Origin: an uncultured Acidobacteriota bacterium
GTDB lineage: Bacteria; Acidobacteriota; UBA6911
Direction of reading: 5' to 3'
Length of the DNA: 64,000 bases
Assembly (NCBI GenBank): GCA_963843575.1
Contig: CAWJKZ010000004.1
Location: forward strand, 32,001-96,000
How positions within the stretch are numbered: position 1 is the stretch's first letter; every line of letters starts with the position of its first letter. Shown here piece after piece: positions 1 to 64,000 of the stretch. A program made the position numbers and the translations under genes. The notes beneath the pieces are model-generated. The model worked only from the letters and a program-made list of their open reading frames with translations, ran no database searches and had not been told where the DNA came from.

Positions 1-1
1 A

Positions 2-484
2 CCCGTGGGCGGTGAAACTGAACGGTATCCCTGCCAGCCGCCCTGCGATCAAGGCCGCGACCGCCGGGTGGTTGGCGAAGTGGGCGTGTATGTGCTCGAC
101 CCCGAGCCGCTGCATACGGTCCGCGAAGTGCACAGACTTGGGGAAAACCCCGACAGCGCCGGCCAGGAAATTGGCGCTCCCCAGAGCGCTGCGCAGCACG
201 TCCCGCCACAACGCAAGGTACTTCCGAGGCGACCTGCGGAGGAAGGCGAGGTTCGACCGGAGAATCGGCAGGGAGAGGAACGGCGTGTAGTGCGCGTTCC
301 TGGCGAGTCTCACGGCGTCGTCGTGCACGACCCGCGAGGGCTCGCGCAACAACGGGAACACCTCCACCTGCACCCCCCGCGCCTCCATCGCCAGAATCTC
401 GTTCAGCACGAAGGTTTCGGTGAGCTTGGGGAAGCGGGACATTATGTAGGCGAGACGAGTCCGCGGGGGTGTCTGGGGGTTCAC
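2..484 (-). CDS. GT4 glycosyltransferase, WcaL-like (3' part outside window)
   Basis: Read manually (absent from the ORF track because it has no stop in the window). GTG at 484 overlaps the upstream TGA. Translation has LAYIMSRFPKLTETFVLNEILAME and HIHAHFANHPAVAALIAGRLAGIPFSFTAHG, typical of WcaL-like GT4 N-termini. Confidence 0.85.
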   Translation of the reverse strand, partial: MNPQTPPRTRLAYIMSRFPKLTETFVLNEILAMEARGVQVEVFPLLREPSRVVHDDAVRLARNAHYTPFLSLPILRSNLAFLRRSPRKYLALWRDVLRSALGSANFLAGAVGVFPKSVHFADRMQRLGVEHIHAHFANHPAVAALIAGRLAGIPFSFTAHG

Positions 485-1455
485 CGCGAACCTCCGTTCC
501 AGGACAAGGACCAGCGCGGCGACGCCGCGCCGTGACGGACCGTGTCCAGGTAGCTGGCCCAGCGCTGCAGCCTCAGGCGGAAAATCGGGGCCGAGGTGCG
601 GGGCGTGATGTTCGTGCGCCGCAGCCGCAGGGGATCCACGGTGTTCAGATCGTTCTGCCCGTCCAGGACCGTGAAGGCGAGCGCTACCCCTTCCTCCCTC
701 AGGATCCGCACGACGGTCTCGTCGTGCGCCCCCGCGGGGTAACAGAACGCCGGGAGCGTCCTGCCGGTTTCCCGCTCCAGGTCGCACGCAGCCCCTCGGA
801 CCTCCTCGCGCACCTCTTCCGGCGGCAGACGCGTCAGCAGGGCGTGATTGCGCGTGTGCGAAGCGAGGGCGACGCCGTCGCCCGCCAGGGACCGAAGCTC
901 TTCCCACCCGTGCACGCTTGCCGGGGCAGGCGGGGTCGCGGCGCCGCCAGCGGCGCAGACGCTGTCCACCAGGCGCATCGCCTCCGCGTGCGGCATCGAT
1001 TTGACCAGGGCCTGGAGGCGCCGCACCGCCTGCCGGCGAAACGGAGGGGCAAATAGCGGTAGATCACCGATCTCGGCGACGGAGATCGTGTCGCCGGGAT
1101 AATCCGCAATCGACCGGAACAGCCGGTCCCACCAGAACGATCGTGCCGGATCGCCGGGATAGCCCGTCGGGACGAACAGGGTCGCCGGCAGCCGGTTTCG
1201 CCTGAGGATCGGCCACGCGATCTCGCCAAAGTCGCGATAGGCGTCGTCGAAGGTGATCAAGACGGCGCGACGCGGCAGTTTCGTCCCGCGCGCGGCCGCA
1301 TCGATCACCTCCTCGAGGGTGAGCGCGGCATAGCGCCGGGACAGGTAGGCCATCTGCTGCTCGAACACGGCGGGCAGCGCGCTGACCATCGCGGGATTCA
1401 GCCAGGGGGTGGACTGCGGATCGGCCACCCGGTGATAGGTGAGGACGCGAAGCAT
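481..1455 (-). CDS. Polysaccharide deacetylase (CE4, PgaB/IcaB-like)
   Basis: ATG at 1455 after GGAGGG. Motifs LTYHRV, ITFDDAYRD, LASHTRNH, FCYPAG. The track ORF's extension to 2160 is a shadow of the next gene. Confidence 0.9.
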   Translation of the reverse strand: MLRVLTYHRVADPQSTPWLNPAMVSALPAVFEQQMAYLSRRYAALTLEEVIDAAARGTKLPRRAVLITFDDAYRDFGEIAWPILRRNRLPATLFVPTGYPGDPARSFWWDRLFRSIADYPGDTISVAEIGDLPLFAPPFRRQAVRRLQALVKSMPHAEAMRLVDSVCAAGGAATPPAPASVHGWEELRSLAGDGVALASHTRNHALLTRLPPEEVREEVRGAACDLERETGRTLPAFCYPAGAHDETVVRILREEGVALAFTVLDGQNDLNTVDPLRLRRTNITPRTSAPIFRLRLQRWASYLDTVRHGAASPRWSLSWNGGSR

Positions 1456-1463
1456 GATCCCTC

Positions 1464-2135
1464 CTAGGCGGCGACCGCCGAGGTCTTGCCGCCGGCGCAG
1501 AAGCGCAACACGTGTTGGGCCACCTCGCCGTAAACCCTGTCGACGGGTTGCGCCACGTCGACGCGCACGAAGTTGCGGCACCGCTGCGCCTCGCGCAGGA
1601 GGACGCGGCGGCGTCTCTCGAGCACTTCGGGCGTAAACTCCCCCTTCCGGGCGAAGAGAAGCTCGGCGGGCGCGTCCAGGAGGATCACCAGGTCCGGCCG
1701 CGGGAAGAAGCGTGCAATGAGCCAGCGGTGCAGCCGCCTGGGCAGGGGCTCCCGCGCGGATTCGTCGTCCGGGGCAGCGAAATCGAACACAAAGTGACGG
1801 TCGTAAAGGACAACGTAGCCTCGCCGTTCGTAGTACCAGGAAACCACCCCCCGGAACCACTCCTCGCCCAGCAGGTGAAACAACCTCAGGGTTCCACGGA
1901 GCGTGCCCGAACGCCTGCGCGGCTGCGACGGGGCGGCCGGGGCAGCCGCAACCTTCTGGGACGGCCGGCTGCGCCACCAGTGGAGCAGGCGCGTGGTCGG
2001 CAGGGCCACGTTGCTGGCCGAGAAATTGATGCCCATGTAGACGTATTTGAACGGGAGCAAACAGGACTGTTCCAGCATACGGCAGATAGTGGTCTTCCCG
2101 GCGCCGTCCGGGCCAATCAACGCGATCGAAGCCAT
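1464..2135 (-). CDS. Thymidylate-kinase-like P-loop kinase, EPS-associated
   Basis: Walker A GPDGAGKTT, LYDRH, PRPDLVILLDAP, lid ARKGE; lies inside the polysaccharide operon. Confidence 0.8.
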   Translation of the reverse strand: MASIALIGPDGAGKTTICRMLEQSCLLPFKYVYMGINFSASNVALPTTRLLHWWRSRPSQKVAAAPAAPSQPRRRSGTLRGTLRLFHLLGEEWFRGVVSWYYERRGYVVLYDRHFVFDFAAPDDESAREPLPRRLHRWLIARFFPRPDLVILLDAPAELLFARKGEFTPEVLERRRRVLLREAQRCRNFVRVDVAQPVDRVYGEVAQHVLRFCAGGKTSAVAA

Positions 2136-2185
2136 ATTTCCGACGCTCCCCGATGTTCACCTTCGTGCACGGCCGCGGACTCCGG

Positions 2186-3688
2186 CTACTCCAGGGTCCG
2201 CCGCCAGCGTGCCTCGACCCAATCCTGCTGTTCCTGGCGGATCACATACAGCGCAGCCGCCGACAGAGCCAGCAGGAACCAGTAGTACCTCTCGAATGCC
2301 AGGTGCAGAAAAACCCCGGTGCCCAGGTAGGCGATGATGGCGAAGCAGAAGGCAGTAGCCAGGCGAGCGAGCTGGGGCTGGGCCGCCGCGCAGCTGCGGC
2401 GCGCCCGCCACAGTTTCCTGAGCAGGACAATCGGCAGCGAGAGGAAGAGCGTCAGCCCCAGCAGACCGGTTTCGGCGGCCATCTCGAGGTACAGGTCGTG
2501 CCCTCGCCGGTGGGTCGCCACCTGCCGCAACTGCACATCCGGGTCGAGCTGATACTGCTGCGAATAAAATGGCATGTACTGTCCCGGGCCGACCCCGAGA
2601 AAGGGGTGATCGAGAAACACGTGCAACGAGGCGAGCATCTCGGTCGCGCGGCCCTTGAAAACGCGGTCGGTCTCGACGCTGGGGTCCTTGGTCACGAGCC
2701 CCTGGGCCCCAACCAGCGTTTGTATCCGCAGGTAGTAGCTGGGGGCGACAAACGGGACCGCGACGGCCAGGAGGACCACGACGGTTGCGACGTGCACCAG
2801 TCGGAGCGAGCCCACGGCCACGAGCAGGGCGACCAACAGGGCGAGGGTGACGAAGGCGCCCCGCGAATAGGAGAGCAGCACCCCGCACATCAGCATCGCG
2901 CAGGCGGCCAGGATAGCCATCTTGCGCAGGGGAGAGCGCTCGCTCCAGAACCGGTACGCGCCCAGGGGCAGGAGCACGAGCAGTATCTGGGCATATCGGT
3001 TGGGATCTCCGACCGGCCCGGCCGCGCGGTCCGAGAGGCGCACCCCGGACTTGGGCGCCGCCCCCGGCAGCACCGGCTTGTCCTCGTCCAGCCCGAGGTC
3101 GCGCTGGGCCAGCCCGCCAAACTGCCGGTCGTACGAGTGCGTGACAGCCTGGTACAGGCTCAGCCCTCCGAGGAGCGCGGCGGCCAGAAGAGCGGCCCCG
3201 ACGGCGGTCCTGAGCCCCGTGCGGCTCCGGACCGCGTTGATGACCAGGAAATAGAGCAGGAGTCCTTCCGCTGCAAAAGAAAGGACGTGTTTCGCGGCAA
3301 TCGCAAAGTCCTGGGCGGCAAACGAAGACAGGAGCTGGGCTACGAGAAACGACAGCATCAGCAGGAAGACGGAGTCCACCCTGAGGCCCTCGCGACGCGC
3401 GAGCCAGTAGTAGGCGACCTGAATGACCAGCGGCACGACCAGGCAGGCGGCGAGCAATTGCGGGTAGGGGAGCAGCCGCTGAAGGACGACGACGACGTTC
3501 GAGTAGAGCAGAAACACGGCGGTGAAGGTCGCCGCGTGCGGGCGGACCAGGATGATGCCGATCGCTGCGGCCGCCACGCCGGAAAGAAATATCATGGGCG
3601 CGCCCAGGATCGGAATCAGCAGAACCAGGGTGCCGAACAGCAGGGCGCACAGGAACCAGGGACGGGAAGCTTCTCTGAGGACCATCAT
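2186..3688 (-). CDS. wzy: O-antigen ligase/Wzy-family polysaccharide polymerase
   Basis: Many TM segments; RAAGPVGDPNRYA, SYSRGA, HPFLGVGPGQY, HDLYLEMAAETGLLG. ATG at 3688 overlaps the wzx stop (ATGA). Confidence 0.85.
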   Translation of the reverse strand: MMVLREASRPWFLCALLFGTLVLLIPILGAPMIFLSGVAAAAIGIILVRPHAATFTAVFLLYSNVVVVLQRLLPYPQLLAACLVVPLVIQVAYYWLARREGLRVDSVFLLMLSFLVAQLLSSFAAQDFAIAAKHVLSFAAEGLLLYFLVINAVRSRTGLRTAVGAALLAAALLGGLSLYQAVTHSYDRQFGGLAQRDLGLDEDKPVLPGAAPKSGVRLSDRAAGPVGDPNRYAQILLVLLPLGAYRFWSERSPLRKMAILAACAMLMCGVLLSYSRGAFVTLALLVALLVAVGSLRLVHVATVVVLLAVAVPFVAPSYYLRIQTLVGAQGLVTKDPSVETDRVFKGRATEMLASLHVFLDHPFLGVGPGQYMPFYSQQYQLDPDVQLRQVATHRRGHDLYLEMAAETGLLGLTLFLSLPIVLLRKLWRARRSCAAAQPQLARLATAFCFAIIAYLGTGVFLHLAFERYYWFLLALSAAALYVIRQEQQDWVEARWRRTLE

Positions 3689-5232
3689 GTGAGGATCGCT
3701 CGCATCCAGCGGAACCTGAGCACCTCGGGGAAGGTCTCCGCAAGTTTCAGTGTCCGCCTGCACCAGATGAACACGAAGCCGGACACCACCAGTGCCAGGG
3801 CAAGCAGGAGCCGGGTTTGCCCGGGGATGAAGAACTGCAGGACCAACAGCCCCAGGGCACCGAGCGAGATGCAGGCGTAGGTGCCGGAATACCGGCCGTC
3901 GAAGATGCTGACGCCGGTGGCCCGTCGCAGGCCCGCCTGCTTGAGCACGTTGTGGGCGATAAGCGCCGCCGAGGTGGCGATCGCGGCACCCAGTGCGCCA
4001 TAGAAGGGGATCAGGACCAGGCTCAACGCGATGTGCAGGAGCGCGGCCAGGACGCTGGTCGTGACGATGTACCGGACGCGGTTGAGCACCTTCAGGGTCA
4101 GACCGTTGAAGCCCAGTGCAGCGTTGACGTACTGGCCGAGCGAGAGCAAGGCGAGGTAGAGTCCGGCGTCTTTGTACTCCGGGCCGTAGAGAAACACCAC
4201 CAGGGGCTGCGCCGCGGAAAACGTGAGGGCGAACACCGGGAAGCTCAGGACAGCCAGCCAGACCGCGGTACGCCAGTAGAGGTCGTTGATCGCCGAGAAG
4301 TTCTCCTTGGCGAACAGCCGCGCCGCCGCCGGGGTGTACAGCAGGCCGAAGCTGCGCATCACCGCCACGTTCACCGCCGCGAGGGGCACGGCCACACGGA
4401 ACATCCCCACCGCGTCGAGGTTGTGGAAATAGCCCAGGAGCATCACGGCGAAGGCCGGCAGAAAATCCCCCAACAGATCGGTGGAGAGCACCGGGAGCGT
4501 GAAGGCGAAAACCTCCCGAACCGGGACGCTCACGCCCCGCAGCTTGAAGTGGGCGAACAGCCCCTGGGTTTGGAACAATCGGAAGGTGAGCAGAGCGTTG
4601 ATCAGCACGCCCAGCCCGCTTGCCGCCAGATAGCCGTAAGCGAGGAAGGTGATCCCGGCGCCGGACCAGACCAGGACCAGCACCGCAGCCACCTTAAGTG
4701 CCGGACCGAGGATGTACCGCCGAAAGAGGATGGTGCGCGACCGCCCGAAACAGGCAAACATGCCGACCAGCAGGCTGTCGATGGCCTCCATCGGCACGAG
4801 AAAAATGGCGATCAGGAGCAGCGCGACCGGCTGGCGTTCGTCGTTGATGAGCCGGGCGATCAGCTCCGGGAAAAGGTAGAACGCCCCGATGATGAGGGCG
4901 CTCAGGCATAGGATCGATCCGAGCATCAGCAGAGCCGTGCCGAACAGCCTGTCATACTCTTCGCGCTCGTGATAGATCGAGAAGAACCTCGTGGCGGCCT
5001 TGTCGAGCCCCATTGCGGCAATTGTCTGCAGGAAAGTCACGATCGAAAGCGCGTAGGCCCAGGCGCCGTAGTCTCCCTTGGACAGGTGGCGGACGATCAG
5101 GACCTGGATGAGGAGGTTGCCGCCAAGCGAGGCGATTCTCCCCAGCAGCAGCACCGTGGAGCCGCGTATCGGTTTTCGGGCGAAGTCGTGCTCCGACGGG
5201 CCGCTGGTCGTGGTCGGATCGGGTTGTGTCAT
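3685..5232 (-). CDS. wzx: Wzx flippase (polysaccharide biosynthesis protein)
   Basis: 515 aa, about 12-14 hydrophobic segments, IVRHLSKGDYGAW and LYGPEY motifs of the PST family; operon context. Confidence 0.88.
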   Translation of the reverse strand: MTQPDPTTTSGPSEHDFARKPIRGSTVLLLGRIASLGGNLLIQVLIVRHLSKGDYGAWAYALSIVTFLQTIAAMGLDKAATRFFSIYHEREEYDRLFGTALLMLGSILCLSALIIGAFYLFPELIARLINDERQPVALLLIAIFLVPMEAIDSLLVGMFACFGRSRTILFRRYILGPALKVAAVLVLVWSGAGITFLAYGYLAASGLGVLINALLTFRLFQTQGLFAHFKLRGVSVPVREVFAFTLPVLSTDLLGDFLPAFAVMLLGYFHNLDAVGMFRVAVPLAAVNVAVMRSFGLLYTPAAARLFAKENFSAINDLYWRTAVWLAVLSFPVFALTFSAAQPLVVFLYGPEYKDAGLYLALLSLGQYVNAALGFNGLTLKVLNRVRYIVTTSVLAALLHIALSLVLIPFYGALGAAIATSAALIAHNVLKQAGLRRATGVSIFDGRYSGTYACISLGALGLLVLQFFIPGQTRLLLALALVVSGFVFIWCRRTLKLAETFPEVLRFRWMRAILT

Positions 5233-7718
5233 GACCGGGACGCCTCGGCGCGCGGCGCAAAACCGCCCAGAACGGCATGCTGCCGGACGAGGACGCTTGC
5301 CGCGGGCGGCGGATCCCCGACTTGCTGCGACGCCGCACTCTCGCAGAAGGGGCTCATCCTTTCGTACAACTCGTCGAGCGAACAGGGGTAGGGGTGCCGG
5401 ACGATGTACGCGTCCTTGCCGGAGAGGGCCCGCCGGAGGAGCTGCCGCTGCAGATCGTAGGCGTGCTCGATGAAATCGTTGGCCCGGCTGGGGAAGGCGA
5501 ACCGGTACGCAAGATAGTTGGAGAAAAACGGGAGCTGCTCGTAGCGAATGGACTCACACATGTGCTCGGCAACCTGCATGGGGTCGGTCGGTTCCACCTC
5601 GATGCCCGGGCCGGCGTGACTCATCATGAAAAAGACCTTCCTGGGCACCATGGAGAACGGGCCCAGCGAATCTCCGAAGACGACCCGCGGATCGAACTGG
5701 GCGTTCAGCTGCCGCCGCAATGCGGGGACGGCTCCCCGGAGACGCCGCACGAAAGCAGAGCGCCGTGCCACCCGCTCGGGAAACAGCCCCTGGCAACGCT
5801 CGAACACCCGGACAGCCCGGAAAAAGAAGCGGTCTGCTGCGCGTACGTGCGTGCGCATGTTCGGAAGCTGCGCCAGGTGCCATTGCTGCAGACGGATGTG
5901 TTCGGGGATGCCAAAAGCGGAGCGGCCGTCGGCGGTGAGCAACACCCACTCGTCTCCGACATAGCGGGCCCCCCGTTGCGAGAAGGCAAGCAGTGCCTCG
6001 GTCTTGCCCCCCTTTGCCCAGCCGGTCACCACGACGCCCGTCCCCTTGTGCAGGAACGCCGACGCGTGAAGCGGGACGCACTCTTTCGCGAGCAGCGTCA
6101 TGTTGATGATAGCCAGCAGCAGCGGCACCGCGGATATCCCGGTCTGACAAACGATCTCGCATGAGCCGCCGATCTGCTGAAAATCGATCCGGACCCTGGC
6201 CGGCTGCTTGCGGCTCTGAAGGATGTAGAAGCCGTCCTCGGTGAAACCGCTCTTGCCCAGCTCCACGTGCCGCAGCTCGGGGACCGGCAGGTGATCCACG
6301 AATCGCACCGTTATGTCGGGGGGGCCGGAGAGCCGCCCCTGCAGCGGCCCGAGCTGCCGGCGCACGGCCGCCACGTCGCCCGGGGCCGGGTCCACGAGCC
6401 GCACGCCAACGAGGCCGTGGACGTCGAAGTCCACTGCCGGACGCGAGGCCGGCGTCGCTTGAGCATACGGCGCCTCGGCGAGCACGCCGGCCGCCGAGCC
6501 GGACGGCTTTGAGCCGCGGCCCTTCAGCAGAACGCCGGCGCCCTTCAGCAGGTCGGCAAAAAAGGGCGCGGGGTCCTTCCAGGAGAAAAGGGCCTCGACC
6601 TTGGGGCCGCGCAACGACCGCAGCCAATCCCGAAGCGTGAGGCGGCCCCGTCGCCACGAGGTCAACGCCGACTGGAAGTCGCGGCGCAGGTAGACCCACT
6701 TTACGCCGGTGTACCTCTGCTCGCGTCGTTCGGGGAGCGGCCATCCCAGGGCGTCGCAGTACTGGGTGTAGAGAAAATCCACTCCCGCCGCCTCGGCGGT
6801 CGCCGACCGGCCGGTGGGACGCCCTATGTTGGGTTCGATCAGGAAGTACTTGCCCAGGCGTGTGTCCAGCTTCATCTCCATGTATCCAAAACCACGGTGC
6901 CGCACGGCCTGAAAGAAGCGCACCGTCTCCTGGAGGACAAGATCGTTCCTGCACTCCTGGCCGAGACAGCCGGTCCCCGCCACCGGGGGCCACTCGCGCA
7001 GCTTGCGCGTGACGAACGTAACCAGCGGCTGCCCGTCGGCGCCGAAGTAGGCGTTGCAGGTGTAGTTGGGCGAATCGTCTCCGTGCACCCACTCCTGGAC
7101 CAGGAGCGCCTCGGCATACCCGGCACATCGGTCGTACAGGGCGCGCAGTTCCCCGGCGTCCCGCACCACGAAGGCCTTCGCCGACATGTGCCGTTCCCAC
7201 TCCGGAAGCTTCACCGACGGCTTCAGGACGGCGGGATAACTCAGCTGCCGCGCCGCTTCCCCGACGTCGTCGGCCGAACGCAGCAGAAACGTCGAGGGAA
7301 CCACGAATCCGTGCTTCCGGGCGAATCCGTAGAACCCTATCTTGTCGACCAGCATCTCGACGATATCCGCCGGCGGCAGGAGGATGTGGTACCACTGTTC
7401 CAGGTGACTGCGGCAGCGCGAGATTTCGAGGACGCTGAGATCGGTGCAAGGGTAAAGCACGGCCCGCGCGGGAAGGCGGGGGCCGAGCCTCCCCAGCGCG
7501 GCGGTCAACCCGGGTCCGCCCGTGTCGGCAAAGTGGATCTCCTGGCAACTCCTTGTACGGCAGCAGGGGTGGCGGCGGTTCTTGGCCACCCCGATGACCG
7601 GCACCGCGTGCCGATACGCCAGGATGTGCGCCGTCTGCAGGCCCGTCATGCAATCGAGACCGACGACGACTGCGGGCGGCCGCGTTCCCGCCCCGGGTGC
7701 CACTGGGGTCGTTTGCAA
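5229..7718 (-). CDS. ATP-grasp carboxylate-amine ligase (D-aspartate ligase-like) fused to an HprK-like P-loop domain
   Basis: N half: LVDKIGFY, YPAVLKP, LVQEWVHG, MEMKLD, LIEPNIGR. C half: VPLHASAF, GWAKGGKTE, YVGDEWVLL. TTG start after GGAGA. Confidence 0.8.
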   Translation of the reverse strand: MQTTPVAPGAGTRPPAVVVGLDCMTGLQTAHILAYRHAVPVIGVAKNRRHPCCRTRSCQEIHFADTGGPGLTAALGRLGPRLPARAVLYPCTDLSVLEISRCRSHLEQWYHILLPPADIVEMLVDKIGFYGFARKHGFVVPSTFLLRSADDVGEAARQLSYPAVLKPSVKLPEWERHMSAKAFVVRDAGELRALYDRCAGYAEALLVQEWVHGDDSPNYTCNAYFGADGQPLVTFVTRKLREWPPVAGTGCLGQECRNDLVLQETVRFFQAVRHRGFGYMEMKLDTRLGKYFLIEPNIGRPTGRSATAEAAGVDFLYTQYCDALGWPLPERREQRYTGVKWVYLRRDFQSALTSWRRGRLTLRDWLRSLRGPKVEALFSWKDPAPFFADLLKGAGVLLKGRGSKPSGSAAGVLAEAPYAQATPASRPAVDFDVHGLVGVRLVDPAPGDVAAVRRQLGPLQGRLSGPPDITVRFVDHLPVPELRHVELGKSGFTEDGFYILQSRKQPARVRIDFQQIGGSCEIVCQTGISAVPLLLAIINMTLLAKECVPLHASAFLHKGTGVVVTGWAKGGKTEALLAFSQRGARYVGDEWVLLTADGRSAFGIPEHIRLQQWHLAQLPNMRTHVRAADRFFFRAVRVFERCQGLFPERVARRSAFVRRLRGAVPALRRQLNAQFDPRVVFGDSLGPFSMVPRKVFFMMSHAGPGIEVEPTDPMQVAEHMCESIRYEQLPFFSNYLAYRFAFPSRANDFIEHAYDLQRQLLRRALSGKDAYIVRHPYPCSLDELYERMSPFCESAASQQVGDPPPAASVLVRQHAVLGGFAPRAEASRS

Positions 7719-8990
7719 TTACGTCTCCAGTATCTGCCGGCCAGCTTCCCGGCTCGAACTCGAACTCGTGTAGGACGAGGCCTGCATTCTGGCGGGGGCC
7801 GCGACCGGCTTGTCGCCGCCGCCCGCGGACGCGTGCCGTTGCGGCTCCCAGCGCTCCACGCGCCGGCCGCGCACGAACCGGACGAAAGCCACCAGCGAGG
7901 CCAGGTTTGCGAGACAGTAGAAAAACGGCACGTACAGGATCTTCGCGTGCCCCCGCGGGCTCTTTTTGGACAGAAAGCCAGCGCACGCGAAACCGTAAAA
8001 CAGCAGCTGTGCCGCGGCGGCGAGCGCATACAGCCCACGGGTCGCGCTCAGCAGGAGCGATGCGGCAAAGAGCGCCAGGAGCACCGGGGCCATGAGGCGG
8101 CGCAGCACCTTGTGCGTGAACAACACGAGGGCGTAGAAACCCGTCCGGAAGGGATTGAGCAGGCGCCGGCGCAACAGGACGCTTCGGAATCCGCGGGTCA
8201 TCAGCCGCACGCGCCTGGAAAACTCCCGGTGTGCCTCGTCCACCGTTCCTTCCCAGCCCCGCGCCTCGCTTTCAAAAACCAGCCGCCGCCCCCCTTCGAT
8301 GACCGCGGTCGAAATCGCAAAGTCGTCGGTCACGGCGGCATCGGTCACGGGGGGGAAGAACTCGCGCCGTATGGCGTACATGCCGCCGTGGGCGGATATG
8401 ACGCTCCCGGTGAGGCTCTCCATCTGCTTGAGCCACGTGTCGTAATTCCAGTAGAGGTTCTCCCCTTCGCTCGACGACTCGGCGCCCCGGCGCAGCGCGT
8501 AGGACGTGTGCCCCGCCACGCCGCCAACGTCCGGGTCGGCGAAGCTCCGCACCAGCGCCCGCAGCGCCTTGCGGTCATAGATCGTGTTCGCGTCGGAGAA
8601 CACGAGGATCTCGCCGGTGGCGTGGCGCACCGACTCGGCGAGCGCATGGATCTTTCCCCGGCGCGGCAGGGGCAACAGGCGCACGCCGCGTGAGGCGAAC
8701 CCTTCGACGATCCGCTCCGTGGCATCGGCAGAGCCGTCGGAGGCGACGATGATCTGCAGTTGTGCCCGCGGGTAATCCAGCTCCAGGGCGTTTTCGAGCC
8801 GCCCGGCGATCGCGTCCTCCTCGTTGTAAGCCGCGATGATCAGGGAGACCGGCGGCGTGACGTCCTGTTTGCGCACCTTCCGCGGGAACAGCCACCCCAC
8901 CAGCGCGACCAACAACGGGAACCCTGCGTAGACGTAGGCCAGCAACGCCAGGGAACCCCAGAAGGCGATGAGCGAAAGAGTCTCGAGCAT
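7719..8990 (-). CDS. GT2 family glycosyltransferase with TM helices
   Basis: [29 protein letters not shown] (DxD variant), TDDFAIS, RRVRL; ATG at 8990. Confidence 0.9.
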
Positions 8991-8992
8991 TT

Positions 8993-9772
8993 TCAGCTGG
9001 CCCCCCGTCCTTCCAGGACCGCGGCCGCCGTCCGGAACATAATCTGGAGATCGAGCCAGACGGACCGGTTCCGGACATACGCGATGTCGAGCCGCAGGCG
9101 GTCGTCGAAGTCGAGCGAGCTGCGCCCCGAGATTTGCCACAGGCCGGTGAGACCCGGTTTAACCTCGAGCCGGGCGGTGTGCCAGAGGCTGTACGTGCTG
9201 GCGCTGAACGAGGTGGGGCGCGGCCCCACCAGGCTCATGTCCCCACGAATCACGTTGAACAACTGCGGCAGCTCGTCGAGGCTCGTCTTCCGCAGAAACG
9301 CCCCCACGCGCGTGACCCTGGGGTCGTTGGTGATCTTGAAGTCGGGGTAGGTCAGCTCGTTCAGGTGCAGCAGCTGCGCCTTGAGCTCTTCGGCGTTGCG
9401 GACCATGGTGCGCAGCTTGTACATCTTGAAGCGGCGCCCCCCCTTCCCGGTTCTCAGCTGGTGAAACGTCAGCGGGCCGGGGGAATCGAGCCGGATGGCA
9501 AGGGCACATAGCGCGAGGACGACCAGGGCAAACGGCAGGAACGCGAGGCTGATCGTCAGGTCGATGATCCGCTTCGTGCGTTCGTAGCCGGGACCGGGCG
9601 TCGCGACGCGGCTGTCGGCTCGTTCATACCAGGGACCTGCCGAGAGCACGCCGGCCAGGAGTGAACTCCATTGTTCCGGCCAGGCCGCGGCGTCGGACGG
9701 GGCAGACGCGGGAGCCCCGAGCAGGCCGCCTCTGGTAAACGTACTTCGACTCGTCGAGGGTTGCGGTGTCAT
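8993..9772 (-). CDS. Priming (undecaprenyl-phosphate) sugar transferase, Bac_transf family
   Basis: [61 protein letters not shown]. Confidence 0.93.
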
Positions 9773-9791
9773 AGCTGCACTCCTAAGGGAA

Positions 9792-10334
9792 TCAGACCGA
9801 AGCGGCCATCTTCAGCGATCCGTGGCTGTTCACGACGGCTCGGGCGACTATCTCTTCGAGCGTCAGGCCATCGCCCGGGAACTCCGCAATGCCGACGGAC
9901 GTCGGCGTGGCGACCCGCGCGCGGAGCAGCTCGTTGAGGCGCCGGACGGCGCGTTCCGCCTGGGATTTCGTCAGCTCAGGCATCAGGATCACGTACCGCC
10001 CGGCGGCCGCGTCGTAGGCCACCAGGTCCGTCTCACGGATCCAGTCGGGGAGGATCGCCCCAAGCAGGAGCGATATCATATCGGGGTAACTCGGGTCGGC
10101 GTGTTCGCCCGAACTGCCGTTCGAGCCGTTTTTGCCGAGAACGCAGCGCAGAACCAGCACGCTCAGCGGCCTCTGGTATCGCCGGGCCCTCGTGACCTCA
10201 GCATCGAAATCGGGCAGCGCCTCCCGGTAAGAGGGTATGCGCGCCAACTTCGACAGCAGCGGGCCTTCCTTGAGGGTGGCCCCGGTCTTCCTGGAACGTC
10301 TCGAACGGGATTTAAACACCTGGGAAAATCTCAT
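9792..10334 (-). CDS. Degenerate GGDEF-domain protein, putative c-di-GMP receptor
   Basis: EVTRARRYQRPLSVLVL, IRETDLV (RxxD I-site) and SVGIAEFPGDG are kept. The GGDEF motif is replaced by AAAGRY. ATG at 10334 after GAGGAAGG. Confidence 0.75.
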   Translation of the reverse strand: MRFSQVFKSRSRRSRKTGATLKEGPLLSKLARIPSYREALPDFDAEVTRARRYQRPLSVLVLRCVLGKNGSNGSSGEHADPSYPDMISLLLGAILPDWIRETDLVAYDAAAGRYVILMPELTKSQAERAVRRLNELLRARVATPTSVGIAEFPGDGLTLEEIVARAVVNSHGSLKMAASV

Positions 10335-10362
10335 GCCCTTCCTCGGGGGAAACACTCGTTAA

Positions 10363-12633
10363 TCAGATCTGGTTCGCGGGAGCAGGCCGGCCCGCGGCTG
10401 CGCTTACGTAGCTTTCGGGTCGACCCTTGTCCGGTCCGTAATACTCGCGGTAATAGCCGGGCAGTATGTTGATGTGGAGGTCGTTCAAAACCACGCCGAT
10501 GACGTTGTGCGCCTGCTCGAGCGCGCGCAGCGCGACCTCTCGGGGGGTTGCGCCGCTCCGCACAACGAAAACCGACCCGTCGACGGCCTCGGAGAGAATT
10601 CGTGCATCCGCAAGGTTGATGAACAGGGCCGGTGAATCCACGACGACGTAGTCGTACGAATCGGTCGCCTCGGTCATCAGGCGGTTCAGCCGGCTGGACG
10701 AGAGCAGTTCGGTGGATTCCGTGGTTGGGGGTCCCGCCGGCAGAACCGAAATCCCCTCGGCCTTCAGGGCGTGGACATACTTTCCCCAATACTCGTCCCC
10801 GGCCAGATAAGTCGTCAGCCCCTCCCGGTTGTCGAGCCCGAATACCCGGTGCACGCAAGGCCGGCGCGCGTCGCCGTCGATCAGCAGGACGCGCTTGCCC
10901 AGCCTGGCGAGCGACAGCGCCAGGTTGACCGAAACCGTCGTCTTCCCTTCCCCGGGCCGCGAACTGGTGACGAGGATCGAGCGCGGAGTCGTCTGCATGC
11001 CCCTGAACAATACGGAAGTGCGCAGGGCGGCGAACGCATTCGATAACACCGATGGCCGCTGCGTGTCGTGGTCGATGCGATACCAGCGCGCGAGCAGCTT
11101 CATCGGGGTGCGCGCCGCGGTGAGAGCCGCAGGTGCGACCTTACCGTTGCGGCTCCGCCCGGTCGCGGCAACCGACGGTATCAAGCCCAGAGCCGGAAGA
11201 CCGAGGACGCTGCCCACTTCTTCAGCGGTCTTCAGCTTCGTGTCGAGCTGGTCTCGCAAAAAGGCGATCCCGACCCCCAGCATCAGGCCGAGCATGCCGC
11301 CGAGGGCCAGGTTGAGCACCGGCTTCGGCTGATCGGGCTTCGTCGGCGCGCTCGCCTGGTCCACGACGCCGACGTGGGTCGCCTTCAGCGCGGTCGACAC
11401 ACCGACTTCCTTCAGCTTCTGCTGCAGGACCACGTAAAGCTGCTTGTTGGTATCGACCTCCCGCTTGAGCGTGTTGTAGCCGGAGGTCTTGGCCGCCACC
11501 CGGTTGACCAGCCTCTGCTGGTCTTCCATCGCCCGTCGGAGCAGTTGCTCGCGCTTTACGGCCGCCTGGTATTCGCCGGTGATCTTGTCGCCGTGACGCT
11601 GCCGTTCGGCCATCAGCTGCACTTCGAGTTCGTCGATCTGGTTGCGGACTTCCTTCGCCTTGGGATACTCCGGGAGGAAAGACGACATCAGCCGCGCATA
11701 CTCGCGCTTCTGCTCGGCAAGCCGGACGCTCAGGCTCTCGATCACCGGGTTATCGAGCGAGTCGAGCGCTCGACCGTCTTTCTGGTCCCGAATGCCGGAG
11801 GCTTCCGACTCTTTTATATAGCGCGCCGCTTCCGCCTGGGTGAGCGCTTCCTGCAACTGCAGGAGGCGGTTGTTAATGAGGTTGTCGGCGTCCCCTTTTT
11901 CGCTTTCCAGAAGCTGCAGGCCGTTCGCCTGGGTGTATTTCCGCAGCCGATCTTCCGAGTTAACAAGCTTGGTCTGGGTGGCCTGGAGCTGGGTCGATAG
12001 CCAGGTCGAGGCCTTTTCTCCCCCCTCCACGCGCAGTTTCACGTAATTGGAGAGCACGGAATTCACCACGCGGGCAGAGCGGTCGGGATCCAGCGAGTCG
12101 AAGCTGACCTGGACGAGCCAGCTCCCCGGCACCGGCATCACGATGAGGAGCGATTCGAACTTCTCCGCGAGAGCCTCCATTTTCGGGGGCGTCGTCGGGC
12201 CGAGCCACGTTCGCCAAAAAGCGGGCTTGAACTCGTCCGCGCTGGCCAAGTCCAGTTCCTTGATCACACGCTGAGCCAGGGTCGTGCTCGTCAGGATCCC
12301 GCACTCGGTCCGCAGGTACTCGGCCGAGACCGGCAACAGGTTGAAGAGCATCTCCGGCGGCACCGCGTCGGCGCTGTCCCGGCGTATCTCCAGGACCCCG
12401 GTCGCACGGTACACCGGGTCCTGCAGCAGGGTCCCCGCTATCACGGCGAGGAAGACGACCAGAAAAACGATCACGATCACAAGGCGGCGATGCCAGACGA
12501 TATGCAGGAGCTTGCGCAGATCCGGCAGCATCGAAAGCTCGGCGGCCGGCTCGGCCGGCACAATCTCGGGCAGCTGCCTGTCCCGTGAATACTGATTTCG
12601 CCTGACGAGTTGATTTTCCATACGATTGTTCAC
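10363..12633 (-). CDS. wzc: Wzc/GumC polysaccharide co-polymerase with BY-kinase domain
   Basis: Two TMs flank a coiled-coil periplasmic region; SSRPGEGKTT, IDGDARRP, VVVDSP, Tyr cluster YYREYY. Start could be ATG 12621. Confidence 0.93.
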   Translation of the reverse strand: MNNRMENQLVRRNQYSRDRQLPEIVPAEPAAELSMLPDLRKLLHIVWHRRLVIVIVFLVVFLAVIAGTLLQDPVYRATGVLEIRRDSADAVPPEMLFNLLPVSAEYLRTECGILTSTTLAQRVIKELDLASADEFKPAFWRTWLGPTTPPKMEALAEKFESLLIVMPVPGSWLVQVSFDSLDPDRSARVVNSVLSNYVKLRVEGGEKASTWLSTQLQATQTKLVNSEDRLRKYTQANGLQLLESEKGDADNLINNRLLQLQEALTQAEAARYIKESEASGIRDQKDGRALDSLDNPVIESLSVRLAEQKREYARLMSSFLPEYPKAKEVRNQIDELEVQLMAERQRHGDKITGEYQAAVKREQLLRRAMEDQQRLVNRVAAKTSGYNTLKREVDTNKQLYVVLQQKLKEVGVSTALKATHVGVVDQASAPTKPDQPKPVLNLALGGMLGLMLGVGIAFLRDQLDTKLKTAEEVGSVLGLPALGLIPSVAATGRSRNGKVAPAALTAARTPMKLLARWYRIDHDTQRPSVLSNAFAALRTSVLFRGMQTTPRSILVTSSRPGEGKTTVSVNLALSLARLGKRVLLIDGDARRPCVHRVFGLDNREGLTTYLAGDEYWGKYVHALKAEGISVLPAGPPTTESTELLSSSRLNRLMTEATDSYDYVVVDSPALFINLADARILSEAVDGSVFVVRSGATPREVALRALEQAHNVIGVVLNDLHINILPGYYREYYGPDKGRPESYVSAAAGRPAPANQI

Positions 12634-12646
12634 GCTTCTTTCTTAT

Positions 12647-13663
12647 TTACGGAAGTACGGTGCGCAGGGTGATCATCCGGACGAGCGCGTCCGCGGTGCC
12701 GAGCGCCACGGACTTGCCCCTGCTGTTGGGCACGAAAACAACGTCGCGCGCCTGCAGCGGGACGTCGGGCGCTTTGCCGTTGAGTATGTCGCTCAGGTTG
12801 ATCGGCACCTCCTGGCGGGTGCCCGTGTCCAGGGTGCGGATGACCCTCGCATTCTTGCCGGCTGCCGTCGCCTTCAGACCCTCACCCAGTGCAAGAGCAT
12901 TCAAGATCGTGAGCTTCTCGTGATCGTTCATCGGGAAAGCCCCCGGCTTGTTGACCTCACCCACGATGTAAACCAGTCCGGCCGACATCACCTTCACGAT
13001 GTCCCCCGGGTAAACGAGGACGTTCTGCTGCGGGTCCCCGGCCTGAAGCAGGTCCTTGAGCTTCACTTCAACGAAGTTGCTCGGCGGAAGAGTTCCGGCC
13101 TGCGCCGCGGCGAATGCGGCCGGCGCATCGCCTTCCCGGCTTGCCGCCGAACCGGCAGCCGTGCCGCGCATCACGATCGCGGTGGACCCGGCGCCCGGCG
13201 CCAGCCCCTGAGCCAGCGACAGGACCTCCAGCAGTGTCCGTGCTCCCCTTATCTGAAACGTGCCCGGTTTGTTCACCGCACCCATTACCGAAATGGTGTG
13301 GCTCTGCATCTCGAGGACCTGGACGCTCACCTGGGGGTTGCGCATGTAGGTCTCACGCAGACGGTCCTGGACCATGAGTTCGATCGCCCGGGGCGCGAGC
13401 CCGCCCACCTGGAAGACTCCTATCAGAGGAAGGGAGATCTCGCCGCTGGCCGAGACGCGGACGGGACGGCTCAGATCGGGAGCCTCGAGCACCGTGACCG
13501 AGAGGAGATCGTCCGGTCCCGCGCAGTAGTCCGCGCTCCTGGCCTGCGCCGGCTCCGCCGCGGCGGGCGCCGACTCTGTCTGCGCCCCCAGGGCTTGGAC
13601 AAAAGCAAATGCGAGGAACGCGACGGGCACTGCCGGGCCCGTTACTCTGTTGCGGCAAATCAT
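12647..13663 (-). CDS. wza: Wza/GumB polysaccharide export protein with SLBB domains
   Basis: Signal peptide; GPDDLLSV, GEISLPLIG, NPQVSV, MGAVNKPG, VGEVNKPG, DVVFVP. Confidence 0.9.
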   Translation of the reverse strand: MICRNRVTGPAVPVAFLAFAFVQALGAQTESAPAAAEPAQARSADYCAGPDDLLSVTVLEAPDLSRPVRVSASGEISLPLIGVFQVGGLAPRAIELMVQDRLRETYMRNPQVSVQVLEMQSHTISVMGAVNKPGTFQIRGARTLLEVLSLAQGLAPGAGSTAIVMRGTAAGSAASREGDAPAAFAAAQAGTLPPSNFVEVKLKDLLQAGDPQQNVLVYPGDIVKVMSAGLVYIVGEVNKPGAFPMNDHEKLTILNALALGEGLKATAAGKNARVIRTLDTGTRQEVPINLSDILNGKAPDVPLQARDVVFVPNSRGKSVALGTADALVRMITLRTVLP

Positions 13664-13987
13664 TTTCCCTTACTCCCTGCAAGAACACCCGATGAGGTTC
13701 CAATTCAGATGTCCTTAAAGATCCAGCCTGGCGGCCATTTCTACAATCCGGTATATGCCGCAATCGCTTTAGGGAGAATGCAGCAAAATCCCTTAAGGGG
13801 AATTCACGGGATCTTAATAGTGTGTTCATGGCTCGCTAACGTCGCTGGGACGCGGATTTACCCCGATGTACGTGGATTTTGACTTGGTGACAGGCAGACA
13901 GCTGCACTCTATTCAGGTTTTCCCTGAGCGACAAATGCGAATATCCCTCGATTGAGGGCTTCACGGCGGCGGCCTACCCTTCACATT
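13664..13987. promoter_or_regulatory. Divergent promoter region between the EPS operon and the secreted repeat-protein genes
   Basis: AT-richer intergenic region between head-to-head genes; palindrome TCAGG-TTTTC-CCTGA at 13913-13927 and several TNAGGG half-sites. Confidence 0.55.
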
Positions 13988-15832
13988 ATGAAAACAAGAC
14001 GAGTTGTGCCGGCCATGCTGGCGGGGATCCTCATTCCGGTTGTTTTTGGCGCGCCCGCAGTTTCGCAAGGGCCGATTTCCGGCATGCGACTCGTCGGCCA
14101 GATCGGCGGCAGGATCGGCACCCTGGCAGTGCAGGGGACTTACGGATATGTGGCGTTGGGGCCGCGCGTCCTGGTCCTGAACCTCTCGAATCCGGGAGCT
14201 CCGGCGCCGGCGGGCCAGACGTCTGTCTTTTCCGGTCTCGTCCAGGCCGTGGCCGTCGGCGAGAGGTTTCTGGCCGTCGGACTGGGACGGGGCGGCGTGC
14301 GGCTGCTGGACGTCTCGAACCCGGCCGAGCCGCGCGAACTGGGAGGGTTGAACACGCCCGGAAGTGCGGAGGGGCTATTTGTGCGCGGCCGGCACCTATA
14401 CATAGCGGACGGGTCTGCGGGCCTCCAGATTTTCGACACTGCCGACCCCGCCAACCCCTACCTCGTGGGCAGCTTCAAAACTCCCGGGTATGCGGCTGGC
14501 GTGTGCGTGGCCGGTGACTACGCTTTCGTCGCGGACACCGCATCCGGCCTCCGCATACTCGACGTGCGAGACCCGGGCAGCCCGTCGGAGGTTGGGGCAC
14601 TGGAGGCCGCGCGCGGCGTCATGACTGTCCAGGTGAGCGGCAGATTCGCATATCTGGCCGACGGGCAGGACCTGCGCATCGTCGACGTCTCCCGGCCGTC
14701 ACGGCCGATGGAGGTGGCCGTCCATCATACCGACGGCACCATCCGGGAGATTTCAATTGTGGGCGAGACCGCTTATGTCGCCGACGGGTGGGCAGGATTG
14801 CGGGTACTCGACCTCTCCCAACCCGCGCTGCCGGCCGAAACCGGAGCGCTGGCTTCTTCCGGGCCGGTGACCAGCATATCGGCGGACGGGGCCCACGCAT
14901 TCATCGTCGACGAACTGTACGGCTTGAGGGTAATCGACGTCTCCAAGCCCGGCTTTCTCCTTCAGACCGGCTCCTTCCCGGTGGCTCAATCAGTCCAGGA
15001 CGTCCACGTCGTCGGCAGTCGCGCCTACGTGGCCGCAGGCGAGGCCGGCCTCAGGATTGTCGATGTTTCCGACCCGACTCGACCGGTCGAGGTGGGAGCA
15101 CTCAAGACGGCCAGGTTCGCCCGGGGCGTTCATGTTTCCGGAGACGAGGCCTTCGTGGCAGCGGGCGATGCCGGCCTGAGAGTGATCGACGTGTCCGAAC
15201 CGTCACATCCCCGTGAAATAGGCTCGACGGCCACCCCGGGAGATGCAGGCGCGGTTTACACGGCCGGCAGCCTGGCGTTCGTCGCGGACGGTTGGGCGGG
15301 CTTGCGCATCATCGATGTCTCAGACCCGGAAAAGCCCGTCGAGCTGGGGGCCTTCGAATCCGGGTCCGTCGAGCGGATGTGGGTGTCCGCCGAATGTGCG
15401 TACGTGACCGGCGGCAAGAACGACCTGCGCGTTGTGGATCTTTCGGACCCGCGCAGACCATTGGAGATCGCCGCGTTCGATATGCCCGAGGACGTCAACG
15501 ACATCTATGTCAGCGGACTGCGCGCCTACATATCCGCAGGCGCGAATCACCTCCGCGTGGTCGATCCGCCCGCGGCCCGGTCCGAGGAGGCCGGCGCTGT
15601 CGAACGTTCGTCCGGCGGCCGGATCGCCGCTCGGGACGAGTACGCTTTCATCGCCGCAGAAGGGGACGGGGTGACCGTCGTATCCACGGCCAATTCCGGG
15701 AAGCCGACGACAGTGGCCCGACTCCGCACTGTCGGGTCGGCGGCCCGCCTCCAGGTTATAGGTGATTATGTATATGTGGCTGATGGGGATGGCGGGCTCG
15801 CCATCCTGCGACTCGAGCGCTCCAATCGGTAA
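13988..15832 (+). CDS. Secreted LVIVD-repeat beta-propeller protein
   Basis: Signal peptide followed by a dozen or more ~42-aa repeats of the form AYVAdG.aGLRI(I/V)DVSdP.rPvE.G. Confidence 0.9.
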   Translation: MKTRRVVPAMLAGILIPVVFGAPAVSQGPISGMRLVGQIGGRIGTLAVQGTYGYVALGPRVLVLNLSNPGAPAPAGQTSVFSGLVQAVAVGERFLAVGLGRGGVRLLDVSNPAEPRELGGLNTPGSAEGLFVRGRHLYIADGSAGLQIFDTADPANPYLVGSFKTPGYAAGVCVAGDYAFVADTASGLRILDVRDPGSPSEVGALEAARGVMTVQVSGRFAYLADGQDLRIVDVSRPSRPMEVAVHHTDGTIREISIVGETAYVADGWAGLRVLDLSQPALPAETGALASSGPVTSISADGAHAFIVDELYGLRVIDVSKPGFLLQTGSFPVAQSVQDVHVVGSRAYVAAGEAGLRIVDVSDPTRPVEVGALKTARFARGVHVSGDEAFVAAGDAGLRVIDVSEPSHPREIGSTATPGDAGAVYTAGSLAFVADGWAGLRIIDVSDPEKPVELGAFESGSVERMWVSAECAYVTGGKNDLRVVDLSDPRRPLEIAAFDMPEDVNDIYVSGLRAYISAGANHLRVVDPPAARSEEAGAVERSSGGRIAARDEYAFIAAEGDGVTVVSTANSGKPTTVARLRTVGSAARLQVIGDYVYVADGDGGLAILRLERSNR

Positions 15833-18800
15833 GGCGTCCCTGCCGGCGGACCGGCGCGCGTCTGGGATCGGGCTGTTGCTCCTTACCGGATGGCTCCTCG
15901 GCAGCGGCGCCGCAAACGAAGCCGCTGCCCAGAGCCTGATAGGCTATCGCGACTTCTCCTTCGGGACTACGTGCAACTCGACCCCTACAGGGGAAAAACC
16001 GGAGAGCAAACTGTGGATCAACGACGGGTCGTGGTGGGGTAGCCTGTGCAACCCGACGGCGAAGGAGTACCACATATACCGGCTCGACCTGCCGACTCAG
16101 CAATGGATCGACACCGGCACGGCGATCGACGACCGCCCCGGAACCAAGGGCGACACCCTCTGGGACCCGGCGTCCCAGAAACTCTACGTCGTCTCGCACG
16201 TGTTTACGACGACCGGACAGTCGGTGTCGTCGAGCGGCCAGTGGGGCCGTCTCTACCGCTTCAGCTACAACTCGTCAACCAAGCAATACAGCCTCGATTC
16301 CGGTTTCCCCATAACCGTGACCCGGGGCAAATCCGAAACGCTCGTCATCGCCAAGGATTCCACCGGCCAGTTGTGGGTCACCTACGTCGAGAACAGTAAG
16401 GTGATGGTGAACCACTCCAACGGCAGCGATACCTCCTGGGGGGATCCATACGTCCTGCCGCTACCAGCGAGCGCGACCACTGTAGCCGCCGACGACATCT
16501 CGTCCATTCTCGCCTTTCAGGGCAACAAGATCGGCGTAATGTGGAGCAGCCAGCTGAATAAGAGGTTCTATTTCGGGGTGCACCTGGATGGCACGCCCGA
16601 CACCGCATGGCAAATGGACAGCGTCGGCATACCCGGGCCGCCCTGTTCGGGCGACTGCGGCGACGATCACATCAACCTGAAGTCAATCCAGGTGGACGGC
16701 ACCGGGCGGGTGTTTGCGGCCATCAAGACCTCTCTGACCGCGGCCAACGCCCCCCTCGTCATGCTCGTCGCGCGTGACAGAAACGGGAACTGGGCCAGCT
16801 ATGTTTTTGGCCGGAAGAGAGATGCCCTCACCAGGCCCGTGGTCTTGCTCGACGAGGAACACGGACGCCTCTACATGTTCGCCACCTCGCCCGAGAGCAG
16901 CGGCAGCATCTACTACAAATCCACCGACATCAACAACATCAGCTTCCCTGTCGGACTGGGCGACCTGTTCATCGACAGCCCGACCGACTCCCGGATCAAC
17001 AACGCGACCTCGACCAAGCAGAACCTCAACAGTTCGACGGGGCTGGTGGTGCTGGCCAGCGATCAGGATTCGAAGTACTATCTTCACAACTACCTGTCCC
17101 TGAACCCGTCCGGCGCCCCAACGGCCAATTTCTCGGGCACGCCCACGACCGGGTCGACGCCCCTGACGGTCAACTTCACCGACCTGTCCACCGGTTCGCC
17201 GACGAGCTGGAGCTGGAACTTCGGCGATGGCGGGACCTCCACCCTGCAGAATCCCAGCCACATCTACAGCGCCGCCGGACAGTACACCGTCAGCCTCACC
17301 GCCACCAACGGCACCGGCCCGAACACCGCCACCAAGACCAACTACATCACCGTCTCCGCAGCCGCGCCGGTCGCCAACTTCTCCGGCACGCCCACGACCG
17401 GGTCGGCGCCCCTGACGGTCAACTTCACCGACCTGTCCACCGGTTCGCCGACCAGCTGGAGCTGGAACTTCGGCGACGGCGGGACCTCCACGCTGCAGAA
17501 TCCCAGTCACATCTACAGCGCCGCCGGACAGTATACCGTCAGCCTCACCGCCACCAACGGCACCGGCCCGAACACCGCCACCAAGACCAACTACATCACC
17601 GTCTCCGCAGCCGCGCCGGTGGCAGATTTCTCGGGCACGCCCACGACCGGGTCGGCGCCCCTGACGGTCAACTTCACCGACCTGTCCACCGGTGCGCCAA
17701 CGAGCTGGAGCTGGAACTTCGGCGACGGCGGGACCTCTACGCTGCAGAATCCCAACCACATCTACAGCGCCGCCGGGCAGTACACCGTCAGCCTCACCGC
17801 CACCAACGGCGCGGGCCCGAACACCGCCACCAAGACCAACTACATCACCGTCTCCGCAGCCGCGCCGGTGGCAGATTTCTCGGGCATCCCCACGACTCGG
17901 GTCGGCCCCCTGAGCGGTCACACTTCACCGACCTGTCCACCGGTTCGCCGACCAGCTGGAGCTGGAACTTCGGCGACGGCGGGACCTCCACCCTGCAGAA
18001 TCCCAGCCACATCTACAGCGCCGCCGGGCAGTACACCGTCAGCCTCACCGCCACCAACGGCACCGGCCCGAACACCGCCACCAAGACCAACTACATCACC
18101 GTCTCCGCAGCCGCGCCGGTGGCAGATTTCTCGGGCACGCCCACGACCGGGTCGGCGCCCCTGACGGTCAACTTCACCGACCTGTCCACCGGTTCGCCGA
18201 CCAGCTGGAGCTGGAACTTCGGCGACGGCGGGACCTCCACCCTGCAGAATCCCAGCCACGTCTACAGCGCCGCCGGACAGTACACCGTCAGCCTCACCGC
18301 CACCAACGGCACCGGCCCGAACACCGCCACCAAGACCAACTACATCACCGTCTCCGCAGCCGCGCCGGTGGCCGACTTCTCCGGCACGCCCACGACCGGG
18401 TCGGCGCCCCTGACGGTCAACTTCACCGACCTGTCCACCGGTTCGCCGACCAGCTGGAGCTGGAACTTCGGCGACGGCGGGACCTCCACGCTGCAGAATC
18501 CCAGTCACATCTACAGCGCCGCCGGACAGTACACCGTCAGCCTCACCGCCACCAACGGCGCGGGCCCGAACACCGCCACCAAGACCAACTACATCACCGT
18601 CTCCGCAGCCGCGCCGGTGGCCAACTTCTCGGGCACGCCTACGACCGGGTCCGCGCCCCTGACGGTCAACTTCACCGACCTGTCCACCGGTGCGCCGACC
18701 AGCTGGAGCTGGAACTTCGGCGACGGCGGGACCTCCACCCTGCAGAATCCCAGCCACATCTACAGCGCCGCCGGGCAGTACACCGTCAGCCTCACCGCCA

Positions 18801-20014
18801 CCAACGGCGCGGGCCCGAACACCGCCACCAAGACCAACTACATCACCGTCTCCGCAGCCGCGCCGGTGGCAGATTTCTCGGGCATCCCCCACCTCGGGCC
18901 AGGCTCCGCTGAGCGGTCACACTTCACTGACCTGTCCACCGGTTCGCCGACCAGCTGGAGCTGGAACTTCGGCGACGGCGGGAACTCCACCCTGCAGAAC
19001 CCCAGCCACATCTACAGCGCCGCCGGGCAGTACACCGTCAGCCTCACCGCCACCAACGGCGCGGGCCCGAACACGGCAACCAAGACGAACTACATCACCG
19101 TCTCGGCGGCACCGTCGCCGCCTGGCGCCGATTTCTCCGGAACCCCTACCTCGGGCCAGGCCCCGTTGAGCGTCGCATTCACCGACCTGTCCACCGGCTC
19201 CCCGACGATCTGGAGCTGGAACTTCGGCGATGGCGGGAACTCCACCCTGCAGAACCCCAGCCACATCTACAGCGCCGCCGGGCAGTATACCGTCAGCCTC
19301 ACGGCCTCAAACGGCGCGGGCCCGAACACCGCCACCAAGACCAACTACGTCACAGTGTCGAGCTCGGGAGGCTCGGTCACTCATATGGAGACCCGGACGG
19401 GAGGTTCATCCGGCCTGCAGACGGTATCGACGGGCGTGAGTCTCACGGGGGTGGCCGGAAACCTGTACTTGGCGGCGGTCTCGACCAAGCCCAGGGTGGC
19501 GGTCGCCAGCCTTTCGGGTATGGGCCTGAACTGGACGCTGGTCAGGGGGCAATGCGCCGGGCGCAACCAGACCGGAATCGAACTCTGGATGGCCCAAGGC
19601 ACACCGAGCGGCAACGGTCCGGTGACCGCGACACTCGGTTCGGTCCCAACCAACGCAGCCATCGCCGTGTCACGCTACTCCGGCGTCAACGCCAGCTCGC
19701 CCCTGGGCAACATCGTTTCGGGGAACACCAACGGCGCCGGTGGACTCTGCTCGGGCGGCGTTGACAGCAACGCCTACTCGTTCGGTCTGTCGGTGACTAC
19801 GACCGGGGCGCTGGCCTACGGGGCGGCGGCCATCCGCAACCGGACGCACACTCCCGGAGCCGGTTATACCGAGCGCGCCGAGATCATGCAGGGCACAAGC
19901 GGAGATGCGGCCGCAGTCGCGATCGAGGACAAGCCGAGCGCTACGACGGTCTTGAACGGCTCGCTGAGCGGAACAACAGACTGGGCAGTCATCGGGGTAG
20001 AAATAAAACCCTGA
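15762..20014 (+). CDS. Large secreted surface/matrix protein: N-terminal propeller-like domain, 9 PKD repeats, C-terminal beta domain (frameshift near 17900; start uncertain)
   Basis: ORFs 15762-18164 and 18119-20014 are one gene broken in PKD repeat 4. Repeats contain FTDLSTGSPTSWSWNFGDG..ST.QNP.H.Y..AGQYTVSL. Hydrophobic signal GLLLLTGWLLGSGAANEAAA. Confidence 0.85.
17117..19360 (+). repeat. Nine near-identical ~249-bp tandem coding repeats (PKD domains)
   Basis: Units start at about 17117, 17367, 17616, 17865, 18116, 18365, 18614, 18863 and 19121. Confidence 0.93.
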
Positions 20015-20029
20015 ACAACTTCACTGCGG

Positions 20030-20105
20030 TTCTTCGAGGCCTTCGAGAAGCCTTTGAGGTGAGCTCCACCAACACGCCTCCAAGACTTCTCGAAGGCTCG
20101 AAGAA
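20030..20105. repeat. Long imperfect inverted repeat (TCGAAG-rich hairpin), possible terminator or REP-like element
   Basis: TTCTTCGAGGCCTTCGAGAAG pairs with CTTCTCGAAGGCTCGAAGAA. A related TCGA(A)G-rich stretch lies at about 24352-24408. Confidence 0.65.
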
Positions 20106-20156
20106 TCTCGAAGGGGATTTTGTCGCTCAACATGGGGGGTCGTCCGTTAGATGGGG

Positions 20157-20162
20157 TATAAT
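20157..20162 (+). promoter_or_regulatory. Putative sigma70 -10 box
   Basis: Perfect TATAAT, followed by AGGAGAGG RBS and ATG at 20176. Confidence 0.5.
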
Positions 20163-20175
20163 CCTAGGAGAGGTT

Positions 20176-20523
20176 ATGGACGAACAGAGACCCAACGACC
20201 GGAACCACTTGATCGACTTCATCGCAGCCACCGTCGAAGCCATGCGCCACGAGATGGTGACGAAGGACGAGTTCCGCACGGAAATCGCGGCAGTACGCGG
20301 CGAAATGGCCACCAAGGGCGAACTGCGCCGCCTCGAAGAGAAGATGGACGCCGGATTCACGGCGGTCAGGGGCGACGTCGAACGCGTCGCCCTGCGCCTC
20401 GACCAGGTCGATCGGAATCAGTCGCTGCGCACCGCTTCAGTTGAGAACGGCGTGAGCCGCCTGCGCTCCGTCGTCTACCTCCTCGTCAAAGACCAGCCAG
20501 ACCTCGTGCGCATGCTCGGTTAG
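20176..20523 (+). CDS. Small coiled-coil protein with (M)xTK.E repeats (DUF1640/CCDC90-like)
   Basis: Strong RBS; EMVTKDEFR and EMATKGELR repeats, heptad pattern. Confidence 0.7.
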   Translation: MDEQRPNDRNHLIDFIAATVEAMRHEMVTKDEFRTEIAAVRGEMATKGELRRLEEKMDAGFTAVRGDVERVALRLDQVDRNQSLRTASVENGVSRLRSVVYLLVKDQPDLVRMLG

Positions 20524-20607
20524 CGGTGATCCGCTTGGCTGACCTGGACGCGGATCTGCGCTGATTCCCGCGTAAATCAGCGCGATCCGCGTCCCCGTTT
20601 GGGTTCG

Positions 20608-21237
20608 TCAGGGTTCGACCAGGCCGCTGCGGATGGCGTAGCGGACAAGGCTGGCGACTTCGTGGATGTCAAGCTTCCGCATCAGCCGCACGCGGTGGGA
20701 TTCCACCGTCTTGATGCTTATCCCGAGCACGGCGGCGATCTCTTTGGTGGACTTCCCTTCGCCGATCAGCTGGATGACCTGCCGTTCGCGTGCGGAAATG
20801 GGCTCCGCCTCCGGCTCCTGCTTCGTAAGGTAGGCATCGACCACGGCGCGGGAAACGCCCGGGCTCAGATACACCTCACCCTTGTAGACCTGACGAACCG
20901 CGTGGACGAGATCCATGGCACCCTGGGTCTTGAGCACGTAACCGCGAACCCCGACTTTCAGGGCGCGGGCGACGTACTGGGCCGCGTCGTGGAAGGTGAG
21001 CAGGATGGTTCTCGTCTGCGGGGAGACTTTGCGTATCTCGGCAGCGGCGTCGAGGCCGTTCATGATGGGCATCGAGATGTCGAGCACAGCGACGTCCGGC
21101 TTCTCGGCCGCCGCCAGCGCCACCGCATCCAGTCCCTGCGTCGCCTCGCCTACGATCTGTATTCCTTCGCTCTCGAGGAGCGCCTTCAGTCCCTGTCGGA
21201 CTATCAGGTGATCATCAGCCAAAAGTGCTCGTATCAT
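20608..21237 (-). CDS. NarL/FixJ-family response regulator (REC + LuxR HTH)
   Basis: MIRALLADDHLIVRQG, VLDISMP, GYVLK, ISARERQV..GKSTKEIA..ISIKTVESHR; GGAGG RBS. Confidence 0.95.
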   Translation of the reverse strand: MIRALLADDHLIVRQGLKALLESEGIQIVGEATQGLDAVALAAAEKPDVAVLDISMPIMNGLDAAAEIRKVSPQTRTILLTFHDAAQYVARALKVGVRGYVLKTQGAMDLVHAVRQVYKGEVYLSPGVSRAVVDAYLTKQEPEAEPISARERQVIQLIGEGKSTKEIAAVLGISIKTVESHRVRLMRKLDIHEVASLVRYAIRSGLVEP

Positions 21238-21238
21238 G

Positions 21239-21547
21239 TCAACCTCCAACCGGGATATCAATGTGCAGCTGTGTGCCTCGATCGGGGTACGACTGGATGT
21301 GCACGTTTCCCCCCACCGAGTCGACACGTTCTCTGATTCCAATGAGTCCGAGACCGCCGGGCTCCGCGCCCTCGAACGCATGCGGCTGTATCCGACGCCG
21401 TTGGTGCGCGATCCGCAGTTCCGATTCGGCCGCGACGGCGAGAAAATTCTGCAGCGCGACACGACAGCGTGCCGTCCAATGATCCGGGTTGGGCGGGACA
21501 TCCGCGAGCGCGCCGGAATCCGTCGTTTCGGCAACACCTTCAGACAT
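21239..21547 (-). pseudogene. Internally deleted sensor histidine kinase (RsbU-N-like start joined to the HATPase C-terminus)
   Basis: AAGGAG RBS and ATG. N part RVALQNFLAVAAESELRIAH; an NGVG G1-like box sits in an adjacent frame; C part GLGLIGIRERVDSVGGNVHIQS..RGTQL. No H-box or N-box. Confidence 0.65.
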
Positions 21548-21619
21548 GCGAACTCCTTGGTAACTGCAAACGTGAGCAACGCAGGGGGGATAGGGGTAAG
21601 GTATGCCGCGCTTCGTTTC

Positions 21620-22051
21620 CTACAAAAACATCGGCGACTTGAGCCACTTCCTGGCGGTCACCACGGTTCCATGGCTTGGTCCTGAAACAACCTCGAATTC
21701 ATCCATCAGCCGCCGGGAGCCAGACAGGCCCAACCCGAGACTTCCGGAAGTCGAGTAGCCTCCCTGCAGAGCTCGCTGGACGTTGGGAATCCCGGGACCG
21801 TTGTCGTGGGCGACGATGCTCAGCCCGCGCTCGCGCCCCTCGCCGCATGAGGGCTTCAGCAGAACTTCGCCGCAGCGCGCATAGCGGACGATGTTACCGG
21901 CCAACTCGGAGATTACCGTGGCGATGGCGGTCAGGTCCGTGGGTAGAAAACCCAGCTGTCGAGCAAGAGTACGGCCGTGGCGGCGGGCAACGACGATATC
22001 GCGATCCGTACCAATTCGTACCTGAACTTCACAGAGGGCTTCGGCGGTCAT
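21620..22051 (-). CDS. rsbT: RsbT-like anti-sigma regulatory Ser/Thr kinase
   Basis: DIVVARRHGR.LA.QLGF, ISELAGNIVRYA, DNGPGI, GYSTSGSLGLGLSGSRRLMDEF, KW. Confidence 0.88.
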   Translation of the reverse strand: MTAEALCEVQVRIGTDRDIVVARRHGRTLARQLGFLPTDLTAIATVISELAGNIVRYARCGEVLLKPSCGEGRERGLSIVAHDNGPGIPNVQRALQGGYSTSGSLGLGLSGSRRLMDEFEVVSGPSHGTVVTARKWLKSPMFL

Positions 22052-22476
22052 CGTCCAATTCGTCGCCTGCGAGGACAAGGCAATGACAGGCACTTTGGTC
22101 AGAAGATTACAGGAACTCAGGAGGAAATCAAGCGTCGATCGTGCAAAAGCAGGGCAGTGAGAGACCTGAAGGACAACGTTCCCCGGCGGTGGGGGGGTTG
22201 CCTCATAACTAATGTCCTTTGATTCGGTTACCGACATCGAGATCAGCGCTCCATCGACTCGGAAAGGCGAATTGTATTTGAATTTCAATATCCATACAAG
22301 AGCAACATGGTAGCGGGGCTACGGCATGCACCTTACGGTACTTCAGGGTTTACCCAGCGGTCCGATAAAGCATTCACCTGCTTGCCGGACCCGGCGCCGA
22401 ATCGTATGCTTCTGGCGCTTTGGCTAATCTATACTTTTGCCTGTCCAACGTATCGGCTCGGAATGGGTCTGTCCCA

Positions 22477-23166
22477 ATGAGGAGCAAGAGCAACCCTACG
22501 GCGCGACCGGAATCGCACATCACGGTCTGTCTTTTCTCGACTCACCCGCTGGTGCTGCCGGAGCTTCAGCGCTTTCTGGGTCCCCTGCGCGCTCACAGCC
22601 TGGCCCGCCTCTTGAAGATTTCCTCGGTTACGGATTTGAATCGCGTCCCCTGCCCGGGGGCGCAGGTCTATGTGGTCGACAGCCAAAGCACCGGGCCGGT
22701 GACGGAGGGGCTGGTCGCCCTGATCCGTGGGCACCGGCGTAATGCGCGCGTTATCATACTGGCGGAGGACGTGGAGGATTCCCGCAGTTTCCCGCTGCTT
22801 CACCTGGGCGTGAAGGGACTGGTCCGATACCGGGAGGTCGCCAGGCAGCTGCCCAAGGCGGTTCGGATGGTCGCCAGGGGGGGGTTCTGGATTCCACGCA
22901 AGGTCATGTCGGACTACTTGGCGCTGCTTCAGAGCGGCCGGCGCGCCCCCCTGTCGTCCCGGGCGGGGGGCAAACTCAGCCGACGGGAAAAAGAGGTTCT
23001 CGAACTCCTGTTGAAGAGCCTTTCGAACAAAGAGATCTCTTCGAGCCTGAACATTTCCGAAAGCACCGTCAAGTTCCACATTTCGAATATCTTCCATCAC
23101 TACGGCGTACAGCGCCGGGCGGATCTGATTCTGCAGTCCATGCAGGGAACCGTCACCGTCCACTGA
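22477..23166 (+). CDS. LuxR-family transcriptional regulator with atypical receiver domain
   Basis: C-terminal LSRREKEVL..SNKEISSSLNISESTVKFHISNIF. The REC-like N domain has VVD but lacks the acidic pair and the Lys. Confidence 0.88.
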   Translation: MRSKSNPTARPESHITVCLFSTHPLVLPELQRFLGPLRAHSLARLLKISSVTDLNRVPCPGAQVYVVDSQSTGPVTEGLVALIRGHRRNARVIILAEDVEDSRSFPLLHLGVKGLVRYREVARQLPKAVRMVARGGFWIPRKVMSDYLALLQSGRRAPLSSRAGGKLSRREKEVLELLLKSLSNKEISSSLNISESTVKFHISNIFHHYGVQRRADLILQSMQGTVTVH

Positions 23167-23324
23167 GTGTGAGACGAGGAGTTGGGTTCCGGTCAGGCGT
23201 GGTGCGGCTTCAGCCGTTGCCGGGCCATACGACAGGCGTTGAAGCTTGGATCGTGCTACCTTGACAGGGACGAGGCAAAGGTTGAAGTCCCGGCGTTTCG
23301 GGACGATCAGTTCATGGGGGTCAT

Positions 23325-24329
23325 ATGCGGGTTTTGATCACGGGCGGAGCCGGCTTCATAGCTTTTCATCTCGCGTCGAGGCTGCTGGAGCGACGGCACG
23401 AGGTTGTCCTGCTCGACAATCTGAACGAGTTCTACGACCCTGAACTCAAGCGCCGCAACGTGCGCGACCTGCAGCTCGGCGCCCCGGTGGCCTTCTACGA
23501 GAACGACATCCTCGACGTCGAGGCGCTTGGGCGTGTTTTCCAGCGCACGAGGCCCGAGGCCGTCGTGCACCTCGCGGCCTGGGCCGGCGTCCGGCCCTCG
23601 CTCGAGAAACCGCGAATTTACGCCGACGTCAATGTGACGGGCACGGTGAACGTGCTCGAACGTGCCCGCGAACACGGGGTGCGCGCGTTTATATTCGGGT
23701 CCTCTTCCTCGGTCTACGGGGGAAACGAGAAGGTGCCGTTTTCGGAGGACGACCCAGTGGATCGGCCGGTCTCCCCGTATGCGGCGACCAAGAAGGCGGG
23801 CGAACTGCTCTGCCACACCTACGCCCACAATTACGGTATGCACATCACCTGCCTGCGCTTTTTCACCGTCTACGGTCCCCGGCAGCGGCCCGAAATGGCG
23901 ATCCACAAGTTCGCGAACCTGATCTGGGCCGGCGACGAGGTTCCGGTCTACGGCGACGGCGGCAGCCGGCGCGATTACACCTATGTGGACGACATCGTGT
24001 CGGGCATCGAAGCGGCCATAGAGGTCAACCCGCCGTTTGCCGTGTTGAACCTCGGCGAGTCCCACACGATCACACTGCTCGGCCTGATACGCCAACTCGA
24101 AACGGCCCTGGGAAAGAAAGCCAGTCTCCGGTTCCTGCCCGACCAGCCCGGGGACATGGCCGTTACCTTTGCCGATATCAGCCGCGCCCGCGACCTGCTG
24201 GGCTACCGCCCGGGGACGCCCGTGGAAGATGGCATACGCAAGTTCGCGCAGTGGTTCCTGCAGGGCCGGACGTCGGATGTCCATCCTTCCGGCCCGGGAG
24301 CCTTTGAACCTACCATCCGGGTACCGTAG
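23325..24329 (+). CDS. NAD-dependent epimerase, UDP-glucuronate 4-epimerase-like
   Basis: TGGAGFIA, HLAAWAGVRPS, SSSSVYG, YAATKK, RFFTVYGPRQRPEMA, QPGDM. Confidence 0.92.
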   Translation: MRVLITGGAGFIAFHLASRLLERRHEVVLLDNLNEFYDPELKRRNVRDLQLGAPVAFYENDILDVEALGRVFQRTRPEAVVHLAAWAGVRPSLEKPRIYADVNVTGTVNVLERAREHGVRAFIFGSSSSVYGGNEKVPFSEDDPVDRPVSPYAATKKAGELLCHTYAHNYGMHITCLRFFTVYGPRQRPEMAIHKFANLIWAGDEVPVYGDGGSRRDYTYVDDIVSGIEAAIEVNPPFAVLNLGESHTITLLGLIRQLETALGKKASLRFLPDQPGDMAVTFADISRARDLLGYRPGTPVEDGIRKFAQWFLQGRTSDVHPSGPGAFEPTIRVP

Positions 24330-24486
24330 GTGAGGCCATGTCAGACAGAGTCCTTCTCGAGGTGCGCCGCGGGCCCCGCCTCGAAAGCCCGAAGGGCTCG
24401 AAGAGTCCCAGCGGACTCTCGCGCGATCCCTTAGAGTGCCCGCGACTGCAGCCATTCAAGAACTGGAGTTCAGGGGAGAGAGCCAC

Positions 24487-25848
24487 ATGAACATTTCGGT
24501 CATCGGCACCGGGTACGTCGGGTTGGTCACGGGTGCTTGCTTCGCAGAATTCGGCCTCAAGGTGACGTGCGTCGATAAGGACAAGAAAAAGATCCAGGAG
24601 CTTTCCCAGGCGAAGATCCCTATCTACGAGCCAGGGTTGGAGGAAATCGTGCGCCGGAACATGGCCACCGGCTTCCTGCGCTTCACTTCCGACATCGATG
24701 AGACGATTCAGAACTCGCTGGCCACCTTCATCGCCGTGGGGACGCCCTCGCGCTCGGACGGCAGCGCGGATCTCTCCTATGTGGATGAAGTCGCCGAGGC
24801 GATCGCCCGGAACCTGACGGGGTACAAGGTGATCGTCACCAAGAGCACGGTCCCGGTCGGGACCGGTGACCGAATCCGTGCGACCATCGAGAAGGTGCTC
24901 GAAAAGAAGCCGGCAGCGGCGGCGGGCTCGACCGGCTCCTTTCAGGTTTCCACCAACGGGCACCGGCCGTTGTTCGACGTCGTGTCCAACCCCGAGTTCC
25001 TGCGCGAAGGGAGTGCGGTGGAGGATTTCCTGCACCCGGACCGCATCGTCATCGGCGCCGACAGCGAACACGCCGTCGCGATTCTGAAGGACCTGTACAG
25101 CCCGCTCTATCTGGGGGGGAAGGCCAAGTTCGTCATCACGGACGTGCGCACCGCGGAACTCATCAAGTACGCCACCAACGCCTACCTGGCTACCAAAATC
25201 ACCTTCATCAACGAAATCGCGAACCTGTGCGACATCGTCGGTTCGAACGTGCTCACGATCGCCAGCGCCCTCGGCATGGACGGCCGCATCAGCCCCAAAT
25301 TCCTGAACCCGGGACCCGGTTATGGCGGATCGTGCTTCCCCAAGGACACACGCGCGCTCTGGAAGATTGCCGAAGGGGCCGGCTATCACTTCGATGTGCT
25401 CGACGCCGTGATTCGCGCCAACGAGCGCCAGCACAAAATCATGGTGGAGAAAATCAAGAAGGCCACCGGGGGGCTGCGCGGCAAGATCATCGGGATGCTC
25501 GGCCTTTCCTTCAAACCGAACACCGACGACATCAGGGAATCCCCCGCCATTGCCATCGCCCGCGAGCTCAAAAAGGGAGGCGCCGTGGTGCGCGCCTGCG
25601 ACCCGGCGGCGGCACAGGCCGCCAAGGGCGAACTTCCCGGGCTAGTGATCTGCGGCGACGTGGACACCGTCGCGCGCGGGGCCGACGCGCTGGTCATCGC
25701 CACCGAGTGGAATCAGTTCCGCAACCTGGACCTTGCCCGCCTCAAGAAACTGCTCCGGACGCCGCTCCTCGTTGACCTGCGGAACATCTACATCCCCTCC
25801 CGGGTGAGGGAAGCGGGATTTGAGTACGTAGGAGTCGGCCAGTCCTAA
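24487..25848 (+). CDS. ugd: UDP-glucose 6-dehydrogenase
   Basis: IGTGYVGL, IAVGTP, KSTVPVGT, SNPEFLREG, GYGGSCFPKD, GLSFKPNTDDIRESP. Confidence 0.96.
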   Translation: MNISVIGTGYVGLVTGACFAEFGLKVTCVDKDKKKIQELSQAKIPIYEPGLEEIVRRNMATGFLRFTSDIDETIQNSLATFIAVGTPSRSDGSADLSYVDEVAEAIARNLTGYKVIVTKSTVPVGTGDRIRATIEKVLEKKPAAAAGSTGSFQVSTNGHRPLFDVVSNPEFLREGSAVEDFLHPDRIVIGADSEHAVAILKDLYSPLYLGGKAKFVITDVRTAELIKYATNAYLATKITFINEIANLCDIVGSNVLTIASALGMDGRISPKFLNPGPGYGGSCFPKDTRALWKIAEGAGYHFDVLDAVIRANERQHKIMVEKIKKATGGLRGKIIGMLGLSFKPNTDDIRESPAIAIARELKKGGAVVRACDPAAAQAAKGELPGLVICGDVDTVARGADALVIATEWNQFRNLDLARLKKLLRTPLLVDLRNIYIPSRVREAGFEYVGVGQS

Positions 25849-25906
25849 GCACCGCACAATCACCAATAACGGGACGCGGATGGACGCGGGCTTCCGGCTT
25901 CTGTCT

Positions 25907-27586
25907 CTAGAGCGGGATGTCGACCACGACCGAGCTTCCGCCCTCGGGCAGAGAGCGAATGTGCACCTTGCCGCCGAGGGCCGCGGCGCGCTCCGTTATG
26001 GACGCGGGCGTGAAGATGGCGGCGGCGTCCTTTCTCGAATTGTCTTCAGCGATCTCCAGCCGGAGCGTTCCGTTGTAGCAGGCGAGCCGGACGGTGGCAC
26101 CGGTGGCGCGTGTGTGCTTTCGGATGTTGCTCAGGCCCTCCGCCATCATGTGGAACGTCTCGGCAGCGAGGCGGTTGTTGGCGTGAATGTCCCCTTCGAC
26201 TTCCAGCCGGACGGCAAGACCGGTCGCGACGCTGAATTTCGTGGCAAACCGTCGCATTGCCGGCAAAAGCCCCCCCTCCGAGCCTCCCTCCTTCAAACCG
26301 GCCACATATCGGCGCAGGTCGTCGATCCCATACTGGGCAAGGGTCATCAGATGCTCGATCTGCGCCGCCAATTCGGGACAGTCTGCCCCGGTCTTCTTCC
26401 GGATTGCGGTCAAGCCCATCTGGAGGCCGATGTAAGGTTGAATGACGCTGTCGTGGATGTCCCGGGCAATTCGGTTCCTCTCTTCCTCGGCAGCATGGCC
26501 CGCCAGCTGCTCGACCAGTTGGATGTTCTCGATGATCGGGAGGACGTGGTCGATCAGCTCGAGCAGGAAGCGCATGTCCGAGGGACGGAATAGGTACCTG
26601 TCCGATTCCAGGTAGAGCCGAGCCGCGCTCTCGCTCCTGTAGGAAATGGGCACCGTGACGAAGGATTTCGCGTCGAGGATGGCGGCCACATTCTCGCACT
26701 TCTCATTTCTTCCGCGGGTCACCCGGCCGAACTCGACGTCCAGCAAATGGCAGCTCCGTCCGAGATGCAACCACCCCTCGTTGTTCGCGTTGTGGACTGC
26801 TGCGTACTCGGGCGGCAGCTCCAGCAACCGGAGCCCAAACTCGGCGGGGATCCTCTCCGCTTGCGCGGAGGCTTCCGGGTCGCGCCCGTCCGTGCTGCGC
26901 AGCCGGAATCCCGCCGCATTTTTCACCACCAGCAGACACGATCGCGCGCCGTAGAACTCCTTCAGCCGCTCCAGAATCGAACCCACGGTCCGGTCGATGC
27001 CAAACCGGGGATTGGACGACGACGTTACTTCCTTGAGCAGCTCTAGACGCCGCTTGAGCGTGATCTCCGACTGTCCCCAATGCGCCATCATGTAGCCGAG
27101 TGCGAACAGCCATGCGGTCGGCGGAGCGAATCGATAAGCGTCGAACTCGCGGCCGAGGACGAAAAACCCGATGCCGTTGATCGCCACGAGGGACAACACG
27201 GATACCGCTGTCGTGCGCAAGCCCGCGGCAAACCCGTCGCGAAAAGACGCGATGAAGATGGGGAACAGGTAGGAAAAGGAAAATATGCCGCCTGTGTTCC
27301 CTGTGATCCCGACCAACAGGGAGCACCACGCGACATCCACCCAATGGGCGTGCGCGTTGAATCTCTGGGCGGACAGCTCGTGGCGCCGCAACCCCATGTG
27401 CAGCCAGAGCGCATAAAGGCTGTACAGGGCCAGCGCGACGGCCACGCGATTCCGGTGAGGCTCGTGCAGGATAACGAGCAACAGCTGCGCGGAAAGTGTC
27501 AGCGCGATCCGTGTGATAGAGATCAGCTGTTCCTCCGGTTCGCGAGCTTCTTCCGCGACCGCGATTGACATTCCCGAACTCCGCAT
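25907..27586 (-). CDS. Membrane sensor histidine kinase (HisKA_3 type) with degenerate HATPase
   Basis: About 6 TMs, a GAF-like middle, ERNRIARDIHDSVIQ H-box and EGLSNIRKH N-box; the G boxes are missing. Confidence 0.85.
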   Translation of the reverse strand: MRSSGMSIAVAEEAREPEEQLISITRIALTLSAQLLLVILHEPHRNRVAVALALYSLYALWLHMGLRRHELSAQRFNAHAHWVDVAWCSLLVGITGNTGGIFSFSYLFPIFIASFRDGFAAGLRTTAVSVLSLVAINGIGFFVLGREFDAYRFAPPTAWLFALGYMMAHWGQSEITLKRRLELLKEVTSSSNPRFGIDRTVGSILERLKEFYGARSCLLVVKNAAGFRLRSTDGRDPEASAQAERIPAEFGLRLLELPPEYAAVHNANNEGWLHLGRSCHLLDVEFGRVTRGRNEKCENVAAILDAKSFVTVPISYRSESAARLYLESDRYLFRPSDMRFLLELIDHVLPIIENIQLVEQLAGHAAEEERNRIARDIHDSVIQPYIGLQMGLTAIRKKTGADCPELAAQIEHLMTLAQYGIDDLRRYVAGLKEGGSEGGLLPAMRRFATKFSVATGLAVRLEVEGDIHANNRLAAETFHMMAEGLSNIRKHTRATGATVRLACYNGTLRLEIAEDNSRKDAAAIFTPASITERAAALGGKVHIRSLPEGGSSVVVDIPL

Positions 27587-27691
27587 GGCGCTCTATGGTT
27601 TGGTACCGGTACCGCTACCCGAGTGGTGTCCATATTGTAGCAGAATCCCAAGCTTCGACAAGCTGAACCGGCTCACCGGGTTGCCCGGGCA

Positions 27692-27749
27692 TTTGGAGTG
27701 CGGCGGCTCGACGCCGCTTTGGTGTCGGCGCCTCGGCGCCGCACTCCAG
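27692..27749. repeat. REP-like palindromic element (GGAGTGCGGC...GCCGCACTCC)
   Basis: TGGAGTGCGGCGGCTCGACGCCGCTTTGG ... CGCCGCACTCCA inverted pair in intergenic DNA. Confidence 0.7.
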
Positions 27750-27943
27750 GTTGCTCCAGTTCGTCGGATTGCTTCCCGCGGGAACTGATGCTACGTTTAC
27801 AGGCAAGGTGTAGGTTCCAGGTGTGGGCCGCGGCGGCCCGCCGCAGCCCCCGTCCATTGCCTTAGTACACAGTCTCATAAGTACGCTGACGTATTTTTCG
27901 GGACGCAGAACAACACGGGCGATGAAAAACCAAAGCCAAAACA

Positions 27944-27983
27944 GAACGCAGATTCCGCGGATCCAACGGATTCACGCGGATCA
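27944..27983 (+). repeat. ACGC(G/A)GAT tandem intergenic repeat family
   Basis: AACGCAGATTCCGCGGATCCAACGGATTCACGCGGATC. Related clusters at about 20547-20593, 25873-25890, 44852-44882, 46781-46811 and 62852-63097. Confidence 0.65.
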
Positions 27984-28010
27984 ACCGGGGATGCCGGAGA
28001 GGAGTGACTC

Positions 28011-29127
28011 ATGAGTGGAGTGCGGGTGTTGGTGGGTACGCGCAAGGGCGCTTTCATCCTGACGTCGGACGCGGGCCGCAAGCGCTGGAACGTCAGCGGG
28101 CCACAGTTTGCGGGCTGGGAGATGTACCACATCAAGGGGTCCCCCGCCGATCCGAACAGGATTTATGCGTCGCAGACCAGCGGCTGGTTCGGGCAGCAGA
28201 TCCAGCGCTCCGACGACGGCGGCAAGACCTGGGAGGCGGTCGGCAACAAGTTCGTCTACGACGGCGTCCCGGGCACCCACCAGTGGTACGACGGCACGCT
28301 CCGCCCCTGGGAATTCAAGCGGGTGTGGCATCTCGAGCCATCGCTGACGGATCCCGACACGGTCTATGCGGGTGTCGAAGACGCGGCCTTGTTCCGCTCG
28401 ACCGATGCCGGCAAAACGTGGGTAGAACTCGCCGGGCCTCCGCAACCACGACACGGGGCCGCACTGGCAGCCAGGGGCCGGAGGGATGTGCCTCCACACG
28501 ATCCTGTTGGACCCGGACAATCCCGGGCGCATGTTCATCGCCATCTCGGCTGCAGGCGCGTTCCGGACCGACGACGCCGGCAAGACATGGCAGCCGGTCA
28601 ATCGCGGGCTGAGGTCCGAATACATCCCCGACCCGACAGCGGAGGTCGGCCACTGCGTTCACCGCATCGCCATGCACCGATCGCGCCCGGGCGTGCTCTT
28701 CATGCAGAAGCACTGGGATGTCATGCGCAGCGACGACGCCGGGGATTCATGGCACGAGGTCAGCGGCAACCTGCCGACCGATTTTGGCTTTCCCATCGAC
28801 GTGCACGCGCACGAGCCTGACACCATCTACGTCGTCCCGATCAAGAGCGACTCGGAGCACTACCCGCCGGACGGGAAGCTGCGGGTGTACCGCAGCCGGA
28901 CGGGCGGGAACGAGTGGGAGGCGCTCACCAAGGGCCTCCCGCAGCGCAACTGCTACGTAAACGTGCTGCGCGACGCGATGGCCGTCGACTCGCTCGATGC
29001 CTGCGGGGTGTACTTCGGCACCACCGGGGGTCAGGTGTACGCTTCGGCCGACGCCGGGAACAGCTGGGCTCCCATCGTCCGGGACCTCCCGGCCGTGCTG
29101 TCCGTGGAGGTGCAGACGCTGTCATGA
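28011..29127 (+). CDS. BNR/Asp-box beta-propeller ('exo-alpha-sialidase'-annotated family); one frameshift near 28436
   Basis: [10 protein letters not shown], repeated RSdDgGktW Asp-boxes, [22 protein letters not shown]. ORFs 28011-28820 and 28486-29127 join if one G is removed. Confidence 0.88.
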
Positions 29128-29420
29128 TCCGAGTCCATCTCCCGGCGCACCTGCGGATGCTGGCGCGCGTCGACGGCGAGGTGAAGCTCGAGGTCGAGGG
29201 GCGGGCCACGACGCGCTCGGTGCTCGACGCACTCGAGGCGCGTTATCCCGTGCTGCGCGGCACCATCCGCGATCACGTCACGCATCGGCGGCGCCCTTTC
29301 GTGCGGTTCTTCGCCTGCCAGCAGGACCTGTCCCACGACCCCCCCGACAAACCGCTCCCCGATGCGGTCGCTGCCGGGGACGAGCCATTCCTGGTGATCG
29401 GCGCCATCGCGGGCGGTTAA
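29124..29420 (+). CDS. MoaD/ThiS ubiquitin-like protein
   Basis: ATGA overlap with the upstream gene; 98 aa; [24 protein letters not shown]-terminal IAGG. Confidence 0.9.
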
Positions 29421-29721
29421 CCCCCGGCTGGGGGAAACGGATCCGCGGCCGCCCGACGCGGCCCCGTTGAGCCAGCGACAGGCAACGCCCTCACCGGGAA
29501 GCGGGCAAGATGGCCGTTGCCGCCGGCGATCGCGGACCCACATGCCGCCTGGACGAGGCAGTCCCAGGGGGCGCAGATCAACCAGTGGCGCTCTATTACT
29601 CTCTTGATGTAAAATTGCTCCGCGCCCTGAAATCTCCGGCCTTCGAGGCAGGTATTCGTACGCGGGTCCGATACTCCAGAAGTTGCAGGACCCAACGAAT
29701 CCTCCGAAAGCGCCCGGCGTG

Positions 29722-29750
29722 TGCCGCCAATGGCATTTGCCATAGGCAAA
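29722..29750. promoter_or_regulatory. Tandem palindromes, candidate enhancer (UAS) for a sigma54 activator
   Basis: TGCCGCCAATGGCA followed directly by TTTGCCATAGGCAAA, about 240 bp upstream of the -24/-12 element. Confidence 0.45.
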
Positions 29751-29987
29751 AGCCACGCAAATGGCTCCAAGCGTTGTTGGTGATGCCTCGCGTTGTGGAA
29801 ACTGCTACTCGATCTGGGGGTAATGTCGAGCATCTTTTATGGTTCGCAGCTTATCCCGCACTCGCCGCAAACCTTGTTGATCATGGCGGATTCCGCGAGC
29901 GGCAGCACGCCGAGGTGTGTTGGCCGCGACTGAGCACCGTAACGTCTCGACGCGGCAGGCGCACGGCGGTGTATTAAGAGGACTCTA

Positions 29988-30003
29988 TGGCATGAGTCTT
30001 GCC
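29988..30003 (+). promoter_or_regulatory. Sigma54 (-24/-12) promoter
   Basis: TGGCATGAGTCTTGC matches TGGCAcgN4TTGC with exact spacing, upstream of the RND operon. Confidence 0.7.
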
Positions 30004-30115
30004 ATAACCCCCGCTTCGATAACCTTGGCACTGGATTATCGTGCGGACATGTTCGTACAGGAATAATTCGCAGTCGCTCGACGCTGATAACGTGATCGAC
30101 GCAAGGAGTTGCCGC

Positions 30116-31399
30116 ATGCCGTTCAGCAACTGGTGTAAATATGTTGCCGCCACTGTCTTCCTCGTCGCGGGACTGCTCTTATCCGGCTGCAAATCGCAAA
30201 CGGCTCCTCCCCCGGCAGGCCCAGCCGAGGTCGCCGCCGTGACGCTTCAACCCGAACGCGTCGTGCTGACGACGGAGCTGCCGGGCCGCACATCCGCCTA
30301 CCTGGTCGCCGAAATCCGCCCGCAGGTCAATGGCCTTCTCCAGAAGCGCCTGTTTCAGGAAGGCGCCAATGTCAAGGCAGGCGACATTCTGTACCAGATC
30401 GATCCCAGCTCCATATCAGGCGGCTTACGACCAGGCCAAAGCCGCGTTGGCCACGGCTGAGGCGAACGTTGTCACGGCTGAGGCGAACGTTGTCATGGCT
30501 GAGGCAAACCTGCCGGCGATCCGGTCACGTGCCGAGCGCCTGAAGGGGCTCGTGGCCATCCACGCGGTCGGGCAGCAGGACTACGACGATGCCGGCTGCC
30601 GCTTTGCGGCAAGCCGAGGCCAACCTCCTGGTACGAAAGACGGCCGTGGAGGCAAACCGGACGGCCGTGGAGGTCAACCGGGCGACGATGGAGAGCGCCC
30701 GCATCAATCTGTCCTACACCCCCATCAAGGCGCCGATTTCCGGACGCATCGGCAAATCCAACATCACGGTCGGAGCGATGGTGACGGCCTATCAGCCCAT
30801 GCCGCTGGCGGTGATTCAGCAACTGGATCCCATCTACGTGGACGTGACCCAGGCCAGCGCGGATCTGCTGCGCCTGAGACGGAACCTGGAAAGCGGAAGC
30901 CTCACGCACGACGGCGCGAGCCAGAGAAAGGTCAAGCTGCTTCTCGAGGACGGGACGCCTATACTCGGGCAAGGCACGCTGCAATTCCGCGATGTCACGG
31001 TGGATCCGACGACGGGTTCGGTCACGCTGCGGCTGGTCTTCGCCAACCCCAAGCAGGTCCTTCTCCCGGGCATGTTCGTGCGCGCGGTCGTGGAGGAGGG
31101 TGTGAAAGAACAGGCTCTTCTTGTTCCCCAGCAGGGGGTGTCCCGCGACCCGAAGGGGAATCCCATCGCCCTGGTTGTGGATGACAACAACAAGGTAGTG
31201 CAGCGCGCGCTCGAACTGGACCGCGCCATGGGGGACAAATGGCTCGTCACCAAAGGATTGAGCCCCGGAGATCGAGTTATCGTCGAAGGGAGCTGAGAGG
31301 ATCCGCCCCGGTGCTTCGGTCCGCGCCGTCCCTTTCGCCGGACCGGCCGGGAACACACCGAAGGCCGGCGACAGCCAGCCCTCGGCGCAGGCAAAGTAG
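30116..31399 (+). CDS. acrA: RND efflux periplasmic adaptor (AcrA/MexA-like lipoprotein); about 3 frameshifts
   Basis: AAGGAG RBS, lipobox LLLSGC, ELPGRT.AY.VAEIRPQV, APISGRIG, LDPIYVD, LLPGMFVRA; spread over track ORFs 30041, 30330 and 30589. Confidence 0.88.
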
Positions 31400-31411
31400 G
31401 AGAGGGACTCA

Positions 31412-34400
31412 ATGGCTAGATTCTTTCTGGATCGTCCGGTTTTTGCATGGGTTGTCGCAATCGGCATGATGCTGGCCGGCGGCCTGGCGATCTACAATCT
31501 TCCCATCTCCCAGTACCCCCCGATCGCTCCGCCGTCGATCTCGATCCGAGGCGTCTACCCCGGCGCATCGGCCAAGACGGTGGAAGACAGCGTGGTTCAG
31601 ATCATCGAACAACAGATGACCGGACTGGACCGGATGCTTTACATCCACTCCACGTCCGATTCTTCAGGCATGGCACAGATCGAGCTGACCTTTGCCCCGG
31701 GCACCGATCCCGATCTGGCCTGGGCCAAAGTGCAGAACAAGCTTCAGCTCGCCATGCCGGTGTTGCCGGAGGTGGTCCAGCGCCAGGGTCTCAGGGTCAG
31801 CAAGTCCACCCGCAATTATCTGATGATCGTCGGGCTCACTTCCCTGGATGACAGCCTCGACCAGAATGATCTGTCCGACTACACTTTCTCGCAGATTCAG
31901 TATTCGCTGGCCCGCGTGCCCGGCGTGGGCGAAGTGGAGATGTTCGGCGCCGGGTATGCGATGCGGATCTGGCTGGACCCGAACAAACTCACGAATTACA
32001 GCATGACCTCGGACGACGTGATCGCGGCGGTCCGGGCCTACAACGTGCAGGTGTCTGCCGGCCAGTTCGGCGGGATGCCTGCGGTGCCGGGCCAGCGGCT
32101 CAATGCTTCCATCATCGTCCAGACGCTCCTGAAGACGCCGGAGGAGTTCGGCGCCATCCCGCTGCGCAACAATCCGGACGGATCCATCGTGCGGGTACGG
32201 GACGTGGCGCGCACGGAACTGGGGACCGAGTTTGACAACGTCAGGGTCAAATATAACGGACACCCCACATCCGGTCTCGCGATCCGGCAGGAGGCCGGGG
32301 CCAACGCTCTGGACACCGCCGCCGGCGTAAAAGCCAAGATGGAGGAGTTGTCCCGCTACTTTCCCGCCCGGCATGCAGGTTGTTTACCCCTTCGACACGA
32401 CTCCCTTCGTACGGGTAGCCATCAACGAAGTCGTCAAGACCCTCATCGAGGCGATCATCCTCGTCTTCCTGGTCATGTTTCTCTTCCTGGGGAACATGCG
32501 CGCCACGCTCATCCCCACGATTGCCGTGCCGGTGGTGATTCTGGGGACTTTCGGCGTTCTCGGACTGTTCGGTTATTCCATCAACATGCTGACGATGTTT
32601 GCCATGGTCCTGGCGATCGGCCTCCTTGTGGATGATGCCATCGTCGTGGTGGAAAACGTGGAGCGTGTGATGTCCGAAGAGGGCCTCTCCGCCGCTGGAA
32701 GCCACCCGGAAATCCATGGACCAGATTACCAGCGCGCTGGTCGGCATCGGGCTTGTTCTTTCGGCGGTCTTCGGCCCCATGATGTTCTTCGGCGGATCCA
32801 CCGGCGTCATCTACCGCCAGTTCTCTATCACGATCATCTCCTCCATGCTTCTCTCGGTCCTGGTGGCTTTGATCCTGACGCCGGTGCTCTGCGCCTCTCT
32901 TCTCAAGCCGGTGGGCAAGGGACACGAAGCCGCGGAAACCGGCTTCCGTCTCCTCCGGCCGTTTTTCCTGTGGTTCGACCACATGTTTCTCCGTCTTCGC
33001 GGGACACTACCAGTCCGCGGTGGGGCACATGCTCGGCGCCAGGCTCCGCTACCTCGCCGTTTTTGTCCTGATCGTGGCGGCGATGGGTTTTCTCTTCGTG
33101 AGGATGCCTACGGCCTACCTGCCGGACGAGGACCAGGGCGTGCTCATGGCCATGGTGCAACTGCCCCCCGGTTCGACCCTGGAGCAGACTGAAGCGGTCA
33201 TGGAAAAGGTGCGGAACCATTTCCTGGTGGATCAGAAGGAGGCGGTGGAATCCTGCATGACCATCTCCGGATTTGGCTTGGCCGGCCAGGCACAGAACCA
33301 GGGTATGGCCTATATCAAGCTTCGAGACTGGGACCTGCGCAACAGGCCGGACCTTCGGGTAAAGGGCATCTTGGGAAAGGCGATGCCGTTTCTCTCCCGT
33401 ATTCGGGAAGCGACCGTCTTCGTCTTTCCGCCTCCTGCCGTCACGGAACTCGGCACGGCGAAGGGATTTGACTTCATGCTGCAGGACCGCGGCGGACTCG
33501 GCCACGAGAAGCTGATGGATGCCCGGCTCCAGCTCCTTGGCCAGGCTATGCGCGACCCGCGGCTGACCGCCGTCCGGCCAAATGGGATGCCGGACCAGGC
33601 CGAGTACAAGGTGGATATCGACTGGGAGAAGGCCGGCACCCTCGGCGTGTCGGTGCCGGCGATTCAACGTTCGATCTCGGCGGCCTTCGGCAGCGCTTAT
33701 GTCAACGACTTCATACAGGGGGGGCGGGTCCAGCGCGTCTATGTGCAGGCGGACGCCCCCTACCGGATGCTCCCGGACGATCTGAACCATCTTTATGTCC
33801 GGAATACCGTGGGCGGCATGGTTCCCGTCTCCGCCCTCGCGTCGGGGCGCTGGACGTACGACTCCCCTCGGCTCGAGCGGTACAACGGTTTTCCGGCTCT
33901 GAATTTCCAGGGGGAAGCTGCCCCCGGAAGGAGCACCGGCGACGCCATGAAGGCCATGGAAGAGATCACCAAAAACTGCCCCGGGGCATCGGCTATGAGT
34001 GGACCGGCCTCTCCTACCAGGAGCGGCTGAGCCAATCCCAGACGGGGCTCCTGTATGCCTTCTCCATTCTCGCGATCTTCCTGGTCCTGGCAGCCCTGTA
34101 CGAGAGCTGGTCGATTCCGATCTCGATTCTGCTCGCCTTGCCGCTCGGAGTGATCGGCGGCGTGCTGGCCATCCTCCTCGCGGGGATTGCCCAATGACGT
34201 CTACTTCCAGATCGGACTGCTGACCGTCCTGGGACTGACGACCAAGAACGCGATCCTGATCGTGCAGTTCGCCAAGATCCGCGTGGAACAGGGTAAGGGC
34301 TTGATCGAGGCCACGCTCGAAGGGGCGAAGCTCAGGCTTCGTCCCATCGTGATGACGTCGCTGGCGTTCGGCTTCGGCGTTTTGCCGCTGGCGATCGCCA

Positions 34401-34605
34401 CCGGCGCCGGAGCCGGGGCACAGAAGGCCATCGGCACCAGCGTCCTGGGCGGAATGGTAACTGCAACATTTCTGGCCATCTTCTTCATTCCTCTGTTTTT
34501 CGTGGTGGTAAGCAAATGTTCGGCGGAACAAAGCCGGGAGCCGGAACAGCGACGGTCGGCTCGGATGCCAGAAGCATCCATACGGAGGGACCACAACATG
34601 CGTAA
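31412..34605 (+). CDS. acrB: RND efflux permease (AcrB/MexB, HAE1); multiple frameshifts
   Basis: [68 protein letters not shown]; split over at least 6 reading segments; probable stop TAA 34603-34605. Confidence 0.9.
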
Positions 34606-35997
34606 ACTCCTACCACTTATTGGCAATCTCTATTTTCCTGTGCGGGTGCCCGCGCCCAGCGCAGTATAGCCGTCCCGCGTTGCCGGTTCCCGCAGCCTGG
34701 CCGGAGAAGTCTGCCAGTCAGCCGGCCGCGCCGGGCGCGCCCGCGGCGGCCGACGTGAAGTGGCAGGAGTTCTTCACCGACCAGCGGCTTCAATCGGTGA
34801 TCGAACTGGCGCTGGCGAACAATCGCGACCTCCGGATGGCCACGTCTCAACATCGACAAGGTCCAGGCGTTGTATCGGATTCAGCGCGCCGAACAGTATC
34901 CCACCGTCGTCGCCTCAGCGAGTGCCGATGGCTATCGGGTGCCCAGAACCTGTCCGGCGCCGACAATAACGAAACGGTGTCGCAATACACCGTCGGGCTG
35001 GGCGTCGCCTCCTGGGAACTGGATCTTTTCGGGCGCATCCGCAGCCTGAAGAGCCGGGCATTGGAGCAGTACCTGGCGACGGAGCAGGCCCGTTCCGCCA
35101 CGCAGATTTCGCTGGTGGCCGCTGTCGCCAACAGCTACCTGGCGCTGGCCGCCGACCGGGAGAATCTGAGGCTGGCCCAGGTGACCCTCGATGCCCAGCA
35201 GGCTTCTTACGACCTGATCCCGCACACCAGGGATCTCGGCATCGCCTCTGATCTGGATGTCCGTCAGGCGCAAAGCCAGGTGGAGGCGGCACGGGTGGAT
35301 ATCGCCAGATACTCCGGCCAGGTGGCCCTGGACGAAAATGCGCTCAACCTGCTGGTCGGCGCTCCGGTCGCGGCCGGACTGCTGTCCGACGACCTGGACA
35401 AAGTCGGGACGTTGAAGGACGTCTCGGCCGGCCTGCCCTCCGAGGTGCTGCTCCGCCGGCCCGACATCCTCATGGCCGAGCACCAGTTGAAAGCCGCCAG
35501 CGCCAACATCGGTGCTGCGCGCGCGGCGTTCTTCCCCCGCATCTCGCTGACCGCCGCCGCCGGCATCACCAGCAACGATCTGACGAACCTCTTCAAGCCC
35601 GCGGCCGGAACCTGGAACTTCGCCCCGCAGGCGGTGCTGCCGATTTTCGACTCCGGCGCCCGCCAGGCCAACTACAAGGTGGCCGAGGTGGATCGGGATA
35701 TCGCGATCGCCGAGTACGAGAAAGCGATCCAGGCCGCCTTCAGGGAAGTGAGCGACGCCTTGAGCCTGCGGACGACTCTGGTGGCCCAACAGGACGCCCT
35801 GCAGTCCCTGGTGAATTCGCTCGGAGGAAACCTATCGCCTTTCCGAGGCCCGATACAAGGGCGGGATCGACAGCTACCTGAGCGTTCTCGTCGCCCAGCG
35901 GTCGCTCTATGGCGCTCAACAGCAAATGGTCGGCGTCCGCCTGGCACGTCTGAGCAATCTCGTGACCCTGTACAAGGTGCTCGGCGGCGGCGCATAG
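34598..35997 (+). CDS. oprM: RND outer-membrane factor lipoprotein (OprM/NodT); frameshifted
   Basis: MRKLL..FLCGC lipobox, [43 protein letters not shown], ending LYKVLGGGA*. Confidence 0.88.
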
Positions 35998-36092
35998 CCC
36001 CCTCTTCGGGATTCTCTGAGCGCTTCGGGCCTTGGAGGTCACATGCCGAATGTTCTCCCTCTCCGGGATGGTAACGCCTGATTGCAGGGCTG

Positions 36093-36494
36093 ATGAATCC
36101 TGCAAGGGAGTTTTCCAATTCTGCACGTCACCCATACAGATGGTCGGCGAATGACCATCATAAAGATCGCAGGGCGTCTCGCCGGAGCACACGTGGCCGG
36201 TACGACTGGCCCGGGAACATACGAGAACTTCAGAACGTGATCGAACGCTCCGTGGTTCTGACCCGGGGGCAAGTCCTCGAGCTGGCCATGCCCGAGACCA
36301 GTGCCGGCACTCCCGTCGTCAGGCTGAGAACGGACGTCACCTCGGACGCGGACCGGAAGAAGATCCTGCAGGCCTTGAAGGATAGTAGAGGCGTGGTCGG
36401 CGGTCCTGACGGCGCAGCGGCGCTGTTGGGCCTGAAGCGGACGACGCTCCAGGCCCGGATGAAGAAGCTGGGAATCACCCGCAACTACAACTAG
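36093..36494 (+). pseudogene. C-terminal relic of an FhlA/NifA-like sigma54 activator (end of AAA+ plus Fis HTH)
   Basis: YDWPGNIRELQNVIERSV and GGPDGAAALLGLKRTTLQARMKKLGI; no Walker A or GAFTGA upstream. Confidence 0.8.
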
Positions 36495-36501
36495 CCCGTC
36501 A

Positions 36502-36639
36502 CCCTCCGCTCTTTTTCCGTGTCAAGTTTTTGCTCCTGTGCCCCTCGAGGAAAAAACTGCAACTACCCGCCACGGAATTCAAATCTCCTTTTTCCGTGCC
36601 CCTCCGCTCTTCTTCCGTGTCCTCCGTGTCAAGTTTTTG
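36502..36639. repeat. Direct repeat between convergent genes
   Basis: CCCTCCGCTCTTTTTCCGTGTCAAGTTTTTG (36502-36532) recurs at 36600-36639 with an extra TCCGTGTC unit. Confidence 0.7.
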
Positions 36640-36641
36640 GT

Positions 36642-38153
36642 CTACTTCGCGGCTGAGCACGCGAAACTGGCCGCGTCGTTGATGCTGCCGGTACCCTGGT
36701 AGCGCGCGACCTGCGGGTAAGGGCACAGGGGGCGTGTGCGATCGACGTCGTTCCCGGCGGGGTGGTCGGCCACGATCCGCTCCGGGGCCTTGCCTTGCTC
36801 CACCCACTGCTCCAGGTGCGTGATCCAGTCGGCGCGCCAGGGGCCGTCGCCGCCGGTGCAGTGGTTCATGCCGGGCGCCATGAACAGGCGGAATGAACCG
36901 TCGATTCTGGCGGCGCCGCCCATGCGGCGCCGTACGCTCTCGTAGTAATTGACGGAGTTGAGTGTGGCGATCAGCTGGTCGTTCCAGCCGTGGTACATGA
37001 TCAGCTTGCCGCCGCGGGCGAAGAACGCCTTCAGGTTCGGATCGGTGGCGTTCAGCAGGCCCCTGTCGAGCTTGTCCGCCCGTGCGACGTCCTTGTCGAA
37101 GTCGAACTTCTGATAGTCCCAGTTGGGATCGTTGAAGACCACGTGCTGGAAGTGCGACACGGGGATGCCGAAGGGCTTGGGCCCGGCCAGCGCGGTCCAG
37201 ACGAGTTCGCTGCCCGGAGACATGCCCGGGAAGACCGGCTTGCCTGTCCTGGGGTTCTTCGCTCCCTCGTAGATCTTGCGGGCGACTTCCACCTGGGGCG
37301 GGGTCAGGCAGGCTTCGCCGGCCTCCCCTTTGCACTGCACGGTGGCTGGATCGAAGCGGCAGAGCACGGGATTGTCGATGAGCCCGTCCTCGATGCCGTC
37401 GAGCTGGTCGCAGGCCTGCAGCGCGGCCTTGTGAAGGGCTTGCAGCTGCAGTGGCCCGAGCGCGGCAGCGGGGTTCCTGTTTGCCACAACGGCAGGCCAC
37501 AGGTCGCCCGCCATCAGGTGGGTCCAGTAGTTGGCGGGCGCGCCGGCGATGATGCCGTCGTAGTCGCGGGGAAACTTCTGCGCTTCTTTCAACCCCTGCT
37601 TGCCGCCCGAGGAACAGCCAACCCAGTAGGAGAGTGCCGGCGCCCTACCGTAGAAGGCTTCCGTCACGGCCTTGGCCTTGAGCGTCATCTCGTGGACGGC
37701 GCGATGACCGAAGTCGACCAGTTTCTCGGGATGACCGGGGACGAACGAGGCGTCGCCGCCGTCGTGGCCGGTGTTGGTGGATGCGGCGGCGTACCCGCGG
37801 CCGAGGGCCGTGGCGAGCGCCGGGAACGAGATGGCGCCGGACCATCCCCCGTTCCCCACCCCCATGAACTTGCCGTTCCAGCCGTCGAGCGGCATCCACA
37901 CCTCGATCTTGATCTCCGAATCCGGCGTCGGCTTCACCGTGGCTGCGACGCGGCAGAATGCGGGTAGCCCTTTGTAGACTGCAGGCTGGGGCTGGCTGGC
38001 GCCGGGCGGAGCGAACCCGCCGGCATCCACGGTTAGTACCGTGGTGATGATGGTGTGCGGCAGCGACAGTTTCGCCAGCCCGGGGCAATCCCCGGCCCAC
38101 GCGACAGGCGCCGCAAGGGTGGCGAGCAACAAGAGCGCTCGGATGGTGGTCAC
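36642..38153 (-). CDS. Secreted tannase/feruloyl esterase family alpha/beta hydrolase
   Basis: GTG at 38153 after GGAGGG; signal peptide; FCRV, GNGG, GCSSGG nucleophile, YDGIIAGAP, HGWND, PGMNHC, RPLCPYP. Confidence 0.93.
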   Translation of the reverse strand: MTTIRALLLLATLAAPVAWAGDCPGLAKLSLPHTIITTVLTVDAGGFAPPGASQPQPAVYKGLPAFCRVAATVKPTPDSEIKIEVWMPLDGWNGKFMGVGNGGWSGAISFPALATALGRGYAAASTNTGHDGGDASFVPGHPEKLVDFGHRAVHEMTLKAKAVTEAFYGRAPALSYWVGCSSGGKQGLKEAQKFPRDYDGIIAGAPANYWTHLMAGDLWPAVVANRNPAAALGPLQLQALHKAALQACDQLDGIEDGLIDNPVLCRFDPATVQCKGEAGEACLTPPQVEVARKIYEGAKNPRTGKPVFPGMSPGSELVWTALAGPKPFGIPVSHFQHVVFNDPNWDYQKFDFDKDVARADKLDRGLLNATDPNLKAFFARGGKLIMYHGWNDQLIATLNSVNYYESVRRRMGGAARIDGSFRLFMAPGMNHCTGGDGPWRADWITHLEQWVEQGKAPERIVADHPAGNDVDRTRPLCPYPQVARYQGTGSINDAASFACSAAK

Positions 38154-38167
38154 AATCCCTCCCCTAA

Positions 38168-38407
38168 GGGCTCGCGCAAGAATAATTTCACGTTTTGCTG
38201 ACGGCTCTCGAGCTGACAGATCATACAACTACCAACGAGTGGAGATTGCTGTTAACGGAGCCGTCAGCCCTCCGGGGCGCGGCGGCGCGCGGGCATCTGC
38301 GGCGTTGCCGCTCCTCGACGATGTCACCACATCGCCTGCGTCGCGGCGCCTTGCATCTGCCCGCCCGGCGCTCGCGCCAAAATGTGAACTTGTTCTTGCG
38401 CGAACCC
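38168..38407. mobile_element. 240-bp non-autonomous MITE with 30-bp terminal inverted repeats
   Basis: Left TIR GGGCTCGCGCAAGAATAATTTCACGTTTTG and right TIR CAAAATGTGAACTTGTTCTTGCGCGAACCC match at 26/30; flanked by TAA and TGA; two internal hairpins. Confidence 0.8.
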
Positions 38408-38637
38408 TGAGTGGTGTCTGTTCGGGCCTGCTCCGACGGCGATAATTCCAGATTCTACATTGGAACGGTGTCGGACCCGAAAATCGCTGAGGGCACCACA
38501 AAGGCCTGAAGCATCATTTTGGGCGCTTCGATAAGTGAAGGGGGTCCGGGGCTTTCGTTGAAGAGCATCAGTTGGGCGAGGCAGTGTTATCCTCAATCGC
38601 CATCGGCTGCTGCAGGCGAGGCCACGGAGCCGAAACT

Positions 38638-39669
38638 ATGAAGCCTTCCGGAGGGAAAACTTTTCGAGTTACGGGTTCTGTGTTTGGCGGCGGCGGGTCC
38701 GGCTTGGAGCTGCATGAGGCTAACCGTGCAAGGACAGGGCTCATCCCTGTCGGCATGGTGGGCGCGGGGAGAAGCCGCAACGGCCTTGGTCCGTTTCTGG
38801 CGGAGTTCCTCGAGACGGCGGGCTTCCTGGTGGCGGGAGTCTCCGGACGGACACCCGAGCGGGCGGTCGCGAATGCGGAGGGAATCGGACGGCGCCTGGG
38901 ACACGAGGTGAGAGCGTTCGCCTCCCCGGCAGCCCTGTGCGCCAGCGGGGTCGCCGCGCTGGTGATCTCCTCGCCCGCAGAATGTCATCTCGAGGCGCTG
39001 CAAGGCGCCGCGGAAGCCGGGTTGCCGACCCTGTGCGAGAAACCGCTGGTCCACGAAGGTGACTGTGCGACAGGGGCGGCGGTCATAGAGACCTTTGCGC
39101 GCGAGCGCCTCCCACTCCTGGAGAACTGCCAGTGGCCCTATGTGCTGCCCGCGTTCGTTCGGCTTCACGGAGCAATGGAGGCCGGGAGCGAACTCAGGGT
39201 CGAGATGGGCCTATGCCCGCCGCGGCCCGGGCGGGAAATGGTGCAGAGCACCCTCTCGCACCTGTTGAGCGTTATCCAGGCCATCGTGACTTTCGATCCG
39301 GGAACCGTCGTCGGAGACGTGCGCCTCGATGAATCGGTCCGGGCAACGAGCCGTGTGCTTCGATTCGACCTGGCCGGTCACGGGAGAACTGTCGAAGGCG
39401 TGCTCCACCTGGAGATCTGTGTGGCCCCGCCCCGTCCAGCCTGGTTGGCGATTGGCGGTCTCCGGATGGACCGGATTGTCCGCGAAGGTCACTCGATCGC
39501 CTTTTCGGCGAACGGCAGGGAGGCTGCCATCGGCGATCCGGTGCGGGAGTTGGTGAGGCGTTTCGGATCCCTGGTGCGAAGCCGCGATCCCGTTCTGATG
39601 GATTTCGAACGTGGCCTTGTGCGTCAACGACTCGAGTGGTATCGGCAGATTCTGGGCAAATTGAAATGA
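38638..39669 (+). CDS. Gfo/Idh/MocA-like NAD(P)-dependent oxidoreductase (divergent)
   Basis: VGMVGAGR Rossmann motif, LVISSP..CH, LCEKPL; start uncertain. Confidence 0.75.
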   Translation: MKPSGGKTFRVTGSVFGGGGSGLELHEANRARTGLIPVGMVGAGRSRNGLGPFLAEFLETAGFLVAGVSGRTPERAVANAEGIGRRLGHEVRAFASPAALCASGVAALVISSPAECHLEALQGAAEAGLPTLCEKPLVHEGDCATGAAVIETFARERLPLLENCQWPYVLPAFVRLHGAMEAGSELRVEMGLCPPRPGREMVQSTLSHLLSVIQAIVTFDPGTVVGDVRLDESVRATSRVLRFDLAGHGRTVEGVLHLEICVAPPRPAWLAIGGLRMDRIVREGHSIAFSANGREAAIGDPVRELVRRFGSLVRSRDPVLMDFERGLVRQRLEWYRQILGKLK

Positions 39670-40871
39670 CTCCACGCATGGATATGGCGAAGGTACTCGT
39701 GCGCTATAGCGGTGGGCCGGATGGCCTCGAGGGCGACGTTCTGCGCATGCTCGAGGGGTCATTTGGGCCGGTCCTGTCCCGCTTGCGGGGTGGCGATGAG
39801 GCGTCGGGCGCCGGCGGAAATGCTTCCGATGCTGAAAGGGTCGCGCACGGGGTGGCCCAGGTCGTCGCGAGCTTCTCGCGAAGTGCAACGATGCCGGCGG
39901 TCCGTGAGAAAGCCATCGAAGGGATTTACACCCGGGTCCTCGAGTTCGTCCGAAGGAGCATCCCAGTGGAAGCCCAGATGCTCTGGTCCCCCAAAAAACA
40001 CTGGATAGTTGGAGACGAAAGCGCGGTCGATCTTGCCGAACTGGCAGCGCTCCAGACGCTGCTCTCCATTGACTCTACCGTGCGGGATGTCTATCCGAGG
40101 GGGGTGTCGTTTCTGCTCGAAGTGGAGGACATCGAATTCGAGTTCATGGAGGGGCAAGACAAGGAAGTCGTCGTTGCGCGGGAGACATACATTTCCAGCC
40201 TGAGGCGCTTGATCGGGGCACTGCAGCTGGGTGACGTCTTTACCCTCCGCAGGGTGAGCGAGCACGCGCAGAGCAAAGAAGAGCTTTTGCGGTGGCGACA
40301 GCAGATGGCAGCGAACTACCGGGCGCTCGAAACCTATTGGTACGAATCCGAGGAACGGACCCTCTCGTCGCAGGAGGATTTGCCGAGTTTCAAAGAGCTT
40401 CGCAGACTGGGCTGGACGGGCACGATCCCAGCCGATATGCGCCGGTACTACCTGAATCGCCTTGGAAAACTCGCCGACGCGCCCGAAAGGGAGAGGGTGG
40501 ACATGGTGCTGCGGAACCTTGCAGGCATCCTGTTTCATCACCAGATGGGCTTGCTTCGAGGTTCCGGCGTCGCCGACCCCGTCAGGTTCTCGTTCGTGCG
40601 CTCGGCCGATGCCGCTCCTCCGGAATTGCTGGTCGGGCGAGTGGATCTTCGCTTTGCGCCGAGAAGACTCTGCAGCCGCGTGAGCGCAGCGGCGCCTTGG
40701 GCGACGAAGGGTTTCGTGTGCGGTCGGAAGGATCGCCTGGCGGTATCGTTCCGAGGCTGGCACGAACTGGATGGGGCACAATATCGGTTCGCAGAGGGTT
40801 GGCTCACTGTGGCCGGGTGCGAGGGCATCGCCAAGGTGCGGGCTGATTTCCGGCGCAACGAGGTTGAGTAA
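39666..40871 (+). CDS. Hypothetical protein, divergent PvcA/IsnA/Dit1 (isocyanide synthase)-like
   Basis: ATGA coupling to the upstream gene; motif order P....LWSPKK, VDLAELAALQTL, VYPRG...ED, YISSLRRLI, APW resembles the PvcA family. Confidence 0.6.
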   Translation: MTPRMDMAKVLVRYSGGPDGLEGDVLRMLEGSFGPVLSRLRGGDEASGAGGNASDAERVAHGVAQVVASFSRSATMPAVREKAIEGIYTRVLEFVRRSIPVEAQMLWSPKKHWIVGDESAVDLAELAALQTLLSIDSTVRDVYPRGVSFLLEVEDIEFEFMEGQDKEVVVARETYISSLRRLIGALQLGDVFTLRRVSEHAQSKEELLRWRQQMAANYRALETYWYESEERTLSSQEDLPSFKELRRLGWTGTIPADMRRYYLNRLGKLADAPERERVDMVLRNLAGILFHHQMGLLRGSGVADPVRFSFVRSADAAPPELLVGRVDLRFAPRRLCSRVSAAAPWATKGFVCGRKDRLAVSFRGWHELDGAQYRFAEGWLTVAGCEGIAKVRADFRRNEVE

Positions 40872-40883
40872 AGCGCAAGCCCG

Positions 40884-42113
40884 TCAGCGCCCGCTCTTCT
40901 GAGATCCTTCGGGACCTCGAGGCGGTCTCGGAGGTATGTCTTGCAGCTCACCCCCAGCGGTGCAAACACCCGCGGAATCCACGAATCCGACGACATCCAG
41001 GAAGCGGCCGACGGTGGCCCCCCAGGTTTCTCCTCGAACGGATTCGCGCGCATATCCTGCCATCCGACGCCACCGTTCCCGGTCTGCCACCAGGACCCTC
41101 ATCCAGTGGGCGAACTCCTCGGGATCGGCCCTGGCCGCCAGTATGCCGTTTTCCCCATTCTGGACGCGCTCCGAGGCATTCGGCACATCCGTCAGAATCA
41201 CGGGAGTGCACATCCAGAAGGCTTCGCGCAGAACTCCAGGTATCGGGCCGAAACGCATGGGAAAAACAAACAGTCGGGCCGACGCCAGCAGCTCGATGTA
41301 CTGCCGGTAATCGCCTGGATCATCCTTGCGCAAGTACCCGTGGCAGACGACATGGGCCTGGTCCCCGGGCAACTCGCCCTTCGCGACGCCCACAAGATGC
41401 AGAGTGAACGGGTCCTGTGATCTGGAATTAAAGCGCTGAAACGCGCTCAGAAGTACGTCCACGCCTCGATGATGAAAACCGCGGCCGATGAACAGAAGGT
41501 CCCGGGAGGCCTCCTTTCGGGCGATCAGTGCGCTCGAATCCGGAGAGTCCTGTTCACCTAGATTGATGCCCGCCGTTAGCAGTGCCGGATTTGCGACGCG
41601 ATAGCGGTCCCGTACGAACTCCATGCAAGCCCGATTAAAGCTGAAAACGTACTGCGCGTTTTGCAGGTTCAGCCTCTCCCTCCGGATGAGCCAGCGATCG
41701 ACCTGGCTCGGGCGCACGCCCCGTTCCGCCAGATAGTGCTCGTACGTGCGATCGCAATAGTGGGCTACCGGCACATCCGAGTAACGATAGGAAGAGAATG
41801 AAAAAGTCAGAAACAGGTTCAGATCGGCGTCGCCGAAGGCTCGGCACGTTTTTGACAGCCGGGAATTCACCAGCCGGTGGAAAGCAGGAATCCTGAGGAG
41901 CGGACGTGGCTGCACCCCGCGCCTGGAGGCTGCGCGGTTGAAGATGTCGTTCAGCACGGACAGCGCCCGTTGGCTCGATCCCCCTTCCGGAACAAGGTTG
42001 ACCCGTCTTACCTCGACCTTGCGGGAGATGAGCGCGCGCGCGAAAAAGTAGGGCACATTCGACCAGGTGTTTATGTCGTTCGAATCACCCCAGGAAAACA
42101 GATTGATCTTCAC
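40884..42113 (-). CDS. GT4 family glycosyltransferase
   Basis: WGDSNDINTWSNVPYFF, LLFIGR..HHRGVD, GYLRK, LFVFP, EAFWMCTPVI, NGENG; start may be 42155. Confidence 0.85.
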   Translation of the reverse strand: MKINLFSWGDSNDINTWSNVPYFFARALISRKVEVRRVNLVPEGGSSQRALSVLNDIFNRAASRRGVQPRPLLRIPAFHRLVNSRLSKTCRAFGDADLNLFLTFSFSSYRYSDVPVAHYCDRTYEHYLAERGVRPSQVDRWLIRRERLNLQNAQYVFSFNRACMEFVRDRYRVANPALLTAGINLGEQDSPDSSALIARKEASRDLLFIGRGFHHRGVDVLLSAFQRFNSRSQDPFTLHLVGVAKGELPGDQAHVVCHGYLRKDDPGDYRQYIELLASARLFVFPMRFGPIPGVLREAFWMCTPVILTDVPNASERVQNGENGILAARADPEEFAHWMRVLVADRERWRRMAGYARESVRGETWGATVGRFLDVVGFVDSAGVCTAGGELQDIPPRPPRGPEGSQKSGR

Positions 42114-42249
42114 AGGATTCTCGGTGGAACAGAGCGAACCCCCGCCTGTCGCCACGCGGCCCTGGGCCGTTCGAGCCGACAGGTCCGCAGGTTGCGGGCG
42201 GGTTTGTGACCGGCCGCGTTTTATTCATCGGCCGACTGCGTTGCCCGCT

Positions 42250-44280
42250 TCAGCGGGTTGCGTAATCCCACTCGGCCGCACCGCGCTCCAGAACCGCCGG
42301 CAGGTCTTCGGGCAGGAGGAATCGCTGCTCGATCAGCCGTTCCGCGGCCTTCCGGTACAGCTGCAGATACTCTTCCCTGCCCGAATAGCGCTCTTGGATC
42401 GAGAGACGCGGATCCCCGCTGGACGCCCGCTCCTCCCTGGTTTTTGCCAGGGGCAGGTAGGAGCCAACGAAGCTCACCCGCTGGGTTGGAGCTCCGATTT
42501 GCGGCGCGCGCAGGTTCCACCCGGTATACGTCGCGAGGGGAACGGCGAGTTCGGGAAGCCGAATGCCGCCCATATCCTGACCATCCGGGTCCGGGTTGGG
42601 GACGAATATCGGGAACGGCTTGCCGACGACCGGGGGTTCCTTGGCTATGACGCCCTTCCTCTTGAACTCGGGGCCGTAGTCCACGTGGTAGCCCTGGTTT
42701 GCGTCGCGCGGCAGATTGGTGGATACGACGTACGGAAAACGCATCCGGTCGAGCGGAACCAGGGATCCGTCCGACAGTTTCGGATACACGCTTGGGGGCG
42801 GCTCTACACCGCGCGTGGCCCATGCGTCGAGGTTGGTGATCATCGCGCGCCACAGCCAGCGCACGGGATTGGGATTGTTTGCGTTTTGTATGTCCTGCCC
42901 GGGGCTGGGTGGGAAGGGGGGGCTTCCGTGCTGCAAGCCTGCCTCGAAGTAGATGCGGACGTTTGCGCCGGGCGCGAGATCCCTTTTCCCGTCGGGGCTG
43001 GTGTGAATGAGCGACGCCGCCCGACCCCAGTACTCGTACGATGTGTTGGTCAGGAACATCTTGGGGAGGGTGCGCGACTTCGTCGCCGCCGCCAGCAACC
43101 CGTCCTGCTCCCCGGTCTCGGGGTCGGTCTGGACCGAGTCCGCAAACGGGAAGATGTCGGTCGGGTAGAAGAGTGCGTTCATGGGCTGCGCATCGCGCGA
43201 GGGCTGGGCGAAGCGGTGATTGAAGCTGCCTCGGCCGGCGCCCGCGACGTGCGGGATCATGCCGTCGAAAACCTGGCGCCCCCGCTCGTCCGCATTGAAG
43301 TCCTGGTAGAGCATGTGGCGCAGGAAGCGGCCGCTCTGTGAAATGCCCACCCCGTAGGCGCGCCTGATCGGTGCGACGGCCGTGGGGTCGTGTTTCAGGT
43401 ACGAGACGAAGTCACGAACCGAGGCAAACCCGAGGCCGGCGACCGCCGGGTCCTGCGCGACGTAAACCAGCTCGTAAATCCTGCCCTTCCTGAACCCGCC
43501 GCTCAGCCGGAAGGAATCGCCGCCGGGACCGAACTGCCACTGGTCCCGCGGAATTACCATGCGCGGCGCGCACGGCAGTTCGCGTACGGTCAGGACGTTC
43601 CGGTCGCTCTGTGGATCGGCAACGGGATAGCCCGTACCGCCCAGGCGGTTCTGGATGAGGTGGCCGAGCGGCATTTCGTCGCGGTCCGCGTCGAGTGTGA
43701 AATCGGTGCGCACCAACCCCCGGATACGCGTGACGCTCGGGCCGCGCGCGATCGGAGCATAGAGGCGCAGGACGTTGGGGCCGGGGACCGCATCGTGCTG
43801 CCAGCCAATCCACGCAACCGTGTAGCCTCGATTGAGAAGAAAACCGTCTCCAAAATCCTCGACGGTGGCCGGATTGAGCGAGCCGCGGCCGCCGTTGACG
43901 ATGCCGAGGATGGCCTTGCCGCCACGATTGGAGATTTCCAGCAGCAGCGCGCCGTTTCCCCTGGCAGGATCCTTGGGCCGGAGGACATAGAAGTCCGCGC
44001 TGAACTCGACCTCGCCCGCGACGTTGCGGTCGGCCATGCCGAGGTCCACGATGGAGCGGTTGTGCGGATTGTCGGGCCGCACCCTGAAATGCACCCGCCC
44101 GGAGAGCTTTTCATAGGCTCCCGCCTTGCCCCATTCCCTTCCCCCGAGCACCTCCTCGCGGAGTTGCACGTCGACCCGCGCTACCCGGGCGGGAAGCGGG
44201 TTGGCGGCGAGGGCCGCCAACAGGAGAGTTGCGGACAGGACGACAAGGTACGGAGCTCTCCCCGACGGCCGCCGCTGCAC
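42250..44280 (-). CDS. Secreted alpha/beta hydrolase domain protein (Abhydrolase_10-like)
   Basis: Signal peptide from GTG 44280 (start uncertain); EISNRGGK, GYTVAWIGWQ, GISQSGRFLR, EYWGRAASL, GGIRLPE..VPLATYTGWN. Confidence 0.85.
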   Translation of the reverse strand: MQRRPSGRAPYLVVLSATLLLAALAANPLPARVARVDVQLREEVLGGREWGKAGAYEKLSGRVHFRVRPDNPHNRSIVDLGMADRNVAGEVEFSADFYVLRPKDPARGNGALLLEISNRGGKAILGIVNGGRGSLNPATVEDFGDGFLLNRGYTVAWIGWQHDAVPGPNVLRLYAPIARGPSVTRIRGLVRTDFTLDADRDEMPLGHLIQNRLGGTGYPVADPQSDRNVLTVRELPCAPRMVIPRDQWQFGPGGDSFRLSGGFRKGRIYELVYVAQDPAVAGLGFASVRDFVSYLKHDPTAVAPIRRAYGVGISQSGRFLRHMLYQDFNADERGRQVFDGMIPHVAGAGRGSFNHRFAQPSRDAQPMNALFYPTDIFPFADSVQTDPETGEQDGLLAAATKSRTLPKMFLTNTSYEYWGRAASLIHTSPDGKRDLAPGANVRIYFEAGLQHGSPPFPPSPGQDIQNANNPNPVRWLWRAMITNLDAWATRGVEPPPSVYPKLSDGSLVPLDRMRFPYVVSTNLPRDANQGYHVDYGPEFKRKGVIAKEPPVVGKPFPIFVPNPDPDGQDMGGIRLPELAVPLATYTGWNLRAPQIGAPTQRVSFVGSYLPLAKTREERASSGDPRLSIQERYSGREEYLQLYRKAAERLIEQRFLLPEDLPAVLERGAAEWDYATR

Positions 44281-44546
44281 AAACCGGTCCGGCTCGGCAA
44301 GGTGCGCGGCGGCAACCGGCGAGAATGCCTCGGGGTTCGACGGATTCACGCCTTCAGGATGCCGCATTGGCTGTTGCAAGCCTCGATCGAGCTTATCCCC
44401 GACTGCCTGCCCGCACACGCAGACGCCGGTTTTCTGAAATACAGCGCGATTCCTTATCCGCCCTCGGCCGGGAGAAGTATACTTCGTGTACCAGGACCTT
44501 GACAGGCTTGCTGTCACTCACATCAACCACCCGAGAGGAGAATGTC

Positions 44547-44840
44547 ATGGCAATCAACATCGTGCTCTGGAAACTCACGGAGCAGGGGATGAGGAACATC
44601 AAGGACTCCCCGAACCGCCTGCAAGCCGGAATCAAAGCCTTCGAGGCGGCCGGCGGCAAAATGCTGGGGGCCTATTACACGGTGGGCGAATACGACCTCG
44701 TCACCATCGGCGAGATTGCCGACGAGAAGGCGGGACTGGCCCACACGCTCACCATGAACATGTCGGGCAACGTGAAGTCCGTCACGATGCGGGCCTTCAC
44801 ACCGGCGGAGTTCGCGGAGATAATCGCCAAGACGCGCTAA
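44547..44840 (+). CDS. GYD domain protein
   Basis: AGGAG RBS; TEQG.RNIKDSP.R, YYTVGEYDLV, GNVKSVTMRAF. Confidence 0.88.
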   Translation: MAINIVLWKLTEQGMRNIKDSPNRLQAGIKAFEAAGGKMLGAYYTVGEYDLVTIGEIADEKAGLAHTLTMNMSGNVKSVTMRAFTPAEFAEIIAKTR

Positions 44841-44903
44841 CCTGAACATTTGATCCGCGTGGATTCGCGCCAATGGGCGTCCGACAAAATCCTGCAGGAA
44901 GGA

Positions 44904-46709
44904 GTGGAGGATCCCTCGCAGGTGCTGAAGTTCGCGATCAGGTTCGTGAAACCATACTGGAGGTTGGTCGCCTTCGTCCTCGTCGCGATGCTCGTCGAGG
45001 CGGCGGCGAGCCTTGCCTCGCCGTGGCCGTTGAAGATCGTGCTCGACTCGGTGCTGGGGTCGCGCCCGCTGCCTGAGTGGCTTGGCTGGCTGTCCGGGCC
45101 GGCCCGGGACAAGCTCACGATCCTCAACGCGGCCGTGTGCGCCACGATCGCGTTTGCGCTGCTGCAAGCCGCCGCCGCCTATGTCAACGGCTACTACTCG
45201 ACCAGCCTGGGTCAGTGGATTGCCCACGACCTGCGCCAGACGGTCTACGGGCACCTCCAGCGGCTGTCGCTCTCGTATTACGACCGCCAGCAGACCGGTC
45301 CCCTCGTCAGCACGATCACCGACGACATCAACGCCGTCCAGGAATTCGTCTCCTCGACGCTCCTTACGATCCTGATCGACCTGCTCACCATCACCGGCAT
45401 GCTCGTCGTGATGTTCTCGCTCAACTGGAACTTCACGCTGGTGGCGCTCTCCGTGACGCCGCTGTTGGCGCTCTTCGTGTATCGGCTGCGCTACGTGCTG
45501 AAGCGAGCCACGCACGACATGCGTCGCAAGCAAAGCGAGATCGTCTCGATCGTGCAGGAAGGGTTGGGATCCATCCGCGTCGTAAAGGCGTTTGCACAGG
45601 GCGCGTTCGAGCGCCGCCGGCTCGACACCAAGAGCCTCGAGAGCGTCGACGCGGCGCTCCGTGCGCGCCGGGTGCGCTCGATGCTGGGCCCCGTCGTTAC
45701 TGTGCTCGTGGCCGTCGGCACCGGGGCCGTGCTCTGGTTCGGCTCGCGACTGGTCATCGAGGGCACCATGACGGCCGGCGCACTCATCGTGTTCCTGACG
45801 TACCTCGGCAAGCTGTTCAAGCCGATCCAGGACCTCGCGCGGGCGAGCACGAACGTCGCGCAGGCTGCCGTGGGCCTCGAGCGAGTCATGGCCGTGCTCG
45901 ACACCGACGAGCGGCTACCCCGCTCGCCGCACGCGCGCACACTCGACCACGTGAAGGGCAAGGTCGAGTTCCGCAACGTGACTTTTGGCTACGATCGCCA
46001 CCGCCCGGTCCTGAAAGAGGTCTCGTTCGCGATTCAGCCGGGCCAGATGGTCGGCCTGGTCGGGCCGAGCGGCAGCGGCAAGTCGACGCTTGTCGGGCTC
46101 ATTCCACGCTTCTACGATCCGACTTCGGGCACGGTAGCCATCGATGGCCACGATGTCCGCAACTTCACGATCAGGTCGCTGCGCCGGCAGATCGGGTTCG
46201 TCCTCCAGGACACCCAGCTGTTTCACGCGCCCCTCTGGCAGAACATCGCCTACGGCAGACCGGACGCCACACGCGACGAGATCGTCGCCGCCGCGAGGCT
46301 GGCCCACGCGCACGAGTTCATTGAGGCTCTGCCCGAGGGGTACGAGACTGTCGTCGGGCAGGGCGGCCAGACGCTCTCCGGGGGGCAACGCCAAAGGCTC
46401 GGCATCGCAAGGGCTATGGTGCGGGAGGCGTCCATCGTGATCCTCGACGAGCCGAGTTCTGGCCTCGATGCGGAGTCGGAGCGGCTCGTCTTCGACGGGC
46501 TGGGCCGGCTGCTCGAAGGCAAGACCGCGTTCATCATCGCCCACCGCCTCGCCACGGTCAGGAAAGCCGACGTCATCCTCGTCCTGGACGAGGGCCGCAT
46601 CGTCGAATGCGGCGCACACGACGAGCTTCTCGCGCAGGGCGGAATGTACTCGGTCCTGCACCGGGCCCAGGATGCGGATCACCAGGCAGCCGGGGGACCT
46701 CGCGGGTAG
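44904..46709 (+). CDS. ABC exporter, fused TMD-NBD (MsbA/Sav1866-like)
   Basis: PWPLKIVLD, 6 TMs, GPSGSGKST, LSGGQRQR, ILDEP, IAHRL; start GTG 44904 or 44922. Confidence 0.93.
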   Translation: MEDPSQVLKFAIRFVKPYWRLVAFVLVAMLVEAAASLASPWPLKIVLDSVLGSRPLPEWLGWLSGPARDKLTILNAAVCATIAFALLQAAAAYVNGYYSTSLGQWIAHDLRQTVYGHLQRLSLSYYDRQQTGPLVSTITDDINAVQEFVSSTLLTILIDLLTITGMLVVMFSLNWNFTLVALSVTPLLALFVYRLRYVLKRATHDMRRKQSEIVSIVQEGLGSIRVVKAFAQGAFERRRLDTKSLESVDAALRARRVRSMLGPVVTVLVAVGTGAVLWFGSRLVIEGTMTAGALIVFLTYLGKLFKPIQDLARASTNVAQAAVGLERVMAVLDTDERLPRSPHARTLDHVKGKVEFRNVTFGYDRHRPVLKEVSFAIQPGQMVGLVGPSGSGKSTLVGLIPRFYDPTSGTVAIDGHDVRNFTIRSLRRQIGFVLQDTQLFHAPLWQNIAYGRPDATRDEIVAAARLAHAHEFIEALPEGYETVVGQGGQTLSGGQRQRLGIARAMVREASIVILDEPSSGLDAESERLVFDGLGRLLEGKTAFIIAHRLATVRKADVILVLDEGRIVECGAHDELLAQGGMYSVLHRAQDADHQAAGGPRG

Positions 46710-46952
46710 ACGCGAAAGGGCAAACGCGCGGAGCTTCCCGGCACGGCGGATCGGCGGCGCACGTCCCGTCACCACGTCAAAATCCGCGTGCATCCGAGGA
46801 AATCCGCGTCCTGAATATGACCGGATACGATGTGGCACCCGATGCCGAAGCTCGAAGTGATTCTATTCCCGGGCGAAGGGCCCGCCGATCTGTTTAAGAG
46901 TGCCGGGACAGAGGCTGCATCGGGGGGAAATCCAGTGAAGGGTGAGCGCCGG

Positions 46953-47990
46953 ATGTGGACGGGGTTCGCTACCGATTCAAACGTCGCCAGGCTGGCGCTC
47001 ATCGGCGCGCTCGCGTTGGTGCCGGCTGCTCAGCGGGCTTACGGAGCGGAGTTTTACAGCGGCAAGGTGATCCACCTCGTCGTGAGCCAGCCACCCGGCG
47101 GCGCGTACGATGCCTACGCGAGGCTCATCGCCAGGCACATGGGGAAACACATCCCGGGATCGCCGACCATCTTCGTCGACAATATGCCCGGAGCGGGTGG
47201 TCTGGTCGCCGCAAAGCACGTTTCAACCCGGGCCAAGCCGGATGGTTTGACGCTCGGCATGCTGAATCCGACCCCGTTCCTCGGCCACCTGCTGAAAAGC
47301 GACAACAGCATCGCGGGCCTTCAGCACCTGCAGTTCGTTGGCTCCCCGAGTCGGGACACACCCGTGTGCATCTTCACCCGCGCAAGCGGCATACGGGATC
47401 TTCGGAGCTGGCGGGCGGCCAAGTCCGCGCCCCGGTTGGGCATGAGCGGCGAGGGGGCGGGGAGTCGCATCTATGCGCTCCTCCTCGCGGCTGCATTGGA
47501 TCTGCCGAGCCGTCCGATCCGCGGGTACCGCGGGAGCGCGGACATCCGGCTGGCGATGGCCAACGGTGAGATCGACGGAACCTGCATAGGATTCAGCGCA
47601 GTCAAGTTGCTTTGGAATCCCGGGACTGACTTCTCGACCGTTCTCGCGGCAGCCGCAGCGCCGGAACCCGGACTCGAAAGCGTCCCATCGGCTGCGACTC
47701 TCGCCGGAAACAATGAAGCTAGGGCCCTGATCGAGAAGGGCATCTATGCCTTCGCCGCTCTCCTGAGGTACGTGGTTCTCCCGCCGGCCACGGCGCAGGC
47801 TCAGGTTCTGGTCATGCGCCGGGCTTTCTCGGAGACCATGAAGGACGCGGAATTCCTCGCCGGTGCGGCGAGATCACAATTGCCCATCCAGCCGATAAGT
47901 GGGGAGGAGCTTGAGGCCCTGGTCCGCTCGATCTCCACACTGCCGCCCGCGTTAGCGGCCCGGATCAGGGATATCCTCCGAAGCGATTGA
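46953..47990 (+). CDS. tctC: Tripartite tricarboxylate transporter substrate-binding protein (Bug/TctC)
   Basis: Signal peptide; FYSGKVI, PPGGAYDAYARL, NMPGAGG, AKPDGLTLG, GYRGS, GEIDG. Confidence 0.88.
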   Translation: MWTGFATDSNVARLALIGALALVPAAQRAYGAEFYSGKVIHLVVSQPPGGAYDAYARLIARHMGKHIPGSPTIFVDNMPGAGGLVAAKHVSTRAKPDGLTLGMLNPTPFLGHLLKSDNSIAGLQHLQFVGSPSRDTPVCIFTRASGIRDLRSWRAAKSAPRLGMSGEGAGSRIYALLLAAALDLPSRPIRGYRGSADIRLAMANGEIDGTCIGFSAVKLLWNPGTDFSTVLAAAAAPEPGLESVPSAATLAGNNEARALIEKGIYAFAALLRYVVLPPATAQAQVLVMRRAFSETMKDAEFLAGAARSQLPIQPISGEELEALVRSISTLPPALAARIRDILRSD

Positions 47991-48047
47991 ACCCTGCCAC
48001 GGCCGCAATCCGAAGCGGTCGGCTGGGCGCGGGAGTCGAGACCGGAA

Positions 48048-50060
48048 ATGGGGGAGTTTTTGGAGGCGTTCGCCGCCGGGCTTCTTGGTCTGTTTCATTG
48101 GCCGGAATTTGGGCTGATGCTGATCGGTACGTGCCTGGGGGGAGTAGTCGGGCTCCTCCCCGGCATTGGAGGAGCCGCGACGCTGGTAATCCTCCTCCCG
48201 TTTGCATACGCCATGAAGCCCGAGCACGGCCTTGCGCTCCTGGTTTCGATGATCGCGGTCGTGACGACGACGGGGGACATCACCTCGATTTTGTTTGGCA
48301 TCCCGGGCGAGGGAACGACCGCAAGCACCGTCGTGGATGGCTACCCCATGACACGGCAGGGGGAATCCCGCCGAGCGCTTGGGGCCGCCATCACCGCTTC
48401 CGCAGTCGGTGCGGCCTTCGGTGCTCTCACTCTTGCGGCTGCCATCCCGTTCGTCCGCCCCCTGGTGCTTTCGATCGGCTCCCCCGAGTTCTTCATGCTC
48501 GCGCTGCTGGGCATCAGCTTCCTGTCCTTGATCTCCCGGGGGAGCGCTCTCAAGGGACTCATCGCGGGAGGCATCGGTCTCCTGCTGGCGACGGTCGGAA
48601 TCGACACCATCGATGGCGTTCCCAGATACAGCTTCGACATCCTGTTTCTTTGGGACGGCATCGGAGTGCTGCCCGCGGCCATGGGGCTGTTCGCGGTTCC
48701 GGAAGTCCTCGCGCTCGTGACGACGGCGAAAGACCCGATGTTCCAGCGGCCGATTGAGGATTCGGGAAGCGTTTTGGCGGGCATCCGGGATGCCGTTCGC
48801 CACCGTTGGCTTGTCTTGAGGTGCAGCGCCCTCGGCACATACATCGGCCTTTTGCCGGGCATGGGAGCTTCGATCTCCCAGTGGGTGGCGTACGCCCACT
48901 CGGTACAGAGCTCGAAAGATCAGGAGCGGTTCGGAAAGGGAGCCGTCGAAGGGGTTCTGGGCCCGGCAGCCGCGAACAACTCCACGCTCGGAGGTGCACT
49001 GATTCCCACTCTCGGCTTCGGCATTCCCGGGAGTCTCGGCACCACCATACTTCTGGGTGCTATGCTCGCGCAGGGTATCGTTCCCGGCCCCAAAATGCTC
49101 ATCCCGGAGACGCAGGGCGGACACCTCACCCTGACCTTCACGATTGTCTGGATTGTCATCGTCTCGAATCTGATCGCCTCGGGGATATCCCTGGCGGCTC
49201 TCAGGCAGCTGGCGAAGATCACCAACATCCGCGGCAGGGTCCTGTTTCCTTTGCTCCTGTCCTTCATATGCCTCGGCTCGTTCGCGGAAAAAAACGCCAT
49301 TGAAGACCTGCTGGTGGTGGCGGCGGTGGGGGTGTTGGGCTGTGTGATGAAGCGCCTGGACTGGCCGCGGCCACCGTTGCTCCTCGGCCTCATCCTGGGG
49401 CCGATCGCGGAGAACAAGCTTTTCATCTCGCAGAACCTGTACGGCTGGTCCTGGGTACTGCGGCCGGGAGTCCTCGTAATCCTGGCAATCATTCTGGCCG
49501 GATTTTGCCAACCCCTCATCCGGTTGCTCGTGCGCAGACTTGCCGGGAGGGGCGGTGCCACGTCCCCGCCGTCAGTCGCGCGGCAAGCCGATTCCGAATC
49601 ATCCCCCCCGCTTCCCTCGTTTCTTTTCAGCCTGTTTACCCTGGGGGTGTCTCTCATGGGGCTCTTCATGGCGCGAGACCTGAGTTTCCGATCGGGTCTC
49701 TTCCCCCGAGGTGCGTGTCTCCTCGTACTCGTCTTGTCGCTGATCGAGGTTGTTGGAGGGATTCTCCAACAGCGTCGGCAGACGCCGGGGAGGGCAGCGA
49801 TGGTCTCGAGGCGGGAGCCGGATTCTGGCCGGCGTGGGATCATCTGGTGGTGCCTGGGCTACCTGGCGGCTATCTGGCTTGTCGGATTCATAATCGCAAT
49901 TCCAGTTTTTACCTTTCTCTTCCTGAGGTTCGGTGCACGGGAGAGAGGGTGGCTCAGCTTTGCCATGGCGGCGGGGTGTTTCATCTTCCTCTATGGTTTG
50001 ATGTCGATGGCCCTTCATACGCCGTTCCCGGAAGGAATCATTTTTCAGGCAATTGCCTGA
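48048..50060 (+). CDS. tctA: TctA permease with fused C-terminal TctB-like domain
   Basis: GLLPGIG, GIPGE..T..DGYPM, AANN, GIPGS, PLLLGLILG, then about 150 aa with 4 TMs (LFPRG ... TPFPEG) typical of TctB. Confidence 0.88.
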   Translation: MGEFLEAFAAGLLGLFHWPEFGLMLIGTCLGGVVGLLPGIGGAATLVILLPFAYAMKPEHGLALLVSMIAVVTTTGDITSILFGIPGEGTTASTVVDGYPMTRQGESRRALGAAITASAVGAAFGALTLAAAIPFVRPLVLSIGSPEFFMLALLGISFLSLISRGSALKGLIAGGIGLLLATVGIDTIDGVPRYSFDILFLWDGIGVLPAAMGLFAVPEVLALVTTAKDPMFQRPIEDSGSVLAGIRDAVRHRWLVLRCSALGTYIGLLPGMGASISQWVAYAHSVQSSKDQERFGKGAVEGVLGPAAANNSTLGGALIPTLGFGIPGSLGTTILLGAMLAQGIVPGPKMLIPETQGGHLTLTFTIVWIVIVSNLIASGISLAALRQLAKITNIRGRVLFPLLLSFICLGSFAEKNAIEDLLVVAAVGVLGCVMKRLDWPRPPLLLGLILGPIAENKLFISQNLYGWSWVLRPGVLVILAIILAGFCQPLIRLLVRRLAGRGGATSPPSVARQADSESSPPLPSFLFSLFTLGVSLMGLFMARDLSFRSGLFPRGACLLVLVLSLIEVVGGILQQRRQTPGRAAMVSRREPDSGRRGIIWWCLGYLAAIWLVGFIIAIPVFTFLFLRFGARERGWLSFAMAAGCFIFLYGLMSMALHTPFPEGIIFQAIA

Positions 50061-50076
50061 GGTGGAGGACAGGCCA

Positions 50077-53000
50077 GTGGACTTGACCGGCAACTCACCG
50101 TTCAAACCAGAAGAAGGCCCGGCTCACTGCCAGCCATCGGCCAGGCACGTCACGTTTCCCAAGGACGCCTTGGAGGCCTCGATCCCGAACCGATTCGAAG
50201 ATCAGGTCGTCATCCACGCGCATCGGATGGCAGCCAAGACGCGCCTTCGCGAGTGGACCTACGCCGGGCTCAACAGGTTCTCGAACCGGCTCGCGCACGC
50301 CTTGCTCCTGGAGGGGGCACAGCCTGAACAGCGCATCGCCCTGCTGCTGGAACACGACGCTCTCCCCATCGCGTCGTTTCTCGCAGTACTGAAAGCGGGA
50401 GGGATTTGCGTTCCCCTGGAACCGCATCTCCCGGAGGGACGAATCCAGTACATCCTGCAGGATGCCGAGGCGGATTTGCTCGTCACGAATAACCGGAATC
50501 TCCCGCTTGCCCGGCGCATGACCGATTCGGTGCGGCGCATCCTGAATGTGGACGACCTTTCCCAGCGGCTTCCGGAGGGAAACCCCTCGCTTTCGATTCG
50601 GCCGAAGGCGCCGGCCTACCTCATCTACACTTCGGGTTCCACGGGGATGCCCAAGGGTGTCATCCAGAATCATCGGAACGTGCTTCACGACGTCTGGGCC
50701 TACACCCACGGCTTCTCCATAGATTCCTCAGATCGCCTCTGTCAACTGGCCTCCTGCAGCGTGGGTCAGGGAATCAAGGTGTGCTTCAACGCCTTGCTCA
50801 ACGGGGCCACACTGTTGCCGTTCAACGTGCGCGAGGAGGGGACGGCCGGCCTGGCGGCGTGGCTGAACGAGCAGGGGATCACTGTCTACCTTTCTGCCGC
50901 CACGGTCTTCCGGCACCTGACCGGCGTCCTCACCGGGAAGGAACGGTTTCCCTCCGTCCGGCTCCTCCGCCTCGCCAGCGAGCCGATCCGCCGGTCCGAT
51001 TATGAGCAGTTCAAGCGGTTTTTCCCTCCCGAGTGCATGTTCGCCAACGGGTTGTCGTCGAGCGAGACCGGCAATTACACCCAATGCTTGGTGAGGAGCG
51101 CCGACGACATTCCCGGCAATCTCGTGCCTGTCGGATATCCCGTGGAGGACAAGGAGGTCCTGCTCCTGGACGACGACGGGCGCGTGGTCCGCGAGGGGGA
51201 GGTGGGGGAAATCGCCGTCAAGAGCGCCTTCCTGTCGCCGGGCTACTGGCGGCGCCCGGAGTTGACCCGGAAGGTGTTCCTGCAGGTGGCTGAGGATCCC
51301 GAGAAGATGATTTACCTGACCGGGGATCTGGGGTTTCGCCACCCCGACGGCCGGCTCGAGCACCGGGGCCGGAAGGGATTCCAGATCAAGATTCGCGGCT
51401 ATCGGGTCGAGTTGGACGAGGTTGAAACGGTTCTGAAAAATCATCCCTCGGTCCGGGATGCGGTGGTGAAAGCCTCTGAATCCAAGTCCGGGGAGATGCG
51501 CCTGATCGCGTACGTCGTCCCTGAACGAGAGCCTCCCAGGATCGCCCACCTCCGCGATCATCTCCGGAGCTCGCTGCCTGATCCCATGCTGCCGGCTGCC
51601 TTCGTATTCCTGGATGCAATTCCCCTGGCACCCTCGGGGAAGCCCGACCGCCAGGCGCTGCGCGTGCCCGAGACCTTGTCGAACGCGTCGGAGGACGATT
51701 TCCTGGCTCCACGCGACGCGGTGGAAGAGCAGCTTGTCGCTATCTGGGCCGACGTGCTCAAGGTGAACCGAGTGGGTGTGCTCGACAACTTTTTCGAACT
51801 CGGGGGTCATTCACTGACTGCCACGCAGGTTACCTCCCGCGTGCGCAGTCTCTTCCAGGTGGAGATGCCGCTCCGCGAGTTTCTGGAGAACCCGACCATC
51901 GCGGATCTTGCGCGGTCCATCGCCCGGCAAAGGAGTCGGGGTCCGGTGTGCGGCGAACCGGCCGTCAGGCCCGTGTCCCGGGACCGGGAGCTCCCTCTCT
52001 CCTTCGCCCAGCAGAGGCTTTGGTTCCTGAATCAGCTGATCCCCGACGATCCCGTCTACAACATGTCCCGTGTCATCCGCATCGAGGGATCCCTGAACCT
52101 GGCCGCACTGGAGAGGTGCCTTACCGAAATCGTCAGGCGGCATGAACCGCTACGGACCATCTTCCCGTCCCGCGACGGCCGGCCTTACCAGAGGATCCTG
52201 GATCCCGGGCCGATCGTCCCGGAGATCGTTGATCTGTCCGGGCGGCCGCGTGCGGAAGCCGAAGCGGAAGCAAGGGCACGGATCGACTGGGAAGTGCACC
52301 GTCCCTACAACCTGCAGGAAGACCTGCCGCTCCGGACGCTACTCGTCCGCCTGGAACCCGAAGAGCACCTTCTGGTCCTGACGCTTCACCACATCGTTTC
52401 CGACCGGTGGTCACGCTGGATCCTGACCCGCGAGCTGACCGCTCTGTACCAGGCGTTTTCCGAGGACAAGGCCTCGCCGCTCCCGGACTTGCCCATACAA
52501 TACGCGGATTTCGCGTGCTGGCAGCGGGATTGGCTGAGTGGGGAGGTGCTGTCGCAGCAGGTGTCTTACTGGAAAACCCAGTTGAGCGGCGTCCCCGTCC
52601 TGGAACTTCCAGCCGATCGTCCCCGGCCGGCAATCCAGAGTTCACGCGGCGCCTCGATTTCTTTCGCGGTCAACTCGGCCGTGTCGGAGGCGCTTCGCCA
52701 GCTGGCTCAGAGCGAGGGGAGCACGCCCTACATCATGTTTCTGGCCGCATTCCAGTGTCTGCTGCACCGTTACACCGGCCAGGAGGACTTCGCCGTCGGC
52801 ACCCCGATCGCCAATCGCAACCGCGTCGAAATCGAGGGCCTCATCGGGTTCTTCGTAAACACGCTTGTGCTGCGGGCAAACATGGCGGGGAATCCCACCT
52901 TCCGCGAGATCCTGCGGAGGACCCGCGAGGCGGCACTGGGGGCGTTCGCCCATCAGGACCTGCCTTTCGAGAAGATCGTGGAAGAGCTCAACCCCGAACG

Positions 53001-55125
53001 CCACACGAATCGCACGCCCCTCTTCCAGGTGATGTTTGCACTCCAGAACGTGCCCTCGTCCGAACTTCAGCTTGCGGGTCAGCGGATCAGCACCGTCGAG
53101 TTCGATCACGGTACGGCGATGTTCGACCTCACACTCTCGATTTTCGAGGCTCCGGGGAACTACAGGGGCGTTATTGAATTCAACACGGATCTGTTCGATC
53201 GGGACCGGATCGCCCGCATGCAGGGGCATTTCTGCACCATGCTCGAGGCGATCGCCGCCGATCCGGACCTCCGTGTCGGCACACTGCCGCTCCTGACCGG
53301 ATCCGAACGCAGGCAGATTGTGGACGAGTGGAACGAGGCTCGGCTTGCCCATGCGGGGGGTCCGTGCGTTCATCAGCTGTTTGCAGCGCAGGCGGAGCGG
53401 ACACCCCACGCCGTCGCGGTGATCGGCCGGGAAGGAGAAATGTCGTACGCCGAGCTCGACCGGCGCGCCAACCAGGTCGCGCATTACCTCCGGTCGCTGG
53501 GGGTCGGCCCCGAGGTCTGCGTCGGCATCCACCAGGTGAATTCGTTGGACCTCGTGGTTTCAATCCTCGGTACGCTCAAGGCGGGAGGAGCCTACGTCCC
53601 GCTCGATCCCGGCTATCCCAGGTCGCGCCTCGAGTTCATGATAGAGGACGCGAATATCGCAGTCCTGCTGTGCGATCCTGCACTGGCTGGTTCGTTGCCC
53701 GGGACGACGGCGCGCGTGAGCTGTCTCGACTCCGTGCGGGGGGTGATCCGCCAACAGCCCGAGAACTGTCCGAATTCCGTCGTCGGCCCGGAAAATCTCG
53801 CGTACGTGATCTATACGTCCGGCTCGACGGGCAGGCCCAAGGGCGTCATGATCTCCCATCGGGCGATCGGCCATCACACGCTGTGGATACGATCGGCCTT
53901 CTCCTGGAACGGAACCGATCGATTTGCTTTTCACACGCCCATCAGCTTCGACACCTTCGCTTGCGACCTCTACGCGCCCCTCTCGGTCGGCGCCCGAGTG
54001 GTGCTGCTTCCTCCTGAAGAGCGTCGGGACATGGCGGCTCTCGCACGACTCATCGAGGAACACGAGATTACGTCGCTGCAGGTCGTGCCTTCGATGTTGC
54101 CGCCGCTGCTGAACCAGCCGGAGTTCGGGAGGAAACGCGCGCTCAGGCTTGTCCTGTGCGGCGGCGAGGCACTGTTGCGCGAACAGGCCACCAGGTTCCA
54201 CGCGCGTCTCGAAGCCCGGCTGTTCAACCTTTACGGGCCTACGGAAACCACCGTTGACGCCACCTGCCATCAAGTGCGCGCGGGCGATACGTCCGCCAAT
54301 GTCCCGATTGGGAAACCGATCTCCATTACCAGGGTCTACATCCTCGACCGGTACATGAACCCCGTCCCCGTAGGCGTGCCCGGCGAAATCCACATCGGGG
54401 GCGTGAGTCTCGCGCGAGGATATCTGAGGCGTCCGGATCTGACGGCCGGCGTGTTTCTCCCCAACCCGTTCGGTAACGAGCCCGGGGAGAGGCTATACAG
54501 GAGCGGCGACCTTGCGCGCTATCGGGCTGACGGGGAAATCGAATTCCTCGGTCGAGTGGACGACCAGGTCAAGCTGAGAGGTTTCCGGATCGAACTTGGG
54601 GAGATCGAATCGTGCCTGACACAACATCAGGAAGTGGAGGCGGCAGCAGTGATCTGCCGCGAGGATCCCACCGGGGAGAAACGACTGGCTGCCTACATCG
54701 TCCCCCGGGGAGCAGCCGCGCCGGGGAAAAAGGAGCTTCGGGAATTCCTCAACCGCATGTTACCCGAGCATATGGTGCCGGCCGACTTTGTATTCATGGC
54801 TGGTTTCCCATGCCTGCCCAACGGCAAAATCGATCGCAAGTCTCTCCCGCTGCCTGAAGTTGATCGACTGTCCGAGACCGGGCAGTATGTCGCCCCCCGC
54901 ACTCCGGATGAGGAGCGGGTGGCGAGGGTTTGGGCACAGGTGCTCGGCCTGGAACAGGTTGGAGTGTTCGATGATTTCTTCGAACTGGGAGGGCACTCTC
55001 TCCTTGCGACACGGGTGATTTTGCGGCTGAGAGAGGAATTCCAGACAGACCTGCCGCTGCGTGTGCTGTTCGACAACCCGACGGTGGCCGACCTGGTGGC
55101 CCAGATTGTCCAACAGGTCCAGTGA
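50077..55125 (+). CDS. Non-ribosomal peptide synthetase, A-T-C-A-T, no TE or R domain
   Basis: YTSGSTGMPKG, FFELGGHSL, LSFAQQRLW, HHIVSDRWS, YTSGSTGRPKG, YGPTE, NGKIDR, FFELGGHSL; GTG at 50077 after GGAGG. Confidence 0.95.
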   Translation: MDLTGNSPFKPEEGPAHCQPSARHVTFPKDALEASIPNRFEDQVVIHAHRMAAKTRLREWTYAGLNRFSNRLAHALLLEGAQPEQRIALLLEHDALPIASFLAVLKAGGICVPLEPHLPEGRIQYILQDAEADLLVTNNRNLPLARRMTDSVRRILNVDDLSQRLPEGNPSLSIRPKAPAYLIYTSGSTGMPKGVIQNHRNVLHDVWAYTHGFSIDSSDRLCQLASCSVGQGIKVCFNALLNGATLLPFNVREEGTAGLAAWLNEQGITVYLSAATVFRHLTGVLTGKERFPSVRLLRLASEPIRRSDYEQFKRFFPPECMFANGLSSSETGNYTQCLVRSADDIPGNLVPVGYPVEDKEVLLLDDDGRVVREGEVGEIAVKSAFLSPGYWRRPELTRKVFLQVAEDPEKMIYLTGDLGFRHPDGRLEHRGRKGFQIKIRGYRVELDEVETVLKNHPSVRDAVVKASESKSGEMRLIAYVVPEREPPRIAHLRDHLRSSLPDPMLPAAFVFLDAIPLAPSGKPDRQALRVPETLSNASEDDFLAPRDAVEEQLVAIWADVLKVNRVGVLDNFFELGGHSLTATQVTSRVRSLFQVEMPLREFLENPTIADLARSIARQRSRGPVCGEPAVRPVSRDRELPLSFAQQRLWFLNQLIPDDPVYNMSRVIRIEGSLNLAALERCLTEIVRRHEPLRTIFPSRDGRPYQRILDPGPIVPEIVDLSGRPRAEAEAEARARIDWEVHRPYNLQEDLPLRTLLVRLEPEEHLLVLTLHHIVSDRWSRWILTRELTALYQAFSEDKASPLPDLPIQYADFACWQRDWLSGEVLSQQVSYWKTQLSGVPVLELPADRPRPAIQSSRGASISFAVNSAVSEALRQLAQSEGSTPYIMFLAAFQCLLHRYTGQEDFAVGTPIANRNRVEIEGLIGFFVNTLVLRANMAGNPTFREILRRTREAALGAFAHQDLPFEKIVEELNPERHTNRTPLFQVMFALQNVPSSELQLAGQRISTVEFDHGTAMFDLTLSIFEAPGNYRGVIEFNTDLFDRDRIARMQGHFCTMLEAIAADPDLRVGTLPLLTGSERRQIVDEWNEARLAHAGGPCVHQLFAAQAERTPHAVAVIGREGEMSYAELDRRANQVAHYLRSLGVGPEVCVGIHQVNSLDLVVSILGTLKAGGAYVPLDPGYPRSRLEFMIEDANIAVLLCDPALAGSLPGTTARVSCLDSVRGVIRQQPENCPNSVVGPENLAYVIYTSGSTGRPKGVMISHRAIGHHTLWIRSAFSWNGTDRFAFHTPISFDTFACDLYAPLSVGARVVLLPPEERRDMAALARLIEEHEITSLQVVPSMLPPLLNQPEFGRKRALRLVLCGGEALLREQATRFHARLEARLFNLYGPTETTVDATCHQVRAGDTSANVPIGKPISITRVYILDRYMNPVPVGVPGEIHIGGVSLARGYLRRPDLTAGVFLPNPFGNEPGERLYRSGDLARYRADGEIEFLGRVDDQVKLRGFRIELGEIESCLTQHQEVEAAAVICREDPTGEKRLAAYIVPRGAAAPGKKELREFLNRMLPEHMVPADFVFMAGFPCLPNGKIDRKSLPLPEVDRLSETGQYVAPRTPDEERVARVWAQVLGLEQVGVFDDFFELGGHSLLATRVILRLREEFQTDLPLRVLFDNPTVADLVAQIVQQVQ

Positions 55126-55153
55126 ATTGGGGCACGGGTGGGAGGAGGAGCAA

Positions 55154-56128
55154 ATGGCGACGCGACGCAGGCTGGGCAAGACGGACATCGAAGTGAGTCC
55201 GGTGGGGCTGGGCTGCTGGCAGTTTTCTGCCGGTCAGGGGCTGGTCGGGAAATTCTGGGAGGCGATACCGCAGTCGGCGGTGGACCGGGTGGTGGAAGCC
55301 TCGCTGGCGGGCGGCATCAATTGGTTCGATACCGCCGAGATGTACGGCAACGGCGCTTCGGAGCGCGCCCTGGCCGCGGCGCTCACCCACGCAGGCAAGA
55401 AAGACGGCGAGGTGGTGGTGACCACCAAGTGGTCGCCGCTGTTCCGCACCGCAGAGTCCATCAAGTCGACCATCCATCAGCGCCTGAGCTGCCTCGCCCC
55501 CTTCGGCGTCGATTTGCACCAGGTGCACAACCCGCTGGGATTCTCGTCGATCGAGGCCGAGATGCGCGCCATGGCGGAGCTGGTCGCGGACAAAAGGATC
55601 CGCGCGGTCGGCGTGAGCAATTTCAACGTTGCGCGCATGCGCCGGGCGCACGCGGCGCTGGCGAAGTACGGCGTTGCGCTGGCCTCGAACCAGGTGAAGT
55701 ACAGCCTGCTCGACCGGCGCGTGGAGTTCGACGGCACCCTGGCGGCGGCCCGGGAACTGGGCGTCACCATCATCGCCTACTCGCCGCTGGAGCAGGGGCT
55801 GCTCACCGGCAAATACCACCAGGATCCGGATTACGTCAGAACGAGGCCCGGTCCGCGCAAGTGGATGGGCCGCTTCCGCGCCCAAGGCCTCCGGCGCAGC
55901 CGGCCCCTCGTCGAGGAGCTCGGCGTGATCGCGCGGGCGCATGGCGCAACCGCCGCGCAAGTCGCCCTCGCCTGGCTTTGCCAGTTCCACCAAGACTTGG
56001 TGGTCGCGATTCCAGGCGCCAGCCGAGTCGAGCAGGCCGTGGAAAACCGGGGTGCGCTAAGCCTGACCCTGTCTCCAGCCGCACTCGAAAAGCTAGATCA
56101 ACTCTCGCGTGGGGACGCACCAATGTAA
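55154..56128 (+). CDS. Aldo/keto reductase
   Basis: GLGCWQ, FDTAEMYG.G.SE, GVSNF, SNQV.YSLL, AYSPL.QGLLTGKY, AIPGA. Confidence 0.94.
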   Translation: MATRRRLGKTDIEVSPVGLGCWQFSAGQGLVGKFWEAIPQSAVDRVVEASLAGGINWFDTAEMYGNGASERALAAALTHAGKKDGEVVVTTKWSPLFRTAESIKSTIHQRLSCLAPFGVDLHQVHNPLGFSSIEAEMRAMAELVADKRIRAVGVSNFNVARMRRAHAALAKYGVALASNQVKYSLLDRRVEFDGTLAAARELGVTIIAYSPLEQGLLTGKYHQDPDYVRTRPGPRKWMGRFRAQGLRRSRPLVEELGVIARAHGATAAQVALAWLCQFHQDLVVAIPGASRVEQAVENRGALSLTLSPAALEKLDQLSRGDAPM

Positions 56129-56341
56129 CTCATATGTTATCAGTGCTTTGCCTGATTTTTGTCCTCGAAAAGTGGCCTTAAATTCGATTTTTGCCGCTCT
56201 TTTTTGCATTTAAGCAATCTCCTCCCGCAGCAAGCCCGTTGGGATGGCCGTTATTCCAGGGGAATGGCCCAAAAAATCGCAAATAAGGCCGCTTTTGGGG
56301 CACGAAATAGCGTTAAGTCACTCATCAATAAAGCACTTACT
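56125..56341. mobile_element. AT-rich repeated element with imperfect inverted ends (copy A)
   Basis: AAAAGTGGCCTTAAATTCGATTTTTG pairs imperfectly with CAAAAAATCGCAAATAAGGCCGCTTTT; 23 bp at 56161-56183 are identical to 60946-60968. Confidence 0.55.
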
Positions 56342-56382
56342 CGGGTCCGTCCCCGGTAGTAGAATTGACGAGGGGGGGAATC

Positions 56383-57690
56383 ATGCAGAACTCAGAGGGT
56401 TCGAAGTTGGGTCGCCGTTCGTTTCTGATTTCAGCGATCGGCTCGAGTGCACTGTCCTATGCCCGCATCCCCGGAGCCAACGACCGGATCGCGCTTGGGC
56501 ACATCGGGGTGGGAAGCCGCGGCACTGAGCTGCATATGATGGTGTCGCGCGTGAAGGACAAGCACAACGTGGAGACCGTCGCCGTCTGCGACCTCTGGAA
56601 AAACAACCGGGAGCGTGCGGCGGCAAGCACCGAGCGTTACTACGGACGCGCCCCGCGCGCCTTCCAGCACATGGAGGAACTGCTCGCATTGAAGGAGGTG
56701 GACGCCGTCATGATCGCCACCCCCGAGCATTCCCATTCACCCGTCCTGAAAGCGACGGCTGAAGCGGGAAAGGACGCCTACTGCGAGAAACCGATGGGGA
56801 ACGTGCTCGCCGAAGTCAAAGCGGCCCGCGACGCGGTCAAGGAGCGCAAGCTCGTCGTGCAGGTCGGGACGCAGCACCGCAGCGAGCCCTACCAGCTCGC
56901 CGCGCGCGAAGTCGTGCGCAGCGGCGCTCTCGGAGACATAAGCAAGTATGAGATCGTCTGGAATTACAACGGCCCGCGTTGGCGCGGCCGCCCCGAGGTA
57001 AAGCAGATCCGCGAGCAGGATACCGACTGGAGGAAGTGGCTGATGACCAAGCCGCCGCGCCCCTTCGACCCGCAGCTGTATTTCGAGTTCCGCCTCTACC
57101 GCGATTTCTCCAGCGGCATCCCCGACCAGTGGATGAGCCACGGCATCGATCTCGTCCACTTCTTCCTGAACGAAGTGCCGCCCCGCTCGGTTGTCGCCCA
57201 GGGCGGCGTGTTCGCATGGCACGACGGCCGCGAGAACCCCGACACGTTTCAGGCCCTCGTCGAATACCCTTCCTTCCTGGCCAGCTTTTCGACCAGTTTC
57301 GGCAACGATTGCGACAGCTTCTCGCGGATCATGGGGAAGAAGGCGACGCTCGTCAACATCGGCGGCGAGGGGAGCCCCCGCTGGAAGGTGGTCGAGGAAA
57401 AGGGAAATCACGAAAGCAACCCCTACATCCAGCGTACCGAGAAATGGGTCACGCTTCCCGGCGACGACAAGCCCGGCCCGATCAACATCGGCGACGAGGA
57501 CCTGTCCCATCTGACCAACTGGTTCGACTGCCTGCGCAGCCGGAACGCGAAGACCAACGCGACCGTCGACACCGGCTTCATGCATTCGGTCGCCTGCATC
57601 ATGGCCACCCAATCCTACTGGCAGGGCAAGCGCCTGTATTACGATCCCAGGACCGAGCAGATAAAGGACAGTGCACCCGCGACGGCATAA
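56383..57690 (+). CDS. Tat-exported Gfo/Idh/MocA oxidoreductase
   Basis: GRRSFL Tat motif, GANDRI..GHIGVGSRG, IATPEHSH, YCEKPM, QVGTQHRS, DQWMSHGID. Confidence 0.92.
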   Translation: MQNSEGSKLGRRSFLISAIGSSALSYARIPGANDRIALGHIGVGSRGTELHMMVSRVKDKHNVETVAVCDLWKNNRERAAASTERYYGRAPRAFQHMEELLALKEVDAVMIATPEHSHSPVLKATAEAGKDAYCEKPMGNVLAEVKAARDAVKERKLVVQVGTQHRSEPYQLAAREVVRSGALGDISKYEIVWNYNGPRWRGRPEVKQIREQDTDWRKWLMTKPPRPFDPQLYFEFRLYRDFSSGIPDQWMSHGIDLVHFFLNEVPPRSVVAQGGVFAWHDGRENPDTFQALVEYPSFLASFSTSFGNDCDSFSRIMGKKATLVNIGGEGSPRWKVVEEKGNHESNPYIQRTEKWVTLPGDDKPGPINIGDEDLSHLTNWFDCLRSRNAKTNATVDTGFMHSVACIMATQSYWQGKRLYYDPRTEQIKDSAPATA

Positions 57691-57756
57691 CCCGCGCGGG
57701 GCGGCGGCCGGGCCCGAAGCCGGGCGGGCGCTTCAACTCCTTGGACGCGCGGATCG

Positions 57757-60657
57757 TTATTGATTGAGTGCGGCAATGTGGTGCGCCAGAATGGCGCGCC
57801 ACTCGTCGAGCGTGTGGCCGGCCACGGCGCGACGGCGGCGCAGCGGGTCCCCGTAATCCTCCCGGGAGATATACGGAAGCGCCGCCCCGAGCAGGGATGC
57901 CAGATCCGCCTGTGCCGCCGCGACCTCAGGTCCTGTGCGCCCGGTCCGCGTCGCCGTCTCGATCCGTTCCCTGAGGGTTGCGACGTACAGGTAATCCCCG
58001 ATTCCCGCGGTCAGCCTCTCGAAGGCGGGCGTTTCGATCGGCCCGTCCGGGCCGGGCAGCGTCACGCCTGACCGGTTGTACGGATGAAACCGCTGAAACG
58101 GGAGCAGGTCCCAGCCGAAGTGCCACTGCCAGAAGCCGTACGAGCTCGACGCCGCGATCTGGATCCCGAAATCGTACCGGTCGGGGATGCCGTTGAAGTA
58201 CCACAGCCGCGGCTTCCCCCTCTTGCGGGCGGCCTCGATAATCCCCGCCGATTGATCCCAAGGATGGGTGGCGACGCAGTCGAAATGATCGAGCAACGGC
58301 AGGTAGTCTACGCCGTCCTCCTTGTCCCGCATCGGGTCGATGAAGATCTTCGCGCCCGGCACGCCTTCGCGCACCAGCCGCGCATAGCGGATCGTGTCCT
58401 GCAGGTTCCGGTTCCACTGGTTGATGTTGCGCTCCCGCGGCTCATCCGCAAGGTACAGCAGCACTGGCAGGCCGCGCTTCCGAAAGAAATCGTGGATCTT
58501 CCCGGCCGCGTCGACATACCTCCTGATGAACAGCGGCGAGAATTCCCCGGTCAAGTCGCCGTCGGGCAGAGGCGCGGAGATTTCTTCGGGCTCGTGAAAG
58601 TCGCCGTAACGTGTTTCCCTCATCAGCCGCCGTGCCACCTCCAGCAGCAGAAGGATGATTCCAGGCCTCCGGGCATCGCAGAGACCCGCTTCCTTTGCCG
58701 CGCGGGCTTCTTCCTCCAGCAGGCTGAAGTCCAGGATCGTGCGTCCACCTTCGACGCCCTTCACGATCGGTGCGGTGAACATGTAGGACGTCAGCCCGTG
58801 CGCCTTCATCACGCGGGCCTCCGCACGCAGCACGCGGCGGAGATCCTCAATCTTGCCGGGCAGGAAGTATCGAAGCGAATAGCCGAGGTTATACGGGCTG
58901 GACCGGAAGAAACCATACGAGACCGGGTGCTCGGCAGTGAGGGAGAACGGATGAATCGTGATCTCCACGGGCAGCTCGGCCGACCCCCCCGTGCCGGTTG
59001 CGACCTGCAGGCGGCCCCTATACAGGCCCGGAACCGCGTCGGGAGCCGGCGCAAGGGTGATCCAATGGGTCACATTCACGCCGCCGGGCGACGGTATCTT
59101 TTGCGCCGGGAGCAGGCATCCTTCCCTGAGTTCCGCCGGCCAGTCCGTCCACATGTATTTAAGGACTCGCAGCATCAAGGCGCTGCGCGGAAGAACGGCG
59201 CCGCCGTCGGTCCTGAATTCCGAGAGGGCCGCCTCCACGGATGCCAGGGGCCCGATCGGCGTAACCGTGACCGCGGCATGCCCGAAATCGCCTCGGGCCG
59301 CGGCCAACCGGAGCACGCCGGGATCGAGTTCGGCGGCCCGGGGCAGGTCGTACGGGCCGATTTCCTCGTTGAAGTCCCTGTTCCACAGGAGAAACCCGCG
59401 GAGCCGAGCCGTTTCCGACGCTGAAGGCGCAGCGTTCCGAGGTTGCGGCGGGCGCAGGTGGGAGAGGAAATCGCTCTCCCGGACCTTATCGACCGCGGCC
59501 GCAGCGGATTCGAAATCCCTCCCTTCGGGGGCGATGAGGAGACCGAAGACGCAGAGGACACCTCCCCACGTGAACTCGGCGTGGCCGGCACTCACCTCGA
59601 AGGAGAAGTCGTACGACTGCCACGCTTCCGCGACCGACTTGCGGTAGGTATCCTCTCCGGGCGCATACCAGTCGTTCATGCCGCGGAAATACTCCGCTTC
59701 GGTGTAGTACGCGGCCTGGTCGACCTTTCTCGACGCGACCTGCCGGCCGTCGACTGCCAGCGTAAAGGAAAGGACGGCCAGGAGCTTGCTGCTGTAGTTT
59801 CCGCCATAGAACCGCGCCCTGTACCGCCCAGCCGGCAGGTCAACCCGGAAGCTCGCCTTGCCGCCGCCGAGGTCGGACCAGATCCAGTCGGAGGTCAGAC
59901 GCTCCGGCCTCTGGAGAGCCCAAGCCTGCGTCCTTGCCGGTATCGTGGTCCATCCATAGCCGCGGAAGCCGGCGTAGGCCGCCTTATCGGTCGCAGGCTT
60001 TGCGCCCGGTATCAGGGCCGAACCGACAGGGCCGAAGTCGAACAGCACGGTCCCTTTGCCCGCCCCGACTGCGGATCTTTCATCCCCCGCGAGCACGAAG
60101 TTGTAGAGCCAGACGTCGCGTTCGAATTTCTCGGCACTGCGGATCTGCATCAAAACCGAGCGGATGCGGACCAGATCGACGGAGCGCCCCGCGCCCGTCC
60201 TCAACTCGTCCAGCGGGATCTCAAAGACGTTCCGGGCGCGGGAGAGCCAGATTTCAGGGGATGTGTAGCTTATCCCAGTTTCGTCCTTGATCGTGAGCAC
60301 TACCGGGATCATGAATTCCGCCCCGTTGACCACCGTGAACAGGAGCCGTCGAAACCCGGTCCAGTTCGTCGGCATCCCTGCCTGCGGCGTGAACTCGAGG
60401 GAGCTGTAGCCCTCGCCGGGGAGGAGGACAAGGTGGAGCGCACCGGCCGGGACGGCGGGAAGTTCGACCTCGGGTCGCTCGATCGCGGCCCCATCGGCCG
60501 AGGTCCTCGACCATGCGGCCCGGCACCCGGTCACGCCTATCGACCCGACGACCCCCGCATCCTGAAACGTGCACACAAACCTTCCGGGCGGCCTTTCCGC
60601 GCCTGCGGGCATTGCCGACACCAGCATCAAGCTCAACAGCGCGACGACGCGGATCAT
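57757..60657 (-). CDS. Large secreted modular carbohydrate-active protein (CBM-like domains plus DUF4091/GH123-like catalytic region)
   Basis: Signal peptide MIRVVALL...AGA; NWTGFRRL CBM-like segment, FDFGP..GYGW, FRVDLPAGRY, PGLYRG.L, YLADEP, LWYFN, GIGDYLY. Confidence 0.65.
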   Translation of the reverse strand: MIRVVALLSLMLVSAMPAGAERPPGRFVCTFQDAGVVGSIGVTGCRAAWSRTSADGAAIERPEVELPAVPAGALHLVLLPGEGYSSLEFTPQAGMPTNWTGFRRLLFTVVNGAEFMIPVVLTIKDETGISYTSPEIWLSRARNVFEIPLDELRTGAGRSVDLVRIRSVLMQIRSAEKFERDVWLYNFVLAGDERSAVGAGKGTVLFDFGPVGSALIPGAKPATDKAAYAGFRGYGWTTIPARTQAWALQRPERLTSDWIWSDLGGGKASFRVDLPAGRYRARFYGGNYSSKLLAVLSFTLAVDGRQVASRKVDQAAYYTEAEYFRGMNDWYAPGEDTYRKSVAEAWQSYDFSFEVSAGHAEFTWGGVLCVFGLLIAPEGRDFESAAAAVDKVRESDFLSHLRPPQPRNAAPSASETARLRGFLLWNRDFNEEIGPYDLPRAAELDPGVLRLAAARGDFGHAAVTVTPIGPLASVEAALSEFRTDGGAVLPRSALMLRVLKYMWTDWPAELREGCLLPAQKIPSPGGVNVTHWITLAPAPDAVPGLYRGRLQVATGTGGSAELPVEITIHPFSLTAEHPVSYGFFRSSPYNLGYSLRYFLPGKIEDLRRVLRAEARVMKAHGLTSYMFTAPIVKGVEGGRTILDFSLLEEEARAAKEAGLCDARRPGIILLLLEVARRLMRETRYGDFHEPEEISAPLPDGDLTGEFSPLFIRRYVDAAGKIHDFFRKRGLPVLLYLADEPRERNINQWNRNLQDTIRYARLVREGVPGAKIFIDPMRDKEDGVDYLPLLDHFDCVATHPWDQSAGIIEAARKRGKPRLWYFNGIPDRYDFGIQIAASSSYGFWQWHFGWDLLPFQRFHPYNRSGVTLPGPDGPIETPAFERLTAGIGDYLYVATLRERIETATRTGRTGPEVAAAQADLASLLGAALPYISREDYGDPLRRRRAVAGHTLDEWRAILAHHIAALNQ

Positions 60658-60740
60658 AGGGACTCCGTCTCTTTTCCGCCCGCTTGAGACTTTCCGGGTC
60701 TTTTCCGGCGAATTGCGGGGGCCAGGCAGGATTTCACGGG

Positions 60741-60932
60741 TTACCTGCAGCGGGCCCACAGAAACAGGCGCACCCGGTCCTCGGTCAATTGCAGGCCCAG
60801 GCCAGGCCGGTCTGTAACTGGGATGAAGCCGTTCCTGAGCTCGAGCTCAGGTGCGTGATCGACGATCTGGAAATGCTCCGGCACCCGGTACGGATACAGT
60901 TCCTGGATGATGAAGTTCGAGATGCCGGCATG
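60741..60932 (-). pseudogene. C-terminal fragment of a mandelate racemase/DgoD-like enolase-superfamily gene
   Basis: Manual translation: HAGISNFIIQELYPYRVPEHFQIVDHAPELELRNGFIPVTDRPGLGLQLTEDRVRLFLWARCR*; 5' part absent. Confidence 0.75.
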
Positions 60933-60939
60933 TTGTCTC

Positions 60940-61050
60940 GCTTTCGTCCTCGAAAAGTGGCCTTAAATCCAATTTTTGCCCCTGTTTTTTCGGTTTAAGG
61001 TCGCCGGGAAACGCATTTGAGATCGCGGCTATTTCAATAAAATAGCACCA
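60940..61050. mobile_element. AT-rich repeated element (copy B, partial)
   Basis: Shares GTCCTCGAAAAGTGGCCTTAAAT, ATTTTTGCC, TTTAAG and CAAAAATCGCAAA with copy A, in the same order. Confidence 0.55.
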
Positions 61051-61051
61051 A

Positions 61052-62393
61052 AAATCGCAAAAGGCGCCCGCGTTGTTTCCGGACGCCCTGTTCACGGAGT
61101 TCCCGATCACGGTGCAACAAAACCAAACGCGGTCGGTATGGGTGACGATCCATGTGCCGACGGGCCAAGAACCGGGCGAGTACAGGGGCGAACTGAGGCT
61201 GCGGCAGGGCACGGAGACGTTGGCGACCGTCCCGTACACCCTGGTGGTTCACAAAGCCACGGTTTCGAGGCCGATCCCGCTGGCGATCAATAACTACTTG
61301 AATCTCGGCGATCGTCACCTCGAGCAGTTTCACAGCTGCACGCGCGGATCAGGGCCGTGGTGGGACCTGATCGCGAGTTACGCGCGCTTCTGGGCCGACT
61401 ACTACCAGACTTCCATCAGCGCAAATGCGGTCTCGCTCACAAAGCCAGCAGCTATCGGGCGGGGGATTGAGTTACAGCTTCAGCGACTTTGAACGGTACG
61501 TCGAAACGTGGGAGGCCGCTGGAGTGAAGGGCCAGATCGACGGCGGGAACCTCATGGAACGGCAGCGGCGGCGGGACGCCACCATCATGACCGAGGCCTG
61601 GCTGGTCGAGGGCGGCAAACCGGTCCGGCGCAGCATCCCGTGGAACGACCCGCGGGCTCAGCAGTTCCTGAACACCTTCCTGCCCGCGCTCTCCGCGCGG
61701 CTCCAGGAACTCGGCTGGACGAACAAGTACATCCAGGGAATCATGGACGAGCCGAACCAGTGGGAGATCCCGGCGTTCCTCGACACTGCCGCCAAGGTCC
61801 GGAAGCTCCTGCCGGGCGTCCGGACAATCGAACCGGTCGGGCTGCGCCAGGACGTCGGCTTCATGAAGAAAACGGTGGACATATGGGTGCCTCTGCTCGG
61901 CACGTTCGACGAGAAGCTTGACCTCCTTCAACGACACATCAACGAGGACAAGGGCGAGATCTGGTTTTACACATGCCTGTCGCCGCGGGGGAAATATCCC
62001 AACCGCTTCGTCGATACCTCACTGACGAAGGTGCGGCTGCTGCATTGGATCAACTACAAGTGGAACTTCACCGGCTTCCTGCACTGGGGCGGTAACTTCT
62101 GGGGGCCGGAGCCGCTCAAGGACACACAACCCGTCATCAACGAGGGGCGGACGTACCTGCCTCCGGGTGACGCGTTCATCACCTACCCTGCCCGCATGGG
62201 CCTCTACAGTTCAATCCGGCTGGAGCAGATGCGGGAGGGCATCGAGGACTACGCGCTGCTCAAGGAACTCGACAGGAAGGACAGAGCACTGGCCCAGAAG
62301 ATCGCGGGTGAAGCGGTAAGGACGTTCGTCGATTACGTGCGCGGGGCCAAGGAGTTCCGGGCAATCCAGCAGAAGCTGCTGGAGGCGCCGTAG
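61052..62393 (+). pseudogene. DUF4091/GH123-like glycoside hydrolase, 5'-truncated, frameshift near 61458
   Basis: FPDAL..QTRSVWVTIHVP..PGEYRGEL; IMDEP; WFYTC; GFLHWG.NFW; PPGD; SSIRLEQMREGIEDY. No signal peptide or N-terminus. Confidence 0.75.
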
Positions 62394-62434
62394 CGGGTTG
62401 GGCAGATCGTAAAGAAGACAGTGCCCCCTCCATC

Positions 62435-62791
62435 TCATTCCCCCGACTGAGTGTCTCTGATGAAGTGTGGGATGGATTCGGGTATGGGGAGAGCCAGCTC
62501 GATGAAGCCGGAATACCTGCCATCCTTGTACCAGGGCGACTGGTAAATCAGCTTCCTGCTGCCTGCTTTTTCGATCGAATAGATGTTTGGAACCCCCGAT
62601 GCCAGCAAGGCCGCCAACTTCGTCCGGGCCGGTTCGGGGTGGCAATCGAGCACGTTGGTGCCGATCAGGGCGGATCCGCCATCTTTGGCAAAAGTGTCAC
62701 ATGCCTTCTCGTTCATCCCCAGTAGTATCCCCTCCGGATCACACACCGTGATCGCGGCCGGGAATTCGCCAATCCAGGCTGCATCGTTCAT
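62435..62791 (-). CDS. Stand-alone PAS domain protein
   Basis: AITVCDPEGILLGMN, LIGTNVLDCHPEP, NIYSIEKAG.RKLIYQSPW; GAAAGGGA RBS. Confidence 0.85.
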   Translation of the reverse strand: MNDAAWIGEFPAAITVCDPEGILLGMNEKACDTFAKDGGSALIGTNVLDCHPEPARTKLAALLASGVPNIYSIEKAGSRKLIYQSPWYKDGRYSGFIELALPIPESIPHFIRDTQSGE

Positions 62792-62851
62792 CGATCCCTT
62801 TCTCACGCTGCCTTGAGTAGTCAATTACATAAATACGATAGCGTCTTTTCG

Positions 62852-63097
62852 GACGCAGATCCACGCGGATCAAAGACAGAGGCGTTGACTGGGGAAGCCC
62901 GTGTCCTGCTTTTGTCTTTCGTGGCCGGACCAGACGCCGATAGATCGAAGCTCCCCGCGCTTTCTTGAGTACTTGGCAGAAGCCAGAACGCGGATTTCCG
63001 CGGATTTGAAGGGTTCACGCGGATCGGCCGCGCCGGGCGCGGCCTGTCACCAATGTCTCTGTTGTTAATTTGCGTGGATCCTCGTCCATCCGCGTCC
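62852..63097. repeat. Cluster of ACGCGGAT-type repeats in both orientations
   Basis: GACGCAGATCCACGCGGAT; AACGCGGATTTCCGCGGATTT..TTCACGCGGAT; TTTGCGTGGATCC..ATCCGCGTCC. Confidence 0.7.
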
Positions 63098-63116
63098 GAA
63101 AAATTCGGGCGGAGTG

Positions 63117-63998
63117 CTATCGCGATGCTTCGCTTCTGACGTGTTGGTTGCGGGGAGTTACCGACGTCGAAAGCGCCAGGACCCGTTCCAGGCTGCCGAA
63201 GCGCAGAAACAAACGGTCGAACACGTGCAGGTGAAGTCGTGCAAGAAGCCACCCGGCGGAGCTCATCCCGATGCCCACGAGCACGGACTGCAGCGTCTTG
63301 CGGTACCGGATGGCTTTGACCAGCGGACCCCACCCCGCAGCGCCGGCCGCCGCACACACCAGCATCGTCAAGAGCGCTCCCACCGTCAGCGAAAACGCAG
63401 TCGCAGCCCGAAGCCGATAGGCATAGAAGAGGCCGATCGTCAGCAGACCCACGATGGCGGCGCCACCGACAAGCTGTAGTGACCTCGACAGCGCCCAGAT
63501 TTTGAAGGCGAGCTTATCTGCAACCTCGAGCTGCCGCTGCAGCGCCGTATCGGCCCGTGGCTGAACCATCAGTGGTTCAATCTGCAGAAACTTCCACGGC
63601 ACACGATCGGCAGGCTGCAACCGGAAGCCGAGGATTGGCTCGCGGAGCGAGTACTCGGTCATCAGGTACCCGCTCGTCATGAGTGCATACGCCTCCACCT
63701 CGGAAAAGGAGTCCAGGTCGGTTCGAATAGCCGCGAGCCGGCGTTGCACATCCCTGTGGATCCCGTAAGGGCAAACCGGATCGTGGCGTGGCGGGTCGGA
63801 ACGATCCTGGCACTCGATCCAGTCGACCGCCTCCGCTCCGAGGTCCTGTTTCAGGTGCACGAACATCAGGCCCCTCAATAGCCCGGCGCGACGGCGTGCC
63901 TCCAGTTCGCGGAACTGCGTGCTTCTCAGGCGCGCCTGCAAAATGCTGTTGGATCGAAGCGGCACGCCCAGCAGGCCCGTACTCGGGGCGTCCTGCGA
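63117..63998 (-). CDS. Patatin-like phospholipase family protein, C-terminal part with TM helices (5' end outside window)
   Basis: LAAIRTDLDSFSEVEAYALMTSGY, characteristic of patatin C-termini, followed by about 3 TMs; the frame is open to the window edge. Confidence 0.65.
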   Translation of the reverse strand, partial: SQDAPSTGLLGVPLRSNSILQARLRSTQFRELEARRRAGLLRGLMFVHLKQDLGAEAVDWIECQDRSDPPRHDPVCPYGIHRDVQRRLAAIRTDLDSFSEVEAYALMTSGYLMTEYSLREPILGFRLQPADRVPWKFLQIEPLMVQPRADTALQRQLEVADKLAFKIWALSRSLQLVGGAAIVGLLTIGLFYAYRLRAATAFSLTVGALLTMLVCAAAGAAGWGPLVKAIRYRKTLQSVLVGIGMSSAGWLLARLHLHVFDRLFLRFGSLERVLALSTSVTPRNQHVRSEASR

Positions 63999-64000
63999 GT

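What the first reader, a model, noticed from the sequence alone, without database searches (positions are those of the whole stretch)
38638..42113. Divergent isocyanide-synthase-like gene coupled to an oxidoreductase, next to a GT4
Seen: the 401-aa ORF has RVLEFVRRSIPVEAQMLWSPKKH..VDLAELAALQTLLSIDSTVRDVYPRGVSFLLEVED..YISSLRRLI..APW. Recalled PvcA/IsnA/Dit1 pattern: P..F.LPAFP.KS..PD.AE...L..L..L...I...Y.PGA.I...SDG..Y...L...I..TPWH. Order and spacing agree and the Lys is kept, but AFP, SDG and the His differ. It is ATGA-coupled to a Gfo/Idh/MocA-like gene, with no PvcB dioxygenase, and a GT4 converges 12 bp away. Known: these enzymes join an amino-acid nitrogen to a carbon from ribulose-5-phosphate, and rhabduscin is a glycosylated isonitrile. 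Inference: a new branch making a non-Tyr/Trp isonitrile, a formamide or a reduced sugar-amine conjugate.
Basis: partly seen in the sequence, partly recalled or inferred. Interest (0 to 1): 0.72.

Follow-up and report, generated by a model that had tools for sequence, protein, structure and literature searches.

The report
Divergent isonitrile-synthase-like enzyme gene cassette
This gene encodes a very distant, unnamed relative of the enzymes that make isonitrile natural products, kept in several soil bacteria beside a sugar-type dehydrogenase and a glycosyltransferase, so it probably joins an amine to a sugar-derived carbon, but its product is unknown.

Summary
The 401-aa ORF (39666-40871, +) overlaps a Gfo/Idh/MocA-like gene by ATGA, and a GT4 gene converges 12 bp away.

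- **Sequence scores:** below every curated cut-off (Pfam DIT1_PvcA 14.1 bits against 26.4; NCBIfam PvcA E 6.5e-4).
- **Fold:** the AlphaFold model (pLDDT 84.7) matches PIsnA and PvcA at Z 19.6-19.9. The next fold, TyrRS, reaches at most 10.1.
- **Motifs:** SDG is replaced by E-D.
- **Cassette:** GT4 lies next to the gene in 6 of 6 genomes. The Gfo-like gene is in the cassette in 5 of 6. All three proteins diverge in step.
- **Rarity:** the family was found in 1 of 401 sampled genomes in each of two searches centred on different genomes, and that one was the centre genome.
- **Wider family:** 490 clusters at 50% identity. One sister clade is fused to an aldo-keto reductase. A distant clade sits in large uncultivated phages among replication genes.
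- **Partner enzyme:** the Gfo-like model resembles sugar 3-dehydrogenases and 3-ketoreductases (Z 23-25).

My reading is a new sister family of PvcA/IsnA that condenses an amine with a redox-generated sugar carbonyl. Whether the product is an isonitrile, a formamide or a reduced conjugate was not tested. I found no paper on this family.

The parts
38638..39669 (+). Gfo/Idh/MocA-fold oxidoreductase (343 aa from this ATG; the first ~30 residues are poorly modelled, so the true start may lie further in)
   Evidence: Pfam GFO_IDH_MocA 33.7 bits. Model pLDDT 90.0. VIA-align Z 23.2-25.4 to KijD10, GnnA, GenD2, AFR, inositol and levoglucosan dehydrogenases and KanD2. C133, K135, P136 and H208 are invariant and E134 nearly invariant in 44 homologues.
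39666..40871 (+). 401-aa PvcA/IsnA-fold protein, member of an unnamed sister family of DIT1_PvcA
39666..39669 (+). ATGA start/stop overlap between the oxidoreductase gene and the PvcA-like gene
   Evidence: Read directly from the sequence.
40872..40883 (.). 12-bp spacer between the two convergent stop codons
   Evidence: Read directly from the sequence. No terminator-like site beyond chance in the region.
40884..42155 (-). GT4-type (Glycos_transf_1) glycosyltransferase.
   Evidence: Pfam. Orthologues 43-72% identical next to the PvcA-like gene in all 5 other genomes.

Best explanation
The three genes form a conserved, rare and patchily distributed biosynthetic cassette. Shown: (1) the 401-aa protein has the PvcA/IsnA fold and keeps part of that family's N-terminal motif set, but belongs to a separate, unnamed sister family; (2) it is inherited together with one particular Gfo/Idh/MocA-fold oxidoreductase and one particular GT4; (3) its sister clade carries an aldo-keto reductase domain fused in front of the PvcA-like domain. 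Inferred mechanism: the oxidoreductase interconverts a secondary alcohol and a ketone on a sugar, sugar phosphate or glycoside, as its structural neighbours do. The PvcA-like enzyme then performs the hallmark first step of its superfamily, attack of a primary amine (probably an amino acid) on that ketone carbon to give a C=N adduct. The adduct is either reduced by the same oxidoreductase to an N-linked sugar-amino-acid conjugate, or fragmented to an isonitrile or formamide. The GT4 supplies or adds the sugar. In this cassette the PvcA-like enzyme takes the place that a PLP aminotransferase holds beside Gfo-type sugar 3-dehydrogenases in known amino-sugar pathways.
For: - **Fold.** Foldseek's top 8 chains are PIsnA (9dhm, 9dh4) and PvcA (3e59), E 6e-11 to 7e-8 and TM 0.60-0.66 normalised to the target. 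VIA-align gives Z 19.9, 19.7 and 19.6 over 286-288 residues, against at most 10.1 for TyrRS.
- **Sequence.** DIT1_PvcA is the only recurrent Pfam family: 27 of 67 diverse members at E <= 0.01, and only 1 of the 41 members scanned singly is over the cut-off. In the ESM Atlas, 28 of 30 feature hits are DIT1_PvcA clusters.
- **Conserved polar positions.** R74, K111, D122, E154, D155, Y175, Y224, R259 and D394 are conserved in at least 90% of 67 members.
- **Synteny.** GT4 is adjacent in 6 of 6 genomes. The Gfo-like gene is in the cassette in 5 of 6, as a single copy per genome. The three proteins show parallel identities: 63/64/72% to L001 and 43-49% to the Acidobacteriota loci. In L002 and L005 the longest ORFs of the PvcA-like and GT4 genes overlap by 4 nt, judged from ORF coordinates only.
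- **Co-occurrence.** 16 contig lengths are shared between the hit lists of the PvcA-like and the Gfo-like protein.
- **Fusions.** 7 of 10 long relatives carry an N-terminal Aldo_ket_red domain. In a quick tree that clade groups with the window clade (SH-aLRT 98, 24 rows), apart from the phage-containing clade.
- **Partner fold.** The Gfo-like model's nearest folds are sugar 3-ketoreductases and 3-dehydrogenases and cyclitol dehydrogenases.
- **Known chemistry.** The superfamily's reaction joins the nitrogen of L-Trp or L-Tyr to a carbon of ribulose-5-phosphate (abstract of PMC7949033 as shown in the listing).
Against: - No substrate, product or activity was tested.
- Sequence similarity to PvcA is sub-threshold and limited to the N-terminal half. 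A profile of 43 homologues did not find any PvcA/IsnA chain in the PDB by sequence.
- SDG is replaced by E-D, and the His of TPWH (a recalled motif) is absent, so the chemistry may differ from anything known in the superfamily.
- Structural neighbours of the Gfo-like protein are all tied within about 2 Z units, so they do not indicate a substrate.
- The Gfo-like gene was not found in the genome of L003.
- The phage clade has no redox or GT partner, so the core reaction does not need one.
- I could not read any paper on the catalytic residues of PvcA or PIsnA, so I cannot say which conserved residues are catalytic.
Confidence: 0.45

Rival explanations
1. It is a true isonitrile (or N-formyl) synthase that still uses ribulose-5-phosphate but a different amino substrate. 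The Gfo-like enzyme and the GT4 only tailor the product, giving a glycosylated isonitrile in the manner of rhabduscin.
For: PvcA/IsnA fold. Shared Lys, D.AE and Y.PG positions. Rhabduscin is a glycosylated isonitrile made with IsnA (passages of PMC13005658).
Against: Scores fall far below the curated cut-offs. SDG and the recalled His differ. No PvcB/IsnB-type dioxygenase among the 42 window ORFs scanned. Recruitment of a redox partner in two forms (a Gfo-fold gene here, an AKR fusion in the sister clade) points to a role in the core reaction rather than in late tailoring.
Confidence: 0.2
2. It is a class-I-aaRS-like ligase that uses ATP to join an amino acid to a glycoside made by the GT4. 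This would parallel MshA/MshC in mycothiol and BshA/BshC in bacillithiol synthesis, and would yield a small protective glycoside.
For: The fold is also related to TyrRS (Z up to 10.1). The GT4 scores weakly against the MshA and BshA models (E 9.6e-8 and 1.9e-4). Conserved Lys residues (K111, K348) lie in loops that, from the secondary-structure order of the model, I take to correspond to the HIGH and KMSKS loops (inference).
Against: The model is much closer to PvcA/IsnA than to any aaRS (Z ~20 against ~10). No HIGH or KMSKS sequence is present. The GT4 scores are far below those models' cut-offs. No deacetylase or acetyltransferase gene is conserved in the cassette. The MshC/BshC parallel is recalled, not tested.
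Confidence: 0.12
3. The cassette modifies a cell-envelope glycan or lipid. It makes an unusual N-substituted sugar donor that a membrane GT-C enzyme then transfers outside the cytoplasm.
For: A 650-aa PMT_2 (ArnT-like) gene, 74% identical between the two loci, flanks the cassette in L003 and L004. A PAP2 gene flanks it in L002.
Against: These neighbours occur in 2 and 1 of 6 genomes only and are absent from the window and L001. The window's polysaccharide cluster lies more than 25 kb away. This rival concerns the destination of the product and can coexist with the main explanation.
Confidence: 0.15
4. It is a catalytically dead scaffold or regulatory subunit of the oxidoreductase.
For: Canonical motifs are partly lost.
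Against: About 15 polar and aromatic positions are conserved in at least 90% of 67 members spanning cellular and phage clades. The family is large.
Confidence: 0.03

Closest known systems
PvcA (P. aeruginosa, PDB 3e59) and PIsnA (PDB 9dh4, 9dhm): L-Tyr/L-Trp isonitrile synthases, Pfam DIT1_PvcA
   Same: Same fold over ~287 residues (Z 19.6-19.9). Shared P..K, D.AE and Y.PG positions, with an acidic residue at the D of SDG.
   Different: 12-16% identity. Below the Pfam and NCBIfam cut-offs. About 50 extra N-terminal residues. SDG becomes E-D and the PW motif is followed by (S/A)TKG instead of the recalled His. Partners are a Gfo-fold oxidoreductase and a GT4, not a PvcB/IsnB dioxygenase.
Yeast Dit1 (N-formyl-tyrosine for the spore wall)
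   Same: A DIT1_PvcA member reported not to be rescued by PvcA, with formyl-tyrosine as its likely product (abstract and passages of PMC7345447). It is a precedent for other outcomes within the superfamily.
   Different: Dit1 is inside Pfam DIT1_PvcA and works with a P450 (Dit2). No sequence comparison with Dit1 was made here.
Gfo-type sugar 3-dehydrogenases that work with aminotransferases (GnnA, GenD2, KanD2) and the 3-ketoreductase KijD10
   Same: The cassette's oxidoreductase has their two-domain fold (Z 23.4-25.4) and an invariant Lys in C-E-K-P.
   Different: Only 13-20% identity. The partner here is a PvcA-like enzyme, not a PLP aminotransferase. That those enzymes pair with aminotransferases is recalled, not tested.
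Rhabduscin pathway (IsnA, IsnB, glycosyltransferase)
   Same: An isonitrile-synthase-type enzyme together with a glycosyltransferase (passages of PMC13005658).
   Different: No IsnB-type gene was found in the ORFs scanned, and the synthase belongs to a different family.

Membership tests
DIT1_PvcA (PF05141) / IsnA-type isonitrile synthases | Score over Pfam's gathering cut-off (26.4 bits) | tested here: not met
   14.1 bits, E 0.033, matching only profile positions 32-113 of 273. 1 of 41 relatives scanned singly is over the cut-off.
DIT1_PvcA (PF05141) / IsnA-type isonitrile synthases | NCBIfam equivalog TyIsonSynPvcA (cut-off 600 bits) | tested here: not met
   18.7 bits, E 6.5e-4. 8 of 67 family members match at E <= 0.01.
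DIT1_PvcA (PF05141) / IsnA-type isonitrile synthases | PvcA/IsnA three-dimensional fold | tested here: met
   Foldseek E 6e-11 to 7e-8. VIA-align Z 19.6-19.9, 286-288 residues aligned, rmsd 3.9-4.1. The next fold (TyrRS) reaches Z 10.1 at most.
DIT1_PvcA (PF05141) / IsnA-type isonitrile synthases | N-terminal motifs FP.KS, PD.AE and Y.PG | tested here: met
   P109, K111, D122, E125, Y143, P144 and G146 pair with the same residues of 9dhm_A. K111, D122 and G146 are at least 90% conserved in 67 members.
DIT1_PvcA (PF05141) / IsnA-type isonitrile synthases | SDG motif and the His of TPWH | tested here: not met
   SDG of 9dhm_A aligns with V-E-D. The family has PW(S/A/R)(T/A)KG. The TPWH motif itself is recalled, not shown by a tool.
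DIT1_PvcA (PF05141) / IsnA-type isonitrile synthases | Converts an amino acid and ribulose-5-phosphate to an isonitrile | not testable with these tools
   Needs an enzyme assay.
Gfo/Idh/MocA oxidoreductases (upstream gene) | NAD(P)-binding N-domain over the Pfam cut-off and the two-domain fold | tested here: met
   33.7 bits against 24. Z 23-25 over 272-301 residues. C133, K135, P136 and H208 are invariant, E134 nearly so.
GT4 / Glycos_transf_1 (convergent gene) | C-terminal GT-B donor domain over the Pfam cut-off | tested here: met
   Glyco_trans_1_4 75.6 bits and Glycos_transf_1 70.5 bits. PDB profile hits to GT4 enzymes.
Class I aminoacyl-tRNA synthetases (TyrRS/TrpRS) | HIGH and KMSKS signature sequences | tested here: not met
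   Neither sequence is in the protein. Fold similarity is only Z 8-10.

The most novel reading that the evidence does not exclude
This is a large, unrecognised sister family of the isonitrile synthases with C-N bond-forming chemistry of its own. In cells it would couple to a dedicated carbonyl oxidoreductase and give an aminotransferase-independent route to N-linked sugar-amino-acid conjugates, or to isonitriles from non-aromatic amines. In large uncultivated phages the same core reaction, placed among replication genes, would act on a nucleotide or on DNA or RNA as a new kind of nucleic-acid modification.
Probability: 0.3. Interest if true: 0.85.

Novelty: new variant of a known kind. Interest (0 to 1): 0.62.

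Why it matters
Isonitrile synthases of the PvcA/IsnA type are known for one reaction on two aromatic amino acids. A sister family of about 490 sequence clusters that no curated model captures widens the superfamily considerably. It occurs in three settings: the Gfo/GT4 cassette, aldo-keto-reductase fusions, and large phages. This gives concrete small targets (a three-gene cassette, a single fused protein) for finding new C-N chemistry and possibly new natural products. A redox enzyme recruited in two forms is a testable clue to the carbon donor. The phage clade raises the possibility of a role in nucleic-acid metabolism.

Tried and rejected
- **Profile against the PDB.** A profile of 43 homologues searched by sequence gave only an irrelevant hit at E 0.43. 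Homology needed the fold.
- **Canonical DIT1_PvcA sequences.** I wanted them for a profile-profile comparison. PF05141 was not found over E 1e-5 in 0 of 401 genomes of the window's phylum sample, and nothing rang in the 14 control genomes, so that search says nothing about absence. The own genome gave only the sub-threshold self-hit. No canonical sequence was obtained, so the C-terminal half was compared by structure only.
- **Papers.** Drake & Gulick 2008 on the PvcA structure is not held. No held paper mentions PIsnA. Searches for isonitrile synthase / PvcA / ribulose-5-phosphate, IsnA crystal structure, DIT1_PvcA / PF05141 / aldo-keto reductase, 'PvcA-like' and similar terms, and Ru5P / isonitrile / imine found nothing on this family, the cassette, the fusions or phage homologues.
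- **Complex prediction** (PvcA-like with Gfo-like): the queue was full or the job was not sent on, then the tool was declared unavailable. Nothing was folded, so physical binding is untested.
- **Deposited phages.** tblastn against INPHARED phage genomes gave no match for the window protein or for a phage-clade protein. BFVD viral structures gave 0 matches at E <= 0.001.
- **P0063 (1155 aa).** Its extra regions are neither the Gfo-like nor the GT4 protein.
- **Promoter and terminator scan.** Nothing beyond chance.
- **Sequencing runs.** No RNA holder listed.
- **Earlier notes of this scan.** None on this sequence.
- **Broad alignment A4.** Too diverse for a locus scan, so the narrower A5 was used.
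- **Careful maximum-likelihood tree.** It did not finish in 300 s. The tree cited is the quick one.
Full report
**Observation**

Its ATG overlaps the TGA of the ORF at 38638-39669 in the sequence ATGA. Its stop lies 12 bp from the stop of the convergent ORF at 40884-42155. Pfam identifies the upstream protein as GFO_IDH_MocA (33.7 bits, cut-off 24) and the convergent one as a group-1 (GT4-type) glycosyltransferase (E 6e-21 and 2e-19). For the 401-aa protein Pfam gives only a sub-threshold DIT1_PvcA match (14.1 bits, cut-off 26.4, profile positions 32-113 of 273). NCBIfam gives L-tyrosine isonitrile synthase PvcA at E 6.5e-4, 18.7 bits against a cut-off of 600.

**Is the resemblance real?**

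A pairwise HMMER search of the PDB finds the isonitrile synthase 9dhm_A at E 0.55. It pairs P109, K111, D122, E125, Y143, P144 and G146 with identical residues, and E154 with the Asp of SDG. That alone is weak, and a profile of 43 homologues found no PvcA/IsnA chain by sequence.

The fold settles it. An AlphaFold2 model built on those 43 sequences has mean pLDDT 84.7 and pTM 0.87. Foldseek's first eight chains are PIsnA (9dhm, 9dh4) and PvcA (3e59), at E 6e-11 to 7e-8. TyrRS chains follow from E 2e-4. VIA-align gives Z 19.9, 19.7 and 19.6 over 286-288 residues, against at most 10.1 for TyrRS. A language-model feature search agrees: 28 of 30 hits are DIT1_PvcA clusters at score 0.96. So the protein is a homologue of PvcA/IsnA, but it fails both curated sequence definitions of that family.

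**The family**

- A word-indexed search found 59 relatives at 45-100% identity. All are hypothetical proteins, and none has a precomputed Pfam domain.
- In 43 of them S108, P109, K111, H112, W113, D122, E125, E154, D155, Y175, A342, P344, T347 and K348 are invariant.
- An exhaustive profile search found 490 clusters (50% identity) at E <= 0.001, 356 at <= 1e-10 and 66 at <= 1e-30.
- In an alignment of 67 diverse members Y175 is invariant. R74, K111, D122, G146, E154, D155, Y224, G249, W250, G252, R259, W345, G349 and D394 are at least 90% conserved.
- DIT1_PvcA is the only Pfam family that recurs: 27 of 67 members at E <= 0.01. Only 1 of 41 members scanned singly is over the cut-off.

**Neighbourhood**

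A pattern scan of one genome per species (GTDB) returned five loci: one MAG labelled Verrucomicrobiae and four labelled Acidobacteriota or Vicinamibacterales.

- The GT4 orthologue lies directly beside the PvcA-like gene in all five. It is convergent in L001, as in the window, and co-directional in L002-L005. By ORF coordinates, the longest ORFs overlap by 4 nt in L002 and L005.
- The Gfo-like orthologue lies directly upstream in L001, L002 and L005, and just beyond the GT4 in L004. It is the only copy in each of those genomes. It was not found at E <= 1e-10 in the genome of L003, whose locus starts at a contig end.
- Only these three genes are shared by all the loci.
- Their identities to the window run in parallel: 63, 64 and 72% to L001, and 43-49% to the other four.
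- Sixteen 'longest contig' lengths coincide between the hit lists of the PvcA-like and Gfo-like proteins, an indirect sign of co-occurrence on metagenomic contigs.
- The cassette is rare. The family was found in 1 of 401 genomes sampled from the window's phylum and in 1 of 401 from the phylum of L001's genome. In both cases the one hit was the centre genome. These are samples, so 'not found in those searched'.

**Relatives outside the cassette**

Ten relatives are much longer than 400 aa, and seven of them carry an N-terminal Aldo_ket_red domain ahead of the PvcA-like domain.

A quick maximum-likelihood tree was built from 94 rows, with SH-aLRT support and no outgroup; the careful search did not finish. 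The window clade has support 99. It groups with the AKR-fused clade and two small clades at support 98 (24 rows in all). A 54-row clade stands apart at support 100 and holds all 13 viral sequences included.

That distant clade (~365 aa, motif PWRAKG) is phage-borne.

- It yielded 50 metagenomic loci and 18 IMG/VR contigs of 30-223 kb.
- Sixteen loci were examined. Thirteen have at least one PHROG hit among the neighbours, and ten have hits with a named phage function. These include NAD-dependent DNA ligase, DNA polymerase exonuclease subunit, primase/helicase, Dda-like helicase, exonuclease, a Sak4-like annealing protein, a QueC-like protein, tRNA nucleotidyltransferase, HNH endonuclease and an amidase.
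- No Gfo, AKR or GT4 partner appears there.
- The protein itself matches no PHROG family in 16 of 16 loci, no deposited phage genome and no BFVD structure at E <= 0.001.

**The partner enzyme**

The Gfo-like model has pLDDT 90.0 and is a complete two-domain Gfo/Idh/MocA fold. Its nearest chains all lie within about 2 Z units (25.4 to 23.2). They are KijD10 (TDP-sugar 3-ketoreductase), GnnA (UDP-GlcNAc 3-dehydrogenase), GenD2, 1,5-anhydrofructose reductase, inositol and levoglucosan dehydrogenases, KanD2 and NAD-dependent sulfoquinovosidases. C133, K135, P136 and H208 are invariant, and E134 nearly invariant, in 44 homologues. The fold fits an active enzyme that interconverts a secondary alcohol and a ketone on a sugar or cyclitol. 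It does not reveal the substrate.

**Mechanism**

Steps shown here:

- membership of the PvcA/IsnA fold superfamily;
- a conserved polar residue set;
- obligate-looking linkage to a sugar-type oxidoreductase and a GT4;
- a second form of redox partner (AKR) fused in the sister clade.

Established knowledge: the PvcA/IsnA reaction joins the nitrogen of L-Tyr or L-Trp to a carbon of the ketose ribulose-5-phosphate (abstract of PMC7949033 in the listing). Dit1, another family member, was reported not to be an isocyanide synthase, with formyl-tyrosine as its likely product (abstract and passages of PMC7345447). From my own knowledge, not tested here, Gfo-type sugar 3-dehydrogenases such as GnnA, GenD2 and KanD2 hand a keto-sugar to a PLP aminotransferase.

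Inference: in this cassette the oxidoreductase makes the ketone, and the PvcA-like enzyme condenses an amine with it. The adduct is then either reduced to an N-linked conjugate or fragmented to an isonitrile or formamide. The GT4 supplies or adds the sugar. I give this 0.45. The rivals are a true ribulose-5-phosphate-dependent isonitrile synthase with tailoring enzymes (0.20), an envelope-modification role (0.15, which can coexist with the main reading), an ATP-dependent aaRS-like ligase as in the MshA/MshC pathway (0.12), and a dead scaffold (0.03).

The main weaknesses are these:

- there are no activity data;
- I have no information on the catalytic residues of PvcA or PIsnA, because the papers are not held;
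- the phage clade has no redox partner;

**Novelty**

Five literature searches and one for PIsnA found no description of this family, the cassette, the AKR fusions or the phage homologues. The library lacks most subscription journals, so this is not proof that nothing is in print. I class it as a new variant of a known kind: same fold and probably related chemistry, but outside the curated family, with changed motifs and new partners.

Noticed in passing
L009-L058 and L063-L080 (for example L036:4983-6080, L027:4995-6077, L028:4971-6095): A distant clade of the same family (~365 aa, motif PWRAKG) is encoded by large uncultivated phages, many from gut metagenome contigs of 155-337 kb. It sits among replication, repair and tRNA genes. 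It matches no PHROG family and no deposited phage genome.
   Followed up: partly
Proteins P0069, P0071, P0072, P0074, P0075, P0076, P0081: Single proteins of 627-722 aa join an N-terminal aldo-keto reductase domain to a C-terminal PvcA-like domain. Their DNA context could not be fetched.
   Followed up: partly
L003:4204-6156 (-), L004:3925-5877 (+), L002:8321-9289 (-), L004:9598-12111 (+): In some Acidobacteriota loci the cassette is flanked by a 650-aa PMT_2 (ArnT-like GT-C) protein, 74% identical between L003 and L004, by a PAP2 phosphatase, or by a B12-binding radical SAM protein.
   Followed up: partly
window 31412-34030 (+): An AcrB-type RND pump appears split into at least two ORFs (profile positions 1-312 and 522-839 of 1021). 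It lies between HlyD-like and outer-membrane-factor genes. It could be a broken gene or an assembly error.
   Followed up: no
window 36093-36494 (+): A 133-aa ORF holds only the AAA+ lid and Fis-type HTH of a sigma-54 activator, a probable gene remnant.
   Followed up: no
window 50053-57690 (+): A 1690-aa NRPS (A-T-C-A-T) is followed by an aldo-keto reductase and a second, canonical Gfo/Idh/MocA oxidoreductase, about 9 kb from the cassette. TctC and TctA transporter genes and an ABC exporter lie between.
   Followed up: no
window 1464-13663 (-) and 23325-25848 (+): An exopolysaccharide cluster (Wzy-like, flippase, GT2, initiating sugar transferase, Wzc-like, Wza-like), plus an NDP-sugar epimerase/dehydratase and a UDP-glucose dehydrogenase.
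   Followed up: no
window 57757-60759 (-) and 5229-7718 (-): Two long ORFs (1000 aa and 829 aa) with coding-like GC3 have no Pfam match at the thresholds used (E 1e-3, 1e-5).
   Followed up: no
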